A stretch of 64,000 bases of DNA from Heteronotia binoei. Its lineage: Eukaryota. The stretch spans positions 83,390,001 to 83,454,000 of the forward strand of contig NC_083230.1 in NCBI RefSeq assembly GCF_032191835.1, read 5' to 3'. This document shows, one piece after another, positions 1 through 64,000 of this stretch. The notes under the pieces are model-generated. The model was not told the DNA's origin. It saw nothing but the letters and a program-made list of their open reading frames with translations, and did no database searches. Position numbers and translations under genes: made by a program. The stretch's first letter is position 1. Every line of letters starts with the position of its first letter.

Positions 1-385
1 CTTCTAGGTTGAGACAAGAAGAAACATCTATTTTATAATTAATTGACTCTTCTTTAGCACTCAAAAAGTTCTACAACTGCAGACCAGGCACGATGAATGC
101 CCAATGCAAGTCTCTGTTGTTTTGCTCAGTCAATTCTTAGCACAGCTTTTTGAAGTAAATAGCAGGAGGGTCAAGCGCAAAGTCAGCTTCTTCACAATTC
201 ATCCCTTTCCCTCATCTCTTATACACTTATGCTAATACAAGGGGCAGGACTGTAGATCTGTTCAAATGTCACACTGCTGTAACTGACAAACAGGTACATT
301 CAAGGAGACTGCAAGGATACCTGGTAAACGCATACTAAAGAAAACATGCATGTTCGCACTCTAGCCTACAAGAACACAGAGAAGG

Positions 386-500
386 ATTTTATTATTTACT
401 CATTTACTTCATTTATTTAAATTAATTTACCTCATTTAATTATTTACTCATTTACTTCATTTATCTAAATAAATTTACTTCATTTATTATTTATTTAAAA
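386..500. repeat. AT-rich imperfect tandem repeat (TTTACTTCATTTA-like)
   Basis: Recurrent TTTACTCATTTACTTCATTTAT units. Confidence 0.6.
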
Positions 501-1518
501 CATTTCTTAATACTTTTCTACATTGCAAAATATAAGGAGGCTTACAACATAAATAAAAATGATTATAAAAACACATTAAAACCACAATTTAAAATCTCAT
601 TCAGGACTGCCAATCAATAAAAACAAATGTTATTGTTTTACTTAAACAAAACACTTCAAATGGTTATTGTTAATTTTTCTCCTTCCAATAAAGTACAGCA
701 GAAAATATATCCATATATGAGAGATTAACCTATTAATCTGGAGACAGATAATTCTGAAATCATTGCAAGGTAAACTATTTGAATGGTAAATTACCAAGCA
801 CCCATTAATTTTCTTATATAGCTGTAAAACTAACCTGAAAAAATACTACTCTAAAAATTAAAACTTTATTTGGGTTGTAAATAGCAAGAATGTGTCTTTA
901 TGTAGAAAACCATGATTTAAATCAAGTCTTACTGAATAGCGATTTAAATTGTGATTGAAATCAATTTGATTCTAATCCAATCGACCCTGGCCCAAGGTCA
1001 CCCAGCTTCCATGGCAGAGTGGGCATCTGAACCTGGGTCTGCCCGATCGTAGTCCAACATTCTAACTATAATACAATCCTGGCTTTCTAAAAATAAAAAT
1101 ACCTTTTGGGACTTAAAGTTTCATGGGGTACACAAGATATATTTGCTAGCACCATTCTCAGTATTATGCTCAGACCAATCCAAAGCAGAGGACAGCATAG
1201 TTTATTGAAAACATATTTGTAATTGTAACTGTGGACCAAGAAAATTTAACTAACATTTTAAAGCATTAGCTGTATGGATGTGGTGGTGATTGCCAAATGC
1301 GTTTATTGTACTAGGGAGTAGAGGTTTTTGAACTCAAGATGTGAGGATCTACCATCTCTTCCCCACTCCTACTTGGAAGCAGCAAACATCACTATTGAGT
1401 CACTAATGCTTCTTAACACCAATCTGGTGCAGTCGTTAGAGTGTTGGACAAGATCCAGGAGTGTAAATAAAATAAACACATAAATACATGCACAACTAAA
1501 GCAGATAATCATGCTCAC

Positions 1519-1630
1519 CTGACCCTTGACCAATGACATAGATTGTCTCCCCACATCCTTCATCCATTCTCTCCCACATCTGCCGGAGCAAGCTATCATA
1601 CTGTTCAGATGTCGGACTCACCATTACTAG
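1519..1630 (-). CDS. GTPBP1: GTP-binding protein 1, coding exon 2 (112 nt); gene continues beyond the left edge
   Basis: ttcag|CTAGTAATG acceptor and TCAG|gtgag donor; translates [37 protein letters not shown], in phase with exon 1. Confidence 0.97.
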
Positions 1631-2779
1631 CTGAACACAAAGATAAATACCCTCTGAAAAGCATACTGCTTTGACAATGTGTGAGAACACTGACACTGTC
1701 TTTTCAGAGATGTCAGCCTCAAAATTTGCTTATATATATACATATTAACAATTATATCAAAAATATACATTTGGAAAGACTTCCACCAAAACAAAGTGCT
1801 GTCTGGACTACCAGGCAACAATCAACACTGCAACTACATTCAAAGGCCACAGTAATTAAAAGGCAATCACTCAAGAAAGAGCTCACAGCAATAAGCTGTG
1901 AAGGAGAATAAGAGATTTTTAAAAAATGTTCAATGAAATATATGTCTTTAAAGTAGACTGAAAAAACATACAATATCATAGAAACAAATGTGGCTGTTTT
2001 GCTATTGTTAAATGGGTACAATGCATATGAACTACTAATACTGCATGCTGCTCCAGCTTTTGTGTAAAACAGCTGCTCCATCATTTTGGTTGTGGATCCC
2101 ATTTACTCCAAACTGCATTAGTCACTAATCAGATTGATAAATACAAGTCTCAAAAAGGGCAATACATGAGACAAGCCAGAATGATTCCATCATCAACTTT
2201 CAAGGACACTTTTCTTTCACATCCCACCTGTTTGGAGTCTGTCATGTGATTTGCTGTCCACCCCTCCACCCCCAGCATTACAGGTGAACAGGAATTCAAG
2301 GGCTCAGGCACTGACACACATTCTTGAGTCCAAAAAGTGCTCCCCCCTTCTCAAAACAAAATAGTTCCATGGAACTGGGTGATTATCGCCGATTTCAGAA
2401 CATTTTAATTCCCCAGCACACAACTGCAGTATAACAATTAAAGACACTTTTAAAAATGTTGTTGAAAAAATGAAAGAAGTACTGGACACATCCGGCAGTC
2501 TTTGAGGGAACACTGGGTCGACACAACGCAAATTAAAAATATGCCACTTACATTTTTTCAATGCAGGCACACCCCTGCCACGTATACCACCACATCGTGG
2601 TACCCTTGGAACCACATCGACTTAAGGCTCCCCCCCCCCCACACACACGTCTGAATATGTACAAGGCTTGGAAGACAGCCGTCTTGTCACCTCTAAAGGC
2701 ATCGACAGAACGGAGTGTGCATGTGTGAACGGCTATCTAACCCGTGTCAGTGACGCTGCGCAGTGCAAAGGACAAGGAG

Positions 2780-3420
2780 GGTCACCCACTCCCATGGGAA
2801 GAATGAGATGTCGAAGACTTTTTTTTGGGGGGGGGGGGAGGAAAGACGGCTGACGAGGACTGGAGCCGGGTGGACTTTCCTCGGCCAGTCGCTGCCCGCC
2901 CCCCGGTGGCCTCAGCCGGGCCTACCTTGCTGGTGAGATCGAGCTCCGGCTCCCCATTGAGCACCTCGCCGTCCTCGCTGCAGTCCGAGTCTGGAATATC
3001 GCGGTGAGGCCGGGACGAAGCCGCCGCTGTCCCGCTGTGTGACGCGGGCTCTGGGGCAAACATCGAGGCCGGCACCGGCGAGCCCCCCATTGGGGAGCGA
3101 CTGCGCTCGGTCGCCATCTTGGCAGCCCCTGTCTCCGACTCCCGCCACATTAGCATAGGCCCCGCCCAGCCCAGCACAAGCCCGCAGAGACTTTTTGCGG
3201 CGTCCGCAAACCTACTTAATAATTCATTACCTTTCCCGCCAATCACCGTGCAGCCTCATTAATAATTACTATGGTCCTATGACAACCGAGATCTGATTAT
3301 TAATAGTCATAAATCATGCCTCTCTCACCCCCCCTCCCCTTTCCGTTTCCTCCAGACTGGAATGATAAATACTGAAGCGGCGGTGCAGCGCCACCCCTTT
3401 AATATAGCGCTGAAGCATGG
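2780..3420. promoter_or_regulatory. CpG island / GTPBP1 promoter
   Basis: Visibly CpG-rich. YY1-type AAGATGGCG overlaps the start codon on the minus strand; X-box-like GGTCCTATGACAAC at 3273-3286. Confidence 0.75.
2926..3117 (-). CDS. GTPBP1: GTP-binding protein 1, coding exon 1 (192 nt)
   Basis: Translates [24 protein letters not shown]...[22 protein letters not shown], matching the GTPBP1 N-terminus as I recall it. ATG at 3117-3115; donor AAG|gtagg at 2925; lies in a CpG island. Confidence 0.97.
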
Positions 3421-3832
3421 AACTAATCCTACGTGTTTAGCATGTCAAGACCAATGGGAGAGAAGAAGCTTGATAAACAAAGCTTGTGTCCAATCGAGCT
3501 AAAGATTTAAATAAGAGGTGGGAGCAGGATCGCGACAGAGGCGGCTTGGTTAGAAAAGAAGGCTGGAAATGTGGGGATTTCCTGTGTTTACTTTTGCCTC
3601 TTTGTGACAGAACTCTCCGGCTCCGGGATAGGACCTGGCAATTGCTGATGACAGAGGACCGAAATACATTCCTTTCATCCGTAATGAACTGATGCAAAGG
3701 AACTGACACTGTCTGAACGTGTCTGGACTAATCTCCAAACCTGCGAATTGTAAAGATTCACTCATTCAGGTGTTTTAATGTGAATTCATGGTTTCCAGGA
3801 AAACTGGCCCATTAAGTGTAACTATTCAACTA

Positions 3833-3990
3833 CAGAACAAAGTTGGAGTCCAGTGGCACCTTTAAGACCAACAAAGTTTTATTCAAGGTATAGTGCATGC
3901 ACGCTTCCTCAGACATTCTCAATAAAATTTTGTTGTCTTAGGTGCCACTGGACTCCAACTTTGTTCTACTGCTTCAGACCAGTATAGCTG
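3833..3990. mobile_element. Penelope-like terminal fragments in inverted arrangement
   Basis: GAACAAAGTTGGAGTCCAGTGGCACC...TTTTATT (3833-3892) is inverted against AATAAAA...GGTGCCACTGGACTCCAACTTTGTTC (about 3919-3966). Confidence 0.72.
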
Positions 3991-4085
3991 CCCACCTAGA
4001 TCTATGTTCTACCATAATAAAACTTGCTTATATCTCCCTGAAAAACACAGGGTCCAAGGGGGCAACTGGAATCTGGAGGCTATAT

Positions 4086-4295
4086 TTAGAGGGGCTGTGG
4101 CTCAGTGCTATAGCATCTGCTTTGCCTGCAAAAGGTCCCATGTTCAGTACTCAAAATACCAGGTTAAAAGGACCAGGTAGTAGGTGATGTGAAAGCCCTC
4201 TGCATAAGACCCTGGAGACCCAGTACACGTGCTAGCAGGCAATACTGATGGTGATGGACCAATGGTCTGATTAAGTATAATGCAGCTTCACATGA
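4086..4295 (+). mobile_element. tRNA-derived SINE (Squam2-like); second copy at about 17688-17850
   Basis: GGGGCTGTGGCTCAGTG head; ACCCTGGAGA...GATGGACCAATGGTCTGA...GCAGCTTCA body. Confidence 0.7.
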
Positions 4296-7037
4296 CCCAA
4301 GCTGGAATCTCCAGTCTGCCATGAAACTTACTGGTTAACCTCAGGTCATCCACTATCTCACAGGAGATAAAATGGAAGAAGGGAGAATGATATTGTAAGC
4401 CTTAGGGCCCCCCAAAGGGAAGTTAAGCAGGGTATAAATAAATATCTGTCAAGAAACATATAAAACAAGAGTTTAAAAGCAACCAACTGATCATAATTCA
4501 TCAAAGCCTGAAACATTGTAGGGGGAGGGGGATATTTCAAACGTAGTCTGGAAACAAGCAACTGATGAAGCTATGTTAAAACTGGCTTTTATGGTCATAT
4601 CTGTGGGCTCCAGTCATCGGAGAGTCTGCAAGTTTTTCCCCCTAAGTAAAGTTTCTGAGTTGTCTGTAAAGGCAGTCCAGAAAACTATGTTCCAGTAGTC
4701 CAACAGGTTACAGCAGCATGATGGATCATAAGGCAGCCCTGGATTAATCATTAACCAAAATAAACACATGCTTAGGGCACCAAGGGAAGGGGGGGGCACC
4801 ACAGAGGGTTTTTATATTCCTTACTGCTCTATTTAGTATTAAACAAATTTTAAAAAATTAGAAGTTTATATTTATTATAGTTATGGGGGGTGGCCTGGAA
4901 GAAAACTGAATTTTTAATCTTTTATTTCAGCACTTATTGAGTCCTATTGTTTTGTCAGTTAAACAACGGAAGGGCCAAGGGGCACCATTGTTGGACAGTG
5001 CTTAGGACATCAGTTGGCCTTAATTCAGCCCTGCAGCAAAGCCAGAACAGTAAGCTCCATATAAGATGTAATGGTTTTAAATTGTAACTGTGTTTTATTG
5101 TTTTTTAAATTGTAAATGTAAATGTTGTTAGCCGCCCTGAGTCTGCTTCTGGAGAGGGCAGGATAGAAATTTAAGGTACATAAATTGAAAGAAAGCTCTT
5201 CTTGCATCAGCACAGCAACTGCTTTTCCAAGAGCAAACCTGGATCAAGGAGCACTCATAAATCAGTTCGTGCTAAATTCACCCTGTCCAAAACTGGGAGG
5301 AGCATCTCCAATATCAGCCGCTATCACCTCTGACTTGTCTGGATTCTGGTTTTGCTTGTTCTTCCTCAGCATCTGACCACAGCATCCATGCATTGATCCA
5401 GGATTGACACATCCAGCTGCTTCCAGAGGATTATTTAATAATATATTGAGCTAGATGATACTTGCATATCAATAGTACACAAACACAATTGTGTGGATGG
5501 TATTTACTCTAACGTAATGTTAAAATATACTGGGAGAAGGGTTGCATATCAACCAAACTGTTGATTTCAGCATCCCTGATAACTACTTTTTTAGTTCTAT
5601 ATAGCAGGAAGGGCTGAAACCATCAGAGTGCTGAACGTATAACGTCTCTAGAGAATTTAATGATCAACAGTACCAAAGGCTGCAGACAGATCTAGTAGGA
5701 CCAAAAAGGATATATTATTCTTTTTACAGCTACAAGTGAAGATCCACCAGAGTGACTAATACTTTCCTGGCCTCAAAACCAGGCCTGAAGTTAGACTGAA
5801 ATAGGTCACAGATAGATGTGTCCTCCAGAGGCTTCTGCTCTGTTACCACCTGCTCAGGTACATTTTATTTAATTAATTATTTGTGTTATTTTATTTATAG
5901 TCTCCAATTAGACTCAAGGAGGATGACACAGTCAATGCAATTAAAAAAATATCTAATAAGAAGTGTGATAGGGCTGGGATCCCAGAAATTTGAGCAAAGT
6001 ATTAAACATGTGCATGCATGTAAAAGAAATTAGCTTTGTTGGTCTTAAAGATGCCACTGGACTCAAACTTTGTTCTATTGCTTCAGACCAACATGGCTAC
6101 CTACCTGAAGCAGTAAATGGTATCACATAAGATACAATGCACTGAGAATGAGTGCAACAACAAATAATATATGCCATACACAGCGCATTGCCTCAGAAGG
6201 TCAAGGTGCAGTACAATCTTAAGCGGAGTTACATCTTTCTAAGCCAATGGGCTTCAGTTTAGAAGTGAATAACTCTGTTTAGGACTGCACTGTTAGAGAC
6301 CAGCCTGTATGTTGCTACATCTTCTTTCAACAAATGTATACTAGTAATCATTACTTCCTTTGTTCAGGGGGGAAATCCATCCAGGTTACTCTCAGCTTCT
6401 TCTGGCAAGATTGGTTACAAGGGACAGGGTGCCACATAGATCACAGCCTTCAGAACACCTGTCTGCATTGTTCAAGGATACCAATCTAAAGCTATCCATA
6501 CAAAATTTGCAAGACCGTGCTCCTAACACTTTTGCAATAACCTACATTTAAACTTGAATCCAAGTTAAATAATAGAGCAAATACATCATAAGTGATAATC
6601 GCATCTAATGTGTCAGATACTGGTTTCATACAATCCTGAACAATTGTGGTGGATGCAATTCAGCAAATGCAACAGTAGTGGAAACCAAAGCCTTTTCTGG
6701 TGTCAGCACTACCTCATAGACCTTCAGGTGAGCTCTATGGCCTACCTGTCTATGAGTCAATCACACAAGTTATCTCCCAGCACTTCTTACTTCCCCAAAC
6801 TCTTTAGTATTCTGCTAGAAGAAAAATATTGGAGAGCAAAGTTGCCTATTGCATCAGCAAGCCAGGCTTGCATAAATGCTCCAACCTCATTCCTGTTTAA
6901 GATATCAAAATCTCCCAAACTATTTCAGATATATTAATCTCCATGGGCAGAACTGCCTGCAGGGGAAAGGGCACCACCACCAAGCAGACCCTAAGCAAAC
7001 AGTAATCTTGACCAAGACTAAGACCTATACTTTAGCC

Positions 7038-7355
7038 CAGGGGTCCCCAGCCTTTTAGAGCCTGCAGGCACATTTGGAATTCTGACACAAAAGGTGAGCA
7101 CAGCAACAAAATGGCTGTCATAGGAGTGGAGCCAGTCAAAAAATGATTGCCACAGCTTAGTTTCAGTAACATGGTGCTTGTACTGTGGTCTACCAAAGCA
7201 ACATTTAAAAAAATCTGCACAACCAATCAAACGTCCAACAGTCAGTTGGAAGATCTGCCTGGCTCCACCCACTTTCTAAAAACTTGTTGGGTGCTAGAAA
7301 AGGTCCCAGAGTGTGCCTGTCTTTGCACCCACAGGCACCACATTGGGGACCCCCG
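7038..7355. mobile_element. Non-autonomous hAT (Charlie/Buster-type) MITE
   Basis: CAGGGGTCCCCA TIR; perfect 8-bp TSD CTTTAGCC (7030-7037, 7356-7363). Confidence 0.88.
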
Positions 7356-8149
7356 CTTTAGCCCCTTATCCAGATTACCATAAACCTGCTCAGTACAGAA
7401 AAGCAGATCCAGAATATGCTACTTATTATGCGTTGGGCCTATAATAACCATGGCAGTCATAAAGTCTTGAGCTTGACCTGATAAGGCTAGTTCAGTGTGG
7501 ATACTGAAGTCTGTTGGGACAATCAGCTCTGGGGAAAACAGACCAGCAAGATAAATGACAGCTATATGTTCTCAGGAAAACATACACATCTGTGTCAGCC
7601 TTTGCCATAAAAAGTTACAGGTTCACTGAGGCAAGGGAAAGTAAATTATATGTTAATTGAAAAGAACAGAGCTTGGAGTCAGAGATCTTGGGAATTACCA
7701 GAACCAGGATAGATGGGGCTTCATATCAACTCAAAGCCATAAAACTCACTGATACATAACCTTTGTGCTTGGCTGTGTTCTGCAGGCTCTGGAGGTCCAA
7801 CCCTCCAAGGTACAGATTGGTTACCTAACCATCTGCATAACCACCTTGAGAGCCACCATGGTTCAGTGGTTCTGTTGTTGGCCTTTGAGCTGGGAGATCC
7901 AGGTTTGAATCTCAACTTTGACAGATTAGTTTGTTGGGTGACCCTGGACCAATCACAGTCTCATTTGAAATAACGGAATTTCGTGCCCTAGCTTTCCTCC
8001 GAGAAGGCCTACACGTCTTTCCCTTTTTTATCCCTGCAAACAGCCCTTGCCACTGGCAAGTTACGAGAGCGCAACTTTCAAGAGCCATGCGAGAAGATTC
8101 AAACCGGCTTCTTAGCTGATCTCCAATATTTTAGTCCCTACAACTGTGC

Positions 8150-8760
8150 ACAGTCACTAGTAGTTCTTTAAGATCAGTTACGGCCCGACACTGCGCGACG
8201 TTGGCCAATGGAGATCACACCGGCTTAACTCCTTGCAACTGTCCCTAAAAGGGCCAGAGAAGCGCTTCGCTCGCACCTCAGAAAATCGATCTTAACCTGT
8301 TGTGACGTCACGCGGAGTCCCGCTCTCTCAACGTTAACAGGCGGGGCTAAGCGTGCGCGCGACGACCTGGGATGGGTAACTGCTGCGCATGTGCAGGCTA
8401 AGCGTCCAAGGTGGTCTGGGCCGCCAGCGGGTGAGTAGGGCCGGGGAGGGGACGACGTAGCGGGGAGGAGGCGCTTTTTTCTCCCACTTGAAAGGGGGTT
8501 CAGCCGTGGGGTTCCCTGGAGGGGTCTCCCGCCCTTCGCCTCTGAGGGCCTAGGTAGAGTTGACCCCGTGAGGGAGCCACTTACCTCACACGCCACCCTG
8601 AGCAGTCCCCCTCCCCCCGGATTATCTGAGTCACCCCAAGTTGGCAGCTGTTCGAGGGCCCCCCTCCGCAGACCTCAAGAAGGGGCTGCCATAAGCAGCA
8701 ACTTTCTCCCGTTACTAGTTGGGGGGAGGGGGCTGTTTACAAGGCCTCGCTTTCTGCCCA
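8150..8760. promoter_or_regulatory. CpG island / JOSD1 promoter with probable non-coding first exon
   Basis: CCAAT at about 8204, palindromic CRE TGACGTCA at 8303-8310, GC box at about 8340, NRF1-like TGCGCATGTGCA at about 8383, donor CGG|gtgagt at 8430/8431. Confidence 0.75.
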
Positions 8761-9713
8761 GTTGCGGCTTTACAGTACAGGCCAGAACTGCTGGGATTGC
8801 AAACGCAGAATCCCATCCCCCAGGCACCCTTTCCCTTCTAGCCGCACAGCGATGGTTGGGAATGGAGAACATCCTTAGCTCTTCAGTGCTTGGAATGGTT
8901 GCATTTGTGAGGCAAACAAAAGTCAGCCTCCTCACACGGGGAAAAGGAGGGGGTGTAGGCCTTGGAGCTTTGTTGTTGCTTTAGGTTATACAGCGTATCT
9001 GTAAAAAACAGGTTTGAGGTGCTTGTTTGTATTTTCGTACTCGGTATAGTGGAAGGGGGAAAAACATGCCTAATTGCATCTGTCTTTTCTCCATTAGGGA
9101 TTCAGAAGTATTAGCTAGGTGGAGCTGCTTCTTTCCCCTCCTACTTTGGAAGAGGCAGTTTTCTACCTCTTGGGATCATTATTTCTAGGACAGTCTCTCA
9201 AGAATTGGAAAACGCACTTGATGCATTGGTGGCATTACTATATTCCTTTTGAACACCAGCAGGCTGGCCTTGTTTAGTTTCATGAAGTTTGCCCTTTTGT
9301 TTTTGGGAAGTGAGCATTATTTACTAGGTAAGGCTGTGGATCTTTTGCTTAGTGGGCATCATTGACCAAAGGAAATGGAGGAAAAGGAGCGATGTGATAA
9401 ATTCCATCTGACAGTCTGATGTTATGGCCATGTAACTTATAAAATATTTTTCAAGAGGAAACAAAGAGAAAGGGGGGAATATATTAAAGACAGTCTCTTG
9501 GATGCTGAAGAAGAAAAATGGAAGAAAAATGACTCAGATCTTCAAAAGTTTCTTATGCAGCCATTCAATAAAGTCAACTGTTAAAGCAGCAACAGGTTTG
9601 CTGCTTGTGAACTGGAGTTGTCTGTAAAAGAAGTGGTTAGTTGCTTTTTGTGTGTGGGAAGAGGCTTTACACATTTTATCTCTTCCCATCTTCACCTTGT
9701 ACACTACGAAAAA

Positions 9714-9898
9714 ATGAGTTGTGTGCCATGGAAAGGTGACAAGACCAAATCAGAATCACCAGAAACACCACAGCTGATGCCAGTGCATATTTATCATGAA
9801 AAACAAAGAAGGGAGTTGTGTGCTCTACATGCCCTCAATAATGTCTTCCAGGACAGCAATGCCTTTACACGAGATACGCTACAGGAGATTTTCCAGAG
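9714..9898 (+). CDS. JOSD1: Josephin domain-containing deubiquitinase 1, coding exon 1 (185 nt)
   Basis: [15 protein letters not shown]...[21 protein letters not shown]...QEIFQR with the catalytic Cys motif; donor AG|gtaag. join(9714-9898,12004-12132,12229-12423,12862-12961) = 609 nt, 202 aa. Confidence 0.97.
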
Positions 9899-12003
9899 GT
9901 AAGTGGAACTTCTCTCTATTGGCAATATAATATTCTTTGTGTATGTGTTCACTGCTGGGGTTTTTTAAATTTCTGTACTTTGGAATTTGTGTACTCAGAG
10001 GCAGTTTGTAGAGTGAACGAGAGAAAGAAGAAAGGTACCCGGAATGTTACTGTTGATTGTTGAACTGATATCTTCTGCCAGCAGTTACCAAACATTTTTA
10101 TAGACAATATGACCCTGAACAAAGGTGTTTTGTCTTTGTGCAGGGTCATATTTTGGCCTTTGACTTAGAGCCACTTCACATAGGTCTTAAAACAATGCAT
10201 ATAAAAAACTGCACATAAATATGTACGCATAACAAAAGGGGAATAAAGTTTGGCTGATGTTCCCTGCTGTGTTGACAGAGTTAAACATATGTTTGCTGCC
10301 AGGTTTGGTGTGTGGCCATTAGTCCTTTAACCCAAACAGATCATTTCCATATTGCCTACAGTCTGCTCTTTGGAAATCATTGTCTTCTGCAAATGCTTTT
10401 ATTTTCCTAACCTTCAACTGCACAGGTGGCTTTACTGTCAAAATGCAGCAGTGCACCCTGCATTCCCTATTATTCTGTGACAGAAGGGTAGATAACATGC
10501 TCATGAAAATAGCATTGACACTTTATAAGTGGCCTGAGCCAGAGGAGGCTTGAACTAAAAAATAAAGCAGTAGTTGTGCTTAAATCTACACTAGAACTTG
10601 TAACTATTTATTTGCTTTTATGAACTGTATTGTTCATCCACTAGCAAGCTGAAATTCTTTCCTAGCATGTGTCATGTGTACCTGTTAGAGGAGTGCATCC
10701 CATAGATACAGAATGGTGCTAAAAACGCACAGTTTTTGTAACTTTATGATTCAGAGCTTTTATTGAAAATAAAGATGGGTAAAATAGTGAGTGTAATAGA
10801 TCCTGTGTTGTTTGTGCAGTATTTTCTTGCTCTTAGGGGAGTTCTCTGTATTTCTCACAACTCTCAGGAGCCTTAATTTAAAAGTCAGCACGTGGAACTT
10901 GATTCTCTTGTGCCCCATTCTGGACGTGCTCGAAGTGAAAAATCACATTTGCGGAAAGCATCTGAAACATTAGGAAACCTCTGTGTTTCTAGGTGTTTGA
11001 TTGATGGTTGTGAGGTTTATGTCCTTACACATTTAATAAATATAATTGCAATAATGTTATGTATGTAGTTTAGCCTATAAAAGTTGATTCCTACATAAAA
11101 GTGGCCCTATTCTGGCTTAATTCAGTTAATGTTTCTCTTTGCCTGTTTCTTTGCTTAACTTGTCATGGATCACAGACTTTTGTATTGCTACCAGACATTT
11201 GTGGAACAGGTCATAGCAAACCCCTTCTCCCCCATTTTAAAAAAATGGAACGATTAATACATAAATTGTGCCATCAAGTCACAGCCAACTTTTCTTGAAG
11301 TTCCGCCTTATGAGGTTTTCAAGGCAAGAGATAATAAGTGGTTTGCCATTGCTTTCTTCTGCATAGCAGCCCCAGTTTTCATTGGTGGTCTTTCAACAGA
11401 GTACTGACCCTGCTTCTGTGCTCTGGAGACTGAGCTAGTCTGGGCTATTAAATGTCATCTAGTAGTAGAGAGAAAGGATCTATTCATGTTAAATTTTTGA
11501 GGATGTAATTCCTAATACAGTCATTGAAGCATTGCATTTTACTGTTCTTGTGACTGAGGCCAAGATGACCACCTTGTCTTGCTTCAGATATTTTTGCATT
11601 GGGCCATTTTTAAATTCAGGATACCAGGTTCTCAAAACCATTTCTTTGAAATTACTGATACTGGATGAGGCTTCTATTAGATGCTGGTATCTGTTGTCAT
11701 TCAAGCAGTCTATAGCCTCATCTGACAAGGAAGTCTTACTTCTGGGTTCTGCAAACACTTTTTGAACTCCTCTCAGAAAGACCATATCTTCTGACTGAAA
11801 GAGTTGGTGTTGGTGAAAGTGGCATGCTTTTGAAATGTATGTTGAGAAGGGTGGAGAAGACAAATGTGCAGTGTCTTTCTGCTGCAGAGAAAAAAACCTG
11901 GTAACCACTCTCCTATTCCTAATATGACCTTCAATGATTCCTTTCACCTCCTTGGGAAAAAATATGATCACTGGCTCAATGTGCATGTCCTTGCTTTATT
12001 CAG

Positions 12004-12132
12004 GTTGTCTCCCAATACCATGGTGACCCCACACAAGAAGAGCATGCTGGGAAATGGGAACTATGATGTGAATGTCATCATGGCAGCTCTTCAAACCAAA
12101 GGCTATGAAGCAGTTTGGTGGGATAAACGTAG
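12004..12132 (+). CDS. JOSD1: JOSD1 coding exon 2 (129 nt)
   Basis: cag|GTTGTCT acceptor, AG|gtaag donor; [42 protein letters not shown]. Confidence 0.97.
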
Positions 12133-12228
12133 GTAAGGAGAACCAGAGTATCATGCGAGGCTCACTGTCAGGAGAAGATTCTGCTTTTCAGTTTGCTTTT
12201 ATAATTTTTCAATTTCTTTCTTTCTTAG

Positions 12229-12423
12229 GGATGTTAGTGTAATTGCGCTCTCTAATGTGATGGGCTTCATTATGAATTTGCCCTCCAGCCTCTGCTGGGG
12301 TCCACTGAAACTTCCCCTTAAACGGCAACATTGGATCTGTGTTCGGGAAGTGGGAGGTTCTTACTACAATCTTGACTCCAAACTCAAGGTGCCTGAATGG
12401 ATTGGTGGTGAAAGTGAGCTCAG
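12229..12423 (+). CDS. JOSD1: JOSD1 coding exon 3 (195 nt)
   Basis: tttcttag|GGAT acceptor, CAG|gtgag donor; [18 protein letters not shown]...[22 protein letters not shown] with the catalytic His and NLDS motifs. Confidence 0.97.
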
Positions 12424-12861
12424 GTGAGTTCTCTTCCATCTTAGCTTTCAGCTGGAAGTTCTGCCTTGCCACACAATGTAAGCTGGAGTATTTGGTGCAG
12501 TATGATTGGGGTTTTAACTTCTCTTGAGTAGTGGAGAGGTTGAAGTTGTGACAACAAAGTTTAAAAGAAAAAGCAACTATATGCATGTGTTAATCTGGAT
12601 CTTCTCCAAATTAGGAAAAGTTATCAGTAGGAGATAGGATCTGGAAGCAGGTATTTGTTATTCTGTATACCAAAGACTGTGTCCTTGGCCTGAGGAATGG
12701 ATATTCATTGTCCAGATAAACTATTGAGGTAGAGAGGTAGCAATTTGTCTGAGACCACAAAGTGAGTCTGTGGTAGAGAAGACTTGAGGTAATCACTTAG
12801 ATATGCTGGCCCAAAGAGTTCAGTGTCATTAACTGTCTTTTCCCTCTCTTCAATATCATAG

Positions 12862-12961
12862 GAAGTTTTTGAGACACCAGCTGCGAGGAAAGAACTGTGA
12901 ACTTCTCTTGGTAGTGCCTGAGGATGTAGAGGCACATCAGAGTTGGAGAGCTGATGCATGA
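12862..12961 (+). CDS. JOSD1: JOSD1 coding exon 4 (100 nt, stop)
   Basis: catag|GAAG acceptor; [32 protein letters not shown], then TGA at 12959-12961. Confidence 0.96.
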
Positions 12962-15060
12962 CCTGCAAACACCTTGTCCTTGCACTACAGTACTGGTCCT
13001 TTCCCCTCACCAACTTCTGTGTCCTGTGATGTGGATAATAAGTGCTCTAACTCCTCTTCCCTGGAATTTGGAAGGGTTTTTTTTGGGGGGAGGGAGGTTA
13101 TTTTATTTTAAGGGTGCAATAAAAGCAACCACAAGGTATTGTCAGGGCCAAAATGAAGAATAGAAACTGGACACTTACTAGGAAAAGGAAGAATCAGCTG
13201 TGTGCTCTATTTAAAATGCATTAATATGCTTTAGGAGTGAGGTATTGGAAGCCCCTTTTCCCTTCCCATCAATCTTAAAGGACTTTAGGCAGTTACACTA
13301 CTGCCCCCAGAAGTTTCCAAAGCTTCTTTTGACTGGAGAGCATGTCTTTCCTTTAGGGGGAAGGCTGGGGCCAAGCATGCTCCCTTCATATCCACACAAA
13401 ACTTTTTTGAAGAAACTTGCAAACCATTGGGGTCTCTCAGGAAACTCTAGATACTCTTAGCAACAGTAGGGTGCTTGCAGAGTCCTAATTGTGCCAAGAG
13501 TTGGGGGATGTATAGGAGGGGTAAATGGGACCATCACTATGGAACTCCTGTGGTTTTGCCTTCTATATAAATGTGTACTTTGTTGGTCTGAGCATAAGAG
13601 TAGCCTGGTTGGAAGATGTAAGCAATGGCTTATTAAAAGACCTCACAGGGTGTGGGGGAAGTGACTCAGCTGTGATTTAAATGCATGTTTTCCATTTATC
13701 CTGTTACCAGGGAGATACTCATTGAGCAGGGAGTAAAACTATTGGATGGAATCATGAAATAAAAGGGAAGGCTGACAAAATTTTAGCAACCTAAGAAAAT
13801 GCTGATGAAAGGGCAAGTTTTGTAGCAGCATAAGACAGTGTTGACGGAAGGGCAAGTTTTACTATTATTGCTAAGAGGAGAAATGTGAACTAGGATCAAA
13901 GGGCTAGATTTCTTTGGCTGGGATAGGTGTTTCAGCAAGTTAGCAGAGGGTAAGAGGAGATTGTTTACTGGAGGCACTGAGCCACTATCTTCCTTTGTGG
14001 TTGGCAGGTGAACAGTCCTCTGAATTAATCAGCTTTATGCTGTGCCACCCTCTCCTTCTTCCACCATACCCCAGCAGAAAATTGAATTACGGTTTTCCTT
14101 GTTAACCCCATGCAGGTGTTGTAATATTGTCACAATCAGTAGATGAAATGGATAATTTAGGATGGGCTTTTCATTATTGACCCTTCTTTGAGCCTAGGTT
14201 TCATTCTGTTGCATTTTTCATTACTACTGTTTTGTGCCAGCTTCACCTCCAATATTGGAACAGCAGAAACCAAACCCACATTTTCTGCATTTCATACAGG
14301 CAGGCTATTTACATTTGCTACTTGGGCTATTTGGGAGTCTTTGGCCTGCCTTTCCTGAATGTGAGCGTGATGTATACAGTCAGTTAATTCAGCATTCCAC
14401 TCTCCTTACAGTTTGCGGTGTCAAGATAGGAATATGATCTTATCTGTTGGCCTTCGGACAACCTGTAGACACTATACTGGAAACCTGAGTGGCTCTACAT
14501 GTACTACAGTTCAAGCCCAATACGTCTGTTTTCACAAAGCGCCCTCACCCCACCTCAGACTACACATTCCAATGACCCAAACCAGCTGGTAGAACTTGTA
14601 CACACCTACCCACACTTTTCACAAGCAGAACGTCAGGCTTGCAGATCTGCTTCTGACTAAGCCATTTTTTAGAAAAGCATATAAAAACTCAGCAGGAAGA
14701 CTATGCTCTGACTAAATAGCACTTTCGAGAGACCCTGTTTGCATGGAAGTCAATGGACCAGTGCACAATATGCAAATATCTTATAAAAAACTTAAGGCTG
14801 TTTCACTTCTCTGTATTAATGCCATTCTTCTGTTCCCAGGGAAAGTGGTGTGATTCAGCTGCTCAGGAAAAGGGAACATGTGATCTAACACACACACACA
14901 CCCTCTGGACAAGAGTTATGGTAACAGAGAAAAGGAACTAGCCTAGTCCCATTGCTTGGGAATGGAGAAGCCCATAATCGTTTTCTTGCTTGTTTGGTTT
15001 TGTTATAGCCTTGTCTTGGGTTTGTTTACAGAGATGTATTTTGTTTAACCAAATATTAAA

Positions 15061-15172
15061 AATAAAAAAACCTTTCTGAGTTACTTGTCACTTTCTGTTG
15101 TATTTAAGTGTCTTGTAATGATGCATGTAAAGGAAAAATAAATATTGATATGAAGTTGAAGCTTTAAATAAA
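15061..15172 (+). terminator. Cluster of AATAAA polyadenylation signals, probable JOSD1 3' end
   Basis: AATAAA at 15061, 15137 and 15167 in an AT-rich segment about 2.1 kb after the stop. Which signal is used is inferred, not shown. Confidence 0.6.
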
Positions 15173-15924
15173 AGTTTTCTTGCCACCCCCATTCTAGTTT
15201 AGGAAGGATACTAGTCTCTGCTAAAACACTCACACATAACACTGAGGTATAACATATATATTATCCAACCTAGAGAAGCAAACAATACATGAAATTTTAA
15301 AAAAGACTCCTGTGTGTGCACTGAAACTATTTAATACAAAAGTACAGTAGCTGACTTTGATACTAATAGATTCAGCAAAGAGACTTGGCAAAAATGACTT
15401 TTCCCACTTCCCCATATTTTTCACAGACAACATTTATAGGGCATGTAATTTTCTTCAAGTAGGAGCTCACTGCATAAACAGTCTAGTGTACATACAAGAT
15501 TTTTCCATTTGCTGTATGTGCTGGAATATTCACTCAGTTTCTTACTGTTGCTGCTCTGAAGTAGATCTTCAATACAGCAGGAGAGGAATACAAGAATATT
15601 TTACACTGACACTATTTCTGGCTGAAGTTAGCCAAAATGTGACATATCCTGAGGTGGCTTCCTGGATTTAACGATACCAGAACAAAAGCTGCTGAAGTCT
15701 TTGCAGTTGCTTACAACATGGATTAAGTGGATGGAAAAAGTCATGACTGCGTAAGGGGGAAGGCAGATAGCCCATTTTAGGAGAACCAGATAGGGATCCT
15801 GCCTCCACTGTGAAGAGGCTGATGTTCCAATGCTTATGGGAAAAATGCCCCAGCCTAACCAATCAAAAGTTCCAACAAATAATTTCAAGATTTTCTTTCA
15901 TGATATGGCTTCAATGTAATTCCT

Positions 15925-15999
15925 CTATATCTTTCCAGGAAGAGAAGGCAGGGCTCCTGGCATCCCTCCGGACAGCCCTGTGTTGGGTCCTAATAAAAT
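15925..15999 (-). CDS. TOMM22: TOMM22 exon 4 (75 nt, stop)
   Basis: ttacag|ATT acceptor; ILLGPNTGLSGGMPGALPSLPGKI, then TAG. Confidence 0.96.
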   Translation of the reverse strand: MLLGPNTGLSGGMPGALPSLPGKI

Positions 16000-16789
16000 C
16001 TGTAAGAAATCATGAGAAAACATGACTGAACATAAAAATAACATTCAAGCCTCTTTACAGCTTAACTGGGAAGGATTTTCCCCTCAGATTTGCACATCTC
16101 ATTTCGAAGAATGCAAGCCCAGCATTTGCTTACATTTGGTAATGTTCTTTTTGCCCAAACTGCCTTAGACTTAGAGCACAAGGTCAATATGAGAAGGTTG
16201 CTAGTTATTCAAGCAATGAAATGTTTCTTATTGTCCAACACGATACCTCACAGTCTATATAGCTCTTTGGTTTTTCCCTCCAGAAGGCAAGAGTGTTTTC
16301 AAATTGATACAGAAATATTAAGGCACCAACTGTGCAAGCTTAGGTTCCAATATTTTGATCTCTAGTAAGATAGCCAAGGATTGTACACATTTTGTCATGA
16401 ATGGTATTTATTGCTGAGCACCAACAAGGATGGCATAAGCAGCCATGAAAGCCAACCAAGGTCATAGTTAGATATGCCAATGACCAAAAGAGGGTGATGC
16501 CTCTTCTTTTAGGACGTCATTATAAGCTAGGAAGGCCTGCAGTCACTTGCATGCTTTGCTGTAATAATGGTTCCAGCCCTCAAGTGCCCTCATTCTGAAA
16601 TTGCTATATAAATTAACTGCACCTAAGCACATCCTATCAAGAAGAAATGGGTAAATGGAAGTTTCTATCACCAGGTGTTTGTTTAAAGGCTTCAGAAAGT
16701 TCATCTTACTTAAAGGAGAAAAGCTATTATGATAGGAAAGGATATAAATCTGTGCATGTGATGATAATGTGTGTCAACATCAAGAGAAA

Positions 16790-17070
16790 TGTTAATATGT
16801 AATTGCTGCAGTACTGCAGTTGGAGCCCTCTGCTCACGACCTGAGTTCGATCCCAGTGGAAGCTGGTTCAGGTAGCCGGCTCCAGGTTGACTCAGCCTTC
16901 CATCCTTCCGAGGTTGGTAAAATGAGTAACCAGCTTGCTTGGGGGAAAGAGTAGATGACTGGGGAAGGCAATGGCAAACCACCTCGTAAAAAGTGCCGTG
17001 AAAACGTGAAAGCAACGTCACCCCAGAGTTGAAAATGACTGGTGCACAGGGGACTAATTTTACCTTTTTT
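16790..17070 (+). mobile_element. Sauria SINE-like element (Bov-B-type tail) in TOMM22 intron 3
   Basis: GAGTTCGATCC B box, GGTTGACTCAGCCTTCCATCCTTCCGAGG core, GGGGAAGGCAATGGCAAACCAC tail, and an ACCTTT end. Confidence 0.78.
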
Positions 17071-17278
17071 ATACATAAAAGGGATTGTGAGATTATACAT
17101 ACAGAAGGAACTGTACAAAAAAGAAAACTATGTTTACATTCCAGTGGCTAATGATGAGGGAGGGAGGGAGAGGAATAGAAGTGCTGAAGGTCTAGAGACC
17201 AAAAAAGGAGGTAGTTTCAAAAACAGGACAAGGATCGCTAAATAAACGGGCCACACAGGATAGTAATTAAGTTCTTAC

Positions 17279-17396
17279 CTGCCGTTGCTGCAGTTGCTGC
17301 TGCTGCTCCATCTGAAGTTTTTCTGTTTCAAAAACAACAGGAAGAACTAGAATCATGAAGGAGGTGGTCCCAATCCACAAAGCTGCCCTGGAGAAT
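17279..17396 (-). CDS. TOMM22: TOMM22 exon 3 (118 nt, transmembrane segment)
   Basis: aaag|ATTC acceptor, CAG|gtaag donor; FSRAALWIGTTSFMILVLPVVFETEKLQMEQQQQLQQRQ. Confidence 0.97.
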
Positions 17397-19017
17397 CTTT
17401 AGAGATAGAAGGACATTGGTAAAGCAATGGTTTTCCATCTCTGCTATAATGGAAAGCATACACTAATAAAGGAAAGGATATGCCTTAATTATACACTATT
17501 GCTTCACTTAAATACTTGAATATTGTGCTAGATTTTGGAGCCATTTACAAAACTCAGGAGTTACCCCAGCATCACGTGCCTGCCTATATGTGCAATACTA
17601 TAGCTTCTTCCCCTTGCCTTCTTTCTCAGCTTCCCTACTTTGAGTGCCACTGACACAGCCGAACTCGAACGCATTTTTTTCTTCCTTGGGGAAGGGCTGT
17701 AGCTTAGTGGTAAATAATCTGTTTTGCATGCAAATGATCCCATGTTCAATCCCCAGAACCTCCAGCAGTGAAATATTTCTTCCTGAGATTCTGGGCACCA
17801 GCTGCCAGCCAGAGCACACAGGCCAATGGTCTAATTTTGCTGAAGGCAATTTCACGTGGGTGTTATTTACCACTGCTTTCTACTTCAAAATTCTCCCTAT
17901 TAGCAATAATCTGAAATAACTCCAGGACTTACTGTTTTGTAACACTGATCTTTCATTCTAATATACCATGAGGAACCATTAAAGGGGAGGGGGGGAATAT
18001 AAACTATACAACAGGTGACCAGTATTTAAATATTTACTCTAATAAGGTTGTCTGATCTTTGAGAAGTCCTGAAAATAAGTTGACTTTTTCAGTAAGAACA
18101 TTTGTGATGGCTGGGGAATACAATGGTAACGCAGTAAGAAAACAAAGAAAGAATATACTTTCCAATCCTGGAAATGTGTTTTAATCTCTAATCCAGTGGT
18201 TCTTAAACTTTAGCAACCTAGAGACCCTCCTCCTACCATATGGATTTCAATTTTTTTGCAGCCCCTCAAACCAACTCCCCTTGTTTACCACATATTAGCC
18301 AGTGCCATTTTACAAGGCATGACAAACTGCACATGCTTCATGAAGCCCTCTATTCTCTAGTGTCCTCAAAACCATACAGTGAGGATTACAGCTGTTTAAA
18401 AGCAAGTTTAAGTAAAATGCTTGTGCTGTCTCTAAATGGCCCATAAGGTCAGGTCTCAGAGGGTGGCAGTTTCTATAAAGCTGAGATTGAAAAGCTCTGA
18501 AGCCCTAAACAGGAACATGATCTAATTATTTTCCCTATAATTAATTAACAACATTTAAACATATCTCAGTCGTCTTTCTCTTATCTTTTATTAAGATTGT
18601 CTTTTGTTCTCAATTGTTCAACAATCATTTGCAGAGCATAAAAAGAGTACTTATGGCCTCCCACTGAGCACACACTATTAAACATTGCTTTTCATAAAGC
18701 ACAAGGGCTTTATGTTAAAAACCCTGAAACAGATACCATATTCTTTTTGCAGTCTTTGTTACAGAACAGACCATTAATCTCATTTAGATTGTGAGCCCTG
18801 TGGTAAAACTGCTGGAAACTGCAACTGTTCCAAGTCTGTGGGGTAAAGATTACAAAACTAACAAATATTTCAGATTCAGCGCTCTGCAGCACTGCTAATG
18901 AAGTATAAGCATGTTCACCAACAACACACATAACACAGTTCTGGCGAATCATAGCTCAACGTGACATAACGTATAGGATATAAGGGTAGACGAGATTTGG
19001 GTGCCTCCATTTCTCAC

Positions 19018-19136
19018 CTGTACATTTTCTGGGCAACAGAACAGGACAAGTCGAAGGTCGCTCCCGCTGCAGCTCGGACGCTCTCGGGGAACATCTCTGT
19101 TAAACCCCAAAGCCTCTCTGCCAATGTCTCATCCAG
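19018..19136 (-). CDS. TOMM22: TOMM22 exon 2 (119 nt)
   Basis: gcag|CTG acceptor, AG|gtgag donor; LDETLAERLWGLTEMFPESVRAAAGATFDLSCSVAQKMY. Confidence 0.97.
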
Positions 19137-19149
19137 CTGCAATCAGAAT

Positions 19150-19820
19150 CAAGAAGACCGGTGGGCGGACGCTGCCTAGCCAGCCTTTCCTACCTCAACC
19201 ATTAGGACTACGGTTGCCAATCCACAACTCCAACGTCGCCCCTTCCAGCCCCAACTTCTGGCACCCCACAGCAAAGAGAAAGCACACTGGCCCCGTCCCC
19301 ACCTCTCCAACCTCCATTCCACCTACACGCTCAGGGCCGGACCAGGCCAGCCCGCCCCCAGGGCGTAACCTCTCGCACATGGCGAGGCCCGGCTGGACAC
19401 CCCGCAAGAAGGGCCAAGCCCCGCTACCTCCTCGTCATCGTCCTCCTCTGTCATCTCTTCCTCCAGCTCTTCGGCCTTGCCCGGGCCCCCCTTGGGCAAA
19501 AGCAAGTCCTCGGGGGAAAGAGGCGTCGCGGCGGCCATGACTGCAACTAGGGAACGGAGAGTATCGAGACCCGAGACCGGCAGCGGCGAGAAAGTCACCG
19601 GAAGCAAGAAAAGTCGAAGGACGCGGTGAGGTAGATGCGCAGCGACATCTGGCGCCAGGGAGGAAGCGATGGCATAAGGGGTAAGGTCTGTTGCTTCCCG
19701 CAGGGATTTCCGACCCCCATAGAAGTTCCGGCCGCGCTGCTCCAAAGAAAAATCCGAAACGCCATGTAATACGTCAACCAAAACGACTCATAATAGTGTG
19801 CAAGTTTAACGAAGTCCAAT
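19150..19820. promoter_or_regulatory. CpG island / TOMM22 promoter
   Basis: CpG-rich; ETS/GABP-type CCGGAAG at about 19598 and a CCGGAA core on the minus strand at about 19726. Confidence 0.7.
19428..19538 (-). CDS. TOMM22: Mitochondrial import receptor subunit TOM22, exon 1 (111 nt)
   Basis: MAAATPLSPEDLLLPKGGPGKAEELEEEMTEEDDDEE acidic N-terminus; donor GAG|gtagc. join(19538-19428,19136-19018,17396-17279,15999-15925) = 423 nt, 140 aa. Confidence 0.96.
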
Positions 19821-19869
19821 AGCCCGCTTAAGACCACCAAAGCAATTCTGGGTACAAGCAAGAGTCAAG

Positions 19870-20140
19870 GGGCACCTTTAAGACCAACAAAGTTTTATTC
19901 AGAATATAAGCTTTCATGTGCTAGAAGCACACTTCATCAGACAAAAGCATGGGATGGCAAACAGTCCTAAATACAGAGAAAGTGGGCAGTGAGTTAGTAT
20001 GCAGAGTCATGGAAATGTTTTTTAGCAGATTAAAAGTGTCACAAATTGGGGTCTGGTGTTTGTTAATGTTAACTGGGCTGAAACAACTATTAAGTTGGAA
20101 TAGCAGATTGATGTCAATGTACTAAATCCCTTACGTATCC
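19870..20140 (-). mobile_element. Penelope-like element fragment with a minimal hammerhead motif
   Basis: Minus strand reads CTGATGA A GTGTGC TTCTA GCACAT GAAAGCTT...AATAAAACTTTGTTGGTCTTAAAGGTGC; the same terminus occurs at 3833-3990 and 6030-6110. Confidence 0.72.
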
Positions 20141-20644
20141 TGGGTGTGAAACTTTCACTACCCACCTGTTATTTGATTTGTTATTCTTTTGAATGTTCCT
20201 TCCAATATACCATTGTGGATTGATTGCATTAATAGGGTTCTACCCTTCCCAAAAGATGTTACTATGTTGTTTGTCAGAGTTTGGTTTTTCTGCCTATGGC
20301 CCATAAAACATGACCTGTGTGCAAAAAAAAAGTGGGGTTTTTTGCCAGAACTTTGCCCCTGACCTGTTCCATTAATTGCACCTGTACACCAATACAGCCT
20401 TTCTAATAGCAAGGATTTTGGCTAAAGAACTGCCTGAAACCTGAGTTAATTTTTGAAAGTTTTTGTTTAAAAATTTCTTTGTACAGTGACTGGAAATGGA
20501 GAAGAATGAACATAGTTAATTTTAAAGTCCTGCTTATGACCTAACATGGCTTTTTCCTTGGGGGAAAGAGGTGGAATGAGCTCCAGAACTTCTTTATGGA
20601 AACAAAATTCTCAAAAAATGTTTAAAAGTTCATGAGGGGCACCC

Positions 20645-21345
20645 ATGCAGGACCTAGCAATGGTGATCCATGCGACGGTCACCTCAAGACTGGACTACTG
20701 TAACGCTCTCTACATGGGGCTGCCTCTCTACCGGACCCGGGAACTGCAGCTAGTGCAGAATGCGGCAGCCAGGCTGCTACTTGGTCTCCCAAGACGGGAG
20801 CATATACGGCCGGGGCTGCACGGACTGCACTGGCTGCCGATTGTATACCGGATCCAGTAGAAAGTGCTGGTCATAACCTTTAAAGCCCTATATGGCCAAG
20901 GACCGACCTACCTGAGGGACCGTCTCTCCCCATATGAGCCCCAGAGAGCACTGAGGTCAGTAGGCAAAAACAGACTGAATATCCCTGGGCCAAAGGAAGT
21001 TAAACTTCAAAGCACCCGCACCCGGGCCTTTTCAGCCGCGGCCCCACAACTCTGGAACCAGCTCCCAGAGGAGGTGCGGGCCCTGCGGAGCTTAGACCAG
21101 TTCCGCAGGGCCTGCAAGACCGCCCTTTTCAAACAGGCGTTCACCAATGACTGAGCTAATGTTTACTGCTAAATTAATAATGTTTACCACCAATGTTAGT
21201 TTCAGGAATGTTTTGATTACTGATTGATTGGTTTTAATGTGAACTTAATGTTTTATTATTGTACTGTTTCACTTTTAAATGTTGTTAGCCGCCCTGAGCC
21301 TGCTCCGGCGGGGGAGGGCGGGATATAAATAAAATTTTACATTAC
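20645..21345 (+). mobile_element. 5'-truncated L2-clade LINE (ORF2 C-terminus and 3'UTR)
   Basis: RLDYCNALY...LQLVQNAAARLL...LHWLPI...RAFSAAAPQLWNQLP, typical of L2/CR1-group ORF2; tail GCCGCCCTGAG...GGGCGGGATATAAAT. Confidence 0.88.
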
Positions 21346-21516
21346 ATGCGTTTCGTCTTCATTTCCCTCTTGAGGGTTTGGGCACGTCTTTTCTAGAAAG
21401 AAAGCCCTCCCCCTTTTGAGAGAGATCGACAGACATTCTTTGGCTTTTTTGGTTGTTTGAATTTATCCAGGATTAAATAAGAAAGGGGTGTTAGGAGACC
21501 CAAAAAGCCAATATAG

Positions 21517-23263
21517 CAGGGTTGCCACTTTCTGAAAAGTCAGGGAAATGGAAATTGGTCTGAAATCAGGGAAAGTCAGGGAAATTAAGTAATATGGGAA
21601 TTAGAGCTGTGGAGTCTCTTGCACAAGGACCATTACATCAGAAGAACCTGAAAATTAAATCAAGTCAACAAGCAATATGTTTAGGTTCAAAGCCACGTTC
21701 AAATAGTATGTGGAAGAAGCAAAACTCCCCCACAGTAAACCTGCAATTTGTATAAAAGCTGCAATGCAAGATCCACTCATTAAATGCAAAATGGCTTTCA
21801 TGAAAACAATTGCTGGAGATTGTGAGCTGGTTCTACGAAGATTTCAAAACCAAAAACCATTGGCACCTTTTTTGTATTAAGACCTTTGTAAGCTAATCAA
21901 GAAGCTAATGAGTTGTTGCATAAAATTGGAAACACTGCAAAACGTGTCTTCTGGTTCCCAGTTGTTAACAATTGACATCAAATTGAGAACTTGCTTGACA
22001 GAAGCAAGGTTGACATTGGCTTTGCAGCAAAGAAGCTATAAAAAAAAATTAAAACTGAGTGAACATCAAGTGGCCGAGTTTTGCCTAGGATGTCGAAACA
22101 TGGTAGTAGCTGTTGAAAAGTTGATTGAGAGAAGTCCTTTGAAGTTCAAGATGGTGTGCGGCCTATCAGCATTAGATCCTATTATCATTTTATACAAGCC
22201 AAATCTTGGAATCACCAGAATAGGGGCTGTTCTTAAAGCTCTACGTGCAGCAAATCAGATCAATGACAGTAGTGAAAATATCAAAGCAATACACTACTTT
22301 AACCACAACTGGTCACAATGACTTCCAAGGCTCAATTTTATGCATATGTTGCAAAACAAAATGATGAAGTTGGACTGGATATGTTTTACAGTGGTATTTT
22401 GATGTCCAACAAAAGTTTCTCAGACCTGTGGACTGTTGTCAAAATGTGCCTTATCCTGTCATGGTAATGCTTCTGTTGAAAGTGGATTTTCAGTTAATGT
22501 CAATGTTAATTGAGAACTTGCATGAAGAAACTGTTGTCTGTCAATGTCAGGTTTACGATGCTGTTTTGAACTGTGGAGGACTTGAAGCTGTCGTAATTGA
22601 TAGGAATGTCTTGCAGTCAGTCAGGCGTGTTCATGTGTGCTACACAGAGCACTCGGAGGCTAAGCACCATAAGCAACAAGAAATTCAGAAGAAAGAAGAA
22701 ACTTGAGGGACAAATTAAACATCTTGAAAATGCTAAAAAATGAAAGAAGCAGCCAAAATGGAAGAGGAAACAATTGATGAGAAACTAAGAGAGTTACAAA
22801 ATAAAAAGAGAAAACTGTAGAAGTGATAATTTTATATCTTAAATCTTCATTCTTTAAAAACAGATTATTTGTATTCTAATTTCTAACTTGATTATTACTG
22901 CAATTTCAAAACTAAGTTTTGTAATATGGCTTCAGAGAAACCACTTTAGATGGAACGTTTATATAATTTTTAGTGTACCTTTAAAGTAATAACAAAAATG
23001 ATATGTCATTTGTTAGCATTCAGAGTTTACTTGAATTGAAGTTTGTATCTTGGTGCAATTACAAAACATGTTGCTGCAGTTAATGTTGAAGGAAACTGAT
23101 ATTAAATCTCTTTGACAAATATTTTTGCAGTTGAGACTTGTGTAGTTGTCGAGTGGAACATTTCATTAAGCCTTGCATTAATGCAACACTACCTATTTAT
23201 TCTTTTAACTTGTGGTTATTTTTGAATGGTCAGGGAAATGAAAAAAATTTAGTGGCAACCCTG
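21517..23263 (+). mobile_element. Degenerate, internally deleted DNA transposon, probably hAT
   Basis: Perfect 12-bp TIR CAGGGTTGCCAC / GTGGCAACCCTG. Frameshifted transposase remnant with L(S)HGNASVESGFSVN at about 22455-22500, resembling the hAT dimerisation domain. No TSD visible. Confidence 0.68.
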
Positions 23264-24223
23264 AAAATGCACCTAGAATTCAGGAGACCATCTGACTCCC
23301 ATTTAACTTTCCCATTAATGTGCCATTTCAGTTACATATAGGGGCAGGAACAGAAATAGAAGGATTTAAACTCACACCCATGAGGCAAAACAGCATGGTG
23401 ATGAGACAGATAATATGACCAAGGGTTCACACTTTCCCCTATACTGTGTAAGTCAGCTTCAGAGTCCAACCCACATCAAGAATGTCTGCAAACTACATGC
23501 AGCTTTAGGAAGCCACACAAAACTCTTCATAATTGTTTACCATCAGATGTCAAATTAGTTTCCTTCACTCATACATATTTCAGAGCTATAGGAATGGGGT
23601 CCAAAATTATGCTTATCACCAGTACTTTGTCAGCTCATGGGCATGAACTAAAGTCCAGACTTCATGTTTCCAAATGTAAGAATGAAAGGTACACAACTTA
23701 GACAACAATGGATCTGAAATAGATGTTCAAAAAGACAAGAGCATGAGAGACCTCTGCATGCATGCTTTCTCTCCCATATTCAAATGCCTTGTCCTGGGGG
23801 GGGGGCAGGGACAAAAAAAGGAAGATGCAGAGTTTCTGCAAAGTACTTTATTGACTAGAACAAAAGTATGTTGCACAGGAATGTTAAGTGCACTTAAAGA
23901 AGCTTCACAAAGAATGGGAATAGTACTATCTGTGCCATCTTAAGCAGAGTTACACCTTTCTAAGCCACTGATTTGAGTGGACTTGGGTGTGTCCAGGATG
24001 ACACTGTAGATCCACATGCTGACCACACCTGAGAGCTTATTAACATTTCACACTTGGGGTCTTGGTTGCATGTCCTGTTGAGACGTAACAAGATGTGAGA
24101 CCAGAATACTGCAGTCTTCCTAGGCAGATGTGACTTCATCAGTTTGAGGAAGTACATGTCTTTTTAAACCAGATTCTCATGCTCTCTCTTTTCTGCTGTC
24201 ACCTGGAAACCCACATTTCCTGC

Positions 24224-24304
24224 TTACTTCCTCCTCCGGCTGTAATTTTTCAGTTCCTCCAGTTCCTTCTCCATGAGATGGGATTCTGCAGTTGTTTCGG
24301 AGAG
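24224..24304 (-). CDS. CBY1: CBY1 coding exon 4 (81 nt, stop)
   Basis: ttgcag|CTC acceptor; LSETTAESHLMEKELEELKNYSRRRK, then TAA. Minus-strand AATAAA at 23852-23847. Confidence 0.96.
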   Translation of the reverse strand, partial: LSETTAESHLMEKELEELKNYSRRRK

Positions 24305-25060
24305 CTGCAAATGAAAGGCAGCAATAGCAATAAGAGAACAATCTTTGTTTTCCCATGGTGCACTAGTGCTGGTAGGTTAGCATATAAAAAGCTTAGCTCC
24401 CTGAAAATGTAGATTTTACATCCACATTCCAGAATAGGAATATCTGCCAAGAATTTCTACCTATTGCAAACTGTATGGGGTGTTCTCAGTTAATACAGGA
24501 CACTTTCCTGGACCTAACATTCCATTATATGGTTATCCATTGCAAGGGAAGACTGGCAAAAATGGACAAGCATGGTCAGACTGACAACAGTGGACAAACA
24601 TGGCCAGTTGTTTCTTTGTTTTTAGTCTGCCTCTCAAAAGGGAATTCCAGGAACGTAGTTTGAAAGCCACTGTTCTTCCTTCAGCAAGTATTGGTTCAGG
24701 AGCACATGAATGGATTATTCATCCATCCACAAAACCCAATGAAATCAGTAGAACAAATCCCCAAAGAAATCCGATACTGTAGTACAGAACTGCATCTTCT
24801 AGCATTATGAAAAACTGAAGGTTATGGAAAAGAGGAGAGGGGAGTTATTGTTTTATTTAAGATCCAGAATTTCCAGGAACCCAGAAAGTATGGATTAGAG
24901 TTTTGACAAAGATTGGAATCTGAATCCCTGCAACTGCGTAAACCCTCTGCTGAATCATGTGGTGGCCTCCAGTTTCAATTTCCCTGTTCTGCATTAGAAA
25001 AACCCATTAATACAGACTTTACTAGATAGTCAAAAGCAATCCAAGTCATCCCATTCTCAC

Positions 25061-25176
25061 CATATCCAACAAAAGATCCACTTTTAGCCGCAAGAGATTG
25101 TTCTCTTCCTCCAGCTGTTGGTTCCGTTTGAGTAGTCGCTGGGTCTCTCTGTGGTCCCCACTACCCCCAAATGAGT
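25061..25176 (-). CDS. CBY1: CBY1 coding exon 3 (116 nt, coiled coil)
   Basis: gtag|AC acceptor, ATG|gtgag donor; SFGGSGDHRETQRLLKRNQQLEEENNLLRLKVDLLLDM. Confidence 0.96.
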
Positions 25177-25819
25177 CTACATGTGAAAAAGAGAACAATA
25201 TTAAGAATTGTCTTCCACTACAGACTCCACACTGCCTACAGCCCTTGAAAGGCTCAGCAGTTGTCAGCCTTGACCACAGACGTATACTGAGTTTGACAAG
25301 AAGTGACAATACTGCCAAGGTGGAAACATCCCAACACATGCCAAAAGACCTACAAATACCTTCCCTGGTAACAAAAGGCTGGAGCCAGCAACAGTATCAG
25401 GAAGGAGATTGAGCAGAACAAAAAGTAGCTGAGGTTCTCCCGTGGAATAACAACACCCAAGCAGACCCAAGCCACAGGGCCATTTATGGTACAAGCCCAG
25501 ACACAATAACCAGTGCCTGCAAGGGTGATTGCTATAAGGCAGGGGTGGGGAATGTCCATCCCAAGGGCCGTTTATGGCCCTCAAGATCACATGGTGTGGC
25601 CCTCGGGGATTGCTGAGCCGAGCCATGTGGCAGTCTCCCTGGGGCCTTGCTGACCAACGAGGATTGCAGGGCCTAGCTGCACTGTGCAGTGGCCTTCTCG
25701 GGGCCCAGCAGGGATCACAGGGCCCAGCTGCATTGTGCGGCAGCCTCCCTGGGGCTTGGCTGGCTGGCCGGCCAGGAGAGCTGTGGGGCCTGGAAAAGTT
25801 ACTGTCATAGTTCAGATGA

Positions 25820-26195
25820 GTTTCTCCCTCATTTCTTTATTTCCCTTTCTTTTCATCTTCCCCCCATTTCTTTATTTCCCTTTATTCCTATTTCTTTATT
25901 TCCACTTATTTCCATTTCTTCCCCACATTTCTTTATTTCCCTTCCTTCTCCTTTATTTCCCTTTCTTTCCACTTCTTCCATTTTTTTATTTATTTATTTC
26001 TTCTTCCCCCCCTTTGTTTTTTATTCCCTTTTCCTCCTCCCATTTCATTTCCCTTTATTCCTCTTTCTTCCCCCATGTCTTTATTTCCATTTCCCTTCCC
26101 ACCATTTCTTTATTTTCTTCTTACCCTTTCTTCCCCCTATTTCTTTATTTCCCTTTCTACCCCCTCCCTCCCTCCCTCTCTCTCTCTCTTTTGAG
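25820..26195. repeat. Pyrimidine-rich low-complexity tract (TTTCTTTATTTCCC-like units) in a CBY1 intron
   Basis: About 370 nt nearly devoid of G on the plus strand; flanked by GC-rich repeats and transposon-like sequence to about 26450. Confidence 0.85.
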
Positions 26196-26927
26196 GAACC
26201 TGTGTGGTGGGCATTGTGGAGGACTGCTGCTGGGGTATGTGGGTACCTTTAAAGGTCTGCTGGGAGCAGCTGCAGTTTCCACATGAAGGGAGGGAGGAAG
26301 TCAGCTTCCACCAGTTCAATTTGCACTTGATTATCCCAGATGGTGTGACCTAATATGCTAATGAGTGTGTGACCTAATACGCTGCTATTAGGGGATGTGG
26401 TCTAATATGCTAATGAGTTCTTGCTGGACTTTTTCTACAAAAATAGTCCTGGACCTAGGCATTTGCCTAGAGCGGCAGGCCATGTGTGTGCCAGATTAGG
26501 CTCTCCCTACATGACTTGAAGTAGAAAAACAATTTTTTGCATTAATTTTTCTGACCTGAGTCATTCTCCCTTGGCAGAGCACTGTTTTTTAAGTTGATAA
26601 TTTTGTATGGCCCACAAATGATGTTATATCCATATGGCCCTTGGCAGAAAAAAGATTCCCCACCCCTGATATAAGGGAAAGACCAAAAGATCTTGCCCTG
26701 TGTAAATGGGCCCTGGACAGAGTCAGCAAGCACAGTCAACCCACCAACCGATCAACCAATTATGAAGGAAGCATTCCTCTAAGTTGCAACTAAGACTGAT
26801 AATAAAGACTCAGGATGTTCAGGGGCTACTGTCACTCCAGAATGTATCCTCTGAGGTACTGGATGTTACCCTGACTATGGCTTCTGTCATGCCGCTGACA
26901 ACATGCCGCTGAAGTGATCTTCCTCAC

Positions 26928-27033
26928 CTGCAATCCACTGGCCATTCTCAAACTTCAGGCTCTGTCCAGCAAGGGTCATAGTTGGAGTGCCATAGTCCAG
27001 ACCCAGTTCAATTTCACGGGTAGATCTATCTAG
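26928..27033 (-). CDS. CBY1: CBY1 coding exon 2 (106 nt)
   Basis: ctacag|CTA acceptor, G|gtgag donor; LDRSTREIELGLDYGTPTMTLAGQSLKFENGQWIA. Confidence 0.96.
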
Positions 27034-27624
27034 CTGTAGGGAGAAAGCGGTTCAATATGTGTAAAGACTTTAATTTTACTCACTCTAATTCTTCTTCTTC
27101 ATATTTTAATGTTCAGTACAAATGCTAACAAGAGTAGGGTTATATGATGACTTGCGGGGGAGGGGAAATGCTTCCATCCCCCACTGGCCCCTTGCTTACT
27201 CCCCCTTGCTCTGACTCCAATTCCCTCCACTTTGTCCACCCACCCAGCCCTTCCTTCTTTCAGAGTACAGATTTGAAAGGGGAGATTTATAGCATCATCT
27301 TTTTTCCCCCTACAAAGAAAGGTCAGCCGGGTTAATCACCCTCTTCTAAACACAGTGTTTCTCATCTGTAAAATGGAAATGTTAATTGGCTGGTTGCCTC
27401 CAAATATCTGTGTAGCTCATCTAGTACATTTTTAGAATCCATGATCTGCAACAGCTAAGGGTTAGTACAGAGAGGTGAACAGATTGGGTATGGCATATAA
27501 TTCCAATAGGTTACACTCCTCTGAGTTGCCATTCTGTGTCTGATGGACCTGAGGCAGCGGTTAAACAAAACAAAGTTCTATCTCACAAAACTGAAGTCTG
27601 CCCACTCCAGATTCTAGAACTTAC

Positions 27625-27702
27625 CGAGTGCAGGCTAGAAAGTGAAGCTGATTTCCTGGGTGGGGTTTTCTTGGGACTGAAGGTGTTCCCAAAGAGCGGC
27701 AT
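27625..27702 (-). CDS. CBY1: Chibby homolog 1, coding exon 1 (78 nt; acceptor at 27713)
   Basis: MPLFGNTFSPKKTPPRKSASLSSLHS; donor TCG|gtaag. join(27702-27625,27033-26928,25176-25061,24304-24224) = 381 nt, 126 aa. Confidence 0.96.
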
Positions 27703-28639
27703 GGCTCCTTAGCCTGAAAGCCTTGCTCTGGTTGCCAGTGTGCAAAAGCAGCAAAGGAAATAAAGGGTAAGAATAACAAAAGGCCCATCAGAAAGCAGGG
27801 AAACATGAACATTCTGTAAGGCAGCAAGTTTAGCCTACATGAAAATAATGGGAAAGTCAACTGCTGTTTTTTCAAAAGTGAGTCTGTAGCCCTTCTTGCT
27901 TGGAGGACAAACAAAAACATTCCCTTCCTCAAACACTTTAGCCCCCATGTCATTTGTAAGGGTCAAGAGTTCATTGCAGAGAACAGAAAGGACTGGAGAA
28001 AAACAGATGGCATCTTTAGATTCAAAATGAGGTTAACCCATCATCTTTTTCATAGCAAAAGGTAATTAGTTGCTAGTGCTTTTTGTGTGATGAGCACTAG
28101 AGCCTTCTAATTCAGTGCCACTCCCAGAACTCCTAACAACATGATGCTCCCCACCTTTGCCTACCTAAGGCATGGCCAACACATGGAATAGAATGGGGCC
28201 TGCAGAGGAGATTAATCGGGCTGTACCACTTCAGATGCAGACGGGGAAATTGACATCTCAGGAGGATTCTACCGCCTTTCAATTACGACCCCTGGTAAAA
28301 ACGGAAGATGCCTGACAAAGAGAAGCGTCAATTCTGGCTACATCCCAGAAACCCTGGGCCCTCAACCCCATCGACTCTTCCAAAGCAAACCTACGCTGGG
28401 TGGAAATCCATACAAAGGGCATGCCTGGCTTCACTTGCGAGGAAAATCTAACAATCTAAATGTATTCTTCGATTACGGGACGGGAGACGAAACAGTACGA
28501 GGAGGAGAGATGCAACAACACTGCCTTGCCGAATTCCAAACTAGTCCCTAACAGCCTCTCAACACCAACAACCGTTGGAACCACCACACCAACATTTACA
28601 CAAAAAACCTCAGCACAACACCCTTTAAATTGCTTTTTA

Positions 28640-29360
28640 TCGCAATCTGCGCAAGCGTACACTTACCCACACTTACTTCGCGAATGCAGGCGGGAGAGGG
28701 ACGCGTGGGTAACAGGAGCAACAGAGAGCCCCACCTGGAGCAAAAAGATGAAGGAGTCTACCACGAGGCAGAGAGGGGGAGAGGAGCTCCTACAGAAGTG
28801 TTTTATAAGGAATAGGCGACTTGGCACCGTCTTATCGAAAAGCTGAAAGTGAGTCAAATGATATTATTTAGAGGAAACTGAAGAGGTAATCAGGGAGTAT
28901 CGGAAAGTATCCTCCCGTTTCTTTTCCTATAATGGTAGTTTCCCAAACCGCCGTGAAGGGCGGAGCGAAAAACAGAGCCTTTGTCGGGACCATACCATTG
29001 ATAGGGGGGGAGGGTTTGAGCGCAACTTCCCTCCTTTTATATTAATAATGCCATTCTCAATGCCATTCCCTCGAGACCCGAGAAAATCACTCCTCTCATG
29101 AGGATTCCCCAAGAGCAGCTAGTAGTCTGTACCTCCTTTTAGAGAGGCGTAAATGCTCGCGACATGGTTTGCACCGTTCGGTTGTCATGGTTATAGCGGG
29201 ACGCCCGTTTCCGCGCAAAACCTCTCTCGGAGCTGCGGCCTATTCGGGGCGAGGGGAGCAGATGCCTGGGCCCGGGTCCGAGCCCAGACGCTGGAGGAGC
29301 AAGCGAGCGTGATTTGAAGTTGCTGCTAATTAACCAGAAGGAAGCTCTCACTGCCCTTTT
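28640..29360. promoter_or_regulatory. CpG island, probable bidirectional CBY1/FAM227A promoter
   Basis: CpG-rich, between CBY1 (-) and FAM227A (+) arranged head to head. X-box-like GTTGTCATGGTTAT at 29181-29194; candidate CBY1 exon-1 donor GAG|gtacag at 29133/29132. Confidence 0.7.
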
Positions 29361-29876
29361 TGGTCTGGGATGAAAGTATTTCTTCTCGTTATCTTTCCCT
29401 GTTGATATTTTACTCCTTATGTGTTCCTCCTATCTTCCCGCCCTCCTTCAAGGCTGAAATCCAAATGCGCGCTTCTCTGTAAATCCCAGACTTTCGACTC
29501 AGAATAAGCATGCTCAGGATCAGGCTGAGCAGCTGTATGCATAGCCTAAGCCTAGGGGGGATGCTCCATTTCCTTCTCACACCCACCACTAGTTCCCTGT
29601 GGTTAGCTGGAAAGGCACTGTTCACATACGTTGCTGCATTGCTTTTCTTTATAAATCAGTCAGTAGCAGGGTACATGCTATAGACATACACACATCCTCT
29701 GTTCCCCCTACAGCCAGTAGTTAGAAGCATCGGACTGGTACCTGGAAAACCCAAGTCTGAACCCTCATAGGTGCCATGGAAATTCACTGGGTGATCTTGG
29801 GCCACACTCTCTCAGACTAACATACCTTCCAGAATTATTGTGAGGATAGAATGGAGGAGAGGAGAATGATGTAAGC

Positions 29877-30018
29877 CAGGGGTGGCCAACGGTAGCTCTC
29901 AAGAAGTTTTTTTTTTGCCTACAACTCCCATCAGCCCCAGCCAGCATGGCCAATGGCTGGGGCTGATGGGAGTTGTAGGCAAAAAAAACATCTGGAGAGC
30001 TGCTGTTGGCCACCCCTG
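29877..30018. mobile_element. Palindromic hAT MITE
   Basis: CAGGGGTGGCCAAC...GTTGGCCACCCCTG, near-perfect palindrome; imperfect TSD ATGTAAGC / A-GTAAGC; same family as the 52185 copy. Confidence 0.85.
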
Positions 30019-30483
30019 AGTAAGCTACTTTGGGCCCCCATTGGGGAGAAAGGCAGGGCATAAATGAATTGAGTAGATCTCTGTGGGGGGTGGGGAACTA
30101 GGGTTAGGAAGAAAGCTTTTGTTATAAACATAGAGGACTGGATGGGCTCAAAAGACAACTTTTATTGTTGAATGCACCAGTATAAGGCTGCAATTCTATA
30201 CATACTTACTATTCTAGTGAACATGATGGAACTGTTATTTGACTAGACATGCATAGGATTGTACTGTGTCTTCTAGATGAACACAAAGAAAGGAGACTCT
30301 CCGAAGTCTTGAAGATGTTGTTGGCAGGAAAAGCAAAGAGTTAAACTGCTAGGGAACGCCAGAATCTCATTTATTTTGGCTATGACTGCAACAAAATTTG
30401 TTGACCAGCTTGATCTATGCATTTCTACTCTGAAGTTCAATTGAGCTCTATGGGATATAACTTGAAAGAAAAGTATGCATAGG

Positions 30484-33400
30484 TGTAATGTACTGAGTGA
30501 CGAGACGTGTTGAAGGCAACATACTTTATTGGCGAGTACGTCACAAGGGAAGGAAACGCGGGCCGGGTCCCGATTATATACATACCCCGGAACAACCCTC
30601 CGTCTGGCCAGGTCCAATCCTGGCCAGTTAAACTTCCCGCCACAGATCTTGATTGGCGGAGTGTATTAGCGAGCTACATCCGGGGACCAGTGGGCTTCCA
30701 CTGGTCGCCTCTGTAGCGTTCGCTGTGTTGTAACATCAAGACTGAAATGCAAGACATAACACTCCTCCCCGCCCTAGTTCAGGACACAAAGTCTTTCAAG
30801 TAGGCTGGTGCCCTGTGTTCCCTGGTTGACTTCCTTGGGGTTATTTGGGGAGTTGGAGCGGCCGCCGTGGCTGGCGGGGAGGCTGGTTCCTCGTGTTGGG
30901 GTGCCTCCGGAAGAGGACTGTCTGCCGCTTGTTGCCCTTCCGGAATCCCCTCTCTGGGGGGGGGGTCGCTCCCAGCGCTGAGGTGCTCTTCCGCTCGTAT
31001 AGTCGGTGCAGCTGGCATGGGCTGGGTAGCTTTCGGGGGTGTTGCTGTCAGTTCTCCCCTGCTCCCCCCTCCCCTGATTGCTGTCGGTTCCTCTGGCAAA
31101 GTGCGGCGGCGCAGCTGGTCGATATGCCTCTTTAGGATCTGGCCCCCCTCCAACGAGACCTCATAGGAGCAGGACCCAATCACCCGCAGCACCCGGGCGG
31201 CTAACCACTCCGGGCTGCTTGCAAAGTTCTTAGTGTACACTGGATCCCCTGGAAAGAACCCCCTAGCGGCTTCCCAGGTTTCGGGGGAACTGCGGAGGTC
31301 CGTGGCCCAGTCAGGATGCAATTGGTCTAGCCTCGTGATCAACTTCCTCCCCATTAGTAACTTGGCAGGGCTTAACCCGGTGATGAGGTTGGGGGTGATT
31401 CTGTTATCGAATAGGAAGGCTGCCAGGCGGTGGTCCCAATCTCCCTGTACAATGCGGCCCAGGGCCTCTTTAGTAGTGTGCACCATGCGCTCTGCTTGGC
31501 CGTTGGTGGCCGGATGGAAGGGGGCGGACCGAATGTGCTGTATGAGGTATCTATTCAAGAATTCCTGGGAGGTGAAAGCAGTCCCATTGTCCGTGACGAG
31601 GGTATTGGGAATCCCATGCGTGCAAAAGACCCTACGCAAGGCTCTGACCGCCGCCGCAGTGGAGGTTGAAGCTACAGGAATAACTTACAACCACTTGGTG
31701 TATGCATCTACAAGAATAAAGAATATTTGGCCCTGGTATGGCCCCTCAAAATCTAGGTGTAACCGGGACCACTGCCTTCTATTGGACTTCCAGCGGTGGA
31801 CAGGGGCACTGGGCGGATCAGGCCGGGACTCTTGGCAGGGTCGGCACCTTCGAACCCACCTCTCAATCTCTTTGTCCATTCCCGGCCACCATACATAGCT
31901 GCGTGCCAGGGCCATCATCCACACTATTCCCGGATGTGTTTCGTGTAGGGATTCCATTGTTTCCGCAATGGCGGGGGGAACCACCACCCTGCTTCCCCAG
32001 AGAAGCCACCCCTTGTGCATGGACAGTTCTTCCCTGCGTGAATTCTGCATCCTGTTTGCCCACGGGCCATCCCCTCCCCATCCAGTCTAAAACATGGGCG
32101 AGGATGTGGTCTTTACCCGTGGCCTTAGCTACCTCGGCGGCGTGGAGGGGCCTCTCTGGTAGAGTCTCTATAAGCATCACATGGTGGGCCGGATCCGGGT
32201 CCATAGAGGGTAGCGGCAGGCGGCTGAGGGCGTCTGCGTGTCCCATAGCTTTGCCAGGGCGGTGGACCAAGGCATATGTGTATGAATTGAGGAACTGATT
32301 CCACCGCAGGACGCGCTGCGACAGAATTTGCGGCGTCTGGCGGTCTGGGGCGAGGAGGCTCAGTAACGGCTTATGGTCCGTGGCGATCATGAAACGCCTA
32401 CCGTATAGGTAATCGTTGAATTTATGCACACTCGCCACTATTGCCAAGGCCTCCTTGTCTATCTGGGCATAGTTGCGCTCTGCGGAGATCAGGGTCCTTG
32501 AATAATAGGCCACAGGAACCTCTCTCCCATCCTGGAGTTGGTGCCCCAGGACGGCGCCCACCCCGTACGGGGAAGCATCGCAAGCCAGAATCACTGGTAA
32601 GGATTCATCAAAATGGTGGAGCACCTCATTGGAAACTAGTAGGTCCTTGACTGCCTGAAAAGCGGCGGCCTGCTTCTTTCCCCGGACCCACGAGGCGTTT
32701 TTATCTAGGAGCCTATGAAGGGGTTCTGCGATGGCCGCTTTGTGGGGCAAAAATGAATGATAGAAATTTAACGATCCCAAGAAACTTTGTAACTCTGTCT
32801 TACACGTAGGGGCTTGAGCGTGGACAATAGCCCTGGTCTTGTCGGCCGTCGGGTGGATGCCCATGGCGTCTACTGCAAACCCCAGGAACTCTATCCTCGA
32901 CATCCCAAGGGAACACTTCTCCCGCTTTACTTTAAGACCCGCCGCCTGGAACCGGCGGAGTACCTCATGCAGACGGCTACTGAACTCTTCAGCGTCCGGG
33001 GCAGCGATCAAAACGTCGTCGAAAAACGGTTGCACCTGGGGATCCCTTTGAGGAAGGAATCCATTATGCTCTGAAAAATCCCCAGAGCCATACTAACCCC
33101 AAATTGCAACCGCCGCACCCGAAAAGCTCCCCTGTGGGTCACAATGGTCTGTGCTTCTGCTGTCTCAGTGTCCACCGGGAGTTACTGGAATGCCTGGGCC
33201 AAGTCCAGTTTCCCAAAAACCTTAGAGCCCGCTAGTGCTGCCAGTACGTGGCTGACCACCGGAACGGGGTATGGGTTGTCCTGAAGTGCCTTATTAATTG
33301 TGCACTTATAGTCTGCGCAGATGTGCACATCTCCATTAGGCTTCACTGGAGTGACTATGGGTTTTTCCCATGCAGTGTAGGAAACAGGTTCTAGCACTCC

Positions 33401-35357
33401 CTGGGCTGTGAGGTGGTCTAGCTCCGCTACTTTTGGCTTAAGAGTGAACGGAACTCGCCTGGCCTTCAGCCTTATCGGTCTCACGTGGGGATCGAGGGGT
33501 AAGGTGATTGGAGGCCCTTTGTAGCACCCCAGGGACCCATCAAACACTTCCGGAAATTCCTGGCACACGTGCTCGAAATTTTGGTTTGCAGCTGCTGCAC
33601 CCCCACTATTTGAATACCAAGCGGTCGAAACTAGGCCAGCCCCAGTAATGTGGTGTGCTCTGAAAAATCCCCAGAGCCGTACTAACCCCAAATTGCAACC
33701 GCCGCACCCAAAAAGCTCCCCTGTGGGTCACAATGGTCTGTGCTTCTGCTGTCTCGGTGTCCACCGGGAGTTGCTGGAATGCCTGGGCCAAGTCCAGTTT
33801 CCCAAAAACCTTAGAGCCCGCTAGTGCTGCCAGTACGTGGCTGACCACCGGAACGGGGTATGGGTTGTCCTGAAGTGCCTTATTAATTGTGCACTTGAAC
33901 TCTGCCCTAACAGTGGCGCAACCCAAAATCTGTACGGGGTTTTTTTGAAAGTCCCACAGTATGAAATCAGCCGGTCGCAGCCTGGGCCAGCCACGGGGGC
34001 AAAGTTTTCTTAGAGACTCCTCCGAAATTATGGAGATGGAGGAGCCTGAGTCCATCTCCATTTGGCATGGAGCGCCCTCGATTCGGACCAACACCCTGAC
34101 CTTATCGGGGGTGTTGAGGGGCAAGTTCATTACCTGCAGGCTAGTCGATGTGGTCGAGTGGTCATCGGTCGAGTCGTGGTTGGTGGACTGGCATCTGCGG
34201 GTGGCCTTGGCCCGGCAAGCCCGCGCTTTGTGGCCCACTCTTCCACAGTTCCTGCAGTCTATGTTGTGATAGGGGCAGTCCCATCGCTCGTGTGGATCCC
34301 CACAGCTGGTGCACTTGGTGTTGGCTGGTCTCTTGTTCGCTCGTGGCCAATTGGTCGTTCTCTTCCCCATTCCTGGTTAGCGACGGAGCTTGTGTGCCTC
34401 CTCCTCTGGGTTGCCCGGCGCCATTTCCTCTTGGTGGACGGCTTCTGCTCATGGGTTGTGGAAAGCTTTGGTGGCTCTCTCAAACGCGGTGGCTTCGTTG
34501 AAGGCAAGTTGGAGGGTGAGCTCCTCCTTTGCTGCAGTCTTTCGTCTCGGAGGCTCCAGACGAATCGATCCCTCAGGGCTTCATCCAGCTTGTCGAAGCT
34601 GCAGTTCCCCGCAAGTTGGCTGAGGGCAGCCAGGTAGACTGTGGCCATCTCTCCCGCCCCGTGATCCCTCTTGTGGAAGAGAAATCGGCGGGCAATGATG
34701 GATGGTTGGGGCAAGAAGTGCCCGGTCAGGAGTCTGACTATCTCCTCGTACGTTTTCTCTGTGATTTTTGCGGGGGCCGAGAGACCCTTTGCGATCTCAA
34801 ATGTGGCCTCCCCGCAGACACTCAGGAGCAAATCTCTCTTATGGCTGTCATCCGTGATCATGTTCGCTCGTAGGTAGCAGTCGACCCGCTCCGTGTAGGT
34901 CTCCCACCTATCGGGGTTGGCGGGGTCGAACTCTGCAAGGTGGCCCGTCGTCACACTCGGGTTAGCCATGGTGGCAGGTGCTTCAGTCTCCCTAGACTGC
35001 ATGCCTTCCTCGTCTCCAGCCAGGTCAACGAAGTCCCGCTTGGGGAGTTACCTGGCTAGGATCCCACCTTCGTCGCCACTGTAATGTACTGAGTGACGAG
35101 ACGTGTTGAAGGCAACGTACTTTATTGGCGAGTACATCACAAGGGAAGGAAACGTGGGCCAGGTCCCGATTATATACATACCCCGGAACAACCCTCTGTC
35201 TGGCCAGGTCCAATCCTGGCCAGTTAAACTTCCCACCACAGATCTTGATTTGCAGAGCATATTAGTGAGCTACATCTGGGGACCAGTGGGCTTCCTCTGG
35301 TTGCCTCTGTAGCGTTCGCTGTGTTGTAACATCAAGACTGAAATGCAAGACATAACA
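30484..35357 (-). mobile_element. Full-length, degenerate Ty3/Gypsy (Mag-like) LTR retrotransposon
   Basis: 278-bp LTRs (35080-35357 = 5', 30484-30761 = 3') with TG..CA ends; 5-bp TSD ATAGG (30479-30483, 35358-35362); PBS at 35061-35078; PPT AGGGCGGGGAGGAG at 30762-30775. Domain order is gag (two Cys/His knuckles), protease (DSG), RT (FFDD), RNase H, integrase (DNG..F), ending at 30779. Stops and frameshifts are present. Confidence 0.96.
35061..35078 (-). other. Primer-binding site complementary to the 3' end of tRNA-Ser(GCU)
   Basis: TGGCGACGAAGGTGGGAT, 1 nt downstream of the 5' LTR; matches my recall of the vertebrate tRNA-Ser(GCU) 3' end ...ATCCCACCTTCGTCG-CCA. Confidence 0.8.
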
Positions 35358-36699
35358 ATAGGATTGCAGGGCCAAAATACTATATGATATTTTAAAATAA
35401 TAATTCCCTATTTGTGACTTTCTGTGTAGTTTGAATGAAACATATAAAGCAAAGCAACAGGATTCAACAGAATGTAAACTGTGCTTCAAAACTGAGGACA
35501 ACTGTTTGAAAAAGTTTATCGTTTAGATTCTGTGTCACCCCACTGGGCATTAGAGAAACATAAAGGTAATATAGAAGTATTTTCAGGCTTTATGTTTCTT
35601 CTATGTGTATCTACACTGCCATCCTAACTGGGCTTAGAAGGATATAACTCTGCTTAGGATGGCACTGTTAAACTTTATTTGCACCTAGCACAATGTAATC
35701 TAAATAAGAGCCAAAATAAATATATGCCAGGAGATTCATTGATGGATATCTTGTCAATGTCCACTTTGCGCCAGAGTCTACAAAACCCTTCAACTTAATA
35801 TTGAGGATGAAATTAGACATGTGGTGATGCAAAGCTTATTTTGGGGTGCAGAGAGAATGTAGCTGTTCCAGTTCCTTATTGAAACCTCCCAATATAAACA
35901 GCTTTGAGGCAACCCAAATAGTTCTTGGTTCCAGAACCAGTGTTTGGACTGAGCATCAGTGCATCTCCTCTTGAGCATCAGTGCATTTCCTCTTGTAGTG
36001 CCCCGGACGCTGAAGCACCTCCAGAATGTAGGTGTATGTTTCAGGGTGGTCTGACTCCAAAGGTTATTGAGGGTACAGCTTCCCCCCAGTTTCTGAATGT
36101 GCATTTGCTCTGGGGCATTCCACTTTGGAACAGTTAACTCAAAAGCTGGGCTTTGGTCCAGTGTGGGGATGTATGAGCTGTGATAGGCCAAGGCTTATTT
36201 TGGGGAAGAGATTATTTGAAAGTATTTGTGGTACTCATGAATAAAGAATAAGGAACTTGGATCTGGGATCTGGGATCAACAGCAGCCCCTTTGGCAAACC
36301 TAGTATATACTGAACATTCATACTCATGAAGTGTCCTGGAGAATTTTAAAACATGGTTAATGTTTTTGTCATATTGGTCCTGATAAACATTTTTGCCCTA
36401 CTATTAATTTTGGATTTTTCCTAAACTTCTTGTGCCTTATTTCTGTGTCTTTGTTGGCTGCAGCAGTTGCTACAAAGTAATAGAAACAGTCAGAAGTGCT
36501 GCAGAGTCCCTTTTCCCCTCCTAAGTGTGTGTGTGTGTAAAACTATCCACCATTGCTCTCTAGTATAAATCAGTTCTAGACTATAACAAGAAATGTTCAA
36601 GTGAGATAATGCTTTGCAAGCAACACAGTGGGAAAGTTTGTATGGAAATAATAAAAAATAAGTTATTCGTGTTTTCCTTTTCTCCTATGCAGAAGAAAG

Positions 36700-36820
36700 A
36701 TGGAATTTATACCTACTAATGCCTTTGTGAGCCCTTTAAATGGATTTTTGATATTACCATCAGCAACTCAGAAAAAGAAAGGTGGCACCATGCATTCTAA
36801 ATTAGATGACAAACCACGAA
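36700..36820 (+). CDS. FAM227A: FAM227A first coding exon (acceptor at 36693; donor at 36820, or 36838 in the same phase)
   Basis: tatgcag|AAGAAAG ATG GAA; MEFIPTNAFVSPLNG...HSKLDDKPR. Phase 1 fits the next exon. Similarity to the orthologue is weak; the call rests on synteny and phase. Confidence 0.7.
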
Positions 36821-37321
36821 GTATCCTTTGGTCCCATGGTAAACAATGAATACAGCTTTATACACTTTACACATTCGGTTTTATAATATAAAGGTTCTCT
36901 TATTATCCTGATACTTATTTAGTGCTTCTGGCACCCTTCTTTTTCAAAAGAGAGCATAAGATTTTGCTTAAGTTCTGCCTGCTCAGCCTCAGATGCTTAC
37001 TTATTCATGAAAAGTAAGAATAATTACAACCTGCTTAACAGGATTGTTGTGTAGATATAAATAAAGAAGCACTCTTATTTGTCCTGAACTTTCAGTATAG
37101 GACAAGTTATAAATCACTTGTGGGCAGCTGGCAGCTGTTGGACCAAATATGGCTCTCAAATTAACTCTGGTTGGTTAAACATAAAGTGAACTTTATTCAA
37201 ACTTTCTTCTTCTGCTTCAGGCCAACATGGCTGCCCAACTGAATCCAGCTAACAAGATTTTTTTTAGTCCTTAGCAACATATTGCTGGCTTCAGGACTTA
37301 GGATGAGAAGTGGACAATTGG

Positions 37322-37412
37322 GCCCTGACCTGGATAGCCCAGGCAAGTCTGATCTTGTCAGGTCTTAGAAGCTAAACAGGGTTGGCTGTGGTTAGTACTT
37401 GAATGGGAGACT
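37322..37412 (+). mobile_element. 5S rRNA-derived SINE head; other copies at about 56475-56560 (-) and 63082-63141 (-)
   Basis: GATCTTGTCAGGTCTTAGAAGCTAAACAGGG...GGTTAGTACTTGAATGGGAGAC resembles the 5S rRNA internal promoter region but is too diverged for a functional 5S gene. Confidence 0.7.
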
Positions 37413-37936
37413 GTCTATAATATAGTGGGTTCTTAGGCATTGAAGAGGTGAGGTGGTAGTGATAACAAGCTCTTTACTGAGTACAGCATGGTAGGTGGCT
37501 GCACTAACAAGACTGAGGAACAGGGCCTGCTGGGTCAACTATATACAACACTGGGTTCCCGTGCTAGCACATTATTGGGTCATTCAAACCAGCAGGGGGC
37601 CTGTGATTGGAGCAGGGCAGTTTGGATTTGGTTCCTACTGCCCATTGTTCCCAAGTCCCCAAGCTCAGTCCTTCAGGCTCCAGTGAACCAGGCAGGAACA
37701 CCATTGGTAACAACATGTATTCTCATACATAACACTTTCCTTGAAATACCCAGTCAGGAGGTGGGTACAGCCATATTCAGTCACCTCCCTGAATATCCTT
37801 CAGGCCCCTAGTAGAAGGATTTGAAATTATGTCTCACCAGTCCAACATATTAACCACTAAATCATGCTGGTTTTCAAAAGAAACCCCCTCAAAAGGCTTT
37901 CAGTCTTCCAAAAGGTTCCTTAACAGATATTTGTAG

Positions 37937-38022
37937 TGTATGCTGTTGGAACAATGCAGAAAGTCAACCAGAAAATTGCAAATTTCAGAGCAAGATTGCA
38001 AAAATTTGACAGTAGTGACCTG
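37937..38022 (+). CDS. FAM227A: FAM227A coding exon (86 nt)
   Basis: ttgtag|TG acceptor, CTG|gtgag donor; YAVGTMQKVNQKIANFRARLQKFDSSDL resembles recalled human CLIGSMHQVNQKIA. Confidence 0.82.
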
Positions 38023-40049
38023 GTGAGTGAAGAGATCTTACATCCCTGTTATGCAAAGAATCCCAAAATTCAAGAAGTGTTTTCAATTATGCTAGATTTC
38101 ATCAATACATGATTTGGCAAAGTATCCTACTTAGCCTTTTTGATAAAAAGATGAAATCACCTTGGGTTCTTTTCTTTTTAGTGAAGGGGATGCCCTGTAA
38201 CATATTTTATTGTTCCAAGGTGTAAACCAGGTGCAATGATCTTACTTATTACTGAATCAATTTTAATGAAAAATCCACTCTATGTTTTCCTTGCAACTTT
38301 GTCTTTGCTGCAGTGTGTTTGAATGGAGTAGAGATAGTTTCACTTTCAACATTCCTATTTAGACAGCTGAAACTCATGCTTCCTGAAGTTGTGTCCTTGC
38401 AAATAAAGTGCTGATACTTTGGGCCAGCTTGTCTCTGCTGAATGGATTTGACCTAATGAGTGCTCTAACCTAGGAACCCACAGCCAACGGTGGAATATTA
38501 CACAGGAGAGCCATTGCCAATCTGAGTAGACCTGAGGGGTGGGGGGGAGAGCTTGCAAAGCCGTTTCATTGTTTTCCCAGGCTCAGAGCATTTTATATTT
38601 TTAGTTTCGGCTGTGATCCTTGTTTTATTTTAAAACTTGCATTGCCAAATCCCAGTAGTCCCCCACTTTTCATGTTTTCCCAGGCTAAGATAATTTTTAG
38701 TTTCTGCTGTGATCCTTGTGCTTTTTCTTGATGTTATATTTTTAAAATTGCATTGCTAAATCCCACTGCTCCCTCGCCTTTCCATTTTAAACAAAATACT
38801 GCAAGAGTTTTAAGCATGCTTGTATTTTAAGTTACAAAAAATATATTTAATTGTGTTTGTCTGTGTCCTTTATAAAGTTTATATCTCTGCTACCTCACAT
38901 TACATTTTATGATACACTTGACTCAGGCCCCCAAAGTCCCATTTGTGTCAGAACTGGCCCCCCTAAGCTTCCCCAAAGCAACAAGCAAATAAAAGCGTAC
39001 AGGAGTTGGAGACAAAGGCATGATCCCACCAGAGTTAAGATATTTTGTGCCTCATTGATTTTCATGGGCTGGGCTTTTTTTGTAGAAAAAGCCCAGCAGG
39101 AACTCATTTGGGAAAGATTTTAGCTTGTGTCAGTGGAACTGAAAAGTCTGGATTGACTCGTGCCCGTTATAACGAAAGATTTTAGCATCTGAATTTATTT
39201 AAAATATTTATATCTTGCTTTTTCCAGCTGGATGAGATGGCCAGGATAGTTCACAGCCCACCACTAAAACAAGAAAAATAGCAGAAAAGTGCAGCAATAA
39301 TTGCAGAAAAAAAACAGGCCAAATCAGTTTTGGCATCAGCAATATAAAATTAATCATACATTAAAAAGCCATCAGCCAGGAGTAATTGGCAGTTCTCCAT
39401 AAAAAAACCCTAATTCCTTTGTTTCCGACTGAAAAAAGTTGAAAAAATATTTTCAACAGCCATTACAAGCTTTACAGAGAGAAAGTGTTGCAAACTGTCT
39501 TTGAGAGTGCCTTCTATAAGAGAGGAGCTAGAATGCCCTCTCTCTTATGGCCACCCACTGGTACTTCTGAAAAGGAAGGCTTCACAGATGGCCTCAGTGT
39601 TTGGATAGGTCTGTTTGGGAGAAGATGATCCTGTAAAAATGCTGGTCCTAAATCATGGCTTAGAGCTGTGAAGGTTACAATACCAGCAGTCTGAACTGAG
39701 ACCCAAAATAAACAGGCAACCAGTACAAATAGAACAGAATAGAACATATACTTTATTGGCTTGTCCTTATTACCAGCCCGGCAGCAGCCTTCTCAGAACA
39801 AGAACAAAATCTGTGGTGTAGTGTAGTGGTTAATCTGTGGTGTAGTGGTTAAGTGTGCGGTCTCTTATCTGGGAGAACCGGGATTGATTCCCCACTCCTT
39901 CACTTGCAGCTGCTGTAATGGCCTTGGATCAGCCATAGCTCTGGCAGAGTTGTCCTTGAAAGGGCAGCTGCTGTGAGAGCCCTCTCCAGCCCCACCCACC
40001 TCACAGGGTGCTTGTTGTGGTGGGGGGGGGGAAGGTAAAGGAGATTGTG

Positions 40050-43000
40050 TTTCAAACAATTTTATTAGTAACATATAGTAATATATTCAATTTCTTACAT
40101 CATTAATAACTACTTTTTCCTCTATCCCATATATTACTTTCTAACCTCCCCTCCCCCCGTTACGTGACCCCCACCGGTGTACTAGACTTAAAATGTTAGT
40201 ATTAAAGGTACCCTTAATCAATAAGAACCAAAATTCATATCCTCCTCCCTCTTATACTTAGTCATTATCAAAAATTATCCAATGTCCTTTTATTTTCCAC
40301 TCTTTTTCTACGTATCTTCTGAACTTTTTCCACTCCATCTTAAATACTTCTAAATCATAGTCTTGTAAGGTTCTTGTTAACTTGTCCATTTCACTCCATG
40401 CCATAACTTTTACAATCCAATCCCATTTCTCTGGTATTCTTTCTTGCTTCCACAACTGCGCATACATACAGCTGAGAGCAAGTACCAGATTAAAGTCCTA
40501 TCTTCTTTTGGAAATTTTTCCATTTGTGATCCTAACAGAAAAGTCTCTGCAACTTTGTTAAATTCATATCCCAAGATCATAGAAATCTCTTGTTGAATCA
40601 TCTGCCAATACTTTTTCGCTCTTTCACAAGTCCACCACATATGGTAGAAAGAACCTTCATGTTTTTTACATTTCCAACACCAGTCCGGCATCTTATTATT
40701 CATCTTTGCCAACTTTTTAGGAGTCATATACCATCTATACATCATTTTAAAACAATTTTCTTTGATACTCTGACATGTTGAGAGTTTCATAGAGTTCTTC
40801 CACAAATATTCCCATGTATCCATCTGTATTTCTTTATTTACATTAATTGCCCACTTAATCATTTGGGATTTCACTACTTCATCTTCCGTAGACCATTTTA
40901 AAAGTAACTTATAAATTTTCGAAATTAATTTTTCATTATCTCCAAGCAGAACTTTTTTCATTTCCGTTTGTTCTCGTCTTATTCCTTCGGTTTTAAGATC
41001 ACTTTCCACCAAACTCTTTATTTGTTGCATTTGAAACCAATCATACTTATAATTCAGCTCCTCAGCAGTTTTCAACTCTATTTTACCGCTATTTTACCGC
41101 TTGACCAGTTCCGCAGGGCCTGCAAGACCGTCCTTTTTAAACAAGCGTACATCGACTGCTGAATTGCTGTGAATAAAGGATCCGCCATCTGCATTACTAT
41201 GGGACTATTTAAACTGGCAGAACCAGCGTCAGAATTTCACTATTGCTGCCAGATAAATTTAATTTAACTTAAATAATGTATTTTAAATCTATTAACTGGT
41301 TTTTATATGTTTAATCTTTTAATTGTTAAATTTAAAGTTTTTATCTATTAATGTAAATGTATAAAATGTTGTTAGCCGCCCTGAGCTGCCTAGGCGGGGA
41401 GGGCGGGATACAAATAAAATCTATTATTATTATATTATTATTTGTATTTTTAATAGTTGATTATATGACATCCATTTTCCCTCTCCTAACTCAGCCGTTT
41501 TTTTTATTACTTCTGCAGGCACTATCCATAGTGGTTTTCTCTCATCGCCATATTTCTTATACTTCATCCAGATATTTAGCAAGTTATTTCTTATGTAATG
41601 GTGAGAGAAATAACCATCCATCTTTTTCTTCCCATAGTACATATAAGCGTGCCAGCCGAATTTATTTCCATGACCTTCCAATGTTAAAAGTTTTTTATTC
41701 AATAACATCACCCAATCTTTTATCCACACCAAACAAACTGCTTCATGATATAGTCTTAAATCTGGTAATTGAAATCCTCCTCTTTCTTTAGCATCTGTTA
41801 AAACTTTCATTTTAATCCTTGGTTTCTTTCCAGCTCATATAAATTCTGAAATCTTCCTTTGCCATTTATTAAATTGTTTGCTGTCTTTCACAATCAGGAT
41901 AGTTTGGAATAAATACATTATTCTTGGCAAAATGTTCATCTTAATTGCAGCTATTCTCCCAAGCAATGACAAATTAAGCTTATTCCACTTTATCATATCT
42001 TCATCCATTTTACGCCATAACTTTTCATAATTTTTAAACAAATCAATGTTCTTCATTGTTATTTCCACACCCAAATATTTTTCTTTAGAGGTAACCTCAC
42101 ATCCCGTTAGCCTCTGCAGTTCCTTTTGTTTATTTACTTGCATATTTTTACATAAAAGTTTTGATTTTTCTTTATTAACATAAAGTCCCGCCAATTCTCC
42201 AAAATTTTGTATTTTAGCTAACAACAAAGGTGTTACTTGTATAGGATTTTCATTTATAAACATTATGTCATCTGCAAATGCTCTATATTTCCGGGATCAG
42301 AAAATGGCGAGCTGAGCTGCTTTCCTCAACGGGGGCAGGCTGGCACTTCTATTTGGGGTAGTAAAAGGCAAACTAATGCTTTCTGCCTACTTTTCTCAGC
42401 TAGAGAATTGTCCAAGATATGCACAGATACTTTGAGGAGACTTACCTTGGCTGAAAGAGTGTCCTGGAGGGGGCTCCTTTGAGGCTTTGAGGGATCTCCG
42501 GAGAGAAGTCGTATATTCATCATCTACAGAAGTTTCCAGAGTCATTTATTTGATATAAGCTCGACAGGATGCGAGTCTTCTTTTACAACTTTAAACATCT
42601 AATCTACAAAAAACTGGTGTCGATTTGGATAAACTACAAAAAAAGTTATTGATCGCTATCTTTTCACTCCAAGAGTAACTAAAGCTAAACAAAACAAAAT
42701 TAAAAGGTGGGAGTTGGATATAATGGAAGCCTGAAAGGAGAAGAAAAGGGGCTAAATTTGAACTTTGTAAATCTAAAAGACAGCGCTAAAAGGAGAAAGG
42801 AATTTATTGTTTAGTCTATCTGTGGTTGAGGAAGTAGCCCAACTAGTCACTTACCTGACGTTCTAGCATCCACTTCGGCTTCTGACTTTGGCTTCTGGAC
42901 CCCCTGACTTTGGCTTTGACTTCTGGACCCCCCCGACTTCGGCTCCTGGACCTTTGACTTGCGATACCTGGACTGTGATTCGGTTTTGGCGTATTGGACC

Positions 43001-46000
43001 CTCGTTACTCCCCAGCTACAGACCTTGGACTGCCCCTGGACTTCGCCTGACCCAGCCCCAGCACGTGACACATTGCGAGATTTCTCTACCAGTGAAACGA
43101 GACTTGGTGGCAGGAAAAGTAGGAAGTACTAGAGGAAGAAGAAGGAAGTAAGAGAAGTAAACAGCCTACTCCAGGATTATAATATCAGTGAGAAATATCG
43201 GTGGCCATTGCTGGGAGGACAAAGTTTTAACAAAGTTTTTAAAGACTTGGACAATAAAAATTGGTGGAGTTAAATGAGTTGGTAATTTTAAAATAAGGAC
43301 TATTGGACAGTGGTGAAGAAGATCTGAATTGGATAAAGGGAAAAGAAGGAAAAATTTTTAAAGTGAAGCAAAAGTTGTGATCGCCATTTTGGGGAAAATA
43401 AAAAAACTTTAAACATTAATATCTGAGCCTGGGTGGCACAGAGGATGGTGAAATTGGGTTCATTGGAAAGGGCAAGCTTCACTTTATTAAACCTGATGGT
43501 CCAAATTTAATTTGATGAGATAAAATTTTTTGACCTTTTTTACATGTCAGACCCGAAGCAAATTCGTACTAGTTCTGCTTCAATGGAGAAAATGCAAGCC
43601 CAATTAGATGCAGTGGAAGCCATGGATTATGAAGGGGGTGAAAGAAATGATAACTGCCTCTAAAAAAGATATAAGAAAGTACATTGAGGACTAAAAAAAA
43701 GAATTAAAAAAAGAGATAGAGAATCTCAGAAATGAAACTGTAGTAATAACAAAAAAAAGTACAAGAGGTGGAAGAGAGAGTGAAAACACATGATTCCACC
43801 TTGTTAAAATTACAAGAAAAGGTGTTAATACATGACTGCAAGTTGATGGAGACACAGATTCGTCTGAGAGGTGTACCAGAAGATGAAGAATCTGATTTGA
43901 AAGAACACATAATAAAAATAAGTGCAGAATTTTTGAAGGAAGATCCCGAAGGGAACAGAAGTATGTATGATTATATGTATAGAGTGAACTCACTCTATGC
44001 AAAAAAGAACAATCTGCCAAGAGATGTGGTTATAAGATTTATGACAAAAGAAATGGTGGGAAAAATCATGAATAAAATTTTTGAAAAGACATTGATAGTG
44101 GGAGGTAGCAGAATAAAAATTATGAAAGAGTTGCCAAGACAAGTGTTAACTGACAGGAATGCATATACAAAATTGACAGAAAAACTACGTGACAATGGAA
44201 TGAGATACAGATGGATAATACCTGAAGGTTTGAGCTTTGAACTTTGAGGGGAAAGGATTGCAATTACAAACACACAGGAACTGCGTAGATTTTACGGAGA
44301 AAATAAAGAATTTGCACCATGCTGGATTACAAATTGATATCTTGGATGTAAATGGACTAAATACACCACAAAAAAGGGCAACATTTCATTGGATAAAAAA
44401 AAAATTGTAATATAGTTTGTTTACAAGAAGTGCATATTAGACAAAAGGATTATAAATTTTTATGGAGCAAGCAATTGGGACTAGAATTTTATACATTGGC
44501 TGAACAGAAGAAGAGAGGAGTAATTTTTATATTAAAAAAGAGTTAGACCCGAAATTGGTTTTTAAGATAAAGATGGAAGATATATAACAGTGGAAATTTT
44601 ATTGAATGCTAAAAAGACTTTATTGTTGGGACTTTATGCTCCAAATGGTGCAAAGGACATTTTCTTTAAAAATATTACGCAACATCTTGATGAAGTGACT
44701 TATGAGCAAATTTTGTTGATGGGGGACTTTAATGGAACAATTCAGAACACAATAGATAGATCTGGGAAGACAAAAATTGATAAAGAAGGGAAATTGCCAA
44801 AATCTTTTTTTGAGTTGGTTAAACAAGAGAATTTGGAGGATATATGGAGGAAGTTTAACCCTGAAGTACGGGACTACACCTTTTTCTCAGCCAGACATAA
44901 TTCCTTTTCTAGAATTGACATGTTGTGGGGTACTAAAGATTTTGGATAACAAGGAAGGTAGAGATTTTACCCAAAATAGGAGCTGACCACAACCCAATAA
45001 TGTGGATTACAAAATTGTCCAAAAAGGTGAGAAGATGGAGAATGAAGATTAACTACAAAATAAAGAAATTGTGATATCTTTAGAAAATGAAACTAAAGCC
45101 TATTTCCAAGTTAATGTAAGAGAAGATATAGAATTTCAGATGGTATGGGATGCCTATAAGGCAGTAATGAGAGGAATACTAATAACACTGAATAATAAAG
45201 ACAAGAGAGCAAAAGATAAACAGATCTTGGACATTCAAAATGAAATTAAGAAAAAAGAAGGTGAATTAAGAAAAAGGCCTGGGAAAAAGAAAATTATAAG
45301 GGAGATTACAATATTGCAAACACAAATGAGACATTTGTTAAATAAGGAAATGGAATGGAATTTGAAAAAATTACAACAGAAATCTTTTGAGGGTGCAAAC
45401 AAACCTGGAAAGTACTTGGCTTGGCAATTGAAGAAAAAGAGAGAAAGTAAAATTATTAACAAAATTGTGGTTGATGGGAAAGAGATGGTGGACCAAGAAG
45501 GAATAAAGAGAGAATTTTTTAAGTATTATGCTAATTTATTTAAGGGTGTTAAAGTAAAGAAAGAAAGGATCAAAACGTATTTGCAAAAGATCAAAATAGC
45601 ACCCTTAACTGAATATATGGAAAAAATTTTGAATGATCCAATTGAAAAAATAGAAATTGAAGCAGCGATTAATGTAATGAAAATTGGGAAGGCACCTGGA
45701 CCAGATGAATATATGGCAAAAAAATTTAAAATGCTTAAAGAACAATTAGTACCGAAACTTCAAAAATTGATGAATGGAATAAGATTAAATGGGAAAATAC
45801 CCAACACATGGAGAAAGAAGCTGTAATCTCGTTGATTCCAAAGGAAGATAGAGATGTCACGAATGTAAAGAATTATAGACCAATTTCATTATTAAATAAT
45901 GATTATAAGATATACACAAGAATCCTGGCAGAGCGGCTTAAACAATATTTAATAAATTTTATAAAGGAAGATCAAGCGGGCTTTCTCCCCAAAAGGCAAA

Positions 46001-46373
46001 TAAGAGACAATATTACAACTGTTGTAAATATTGTAGAATATTATGAAAGACATCCAGAGAAGGAAGTTGCGTTATTTTTTGTGAATGCAGAGAAAGCTTT
46101 TGATAATTTGAACTGAGACTTTGTTTGCAGTTATGGAAAAAATAAAGTTTGGGGAAAACTTTGTAAGAATGATAAAGGCAATATATACTGAACAACGTGC
46201 CAGGTTATGTATAAATGCAGATCTCACAGATGAAATGAAAATTAGCAAAGGCACAAGACAAGGTTGTCCGCTTTCGCCATTGTTGTTTATAATGACTCTT
46301 GAAATTTTATTGATGTAGATACAAGAAGATGAAGAGATAGAAGGAATGAGAATTAAAGGATTTACCTATAAAT
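40050..46373 (-). mobile_element. Full-length L1 LINE with inverted 5' portion, pseudogenised
   Basis: 42291-46373 (+) carries 5'UTR, ORF1 (from about 43544), endonuclease (from about 44319) and RT up to ...GFTYK. 42290-40050 (-) continues KYRAFADD..., then the Cys-rich CWKC..HMWWTC domain and a 3'UTR with AATAAA. Flanked by TSD GTAAAGGAGATTGTG (40035-40049, 46378-46392). Confidence 0.93.
41091..41445 (+). mobile_element. 5'-truncated L2 LINE 3' end nested in the L1 ORF2
   Basis: GACCAGTTCCGCAGGGCCTGCAAGACC...GTTAGCCGCCCTGAG...GGGCGGGATA with a (TAT)n tail, the same end as the 20645-21345 copy. L1 ORF2 resumes on both sides. Confidence 0.85.
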
Positions 46374-46984
46374 GAAAGTAAAGGAGATTGTGAGTCGCTC
46401 TGAGACTCTTCAGAGTGGAGGGCGGGATATAAATCCAATATCTTCTCTTCTTCTATTAGTACAAATCAACACAAACTGTTATGCAAGCTTTTGAGCTCAC
46501 CAGAACTCTTCCTCAGGCTGGATGCTAGAAAATGTAAAAAAAAAAAGATTGAAGCAGATTCTTCAAGCCATATGGTTAAAGGTCTGATCTTGCATTTATC
46601 CAGCAAAGGTCCAGCATCAACCCCCAGATCAGTCATATATCTGTCCAAGAATGCCTCCATGGCTGAATGAAATTTGTTTGTCCCCCCGTCCATGCAATCA
46701 CTGATTTCTGATATGCCTTCACAGTTTCCAGAGATTCCCCAGTGTTAGATAGAAATGAGAGAGACAGTAAAGTATCGTGTATATTGATGACAAGAAGTCC
46801 AAATCACTGGTTAACTTCCCCTACCAATTTAATGTAGATGTTAAACAGTAAAAGAACAAGGTAAACACCAAGTCAGTGGCAGAGCAGTAGCCCCTCCCCA
46901 CATTGTTCAGATTTTTATTCTGCCCTCTGCACAAGCAGGCCCAGGGTGGATCACAACATGGGAACAGAGTCAGTTACCCATTAC

Positions 46985-47490
46985 CAGGAGTGTCGAACTC
47001 ATTTGTTATGAGGGCTGGATCTGACATAAATGGGACTTTGTGGGGCCAGGCCATGTGTGTCATAGAATGTAATGCCAGATAGTGGAGGTACAAACTTTAT
47101 AAAGGACACAGACAAACACAATTAACAATTATTTTTTAAAAAAAACTTAAAACGTGCTTTAAAAACATTAACACTCTTGCAATATTTTGTTTATTTAACA
47201 GTCTCTGGTAATTGACAACTCTTGCTCTGAGGAGCCTTGGCCAATAGAAGGAAGAGAGGCTTGGTTCAGTAGCTCTGCTGTGCAATTGAGAGAGCCTGAC
47301 AAAGCAAGCTCTCCCTCGAGCTTCATCCAACGGAGAAATAGAGGCTTTACTCCATAGCTCCTGTGTGACTGAGCAAGCCTGGCAAAGCCTGTGATGCAGA
47401 AGGAAGCAAGAGAGAGGGAGAAGGAAGCAGATGACGGCCAGTTGCTCGGGGGCCTGAGTCGGCCCTCAGGCTGCATGTTTGACATCCCTG
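46985..47490. mobile_element. Non-autonomous hAT element
   Basis: TIR CAGGAGTGTCGAAC / GTTTGACATCCCTG; related sequence near 38930-38960; no clear TSD. Confidence 0.7.
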
Positions 47491-48436
47491 TGTTACAGTA
47501 TACAAATATTAAAGATAAAATCATTAAAATACTAGATTAAAACAGGCAGCATCACTTGCATAAAAACCTCTCTGGGCCACATAGATGGAATCAGTGGGCA
47601 CCTCAGCAAAATAGGAACTACAGCAGGGAGGCCAACTGAGGTAGACGCCCTCTGCCTCAACTGAAAGCCTGGCAGAATAGCTTTTGAGAACCATCTTCTA
47701 GGAAGGAAGGGAGTCATGTAGAGCCAACCTGAAAGTCACCAAGGTCAATAGTATCAAGAGACTCCAAGAGATCCAGAAAAACCAACAGAAATACACTCAT
47801 CCTGTTCATGTCCTGGCACTATCATCTTAGGCTAGGATGACTGACTAATAGCCAAACTAGATGAGAAATTTTACATGTTAGGTCAGTTCCAAGCCGAAAT
47901 GGCCATGGAAGTTCCCAGTTTGCCTAACTGTGAGGGTGCATGTGGCTGTTTCGGCTCAGGAAAATGGCACTGGGTGGAGATTGAAGCTCCTTCTACTTCT
48001 GTGCCATATCCCCATGTCAAATTGCATCTCAGTGCACTTGGAATGTTAGTTTTCCAACAGCACAGATGACTGCAAATCAGGTGTCAAATTTATTGTTAAG
48101 TTTGGCCCTTAAAACCGTTCTAAAAACAGGCAGAAAGCTCTCTGTCACGAATCCAGGTAAGCAGTATTCTCCAGCAAATGCTGGAATTTCACTGCAACCC
48201 ATGTGCACCTTGGCCAGAGAATATCCCCATGTGGAGGCTGCACTACAACAATGAATGCCTCTCCATTCTCAACAGTAATGTGAACAGAACAGGGGAATCA
48301 TTCCTATGTGGAAGCAAACGAAGAATGCCTTTGAGGGTGCTCTTGACATTCTCTTTTTCCACAAAGAAAGTAAACTGCAGATGCTGTTGAGCTCTAAGAA
48401 AATAATCTGTAACACTAATTATGTTTATCATTGAAG

Positions 48437-48509
48437 GTAATTGAGGATACAAGTGGGAAAAAACCTTCAGGACAAAAGAGACTGACATCAAGGCAAATTA
48501 GGGGAAAAG
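48437..48509 (+). CDS. FAM227A: FAM227A candidate coding exon (73 nt)
   Basis: ttgaag|GTA acceptor, G|gtatg donor; VIEDTSGKKPSGQKRLTSRQIRGK. It is the only open phase 0-to-1 exon I found that bridges its neighbours; low sequence similarity. Confidence 0.6.
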
Positions 48510-50240
48510 GTATGCATTAAATTACTACCTACCTATGCACCTATTTATAAAGTCTTCAAAAACAAATATCATTAGCACATTTTAAAAATGTTTGTACAAC
48601 CTTTTACGTAGAACTGAACCCATTTTTGGGAAAGGGCAGAAATTGCCTAAATAAATAATAGAACTCCATTTCCACTTGATAGGTTCATGCCTGCTTAGTT
48701 TTAGTAATGTTTTAGTATCAGATGTTTACAGATGGTTCATTGAGCGTATAGCTTATCAGTTTTTTCTTCAAATAATTTCCTGTTTGGCACATACTCTGGA
48801 GTTGAATTCCACCTGAATGTGGACTAGGAGTGAGGAGGGGATAGCAGTCTTGCTGTATCATTGATAAAAGCTAAATTTTTCAAATGCAAAATGTTTGTAT
48901 CCCTGAAATTTTTCTCGATCCTAGGATAAAGTAACCAAATAAGAAACTTCTCATCAGTGATGCATCTGAGGGCTGTCAGCTTGGGGAATAACTTAGGTCT
49001 TTGGGAATGTGGAGAAACGCCATCTTAGTTAATGGTGGTGCTTGGTTGGGAGGGAACATGAAACTGCTAAGGCAGGCTTTGTGGCCTAGCCTTCCCTTCA
49101 CTCCCTCCTCCCTTCCGGAGTTAAACCATCAACTCTAGGGGGAAAGCCTCCTAGAGGGGCAGGAAGTTCTTTTTTTTATTGGAGTGAGGCGGGAAAAGGT
49201 CAGTTCTCGGCCGGCCCTCAAGGAGAGAGGTTGTCAGTCTGTGGGCTCCTGACTGTGGGAGAGGCCTTCTCAAGAGGGAGAGAAGGACTCCAGGCAGTCA
49301 GAACGAGGAAGTCATCCACAGGGCAGGGCAAGTTTAAACCAGGGACGGGAGGATGCGTTTAAATCCACCTTTTATTTGTGCTTCTGGTTGCTGTTCGGGT
49401 GCTGTGCTAAACTTTTACATGCAACTGCTTTTGTTTTTTGTTTTTTGTTTCTTTTCTTTTTCTCTTCTAATTAAATATTTTTACTGTTTTAAATGCTGGC
49501 AGTCAAACTTTGTACCACATAGATCCCCAACCGCTTTAGACCACGCTGCTTTATGAAGGGGGCCCCGGGGAAAGGGGGAAGGCATGTAGTTGGATAAGGT
49601 GCCAATCCTCCAGGGGTTCCCCAAAGAAGTGCTGTGGTCTCTGTGATACACAAGTACAGGGTGGCAGAGGACCTTGAGGCCTGGCCTCAGAGCTGGAGAG
49701 GGGGATTGGGAGTCCTGTTCCTCTCAATCTGAACTCCTAGACTGAGCAGGTGGTGGCAGCGAGCCCAAGTGGCCAGAGGAGAAATAGCTCCTTCCAAAAA
49801 GGGGAACGGGGTCTGGTAGGCAAACCAGGGCTGTTCCATCACAGAGAATATAAGATCTAATGGCACAAATACCTGCTTGATGCATGTATGAGTCACATGA
49901 ACTGTTGAGGAGCCTATGTATATTCATTGGGACACAGCTGAGGTGTTTCTGACTCAGTTGGAACAAATTCAGTACTTTGTGGAACACTTTGCTGTACAAT
50001 TATTTGTCATGCATCTCAGCAGGTAATGTTTTGTTTTGATTTATGGAACCTCTGTAACTTGGAATACAGTAAAGGATTCATAAAACAGCAGCTTCTCTTG
50101 AACTTTTCATCTGGTTATTTTCTTTCCATCTGGTTATTTCTGATGCCACTGTAATAGTGAATAAGACGTAGCACAAGGTCTCTGCAAGGATCCCAGTTCT
50201 TCCCAGTACATCCCCCTTTCCCAGCAGCTATTTCTATCCC

Positions 50241-51270
50241 CTTAGAATCATAGAGCTGGAAGGGATCATACAGGCCATCTTTTCCAACCCCCTGCTCAGT
50301 GCAGGATCAGCTGGGACATCCCCAACAAGTGTTCGTCCAGATGCTGCTTAAAGACTGCCAGTGAGGGGGAGCTCACCACCTCCCTCAGTAGTTGAACAAT
50401 TCTTACAGTAAAAAAAGTTTTTCCTGATATCCAGCTGGTACCTTTCTGCCCTTAATTTAAACCCATTATTGTGAGTCCTCTCCTCTGCTATCAACAGCTC
50501 CCTGCTCTCGTCTAAGTGAAAGCCCTTCAGATACTTTAAGAAAGCAATCATGTCCCCCCTCAGCCTTCTTAGCCAGACTGAACATTCTCAACTCCTTCAG
50601 TCTGTTCTCATAGGGCTTGGTCTTCAGGCCTCAGATCATCCTCGTTGCTCTCCTTTGCACGCACTCAATTCTGTTTGCATCCTTCTTGAACTGTATGTCA
50701 AGCATGTGGGTTCCATGACGAGTCGAGGTTGATACAAAGACTACGTTTATTGACAGACCGATACTTTTGCTCAAGCCGTTGCTTGAGAAGAATGAAACCA
50801 ATACATTGATACACAACTTTTAAGATACACTTCAAAGGGATTCCTACAGGTAGGGGAAGCAAGGGAGCGTTCTCACATAGAATATCAAAACTACATTCAT
50901 TCCCAGGGCGTTATCAAGCATTCAGCCTTGCATTGCCCAGATGGTGCATCCTCCTGGGGAAGGATTCATGGGAAGGTGCTGATTGCTTTGTTCCCTCTAA
51001 TTAACGGTCATAAAGCAAAGAGGAGCCAGGAAAGAATAACAAACTAGCAGCATTTGGTTCTCTGGGATCTTACCCAGGCCTGCTTTTGTCAGGCCATAAA
51101 CCCATCGGTTATTGATCAGAATTAGCCATGCTTGACACTGTAGCCTTCAGAACTGCACACAACACTCCAGGTGTGGCCTAATCAATGTAGTGTACAGTGG
51201 AACTTTATGTTATGCCTCTCTTGATACACCCCAAGATCATATTAGCCTTTTTTGTCACTGCATCACACAC
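50241..51270 (-). mobile_element. CR1 LINE 3' fragment (interrupted by the solo LTR)
   Basis: CTATGATTCT-type tail; ORF2 remnants DANRIECVQRRATRMI and HNNGFKL...YQLDIRKNFF. Confidence 0.82.
50696..51137 (-). mobile_element. Solo LTR nested in a CR1 fragment
   Basis: 11-bp terminal inverted repeat TGTCAAGCATG / CATGCTTGACA, 5-bp TSD CTGTA, minus-strand AATAAA; CR1 sequence resumes after it. Confidence 0.85.
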
Positions 51271-51454
51271 ACATATTTAACTTATGGTCCACCTGTACCC
51301 CAAGAGCTTGTTCACGCACGCACTGCTACCCAATTAATGTTTATTCCTGGCATTGCAGTTCCCATTTCCCCCAACTTTGTTTTGGAAAAGAACAATTTTT
51401 GCTTACCTTTGAAAGAAAAGGGAAGGCTGTCTGAACCTTTGCATATGAGAGGAA

Positions 51455-51734
51455 GAAGAAGACAACAACGAGATTGGATTTATATCCCGCCCTCCACTCA
51501 AGAGTCTCAGAGGACTCACAATCTCCTTTATCTTCCTCCCCCACAACAAACACCCTGTGAGGTGGGTGGGGCTGAGAGGACTCTCACAGCAGCTGCCCTT
51601 TCAAGGACAAGCTTTGTGATAACTATGGCTGACCCAAGGCCATTCCAGCAGGTGCAAGTGGAGGAGTGGGGAATCAAACCTGGTTCTCCCAGATAAGAGT
51701 CCGCACACTTAAGCACTACACCAAACTGCTTCTC
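51455..51734 (-). mobile_element. tRNA-derived SINE (Squam3-like)
   Basis: Reverse complement of the 56190 and 59566 copies, with an A/B-box head and a (TCT)n tail. Confidence 0.85.
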
Positions 51735-52184
51735 AGGGAGACAGATAAAAGAGTGAAAGCAAAGCTGCTCTCCAACAGATGGAACATGAAGCAGAGTATG
51801 ACCAAGTTAGCACGTGCCACTTAAATAGTTTTGCAGTCTTCTCCCACTACACATGAGGAAAAAAACAGGCAGTTTCAGATACTCTTATATCAAGTTTTTT
51901 GAGTTGATCTATGGCTATGCAAGAAGATCACTTTGCAATCATATTTTAACCTGTCTGCATTTGTGATTTTGGTTTTAAGTGATAGCCTGAACATGCAGGC
52001 AGGCTCATAGGGAGAAAGTGGTCCTTCAGGTTCCCTAGATTTAAAGTAAAGGTATATTCAGACAAGGAAGTGGGGTCCATTCAGAACAGTAGGATTACTA
52101 AATAAGTAGGTAACTTCATTTATGTTGGTGTTGACTTGAGTTTTTTTTCCTAAACAAAAATTTGTGTATCGTGATGGTATAAGC

Positions 52185-52321
52185 CAGGGGTGGCCAATGG
52201 TAGCTCTCCTGATGTTTTTTTGCCTACAATTCCCATCAGCCCCAGCCATTGGCCATGCTGGCTGGGGCTGATGGGAGTTGTAGGCAAAAAACATCTGGAG
52301 AGCTACCGTTGGCCACCCCTG
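52185..52321. mobile_element. Palindromic hAT MITE
   Basis: Same family as 29877; perfect 8-bp TSD GTATAAGC (52177-52184, 52322-52329). Confidence 0.9.
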
Positions 52322-53317
52322 GTATAAGCTATTCCACATAGGCTTAATTAGTCTGTGGCGAACAGTTATCTTTTGTGTGATGTAAATATGTAAAGTATAA
52401 TAGATTGCCTGCTGGACTGGGGAGATATGGGTTCAAGCCCCCATTCATCCATGAAGCTCATTGTGCAGTCTTGGGCAAGTTGCTTTTTGTCAGCTTGAAC
52501 TGTCTCACGGGGTTCTCGTGAAGACAAGTTTGGTTCCTCCATGTAGTGCACCCAGCACATCTTGAAAGAAGGAAGGAATTCACATGTGAAAAATATATGG
52601 GACACATGGCTAGCCACCCTTGTCTCCATGCTGGGATGGGTATAACACCAGTGCATTTCACTGACATGAAGCAAATCTAAAGGTTAGACTAGACACTTGC
52701 TTTGGTTAAGAGTTGGGTCTGGTTCCCCAGACTACTCAGGTTCTCCATAGCAGCTGTGGGGGATTGAAAAAGCAAATGCAGTGCCTGAGCTCAGAATGCT
52801 GCCAAAATTGTTTTCCATGCCAACACAAAATTACTTCCCCATTTTTGCTGCTCCATGTGAAGCAACCAAATCAGGGAAATAATTCTGCCCCCCCCCCATT
52901 GTTTTGGCATAGAAAATGGCTGAGGAAGCAGGCAGGAACCTCCCCCTGTGGCAGCATTCTGAGCCCATGTGGGTTCTTCTTTATTTTTTGTATTCTGTTG
53001 TGTGGCTGTGGAGAACCCAGACCCCACTCTTTTGAAAAAGGGGAAGAGGAGAAAAAAGCGGGGAAGTCAATAGCGCCTTTAACTGAATTCTCTTTGATCC
53101 ACATTGTAATTCAACTATAGTGAAGTATGACCAATACCGTGCATATGCACATTATAAAATGCAGTATGCATGGGGATAATACTACTTCACTTTTCTGACT
53201 GAAATATCTACAAGCTAAAGCCCAATACACTGATTCAACCAGTTTTCACATAGGTTTGTCCACTATATCACAATAATTCAGGTGCTCAGTAGGACCCTTT
53301 ATTTCCTTCTGTTGCAG

Positions 53318-53394
53318 AGAAAGAGTGGAAGGCAATAATGAGTACATGTGTTTCCGCTGATACACGACATCAGACCAAAACACCCCTGAAGAAG
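53318..53394 (+). CDS. FAM227A: FAM227A coding exon (77 nt)
   Basis: ttgcag|AG acceptor, AAG|gtatg donor; KEWKAIMSTCVSADTRHQTKTPLKK; phase consistent with flanking exons. Confidence 0.72.
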
Positions 53395-53504
53395 GTATGA
53401 TGAGGTGTGAAGGAGGCAGAGCCATCCATTCTATTCCTGTCTCTGGTATATTATTTAGATGCTAACCACAGATTGCAGGTAGTTGGGAAGCTTCTTTTTC
53501 ATTT

Positions 53505-54900
53505 CATTTCATTTTATTCGATTTATATCCCGCCCTCCCCACCGAGGCGGCTCAGGGTGGCTCACAACATAAAATTCTAACAATAAGATTAATGAATATT
53601 AAAATACATTAAATAGTTTACAGCAGTTAAAACAAGAAAACAAGAAAACTATCAATGTGCTATCCTACAATCTTCCTTTGGGGGTTTTTAGGTACCGGTC
53701 AGTTATATGCCAACCAGAAGAGGACTGTCTTACAGGCCCTGCGGAACTGCCCAAGGTCTCACAGGGCCCTCACCTCTTCCGGTAGCTGGTTCCATCAGCA
53801 AGGGGCTGTAATCGAAAAGGCCCTGTCCCTGGTTGACTTCAGACGGGCCTCCTTCGGCCCGGGGATTGTTAGTAGATTTTGAGAACCAGATCTAAGCAGT
53901 CTGGGGAACATGTGGGGAGAGACAGTCCCTAAGGTAGGCAGGTCCTAGACTATATAGGGCTTTAAAGGTAATAACCAGCACCTTGGTATATTATTGGCAG
54001 CCAGTGCAGTCCCCGGAGCCCCGGCTGAATGTGCTCCCACCTGGGGAGCCCTAATAACAGCCGGGCAGCGGCATTCTGCACTAGCTGCAACTTCCAGGTT
54101 TGGCACAGGGGCAGCCCCATGTAGAGGGCATTACAGTAATCCAACTTGGAGGTGACCATTGCATGGATCACTGTTTCCAGATCGTCGTGTTCCAGGAAAG
54201 GGGCCAGCTGCCTTGCCCGTCTAAGATGAAAGAATGCGGACTTAGCAGTGGCTGCTATTTGGGCCTCCATTGTCAGGGCAGGCTCCAATAGTACCCCCAA
54301 GCTCTTGATCCTGTGTGTCATTGTCAGTGGCACACCATCAAAGGCTGGTAGGGGAATTTCCCTTCCCGGACCACGTCGACCCAAGCAAAGGACCGCTGTC
54401 TTCACTGGGTTTAGTCTCAATCTACTCAGCCTGAGCCATCTAGCCACGGCTTGTAACGCCAGGCCGTCCGTCCATGAGTTGATAGAGCTGGGTGTCATCA
54501 GCATATTGGTGACAACCTAACCCATACCTCCGGGCAATCTGGGCAAGGGGGCGCATGTAGATGTTGATGTTGAACAACATCGGGGAAAGCACCGCCCCCT
54601 GAGGCACCCCGCAATCAAGCGTGTGCCTCCGGGACAGTTCACCCCCAATCGCCACCCTTTGTCCCCAACCATCGAGGAAAGAGGAAAGCCATTGTAAGGC
54701 CAGCCCCTGAATCCCCGCGTCGGCGAGACGGCAAGTCAGCAACCGATGGTCAATCGTATCGAACACTGCCAATAGGTCTAACAACATCAGTACCGCTGAG
54801 CCGCCTCGGTCCAGATGCCGCTGAAGGTCATCCACCAGAGCAACCAGCACTGTCTCCGTCCCATGACCCAGGCAAAAGCCGGACTGATGGGGATCGAGAA
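53505..54900 (-). mobile_element. 5'-truncated L2-clade LINE with RT remnant
   Basis: GVPQGAVLSPMLFNI and HQYADDTQLY RT motifs, LDYCNALY...LHWLP; same family as the 20645 copy. Confidence 0.9.
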
Positions 54901-55563
54901 CACTAATTTTGAGAATAGTGCCTGTAATGATGCCACATTGGATCAGATGGCTCTAATATTGTTTTATTTAATTAGATATTTATATCCCTGCCTTTCTTTC
55001 TAGTGAAAGATCACTTTCTCCCTAGTGGGAACCCAAAGTGGCTTACAATGTTCTACTTTCCTCCATTTTATCCTTACCTGTAACTGGGAGAGAGTGAGTG
55101 GCCCAAGGACACCCAGTGAGCTTCCATGATGACGTAGAGATTCAAACCTGACTCTCCCAGATCCTCTCTAGCCACCACACCATGCTTCCCACTCCTGTAA
55201 TGACTAACTTTGACTAGCTGCTTATTTGGGGGGGGGGGGGGGGGAGATTGTATTTTTTTATGTACGTGCGTGTGAGTACAGCTGGAAGTCATGGCAACCT
55301 CTGGTGACTGACTCCTACTGGGGGCATGGAGGATATTCAGTGAGGTGATTGAGTAAAGCCTGCCCCTGTCCTCCCAACTTCTGGGATGACGAAAAGCCAG
55401 TTTGGTAATTAAGTAATTAAGTGCGTGGACTCTCATCTGGGAGAACCAGGTTTGATTCCCCACTCTCCATATGCAGCTGCTGAGTGACCTTGGGGCAGTC
55501 ACAGTTATTATAAGAGCTGCTCTCTCAAGAGTAGTTCTTGAAAGAGCTCTTTCAGCACCTACC

Positions 55564-56071
55564 CAGGGCCGGCTCGCCCACTAGGTAAACCAGGCGCTTG
55601 CCTAGGCCACTGGGAGGGGGGCGCCAAATTCGGCTCCCCCTGACCCGGTGCCCAAGACAAACGCCAAAATTTGCCTCTCCCCCCCTCCCTGTCACTGCCG
55701 CCACCACCAGCCCTCCCTTCCCTTCCACTGCGCTCTGCCCGCCATGCCCACCGCCCCCCCCCCCCCCCCCCCCCGTGATCAGAGGAGTGGGCATAACGAG
55801 GTTTGACCCTACTGGTTTTGAGGCGGCCAGCATCTGAGTGTTCTTTGAAGAGAAAGCTGGAGGAGGCTTTGCTCCCCCCTCACTTCCGGTTTTGGACAGT
55901 GCTCTCTAGCTGCCTCAAAGCTGGTAGGGCTGAGGCTTGTTGCAGTGCACTCCTCTGATTGATTTGTGGGGAGCACGATGGGGCGTGGCACTGTGGAGGG
56001 AGGGCAGGCAGCAAGGGGAACGGTGGGCAGGGAGCCTACCTGAGGCACCATGTAACCTAGGGCCAGTACTG
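55564..56071. mobile_element. hAT (Tip100-like) MITE inserted into a Squam3-like SINE
   Basis: Degenerate TIR CAGGGCCGGC / GGCCAGTACTG; perfect 8-bp TSD CACCTACC (55556-55563, 56072-56079). The SINE halves are 55391-55563 and 56072-56189. Confidence 0.82.
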
Positions 56072-56189
56072 CACCTACCTCACAGGGTGTCTGTTGTGGG
56101 GAGAGGAAGGGAAAGGAGATTGTAAACTGCTCTGAGCTCCAAATAAAGAGCAGGGTATAAATCCAGTCTCCTCCTCCTCTTCTTCTTCT

Positions 56190-56467
56190 GAGAGCCAGTT
56201 TGGTGTAGTGGTTAAGCGTGCAGACTCTTATCTGGGAGAACCAGGTTTGATTCCCCACTCACTCCAAATGCACTTGCTGATGTGACCTTGAGTCAGTCAC
56301 AGATTCTCGCAGAGCTGTTCCTCTCAAGAGCTGTTTCTGTTAGAGCTCTCTCAGCTCCATCTGCCTCACAGGATGTCTGTTGAGGGGAGGGAAAGGAGAT
56401 TGTAAGTCTGAGACTCCTTTGGGTAGTGAAGGGAGAGGTATAAATCCAATCTCCTCCTCCTCCTCCT
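56190..56467 (+). mobile_element. tRNA-derived SINE (Squam3-like)
   Basis: GAGAGCCAGTTTGGTGTAGTGGTTAAG...GGTTTGATTCCCC head; (TCC)n tail. Confidence 0.85.
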
Positions 56468-57304
56468 CCAAAGGAGGTCTCCCATCCGAGTACTTGCCGG
56501 AGTCAGCCCTGCTTAGTTTCCAAGATCTAACTAGATCAGGCTTACCTGGGCTGTCCAGATGAGAGCAACTAGTTGCCTATTTTGACTGTTTCGAAACTGG
56601 ATTTTACCAAAGCATAATGTATGAAAACCCATCAGAATGCCAAATGTTTTCAGAAAACCAAAAGCATTTTCCCACATAGCACCAAGGTTGCAAACAGCAG
56701 TGTTTACTACTGAGTAAGCATGGTTAGCATGCTTGTAAATAAGTAAACAAGCCCAAAATTTTATTGAGCTTTAATTTTCTGAAACAACATTTATATCCAG
56801 ACATAACTAGGCTGGGTTCTTCCATGCACTAAATGGAAGTAATCTCCATTTCAATTGCTGGGACCTATTTCCAATACATGTCCTTAGCCCTGGAGTGTTA
56901 ATCTCACTGAAGATGATAGGACTAAGCTGTTGAGCAACAAGGATTACAGCCATAACATCATTTCAAGCTAAACAGAATTTTCTAAAGTGCCTTAAAGCCA
57001 GTAATGCTCTTATTTACTGTGTGTGACCCTAATTCTCCTGATTGTGTGTTCTTTATCTTGCTTAAAAGCCTAGTTCACTATCTTGGGTCTCAAATTCTAG
57101 GATTCAAGCTAGGATTCTTGTCCTGTGTTCAAGAATGAAGGGTTTGTGGAAAATCGATTGGACAGACAGCAATGTGTTAATAAATGCCAGAGAGTTTATG
57201 AAGTTTATGGGATTTTTGAGAACCTACATGGGGGTGGGGGGGGGGTGTTATACTGGAAGGAAGGAAGTTTACCTGAGAGTAGCAATCTGCACATCAAAGG
57301 GATA

Positions 57305-57589
57305 GCAGCAGCAGAAGAAGAATTGCAGATTTATACCCCGCCCTTCTCCCTGAATCAGAGACTCAGAGCGGTTTACAATCTCCTATAACTTCTCCCCCCA
57401 CAACAGACACCCTGTGAAGTGGCTGGGGCTGAGAAGGCTCTCCCAGCAGCTGCCCTTTCAAGGACAACCTCTGAGATAGCTATGACTAACCCAAGGCCAT
57501 TCCAGCAGGTGCAAGTGGAGGAGTGGGGAATCAAACCTGGTTCTCCCTGATAAGAGTCCACACACTTAACCACTACACCAAACTGGCTA
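57305..57589 (-). mobile_element. tRNA-derived SINE (Squam3-like)
   Basis: Same family, reverse orientation. Confidence 0.85.
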
Positions 57590-57874
57590 CACCAAAGGAT
57601 ACTTAGTGTCCTAGTCTGTTTTTATCTCTGACTCTCTCATAGTCCTCTTTTGAAGGCTTTGACTGAGAGGCAGCGCACAGTCCTTCACTTCTAACAATTA
57701 CAATATTATAACAATCTATCAGGTTATTTGAATTCTCAGCTTTTCCATTTAAAAAGGTAAGCTTCTTATACGTCTTTCTTCTTATATCTCTGCAAAGAAA
57801 GGGTCTCGAGTCTTACTTTTAAAAATAAATGAAAACTGGGAATTCAGGAAACCCAACTGTTGTTATACTATAAC

Positions 57875-58053
57875 CAGGGGTGGAATTTAGTAGGAGCTTC
57901 TTTGCATATTAGGTCACACACCCCTGATGTAGCCAATCCTCCTGGAGCTTACAAAAAAGAGCCTTGTAAGCTCTTGGAGGATTGGCTACATCGGTGGGGG
58001 GGCAGGGCTGTGACCTAATATGCAAAGGAGCTCCTGCTAGAATTCTACCCCTG
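57875..58053. mobile_element. Palindromic hAT MITE
   Basis: CAGGGGTGGAATT...AATTCTACCCCTG with an internal palindrome; TSD ACTATAAC / GCTATAAC. Confidence 0.85.
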
Positions 58054-58571
58054 GCTATAACAATATTCATTGGCCAATTAAAAAACCTGAAAAAAACCCA
58101 TTAGCATATGGGGAGAATGGCAGCTGCAAGGGAATTGGGGCCAGGAAAATACCAGGGGAAATTTGCCATATTGAAGCTTCATTGCTCCTGTGCTTTCTGC
58201 AAGCCTGTCCCCATATGGAAAACACATTAGTCAGCAAAGAGTTTCAGAAGTGGGGTAGCATACAAGTGATCAGGACGGACAGTAATCTATGTAGCTGTTG
58301 ATGCCAGTATGAGTCCTCTAACATAGCCAGAGATAGATCTGATGCTATGATCCACTTTGTACACCAGAATTCTTTGTTGGAGACATGAGACTTATTCCTA
58401 GCTCCCAGATCAGTAAGTAGTTGATCACATCTGTTTGATTAGGAACTGGAGATGGGAACAGGATTCTTTCCCCAGTGAAGTCCAAGAAATTTTGGCATAT
58501 CAACAAGATGCCTATTGAACTGGAGGAAGATCTGCTAGCTTTTACATTTTACTTTCTCTTTTGATCTCTAG

Positions 58572-58718
58572 GTACCAACGGAAAAAGATAAACTTGTAGA
58601 ATTATATCAATATCCAGGGTACAATAAGCAGGAAGTGACGCCTCTGCCAAATGGAATGGACATAGACGAAATTGTGGAGAAAGTAATTCAAGCCCAAGGA
58701 AAAACACCTATTGGGAAG
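58572..58718 (+). CDS. FAM227A: FAM227A coding exon (147 nt)
   Basis: ctctag|GTA acceptor, AAG|gtact donor; KLVELYQYPGYNKQEVTPLPNGMD, a FAM227-family ELYQY...LPNG motif. Confidence 0.9.
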
Positions 58719-58776
58719 GTACTCTGCATACTTTAAAAAATGCAAGAGTATGTGACCTTCGTAGTAGTAGGTAGTT

Positions 58777-59090
58777 CAAGGGTCCCCAGGGTGCTATCTA
58801 TGGGCACCATAGTGCCCACTGAATCTTTCCCTGGTGCCCATCAAGTGCTTTTAGAAAGTGGGCAGGGCCACTTTTTTGCCCAGCAAGACTTCTTACTGGC
58901 TATGCAGATTTTTGAAAACTTTACTTTGGCAGCAGCTGCCACCACAGCACAAGGATCTCTGCTGTGTGACTGACGGTAACTCATGTCAGCAATTTTGTAG
59001 CTGGTTCAACCTCCTGTGGCAGCCATTTTGTGGTTGTGCCCACCACACTGTTTCTGAATTCCAAAGAATCAAAACGATTGGGAACCCCTG
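58777..59090. mobile_element. hAT MITE (related to 7038-7355)
   Basis: CAAGGGTCCCCA / TGGGAACCCCTG ends; TSD AGGTAGTT / AGGTAGAT. Confidence 0.8.
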
Positions 59091-59389
59091 AGGTAGATTG
59101 TGTTAGGTTTGTATGCATAACATTTATGTTATGCATACAAATAGTTACTCAATTGGGCATGAGACTGTCAAGTCTCAGTCCTAACAATTTGGTTCAAACA
59201 TGCCAAAATTAAACTGTTGGAAGACATTAAGGTGAATAATCCTATTGACATCATTGCTTAAGTGGGTTCCGCTGGTACTTTGGTTGGTTCTGAGAAAACA
59301 GGAGGCAGGCTGGGAAGCTTAGACAACCAGTGATTTTTTTTAAAAAAAAGACATCTAAACCATGATGTTATAGTTTAGTTTCTTTACAG

Positions 59390-59491
59390 ACAGCCTGGTC
59401 TCTGAAGATGCTACGCGGTTTTCTCAAAGCTCCCTGCACCCAAGCTGTTTTACTGGATAGTTTCTGGTGGTTTTTTCTACACCTGTATCAC
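59390..59491 (+). CDS. FAM227A: FAM227A coding exon (102 nt)
   Basis: ttacag|ACA acceptor, CAC|gtaag donor; contains AVLLDSFWWFFLHLY, the hallmark FWWh motif of FAM227. Confidence 0.92.
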
Positions 59492-59565
59492 GTAAGGACA
59501 AGAACCAAATACTGGGGCATGGTAGATGATGTTCCTTTGGATATTTCACTTCTGTTCTTCTATCG

Positions 59566-59835
59566 GAGAGCCAGTTTGGTGTAGTGGTTAAGCGTGTAGA
59601 CTCTAATCTGAGAGAATCAGGTTTGATTCCCTACTCCTCCACATGCACCTGCTGAGTGACTTTGGGTCAGTCACAAGCTCTCTCCAAGCTGTTATTTCAA
59701 GAGCAGTTCTTGAAAGAGCTCTCTCAGCCCCACCTACCTCACAGGGGTGTCTGGGGAGGGGAAAGGAAAGGAGTTTTGTATGCTTCTTTGAGACTCCGAG
59801 TGAAGGGCAGGGTATGAATCCAGTCTCTTCTTCTC
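59566..59835 (+). mobile_element. tRNA-derived SINE (Squam3-like)
   Basis: Same family head, body and tail. Confidence 0.85.
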
Positions 59836-61286
59836 AATACTGTTACTTTCCTGCCTTTGTCCTTATGAAGGGACTTTCTTTTCTTGTCTTTTTAAACACA
59901 TGATGCTGGGCATACCCAGCCTTTAATTACATTGCTAATGTATTAACTTAATTATCATTCAGCAGCAAGGATTTTTCTTCTGGCCTTGACAACCCTGACT
60001 ACTTCTTTAAAATGAGCAACAAGTAGGCCAGGGACAATAGAGCACAATCCAAATCTGGTGGGTTTTTTTTTAAAAAGTATTATTACATTTTAATCTTGCA
60101 CTTCCACCAAAGCATTACAACCTCAGAACAACCCTGTGAGATAGGCTACACCTACCATCACCCTGTAAGCTTCATGGCTAAACAGGGGTTTGAAATTTGG
60201 GATCACCTTCATAACCAGTACTCTAGCTACTACATGTTAGAGGATAGCAGTTTTGGACACAGTCTTGATCTTTGCAGGGTGGAGAGACAGAATCAAGACT
60301 TGTTTAGCATATTGGACTGGGAAGACTGGAGTTCAGATCCCTACTCTGCCATTGCGTTTATTGGGTGACCTTGGGCTATACACTCTCTTTCAGTCGAATG
60401 TACTTCCCAAGGTTGTTGTAAGGGTAAAATAGGAGCAGGATTATTTATATCTCTCTCTGAATTTTTTGGAGGAAGGACAGGATAAAGTAAAATGAACAAA
60501 AAGGAGTCAAGCACTGAGTGAATTTCTGCCGTTGATTAAGCTTCAGATGCAGAGAAAATCTCAGTTTAAGCTCTGTAAAAGAGCTAGATTTCATTAGCTG
60601 AATGAAGGAAACATTTATTTTAAAGATCTATTTAAACTAAAGAAGACTACAGTTGATAAATGAATAGAATAAGCCAGCCATGAACAAATGTAGGGTGAAA
60701 ATGGAAAGAAGACTGAAGTCTATACAAAGGCAAAACATGGGCCATTGTCCGTTCATTGCTCGCAGAAAAAAACCCTTATCTTTTCTAATGTTTGAAATGA
60801 CTGCAAATGATCAGACTAAATAGCATTCCCAGTCAGACATAATGTATAGAAATGTATTTTATGTCATGTCAAAGCCTTTACATATTTACTCAGTAGTAGG
60901 TCTCATTGAGTTTAATCAGGCTTCCAATTAAGATTGTAGCCCTAACCGATGGGATTCTCATCTAAAGATCAAGAGGAACCTGTCTCATACATTTAAATGT
61001 CTGTTGACCTGGGCAGTGTTTTTTCTTTCTTTAATAAGTCTCTCTGGGGAACATATGGGGAGAGCTGGTCCTGCAGATGTGAGGGCCCCAGACCACGTGG
61101 GCCTTTAATTCCATAACCTTGAGCCTGATTCAGTACTCAACGGGAAGCCAGTGCAGTTGGCAAAGACTGAGTCATCTGGAAATGGTAGACACTCTGAGAG
61201 AAACTGAAGGAAAGAAGGAGGATCGCAGTGGAGGGCTGGGCTAGTCCAGGAAGGAACCGAGTAAGAATAATGTATACGTTACTGCA

Positions 61287-61350
61287 TTGTGCAGGGGGCT
61301 GGACTAGATGAACCTGGAGGTCTTTTCCAATTCTATGATTCTATGATTTC
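61287..61350 (+). mobile_element. CR1 3' tail fragment
   Basis: GGGGCTGGACTAGATG...TTCCAATTCTATGATTCTATGATT. Confidence 0.72.
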
Positions 61351-61399
61351 TTTAGCTTCTTCATTCTTCCAGACAATCAATGTATTTCTCTTCCTACAG

Positions 61400-61504
61400 C
61401 CAAATCCAGAGGCTCAGGGATATTTGTTTGACCGCATTGCAGAAAATTATTCCCGCATTCTACTGGGCTGTCACAAGGTTTCCAACCAGGAAAACATTCT
61501 AAAA
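61400..61504 (+). CDS. FAM227A: FAM227A coding exon (105 nt)
   Basis: ctacag|CCA acceptor, AAA|gtgag donor; PNPEAQGYLFDRIAENYSRILLGCHKVSNQENILK. Confidence 0.92.
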
Positions 61505-61631
61505 GTGAGTGTGCAAAGATCTGATTGCCATCTGACTGCAAACAGGAAAGTAGTAATGAATAACTTGAAAATGAAAAAAGATACTGCTTTAGGCCTGATT
61601 TCCCAAATATAGGAAGAATTTTAGTACATTT

Positions 61632-61733
61632 CAGTTAGACCCCAAGGACCAAACTAAAATTACATTTAACTCATGGCTTCCAGTTAGACACCCAAGGACC
61701 AAACTAAACATTACATTTAACTCATGGCTTCCA
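61632..61733 (+). repeat. About 50-bp tandem duplication
   Basis: CAGTTAGAC(A)CCCAAGGACCAAACTAAA..TTACATTTAACTCATGGCTTC occurs twice. Confidence 0.85.
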
Positions 61734-63845
61734 TGGTGATTTGCAGTCAGATGGCAACTGCAAGTTAGGAACTCTCACAGTGCTTCAGGGGACAGTTGGA
61801 TTGGGCACTATAGCATGAGGGAGACGTCAGCCTTTCCCCTGCATAATTTTTCCAATGCTGGAGGGGCATTACTTGCCTGATCAGGGTGGCTGCATGTCCA
61901 CAGAATATAGCCCCCTAATGGGGCAAGTAATGCCCATCAGGCTATTTAAGGTCAGTAGAGTAGCATCCCCATGGCACAGCCCGATCCAGATCTGGCCCAT
62001 GGTCCTGCAGAAGTAAGTTTCCATAGGGAACTTGTTGTTGCTGTCTGACAGCAAGTTGTTGTGGCAGCCATGAGTTAACTGCCAGTTTGCTTCAAAGAAA
62101 AGCTCAGCTGGATTGGAGCAAATGTCCACCTAGTCCAGGATTCTCTTTCTAACAGTAGCTGACCATGTGCATTTGACAAGCTGGCCATAGTGGCAACAGA
62201 TTGTTGGGTGTCTCCAGCATCTGTTTTTCTGCTTCTGAACACTTAGTTCCATTTAGCTATCATAGATAATAGTTGCTGACTGGGCCTGTCCTCTGCAAAT
62301 TTTTCTCAATTTTTTTTAATGTCATCTACCCCTCCAGCAGCATCTCCAGTGGCTTCTTCTGTAGCTGCTGTAGCAAACCACATGATTAGTTAAAGCTCAT
62401 GTCCTTGTGCCATCTTCCAGCATTGCCAGCATGTCAGCTTTCTCTTTCAAACAAAAAACCTGCCTTCTCCCATTCCTTGGCCCAGGTGTTCATAACATGC
62501 TAGAAGAGACCCAGTGTTCTGCCCATGTAATAATCCTTATTTTCATGTTTCTCATGAAACAATCATGTCAACTCTCCTCCCCCCCCCAAAAAAAAATCAG
62601 TATTCTTTCACAAAACTGGCTTTGCAAGTTGAATGAACAGAAATAAGTGTTTAAAAAAATTAAGACATGAACAAGGGCATTAAGTTTGTTTAAGCTTTAA
62701 GGCTGTAGATGGGGAAGGAGCAGATTCATGATTGCCAGTGGTTTTTACTGCCTCTACTGCACAGGATATGGTTCTGAAAAACAGGACTAAAACAGCTAAG
62801 ATTGTGGTTCCTTTTCATATCAGTAAGGAGCTGACAAACAGGCAGTCTGGTTTCTGGTTTTGCTGAATCTTAGGCTTTGCAAGATAACTTGATGGACACA
62901 GGTTTCTGAACAAGGACAAAAGGTCAGCTACTGTGAAAGGAAAGTGGAACTGGAAATGCCTGCAAAGACTATGCCTGTGGAGATTGAGAATGATTCTTTT
63001 TTTGTGCTGTCAAGTCACAGCTAAGAGGCATTCATAAGTGGTATGCCATTGCCTGTCTATGTGTCACAACCATGATATTCCATGGAGTCTCCCATCCAAA
63101 TACTGGCCAAAACCAACTCTGCTTAGCTTCTGAGATCTGACATAGGTGTGAAAAAGTCCCCACTTCAGTAGAGTCCAACAAGGCAGCTCACAAGACAATG
63201 GTCGACCAGGCAGAACTCCAGCCTTAATCTAGTTTTGGATCAATGTGGCCAGTTGATCTAGTGTGCTTGACTGAGCTCCATATAGGAACTTAGTAATATG
63301 ATGCTTAAGATGGAACACCTTCCTATTGATTTAAAATAAATTGTTTTTAGTGAAGAGCAGTTGTCTCTGGGTTCCTTCTATAATAATCCACTCCCTCAAG
63401 AGCAGTTGCCTGATCCCATGCTGGTCTTTGGACATTACTAATAATTAAGTGGCAAGAATTAAATAGCATTTCCAAATAGTTCCCCAATAACACCTCATAG
63501 TGCAACAGTTGTTAGGCTTGATTCAGTTCAAAAAGGAGGCCAGCAAGGATCCACAGCACACTCATCACTTAAACTGTGTGTGAGTATTGTCATACATGCA
63601 ACGCCTGTGAAGCTGCACTTTGCAGGGGAAGCTAGGAAGTGGTAGGCAGGTTATATTTCAAGAAAGCTTGTCTACCGATGCTAACCTTCTCAGTCACAAA
63701 CACCTGATAGCACTTCAGTGAACCTCTAAGTTGCATGGAATAGTTTGAAAAGAACTGGATTAGAGTTTTGAAGGATCTTTGGATGCAAAGCACACAGTTG
63801 CAATAATAAATGTTCTCTTTTTTTCTCCCTTTGCTTGAGCTACAG

Positions 63846-63969
63846 TTTTTCCCATCATTGCTGAGTCAAACGGTGTATACTTGCTTTTGCTCCTGTTTCA
63901 CAAGGTCATGGTTCAACACTCAGGAATTCAAGGCCCAGCTCTGTGACGTCTTCTGCGAGTGGCTGGGAG
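63846..63969 (+). CDS. FAM227A: FAM227A coding exon (124 nt); gene continues beyond the window
   Basis: ctacag|TTT acceptor, G|gtgag donor; FFPSLLSQTVYTCFCSCFTRSWFNTQEFKAQLCDVFCEWLG. Confidence 0.92.
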
Positions 63970-64000
63970 GTGAGAGGCCCCTTTCTTCCTGCTCCAGAAG

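What the first reader, a model, noticed from the sequence alone, without database searches (positions are those of the whole stretch)
40035..46392. Full-length L1 whose entire ~4.1 kb 5' part is inverted inside one TSD pair (twin-priming geometry) in a squamate
Seen: ORF2 breaks just before the RT FADD motif. The plus-strand segment ends ...GGA TTT ACC TAT AAA T (46373) and the minus-strand segment starts AAA TAT AGA GCA TTT GCA GAT GAC (42290), with only AAAT duplicated. The plus-strand segment begins at what looks like the element's 5' end (CCGGGATCAGAAAATGGCG, YY1-like, 42291). The 6.3 kb unit lies between two copies of GTAAAGGAGATTGTG (19 bp with one mismatch if extended), and the host SINE resumes in register. 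Known: this layout is the twin-priming product described for mammalian L1, where the inverted piece is usually 5'-truncated. Inference: the inversion arose during insertion and captured essentially the whole 5' end. To my knowledge such cases are poorly documented outside mammals. The 5'UTR promoter now points along FAM227A sense inside an intron. The TSD does not start with the A-run typical of TT/AAAA targets, and I see no clear primer microhomology.
Basis: partly seen in the sequence, partly recalled or inferred. Interest (0 to 1): 0.75.

Follow-up and report, generated by a model that had tools for sequence, protein, structure and literature searches.

The report
Twin-primed, half-inverted lizard L1 insertion
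A dead 6-kb L1 jumping gene sits here with its front two-thirds flipped relative to its back third inside one pair of target-site repeats; this is the known "twin priming" copying accident of mammalian L1, cleanly shown in a reptile-type genome, with no sign of any function.

Summary
Between two copies of a 19-bp target-site duplication (40031-40049 and 46374-46392, 18/19 identical) lies one decayed L1.

- **3' part:** 1.9 kb on the minus strand (42290 down to 40050), interrupted by a later 351-bp SINE-like insertion.
- **5' part:** 4.1 kb on the plus strand (42291-46373), holding the 5'UTR, ORF1, the endonuclease and the reverse transcriptase (RT) up to just before FADD.
- **Host SINE:** it is continuous once the insert and one duplication copy are removed.
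- **Junction:** about 500 whole-genome reads from collinear copies of this high-copy family join 46373 to 42286 on opposite strands, with 4 shared letters. The two halves are therefore adjacent in the normal element. Nothing is missing and only AAAT is duplicated.
- **Alternatives:** no inverted repeats bracket the flipped block, so later recombination or an assembler flip has no substrate.

Twin priming at insertion is the best explanation (about 0.9). That the inverted cDNA reached the true 5' end is likely (about 0.7), from a YY1-type box at +11 to +19 and a length of about 5.97 kb, but no other copy confirmed it.

Locus-specific reads across 42290/42291 were not obtained. There is no poly(A) tail, no TTTT/A target and no primer microhomology.

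The mechanism is known, so this is a new example rather than a new kind. The scan had already noted a twin-primed non-L1 LINE in this genome (s1-340698).

The parts
39808..40030 (+). Left part of the host SINE that received the insertion
   Evidence: Aligns to other SINE copies in the window.
40031..40049 (.). Left copy of the 19-bp target-site duplication (GAAGGTAAAGGAGATTGTG)
   Evidence: Family D6. Present once in intact SINE copies.
40050..40261 (-). L1 3'UTR and 3' end. AATAAA lies 11 nt before the last base. The element ends ...TTGTTTGAAA with no poly(A) tract.
   Evidence: Read from sequence. ORF2 frame ends near 40261.
40262..41089 (-). ORF2 C-terminal part including the Cys-rich motif, with one frameshift near 40450-40500
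   Evidence: Matches human ORF2p residues 1007-1158, E 1e-8. Frames.
41090..41440 (+). Later nested insertion: a 5'-truncated SINE-like repeat with an (ATT)n tail. It is not part of the L1.
   Evidence: Family reads skip 351-356 bp here (table 5). Homologous copies lie at 21090-21335 and 53755-53521.
41441..42290 (-). ORF2 from KYRAFADD (RT active-site motif) through palm/thumb. This is the start of the non-inverted cDNA piece.
   Evidence: RVT_1 positions 148-205. Human ORF2p 696-841, E 2e-18.
42287..42290 (-). First copy of the duplicated AAAT (L1 sense), at the end of cDNA 1
   Evidence: Collinear-copy joints with 4 shared letters (table 5).
42291..43544 (+). L1 5'UTR (1.25 kb), starting at the inversion junction. 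It has a YY1-type core AAAATGGCG at 42301-42309 and short tandem repeats at 42872-42955.
   Evidence: Read depth of hundreds shows it belongs to the repeated family (table 2).
43545..44250 (+). ORF1 (L1 ORF1p-type RRM and C-terminal domain), broken by at least 2 frameshifts and stops
   Evidence: Human L1 ORF1p 2yko residues 50-185, E 6e-4. Frames.
44320..46373 (+). ORF2 N-terminal 55%: APE-type endonuclease, linker, and RT up to 4 residues before FADD. About 6 frame changes and several stops.
   Evidence: Human ORF2p 92-211, E 6e-19. RVT_1 positions 1-138. Human ORF2p 616-675.
46370..46373 (+). Second copy of the duplicated AAAT, at the start of the inverted cDNA 2 and directly against the TSD
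   Evidence: table 5. Sequence.
46374..46392 (.). Right copy of the target-site duplication (GAAAGTAAAGGAGATTGTG; one mismatch at 46377)
   Evidence: family D6. SINE-family reads begin to fit at 46374 (table 7).
46393..46460 (+). Right part of the host SINE, resuming in register

Best explanation
One L1 RNA was copied into this site in a single retrotransposition event by twin priming.

1. First nick (inferred). The window's plus strand was cut after ...GATTGTG (40049).
2. cDNA 1 (inferred). That 3' end primed reverse transcription at the RNA's 3' terminus. The product is 40050 up to 42290 on the plus strand, antisense to L1.
3. Second nick (inferred). The minus strand was cut 19 bp away. This freed a 3' overhang ending ...TTTAC(C/T)TTC.
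4. cDNA 2 (inferred). Before cDNA 1 was finished, the overhang primed a second reverse transcription on the same RNA. It started inside the RT coding region, 4 codons before FADD. It ran to, or very near, the RNA's 5' end. The product is 46373 down to 42291 on the minus strand.
5. Overlap (inferred). cDNA 1 stopped 4 nt past the place where cDNA 2 had started, which gave the AAAT overlap.
6. Joining (inferred). Host repair joined the two cDNA ends without microhomology at 42290|42291 and filled the gaps. This produced the 19-bp TSD.

Shown: the geometry, the TSD, the in-register host SINE, the exact adjacency of the halves in normal family copies, and the complete L1 domain set.

The insert is an inert fossil. 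It carries many frameshifts and stops, and a SINE-like element inserted into it later.
For: - TSD of 19 nt, 18/19 identical, exactly at both ends.
- Host SINE continuous across the rebuilt empty site.
- RT domain split between RVT_1 positions 138 and 148, with both halves meeting at human ORF2p residue ~696.
- About 509 reads and one contig from collinear family copies join the halves on opposite strands with a 4-letter overlap.
- Every L1 module is present once, in the expected order: ORF1p, EN, RT and the Cys-rich domain.
- No inverted repeat longer than 26 nt in the region, and none at the block's borders.
- AATAAA lies 11 nt before the 3' end.
- The TSD length falls in the 10-20 bp range reported for 5'-inverted human L1 inserts (PMC4245944).
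- The 4-nt cDNA overlap falls within the human range, median 12 and quartiles 4-17 (PMC12016303).
- Anolis L1s that pass 1 kb usually go to full length (PMC5389967). This makes a 4.1-kb second cDNA plausible.
Against: - No poly(A) tail. At most 3 A's precede the TSD.
- Neither nick site resembles TTTT/A.
- There is 0 nt of complementarity between the overhang's 3' end and the L1 RNA at the internal start.
- The join at 42290|42291 also has no microhomology.
- I could not isolate reads of this locus across 42290|42291 or 46373|46374, so the assembly itself is the only witness of the inverted order.
- The family's true 5' end was not fixed from other copies.
Confidence: 0.88

Rival explanations
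1. An ordinary collinear full-length L1 inserted here, and the 4.1-kb 5' block was inverted later by two breaks and end joining.
For: It gives the same final topology. A staggered break could also leave a 4-nt duplication. The element is old: reads are mostly 90-95% alike to it, and it carries a nested insertion.
Against: One breakpoint would have to fall exactly on the L1 5'-end/TSD boundary, with no base lost or gained. That is roughly a 1-in-1000 coincidence. No inverted repeats are present to drive it. Twin priming needs no coincidence and is frequent for L1 (about 20% of human inserts, PMC12016303).
Confidence: 0.05
2. Assembly artefact: the locus is really collinear, and the assembler flipped the block within a high-copy repeat.
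For: The family has on the order of 1000 copies at 85% or more. I have no locus-specific read across the junctions.
Against: A flip would need wrong joins at exactly the L1 5' end and at one RT codon. It would also need an invented 4-nt duplication. No inverted repeats bracket the block. The window has no gaps. The copy is 5-10% diverged from its relatives, so long reads place it uniquely.
Confidence: 0.04
3. Two independent events: a 5'-truncated L1 and a separate L1 fragment that landed head to head, or recombination between two copies.
For: Nested and adjacent repeats are common here.
Against: The plus-strand piece has no 3' end of its own. The two pieces meet at the same RT codon with a 4-nt overlap. 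A single TSD pair encloses both.
Confidence: 0.01

Closest known systems
5'-inverted L1 insertions of human and mouse, made by twin priming (Ostertag & Kazazian 2001, cited from memory and from reference lists; PMC12016303, PMC12350158, PMC2912911)
   Same: One TSD pair, a non-inverted 3' piece, and an inverted 5' piece whose internal end abuts the other TSD. A small overlap at the inversion point, a TSD of 10-20 bp, and an inversion point within the 3' 2 kb of the element.
   Different: The host is a reptile-type genome. The inverted piece is 4.1 kb and apparently reaches the 5' end, whereas human inverted pieces are usually truncated. There is no poly(A) tail, no TTTT/A target, and no microhomology at either the internal priming site or the cDNA-cDNA join.
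Anolis carolinensis L1 families with long 5'UTRs (L1AC1-15; PMC5389967)
   Same: Length of about 6 kb, a 5'UTR of 0.8-1.5 kb, and two ORFs. They tend to be either very short or full length.
   Different: Read depth suggests on the order of 1000 copies of this family, against tens to hundreds per Anolis family.
Retrotransposition assays of Yamaguchi et al. 2014 (PMC4245944)
   Same: Inverted inserts go with long (10-20 bp) TSDs, as here (19 bp).
   Different: That study saw 5' inversion only for human L1 in human cells, and none for L1 in chicken DT40 cells. Here an endogenous L1 of a sauropsid shows it in the germ line.
Twin-primed non-L1 LINE noted earlier in this genome (s1-340698)
   Same: Same genome and the same geometry: one TSD with the front part flipped.
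   Different: A different LINE clade and a 2.5-kb inverted part. I did not re-examine it.

Membership tests
L1 clade non-LTR retrotransposon | ORF2 with N-terminal APE-type endonuclease | tested here: met
   44566-44946 matches human L1 EN/ORF2p residues 92-211, E 6e-19.
L1 clade non-LTR retrotransposon | Reverse transcriptase domain with FADD, best matched by L1 ORF2p | tested here: met
   RVT_1 matched in three pieces. The top PDB hits are human ORF2p, ahead of R2.
L1 clade non-LTR retrotransposon | C-terminal Cys-rich segment of ORF2p | tested here: met
   40413-41093 matches human ORF2p 1007-1158, E 1e-8, and includes the Cys/His motif.
L1 clade non-LTR retrotransposon | ORF1p of the L1 type (RRM plus CTD) | tested here: met
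   Human ORF1p 2yko residues 50-185, E 6e-4. Pfam gave no hit at E 0.01, so the match is weak.
L1 clade non-LTR retrotransposon | Placement within the L1 clade by RT phylogeny | not tested
   No tree was built. The closest database fragments are about 50% identical Logan ORFs with no names.
L1 clade non-LTR retrotransposon | Poly(A) or A-rich 3' tail | tested here: not met
   The element ends ...TTGTTTGAAA directly against the TSD. The tails of other family copies were not examined.
Twin-priming (5'-inverted) insertion | A single TSD pair encloses both pieces | tested here: met
   19 nt, 18/19 identical, at 40031-40049 and 46374-46392. The host SINE is in register.
Twin-priming (5'-inverted) insertion | The 3' piece keeps the element's 3' end next to one TSD, and the internal end of the inverted piece is next to the other TSD | tested here: met
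Twin-priming (5'-inverted) insertion | The pieces are consecutive on the element, with only a small deletion or duplication at the inversion point | tested here: met
   Opposite-strand joints of collinear copies with 4 shared letters.
Twin-priming (5'-inverted) insertion | Microhomology between the target overhang and the RNA at the internal priming site (frequent, not obligatory) | tested here: not met
   By eye, there is 0 nt at the overhang's 3' end. A 7-nt identity (TAAAGGA) lies 14-20 nt upstream and is probably chance.
Twin-priming (5'-inverted) insertion | L1 endonuclease target of the TTTT/A type at the first nick | tested here: not met
   The first nick lies in ...GATTGTG/AGTCGC and the second in ...TACCTTC/CCCCC. 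The preference of squamate L1 EN is unknown to me.
Twin-priming (5'-inverted) insertion | Inverted order present from the time of insertion (empty site or inverted ortholog, never a collinear one) | not testable with these tools
   There are no related genomes in reach.

The most novel reading that the evidence does not exclude
Twin priming is an intrinsic property of L1-clade target-primed reverse transcription that also operates in sauropsid germ lines. This runs against what the chicken DT40 assays suggested. In squamates, L1 reverse transcription tends to run to completion. Twin priming there may therefore regularly yield 'complete but inverted' copies. This high-copy family would then allow a genome-wide measurement of how the inversion rate, TSD length and cDNA overlap depend on host and element.
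Probability: 0.4. Interest if true: 0.45.

Novelty: new member of a known kind. Interest (0 to 1): 0.3.

Why it matters
It is a clean, internally controlled example that the two-primer accident known from mammalian L1 also happens to an endogenous L1 in a reptile-type genome. It shows a long TSD and a few-base cDNA overlap, as in humans. It lacks the poly(A)/T-rich target pairing and the microhomologies usually invoked.

That bears on whether 5' inversion depends on host factors (PMC4245944). It also bears on how the second primer engages the RNA.

On its own it is one fossil locus with no functional consequence. Its value lies in prompting a genome-wide census in this high-copy family.

Tried and rejected
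1. Other copies inside the window. None of this L1 family were found. Only the nested SINE-like repeat has relatives.

2. Protein word searches to fetch other copies. The ORF1 piece gave nothing. The ORF2 linker piece gave five unnamed Logan fragments at only 46-56% identity, which are useless for the family's 5' end.

3. Exact-ORF look-ups of three ORFs next to the junctions, made to find an independent assembly of this locus. None is on record.

4. A metagenome scan for the 22-mer at the 5' end. It gave one hit, L001, with no other similarity to the window. I take it as a chance match.

5. Locus-specific junction support and loose ends at 42291 from short reads. The read-laying output is dominated by SINE and family reads, and the relevant rows were cut. 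The left TSD junction was outside the 6000 letters I could lay.

6. Pfam on the ORF1, EN and C-terminal pieces was blank at E 0.01. PDB sequence searches identified them instead.

7. I considered reading GAAA at 46374-46377 as a copy of the L1's terminal GAAA, made by the second primer before it jumped to the internal site. I kept the simpler reading, a TSD extension with one mismatch, because that tetramer is a common variant of the host SINE at exactly this position (table 7). The alternative is not excluded.

8. The frameshift density looks higher in the 5' part (8 in 2.75 kb) than in the 3' part (1 in 1.68 kb). By a simple binomial count this is p about 0.09, so it is not evidence for different ages.

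9. The FAM227A context was not tested.

10. I built no family consensus.
Full report
**What is there**

The stretch 40031-46392 consists of four units:
- a 19-nt repeat;
- 2241 bases whose minus strand reads as the back of an L1;
- 4083 bases whose plus strand reads as the front of an L1;
- the 19-nt repeat again.

The repeat finder lists the pair as family D6: 40031-40049 and 46374-46392, 95% identical, with the last 15 nt exact.

**The L1 modules**

| Strand | Coordinates | Module | Best match |
|---|---|---|---|
| + | 43750-44244 | ORF1p RRM/CTD | human ORF1p, E 6e-4 |
| + | 44566-44946 | endonuclease | human ORF2p 92-211, E 6e-19 |
| + | 45739-46315 | RT, N-terminal part | RVT_1 positions 1-138; human ORF2p 616-675 |
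| - | 42296-41838 | RT from KYRAFADD | RVT_1 positions 148-205; human ORF2p 696-841 |
| - | 41093-40413 | Cys-rich C-terminal region | human ORF2p 1007-1158, E 1e-8 |

- Extending the plus piece to 46373 brings it to about human residue 696.
- Each module is therefore present once, in L1 order, and the break falls four codons before FADD.
- The copy is dead. ORF1 has at least two frame changes. The ORF2 front has about six frame changes plus stops. The back has one frame change and one stop.

**The halves are neighbours in normal copies**

- I laid about 1x of whole-genome short reads from three runs of one sample, plus the contigs of a fourth run. All carry the same coded species label. They were laid on 40600-46599 at 85% likeness.
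- Depth is 200-4000 over the L1. The family therefore has on the order of a thousand copies, and most reads are 90-95% alike to this copy.
- Two equivalent opposite-strand joints are listed: 42286<->46373 and 42290<->46369. Each has 4 letters that fit either side. They are supported by 290, 120 and 99 reads and one contig.
- These are reads from collinear relatives. In them the sequence runs straight from 46373 into 42286, with AAAT present once.
- So in this copy nothing is missing and AAAT is present twice.
- The same reads match both halves, so the two halves belong to one family, at least around the junction.

**The target**

- Left flank plus one 19-mer plus right flank aligns without a gap across the join to other copies of the host SINE. 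An example is 51723-51454, 88% over 279 nt.
- Tens of thousands of SINE-family reads begin to fit at exactly 46374 (table 7).
- This places the L1/target boundary at 46373|46374. It also shows that GAAA(G) is SINE sequence, so the TSD is 19 bp with one later substitution (40034 G, 46377 A).

**The nested insertion**

- Family reads skip 351-356 bases between 41084-41089 and 41441.
- The inserted 41090-41440 is a 5'-truncated copy of a repeat also found at 21090-21335 and 53755-53521.
- It entered after the L1 did.

**Mechanism**

The layout is the twin-priming product.

1. The plus strand was nicked after 40049. Its 3' end primed cDNA 1 from the RNA's 3' terminus up to 42290.
2. The minus strand was nicked 19 bp away. 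Its overhang primed cDNA 2 inside the RT region. cDNA 2 runs from 46373 down to 42291.
3. cDNA 1 overran the start of cDNA 2 by four bases.
4. Repair joined 42290 to 42291.

The order of nicks, the use of one RNA molecule and the repair route are inferences. The geometry is shown.

A single RNA is the economical reading. With two RNAs there would be no reason for cDNA 1 to stop where cDNA 2 began.

**Rivals**

- **Later inversion or assembler flip.** Either would need a breakpoint exactly on the L1 5'-end/TSD boundary. No inverted repeat brackets the block; the longest in the region is 26 nt at 77%, and it lies elsewhere.
- **Independent insertions.** These are excluded by the single TSD and the exact abutment.
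- **Remaining weakness.** I could not show reads of this very locus across the junctions.

**Is the inverted piece complete?**

- Removing the nested insert and one AAAT leaves 5969 bases, with a 1254-base 5'UTR.
- Anolis L1 families with long 5'UTRs are over 6 kb with 0.8-1.5 kb UTRs (PMC5389967).
- The exact 9-mer AAAATGGCG contains the YY1 core GCCAT on the other strand. It sits at +11 to +19 from 42291.
- That 9-mer occurs only twice in the 64-kb window on both strands, and both hits lie in this 5'UTR.
- In human L1, a YY1 site at the very 5' end sets the transcription start (PMC11602158).
- This makes 42291 a credible RNA 5' end. No second copy could be fetched to prove it.

**What does not fit the textbook**

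- There is no poly(A). The element ends ...TTGTTTGAAA, 11 nt after AATAAA.
- Neither nick is in a TTTT/A-like site.
- There is no complementarity between the overhang's 3' end and the RNA at the internal start.
- There is none at the cDNA-cDNA join either.
- These do not argue for a rival. They say that priming here did not rely on base pairing.

**Comparison with the literature**

- About 18-22% of human L1 insertions carry a 5' inversion, and overlaps of 4-17 nt between the two cDNAs are usual (PMC12016303). More than 1000 such events were seen in 1019 human genomes (PMC12350158).
- Inverted inserts in cell culture have TSDs of 10-20 bp. They were seen only for human L1 in human cells, not in chicken DT40 cells (PMC4245944).
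- In the held library, no paper that mentions twin priming together with lizard, snake or non-mammalian describes such an insertion. Ostertag & Kazazian 2001 is not held and is cited from memory.
- The scan itself had already noted a twin-primed non-L1 LINE in this genome.

**Verdict**

'Full-length' is probable. It is a known kind of event in a less-studied host, and a single inert locus. Interest is modest.

**Limits and compliance**

- I built no family consensus and mended no frame.
- The organism label is coded, so 'gecko' and the FAM227A context were not checked.

Noticed in passing
window 41078-41440: The nested SINE-like insertion is preceded by an exact 11-bp tandem duplication (CTATTTTACCG, 2.2 copies). 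It has no matching repeat after its (ATT)n tail, so the duplicated target lies on one side only instead of flanking the insert.
   Followed up: partly
window 46374-46445 (host SINE 3' part): Thousands of reads per run 'go back' from 46445 to 46374 or 46380, with 32-38 fixed letters in between. A very abundant SINE subfamily therefore carries a tandem duplication of this roughly 100-bp 3' module. Depth on the SINE is 8000-16000 at about 1x coverage.
   Followed up: no
window 42872-43017: The L1 5'UTR holds short tandem units of 13-29 nt. In run X3, 240 reads skip 100 bases (42916 to 43017), so family copies differ in repeat number there. This is reminiscent of monomer-type L1 promoters.
   Followed up: no
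window 43382-43390 (minus strand): A second exact AAAATGGCG (YY1-type core) lies in the same 5'UTR on the opposite strand, about 1.1 kb from the 5' end. These are the only two exact hits in 64 kb.
   Followed up: no
window 40600-46373: Read depth suggests on the order of 1000 copies of this L1 family at 85% identity or more, with the 5'UTR nearly as deep as the ORFs. That is much more than the tens to hundreds of copies per L1 family reported for Anolis (PMC5389967).
   Followed up: partly
window 46353-46359 versus 46379-46385: The 7-mer TAAAGGA is shared by the L1, 14-20 nt before the internal priming point, and by the TSD. It is too far from the overhang's 3' end to have primed, and is probably chance (about 4% by a rough count).
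   Followed up: partly
L001 2131-2152 (contig CEUN01022497.1): An exact 22-mer match to the L1 5' end in a public metagenome contig, with no other similarity to the window. I take it as a chance hit.
   Followed up: yes
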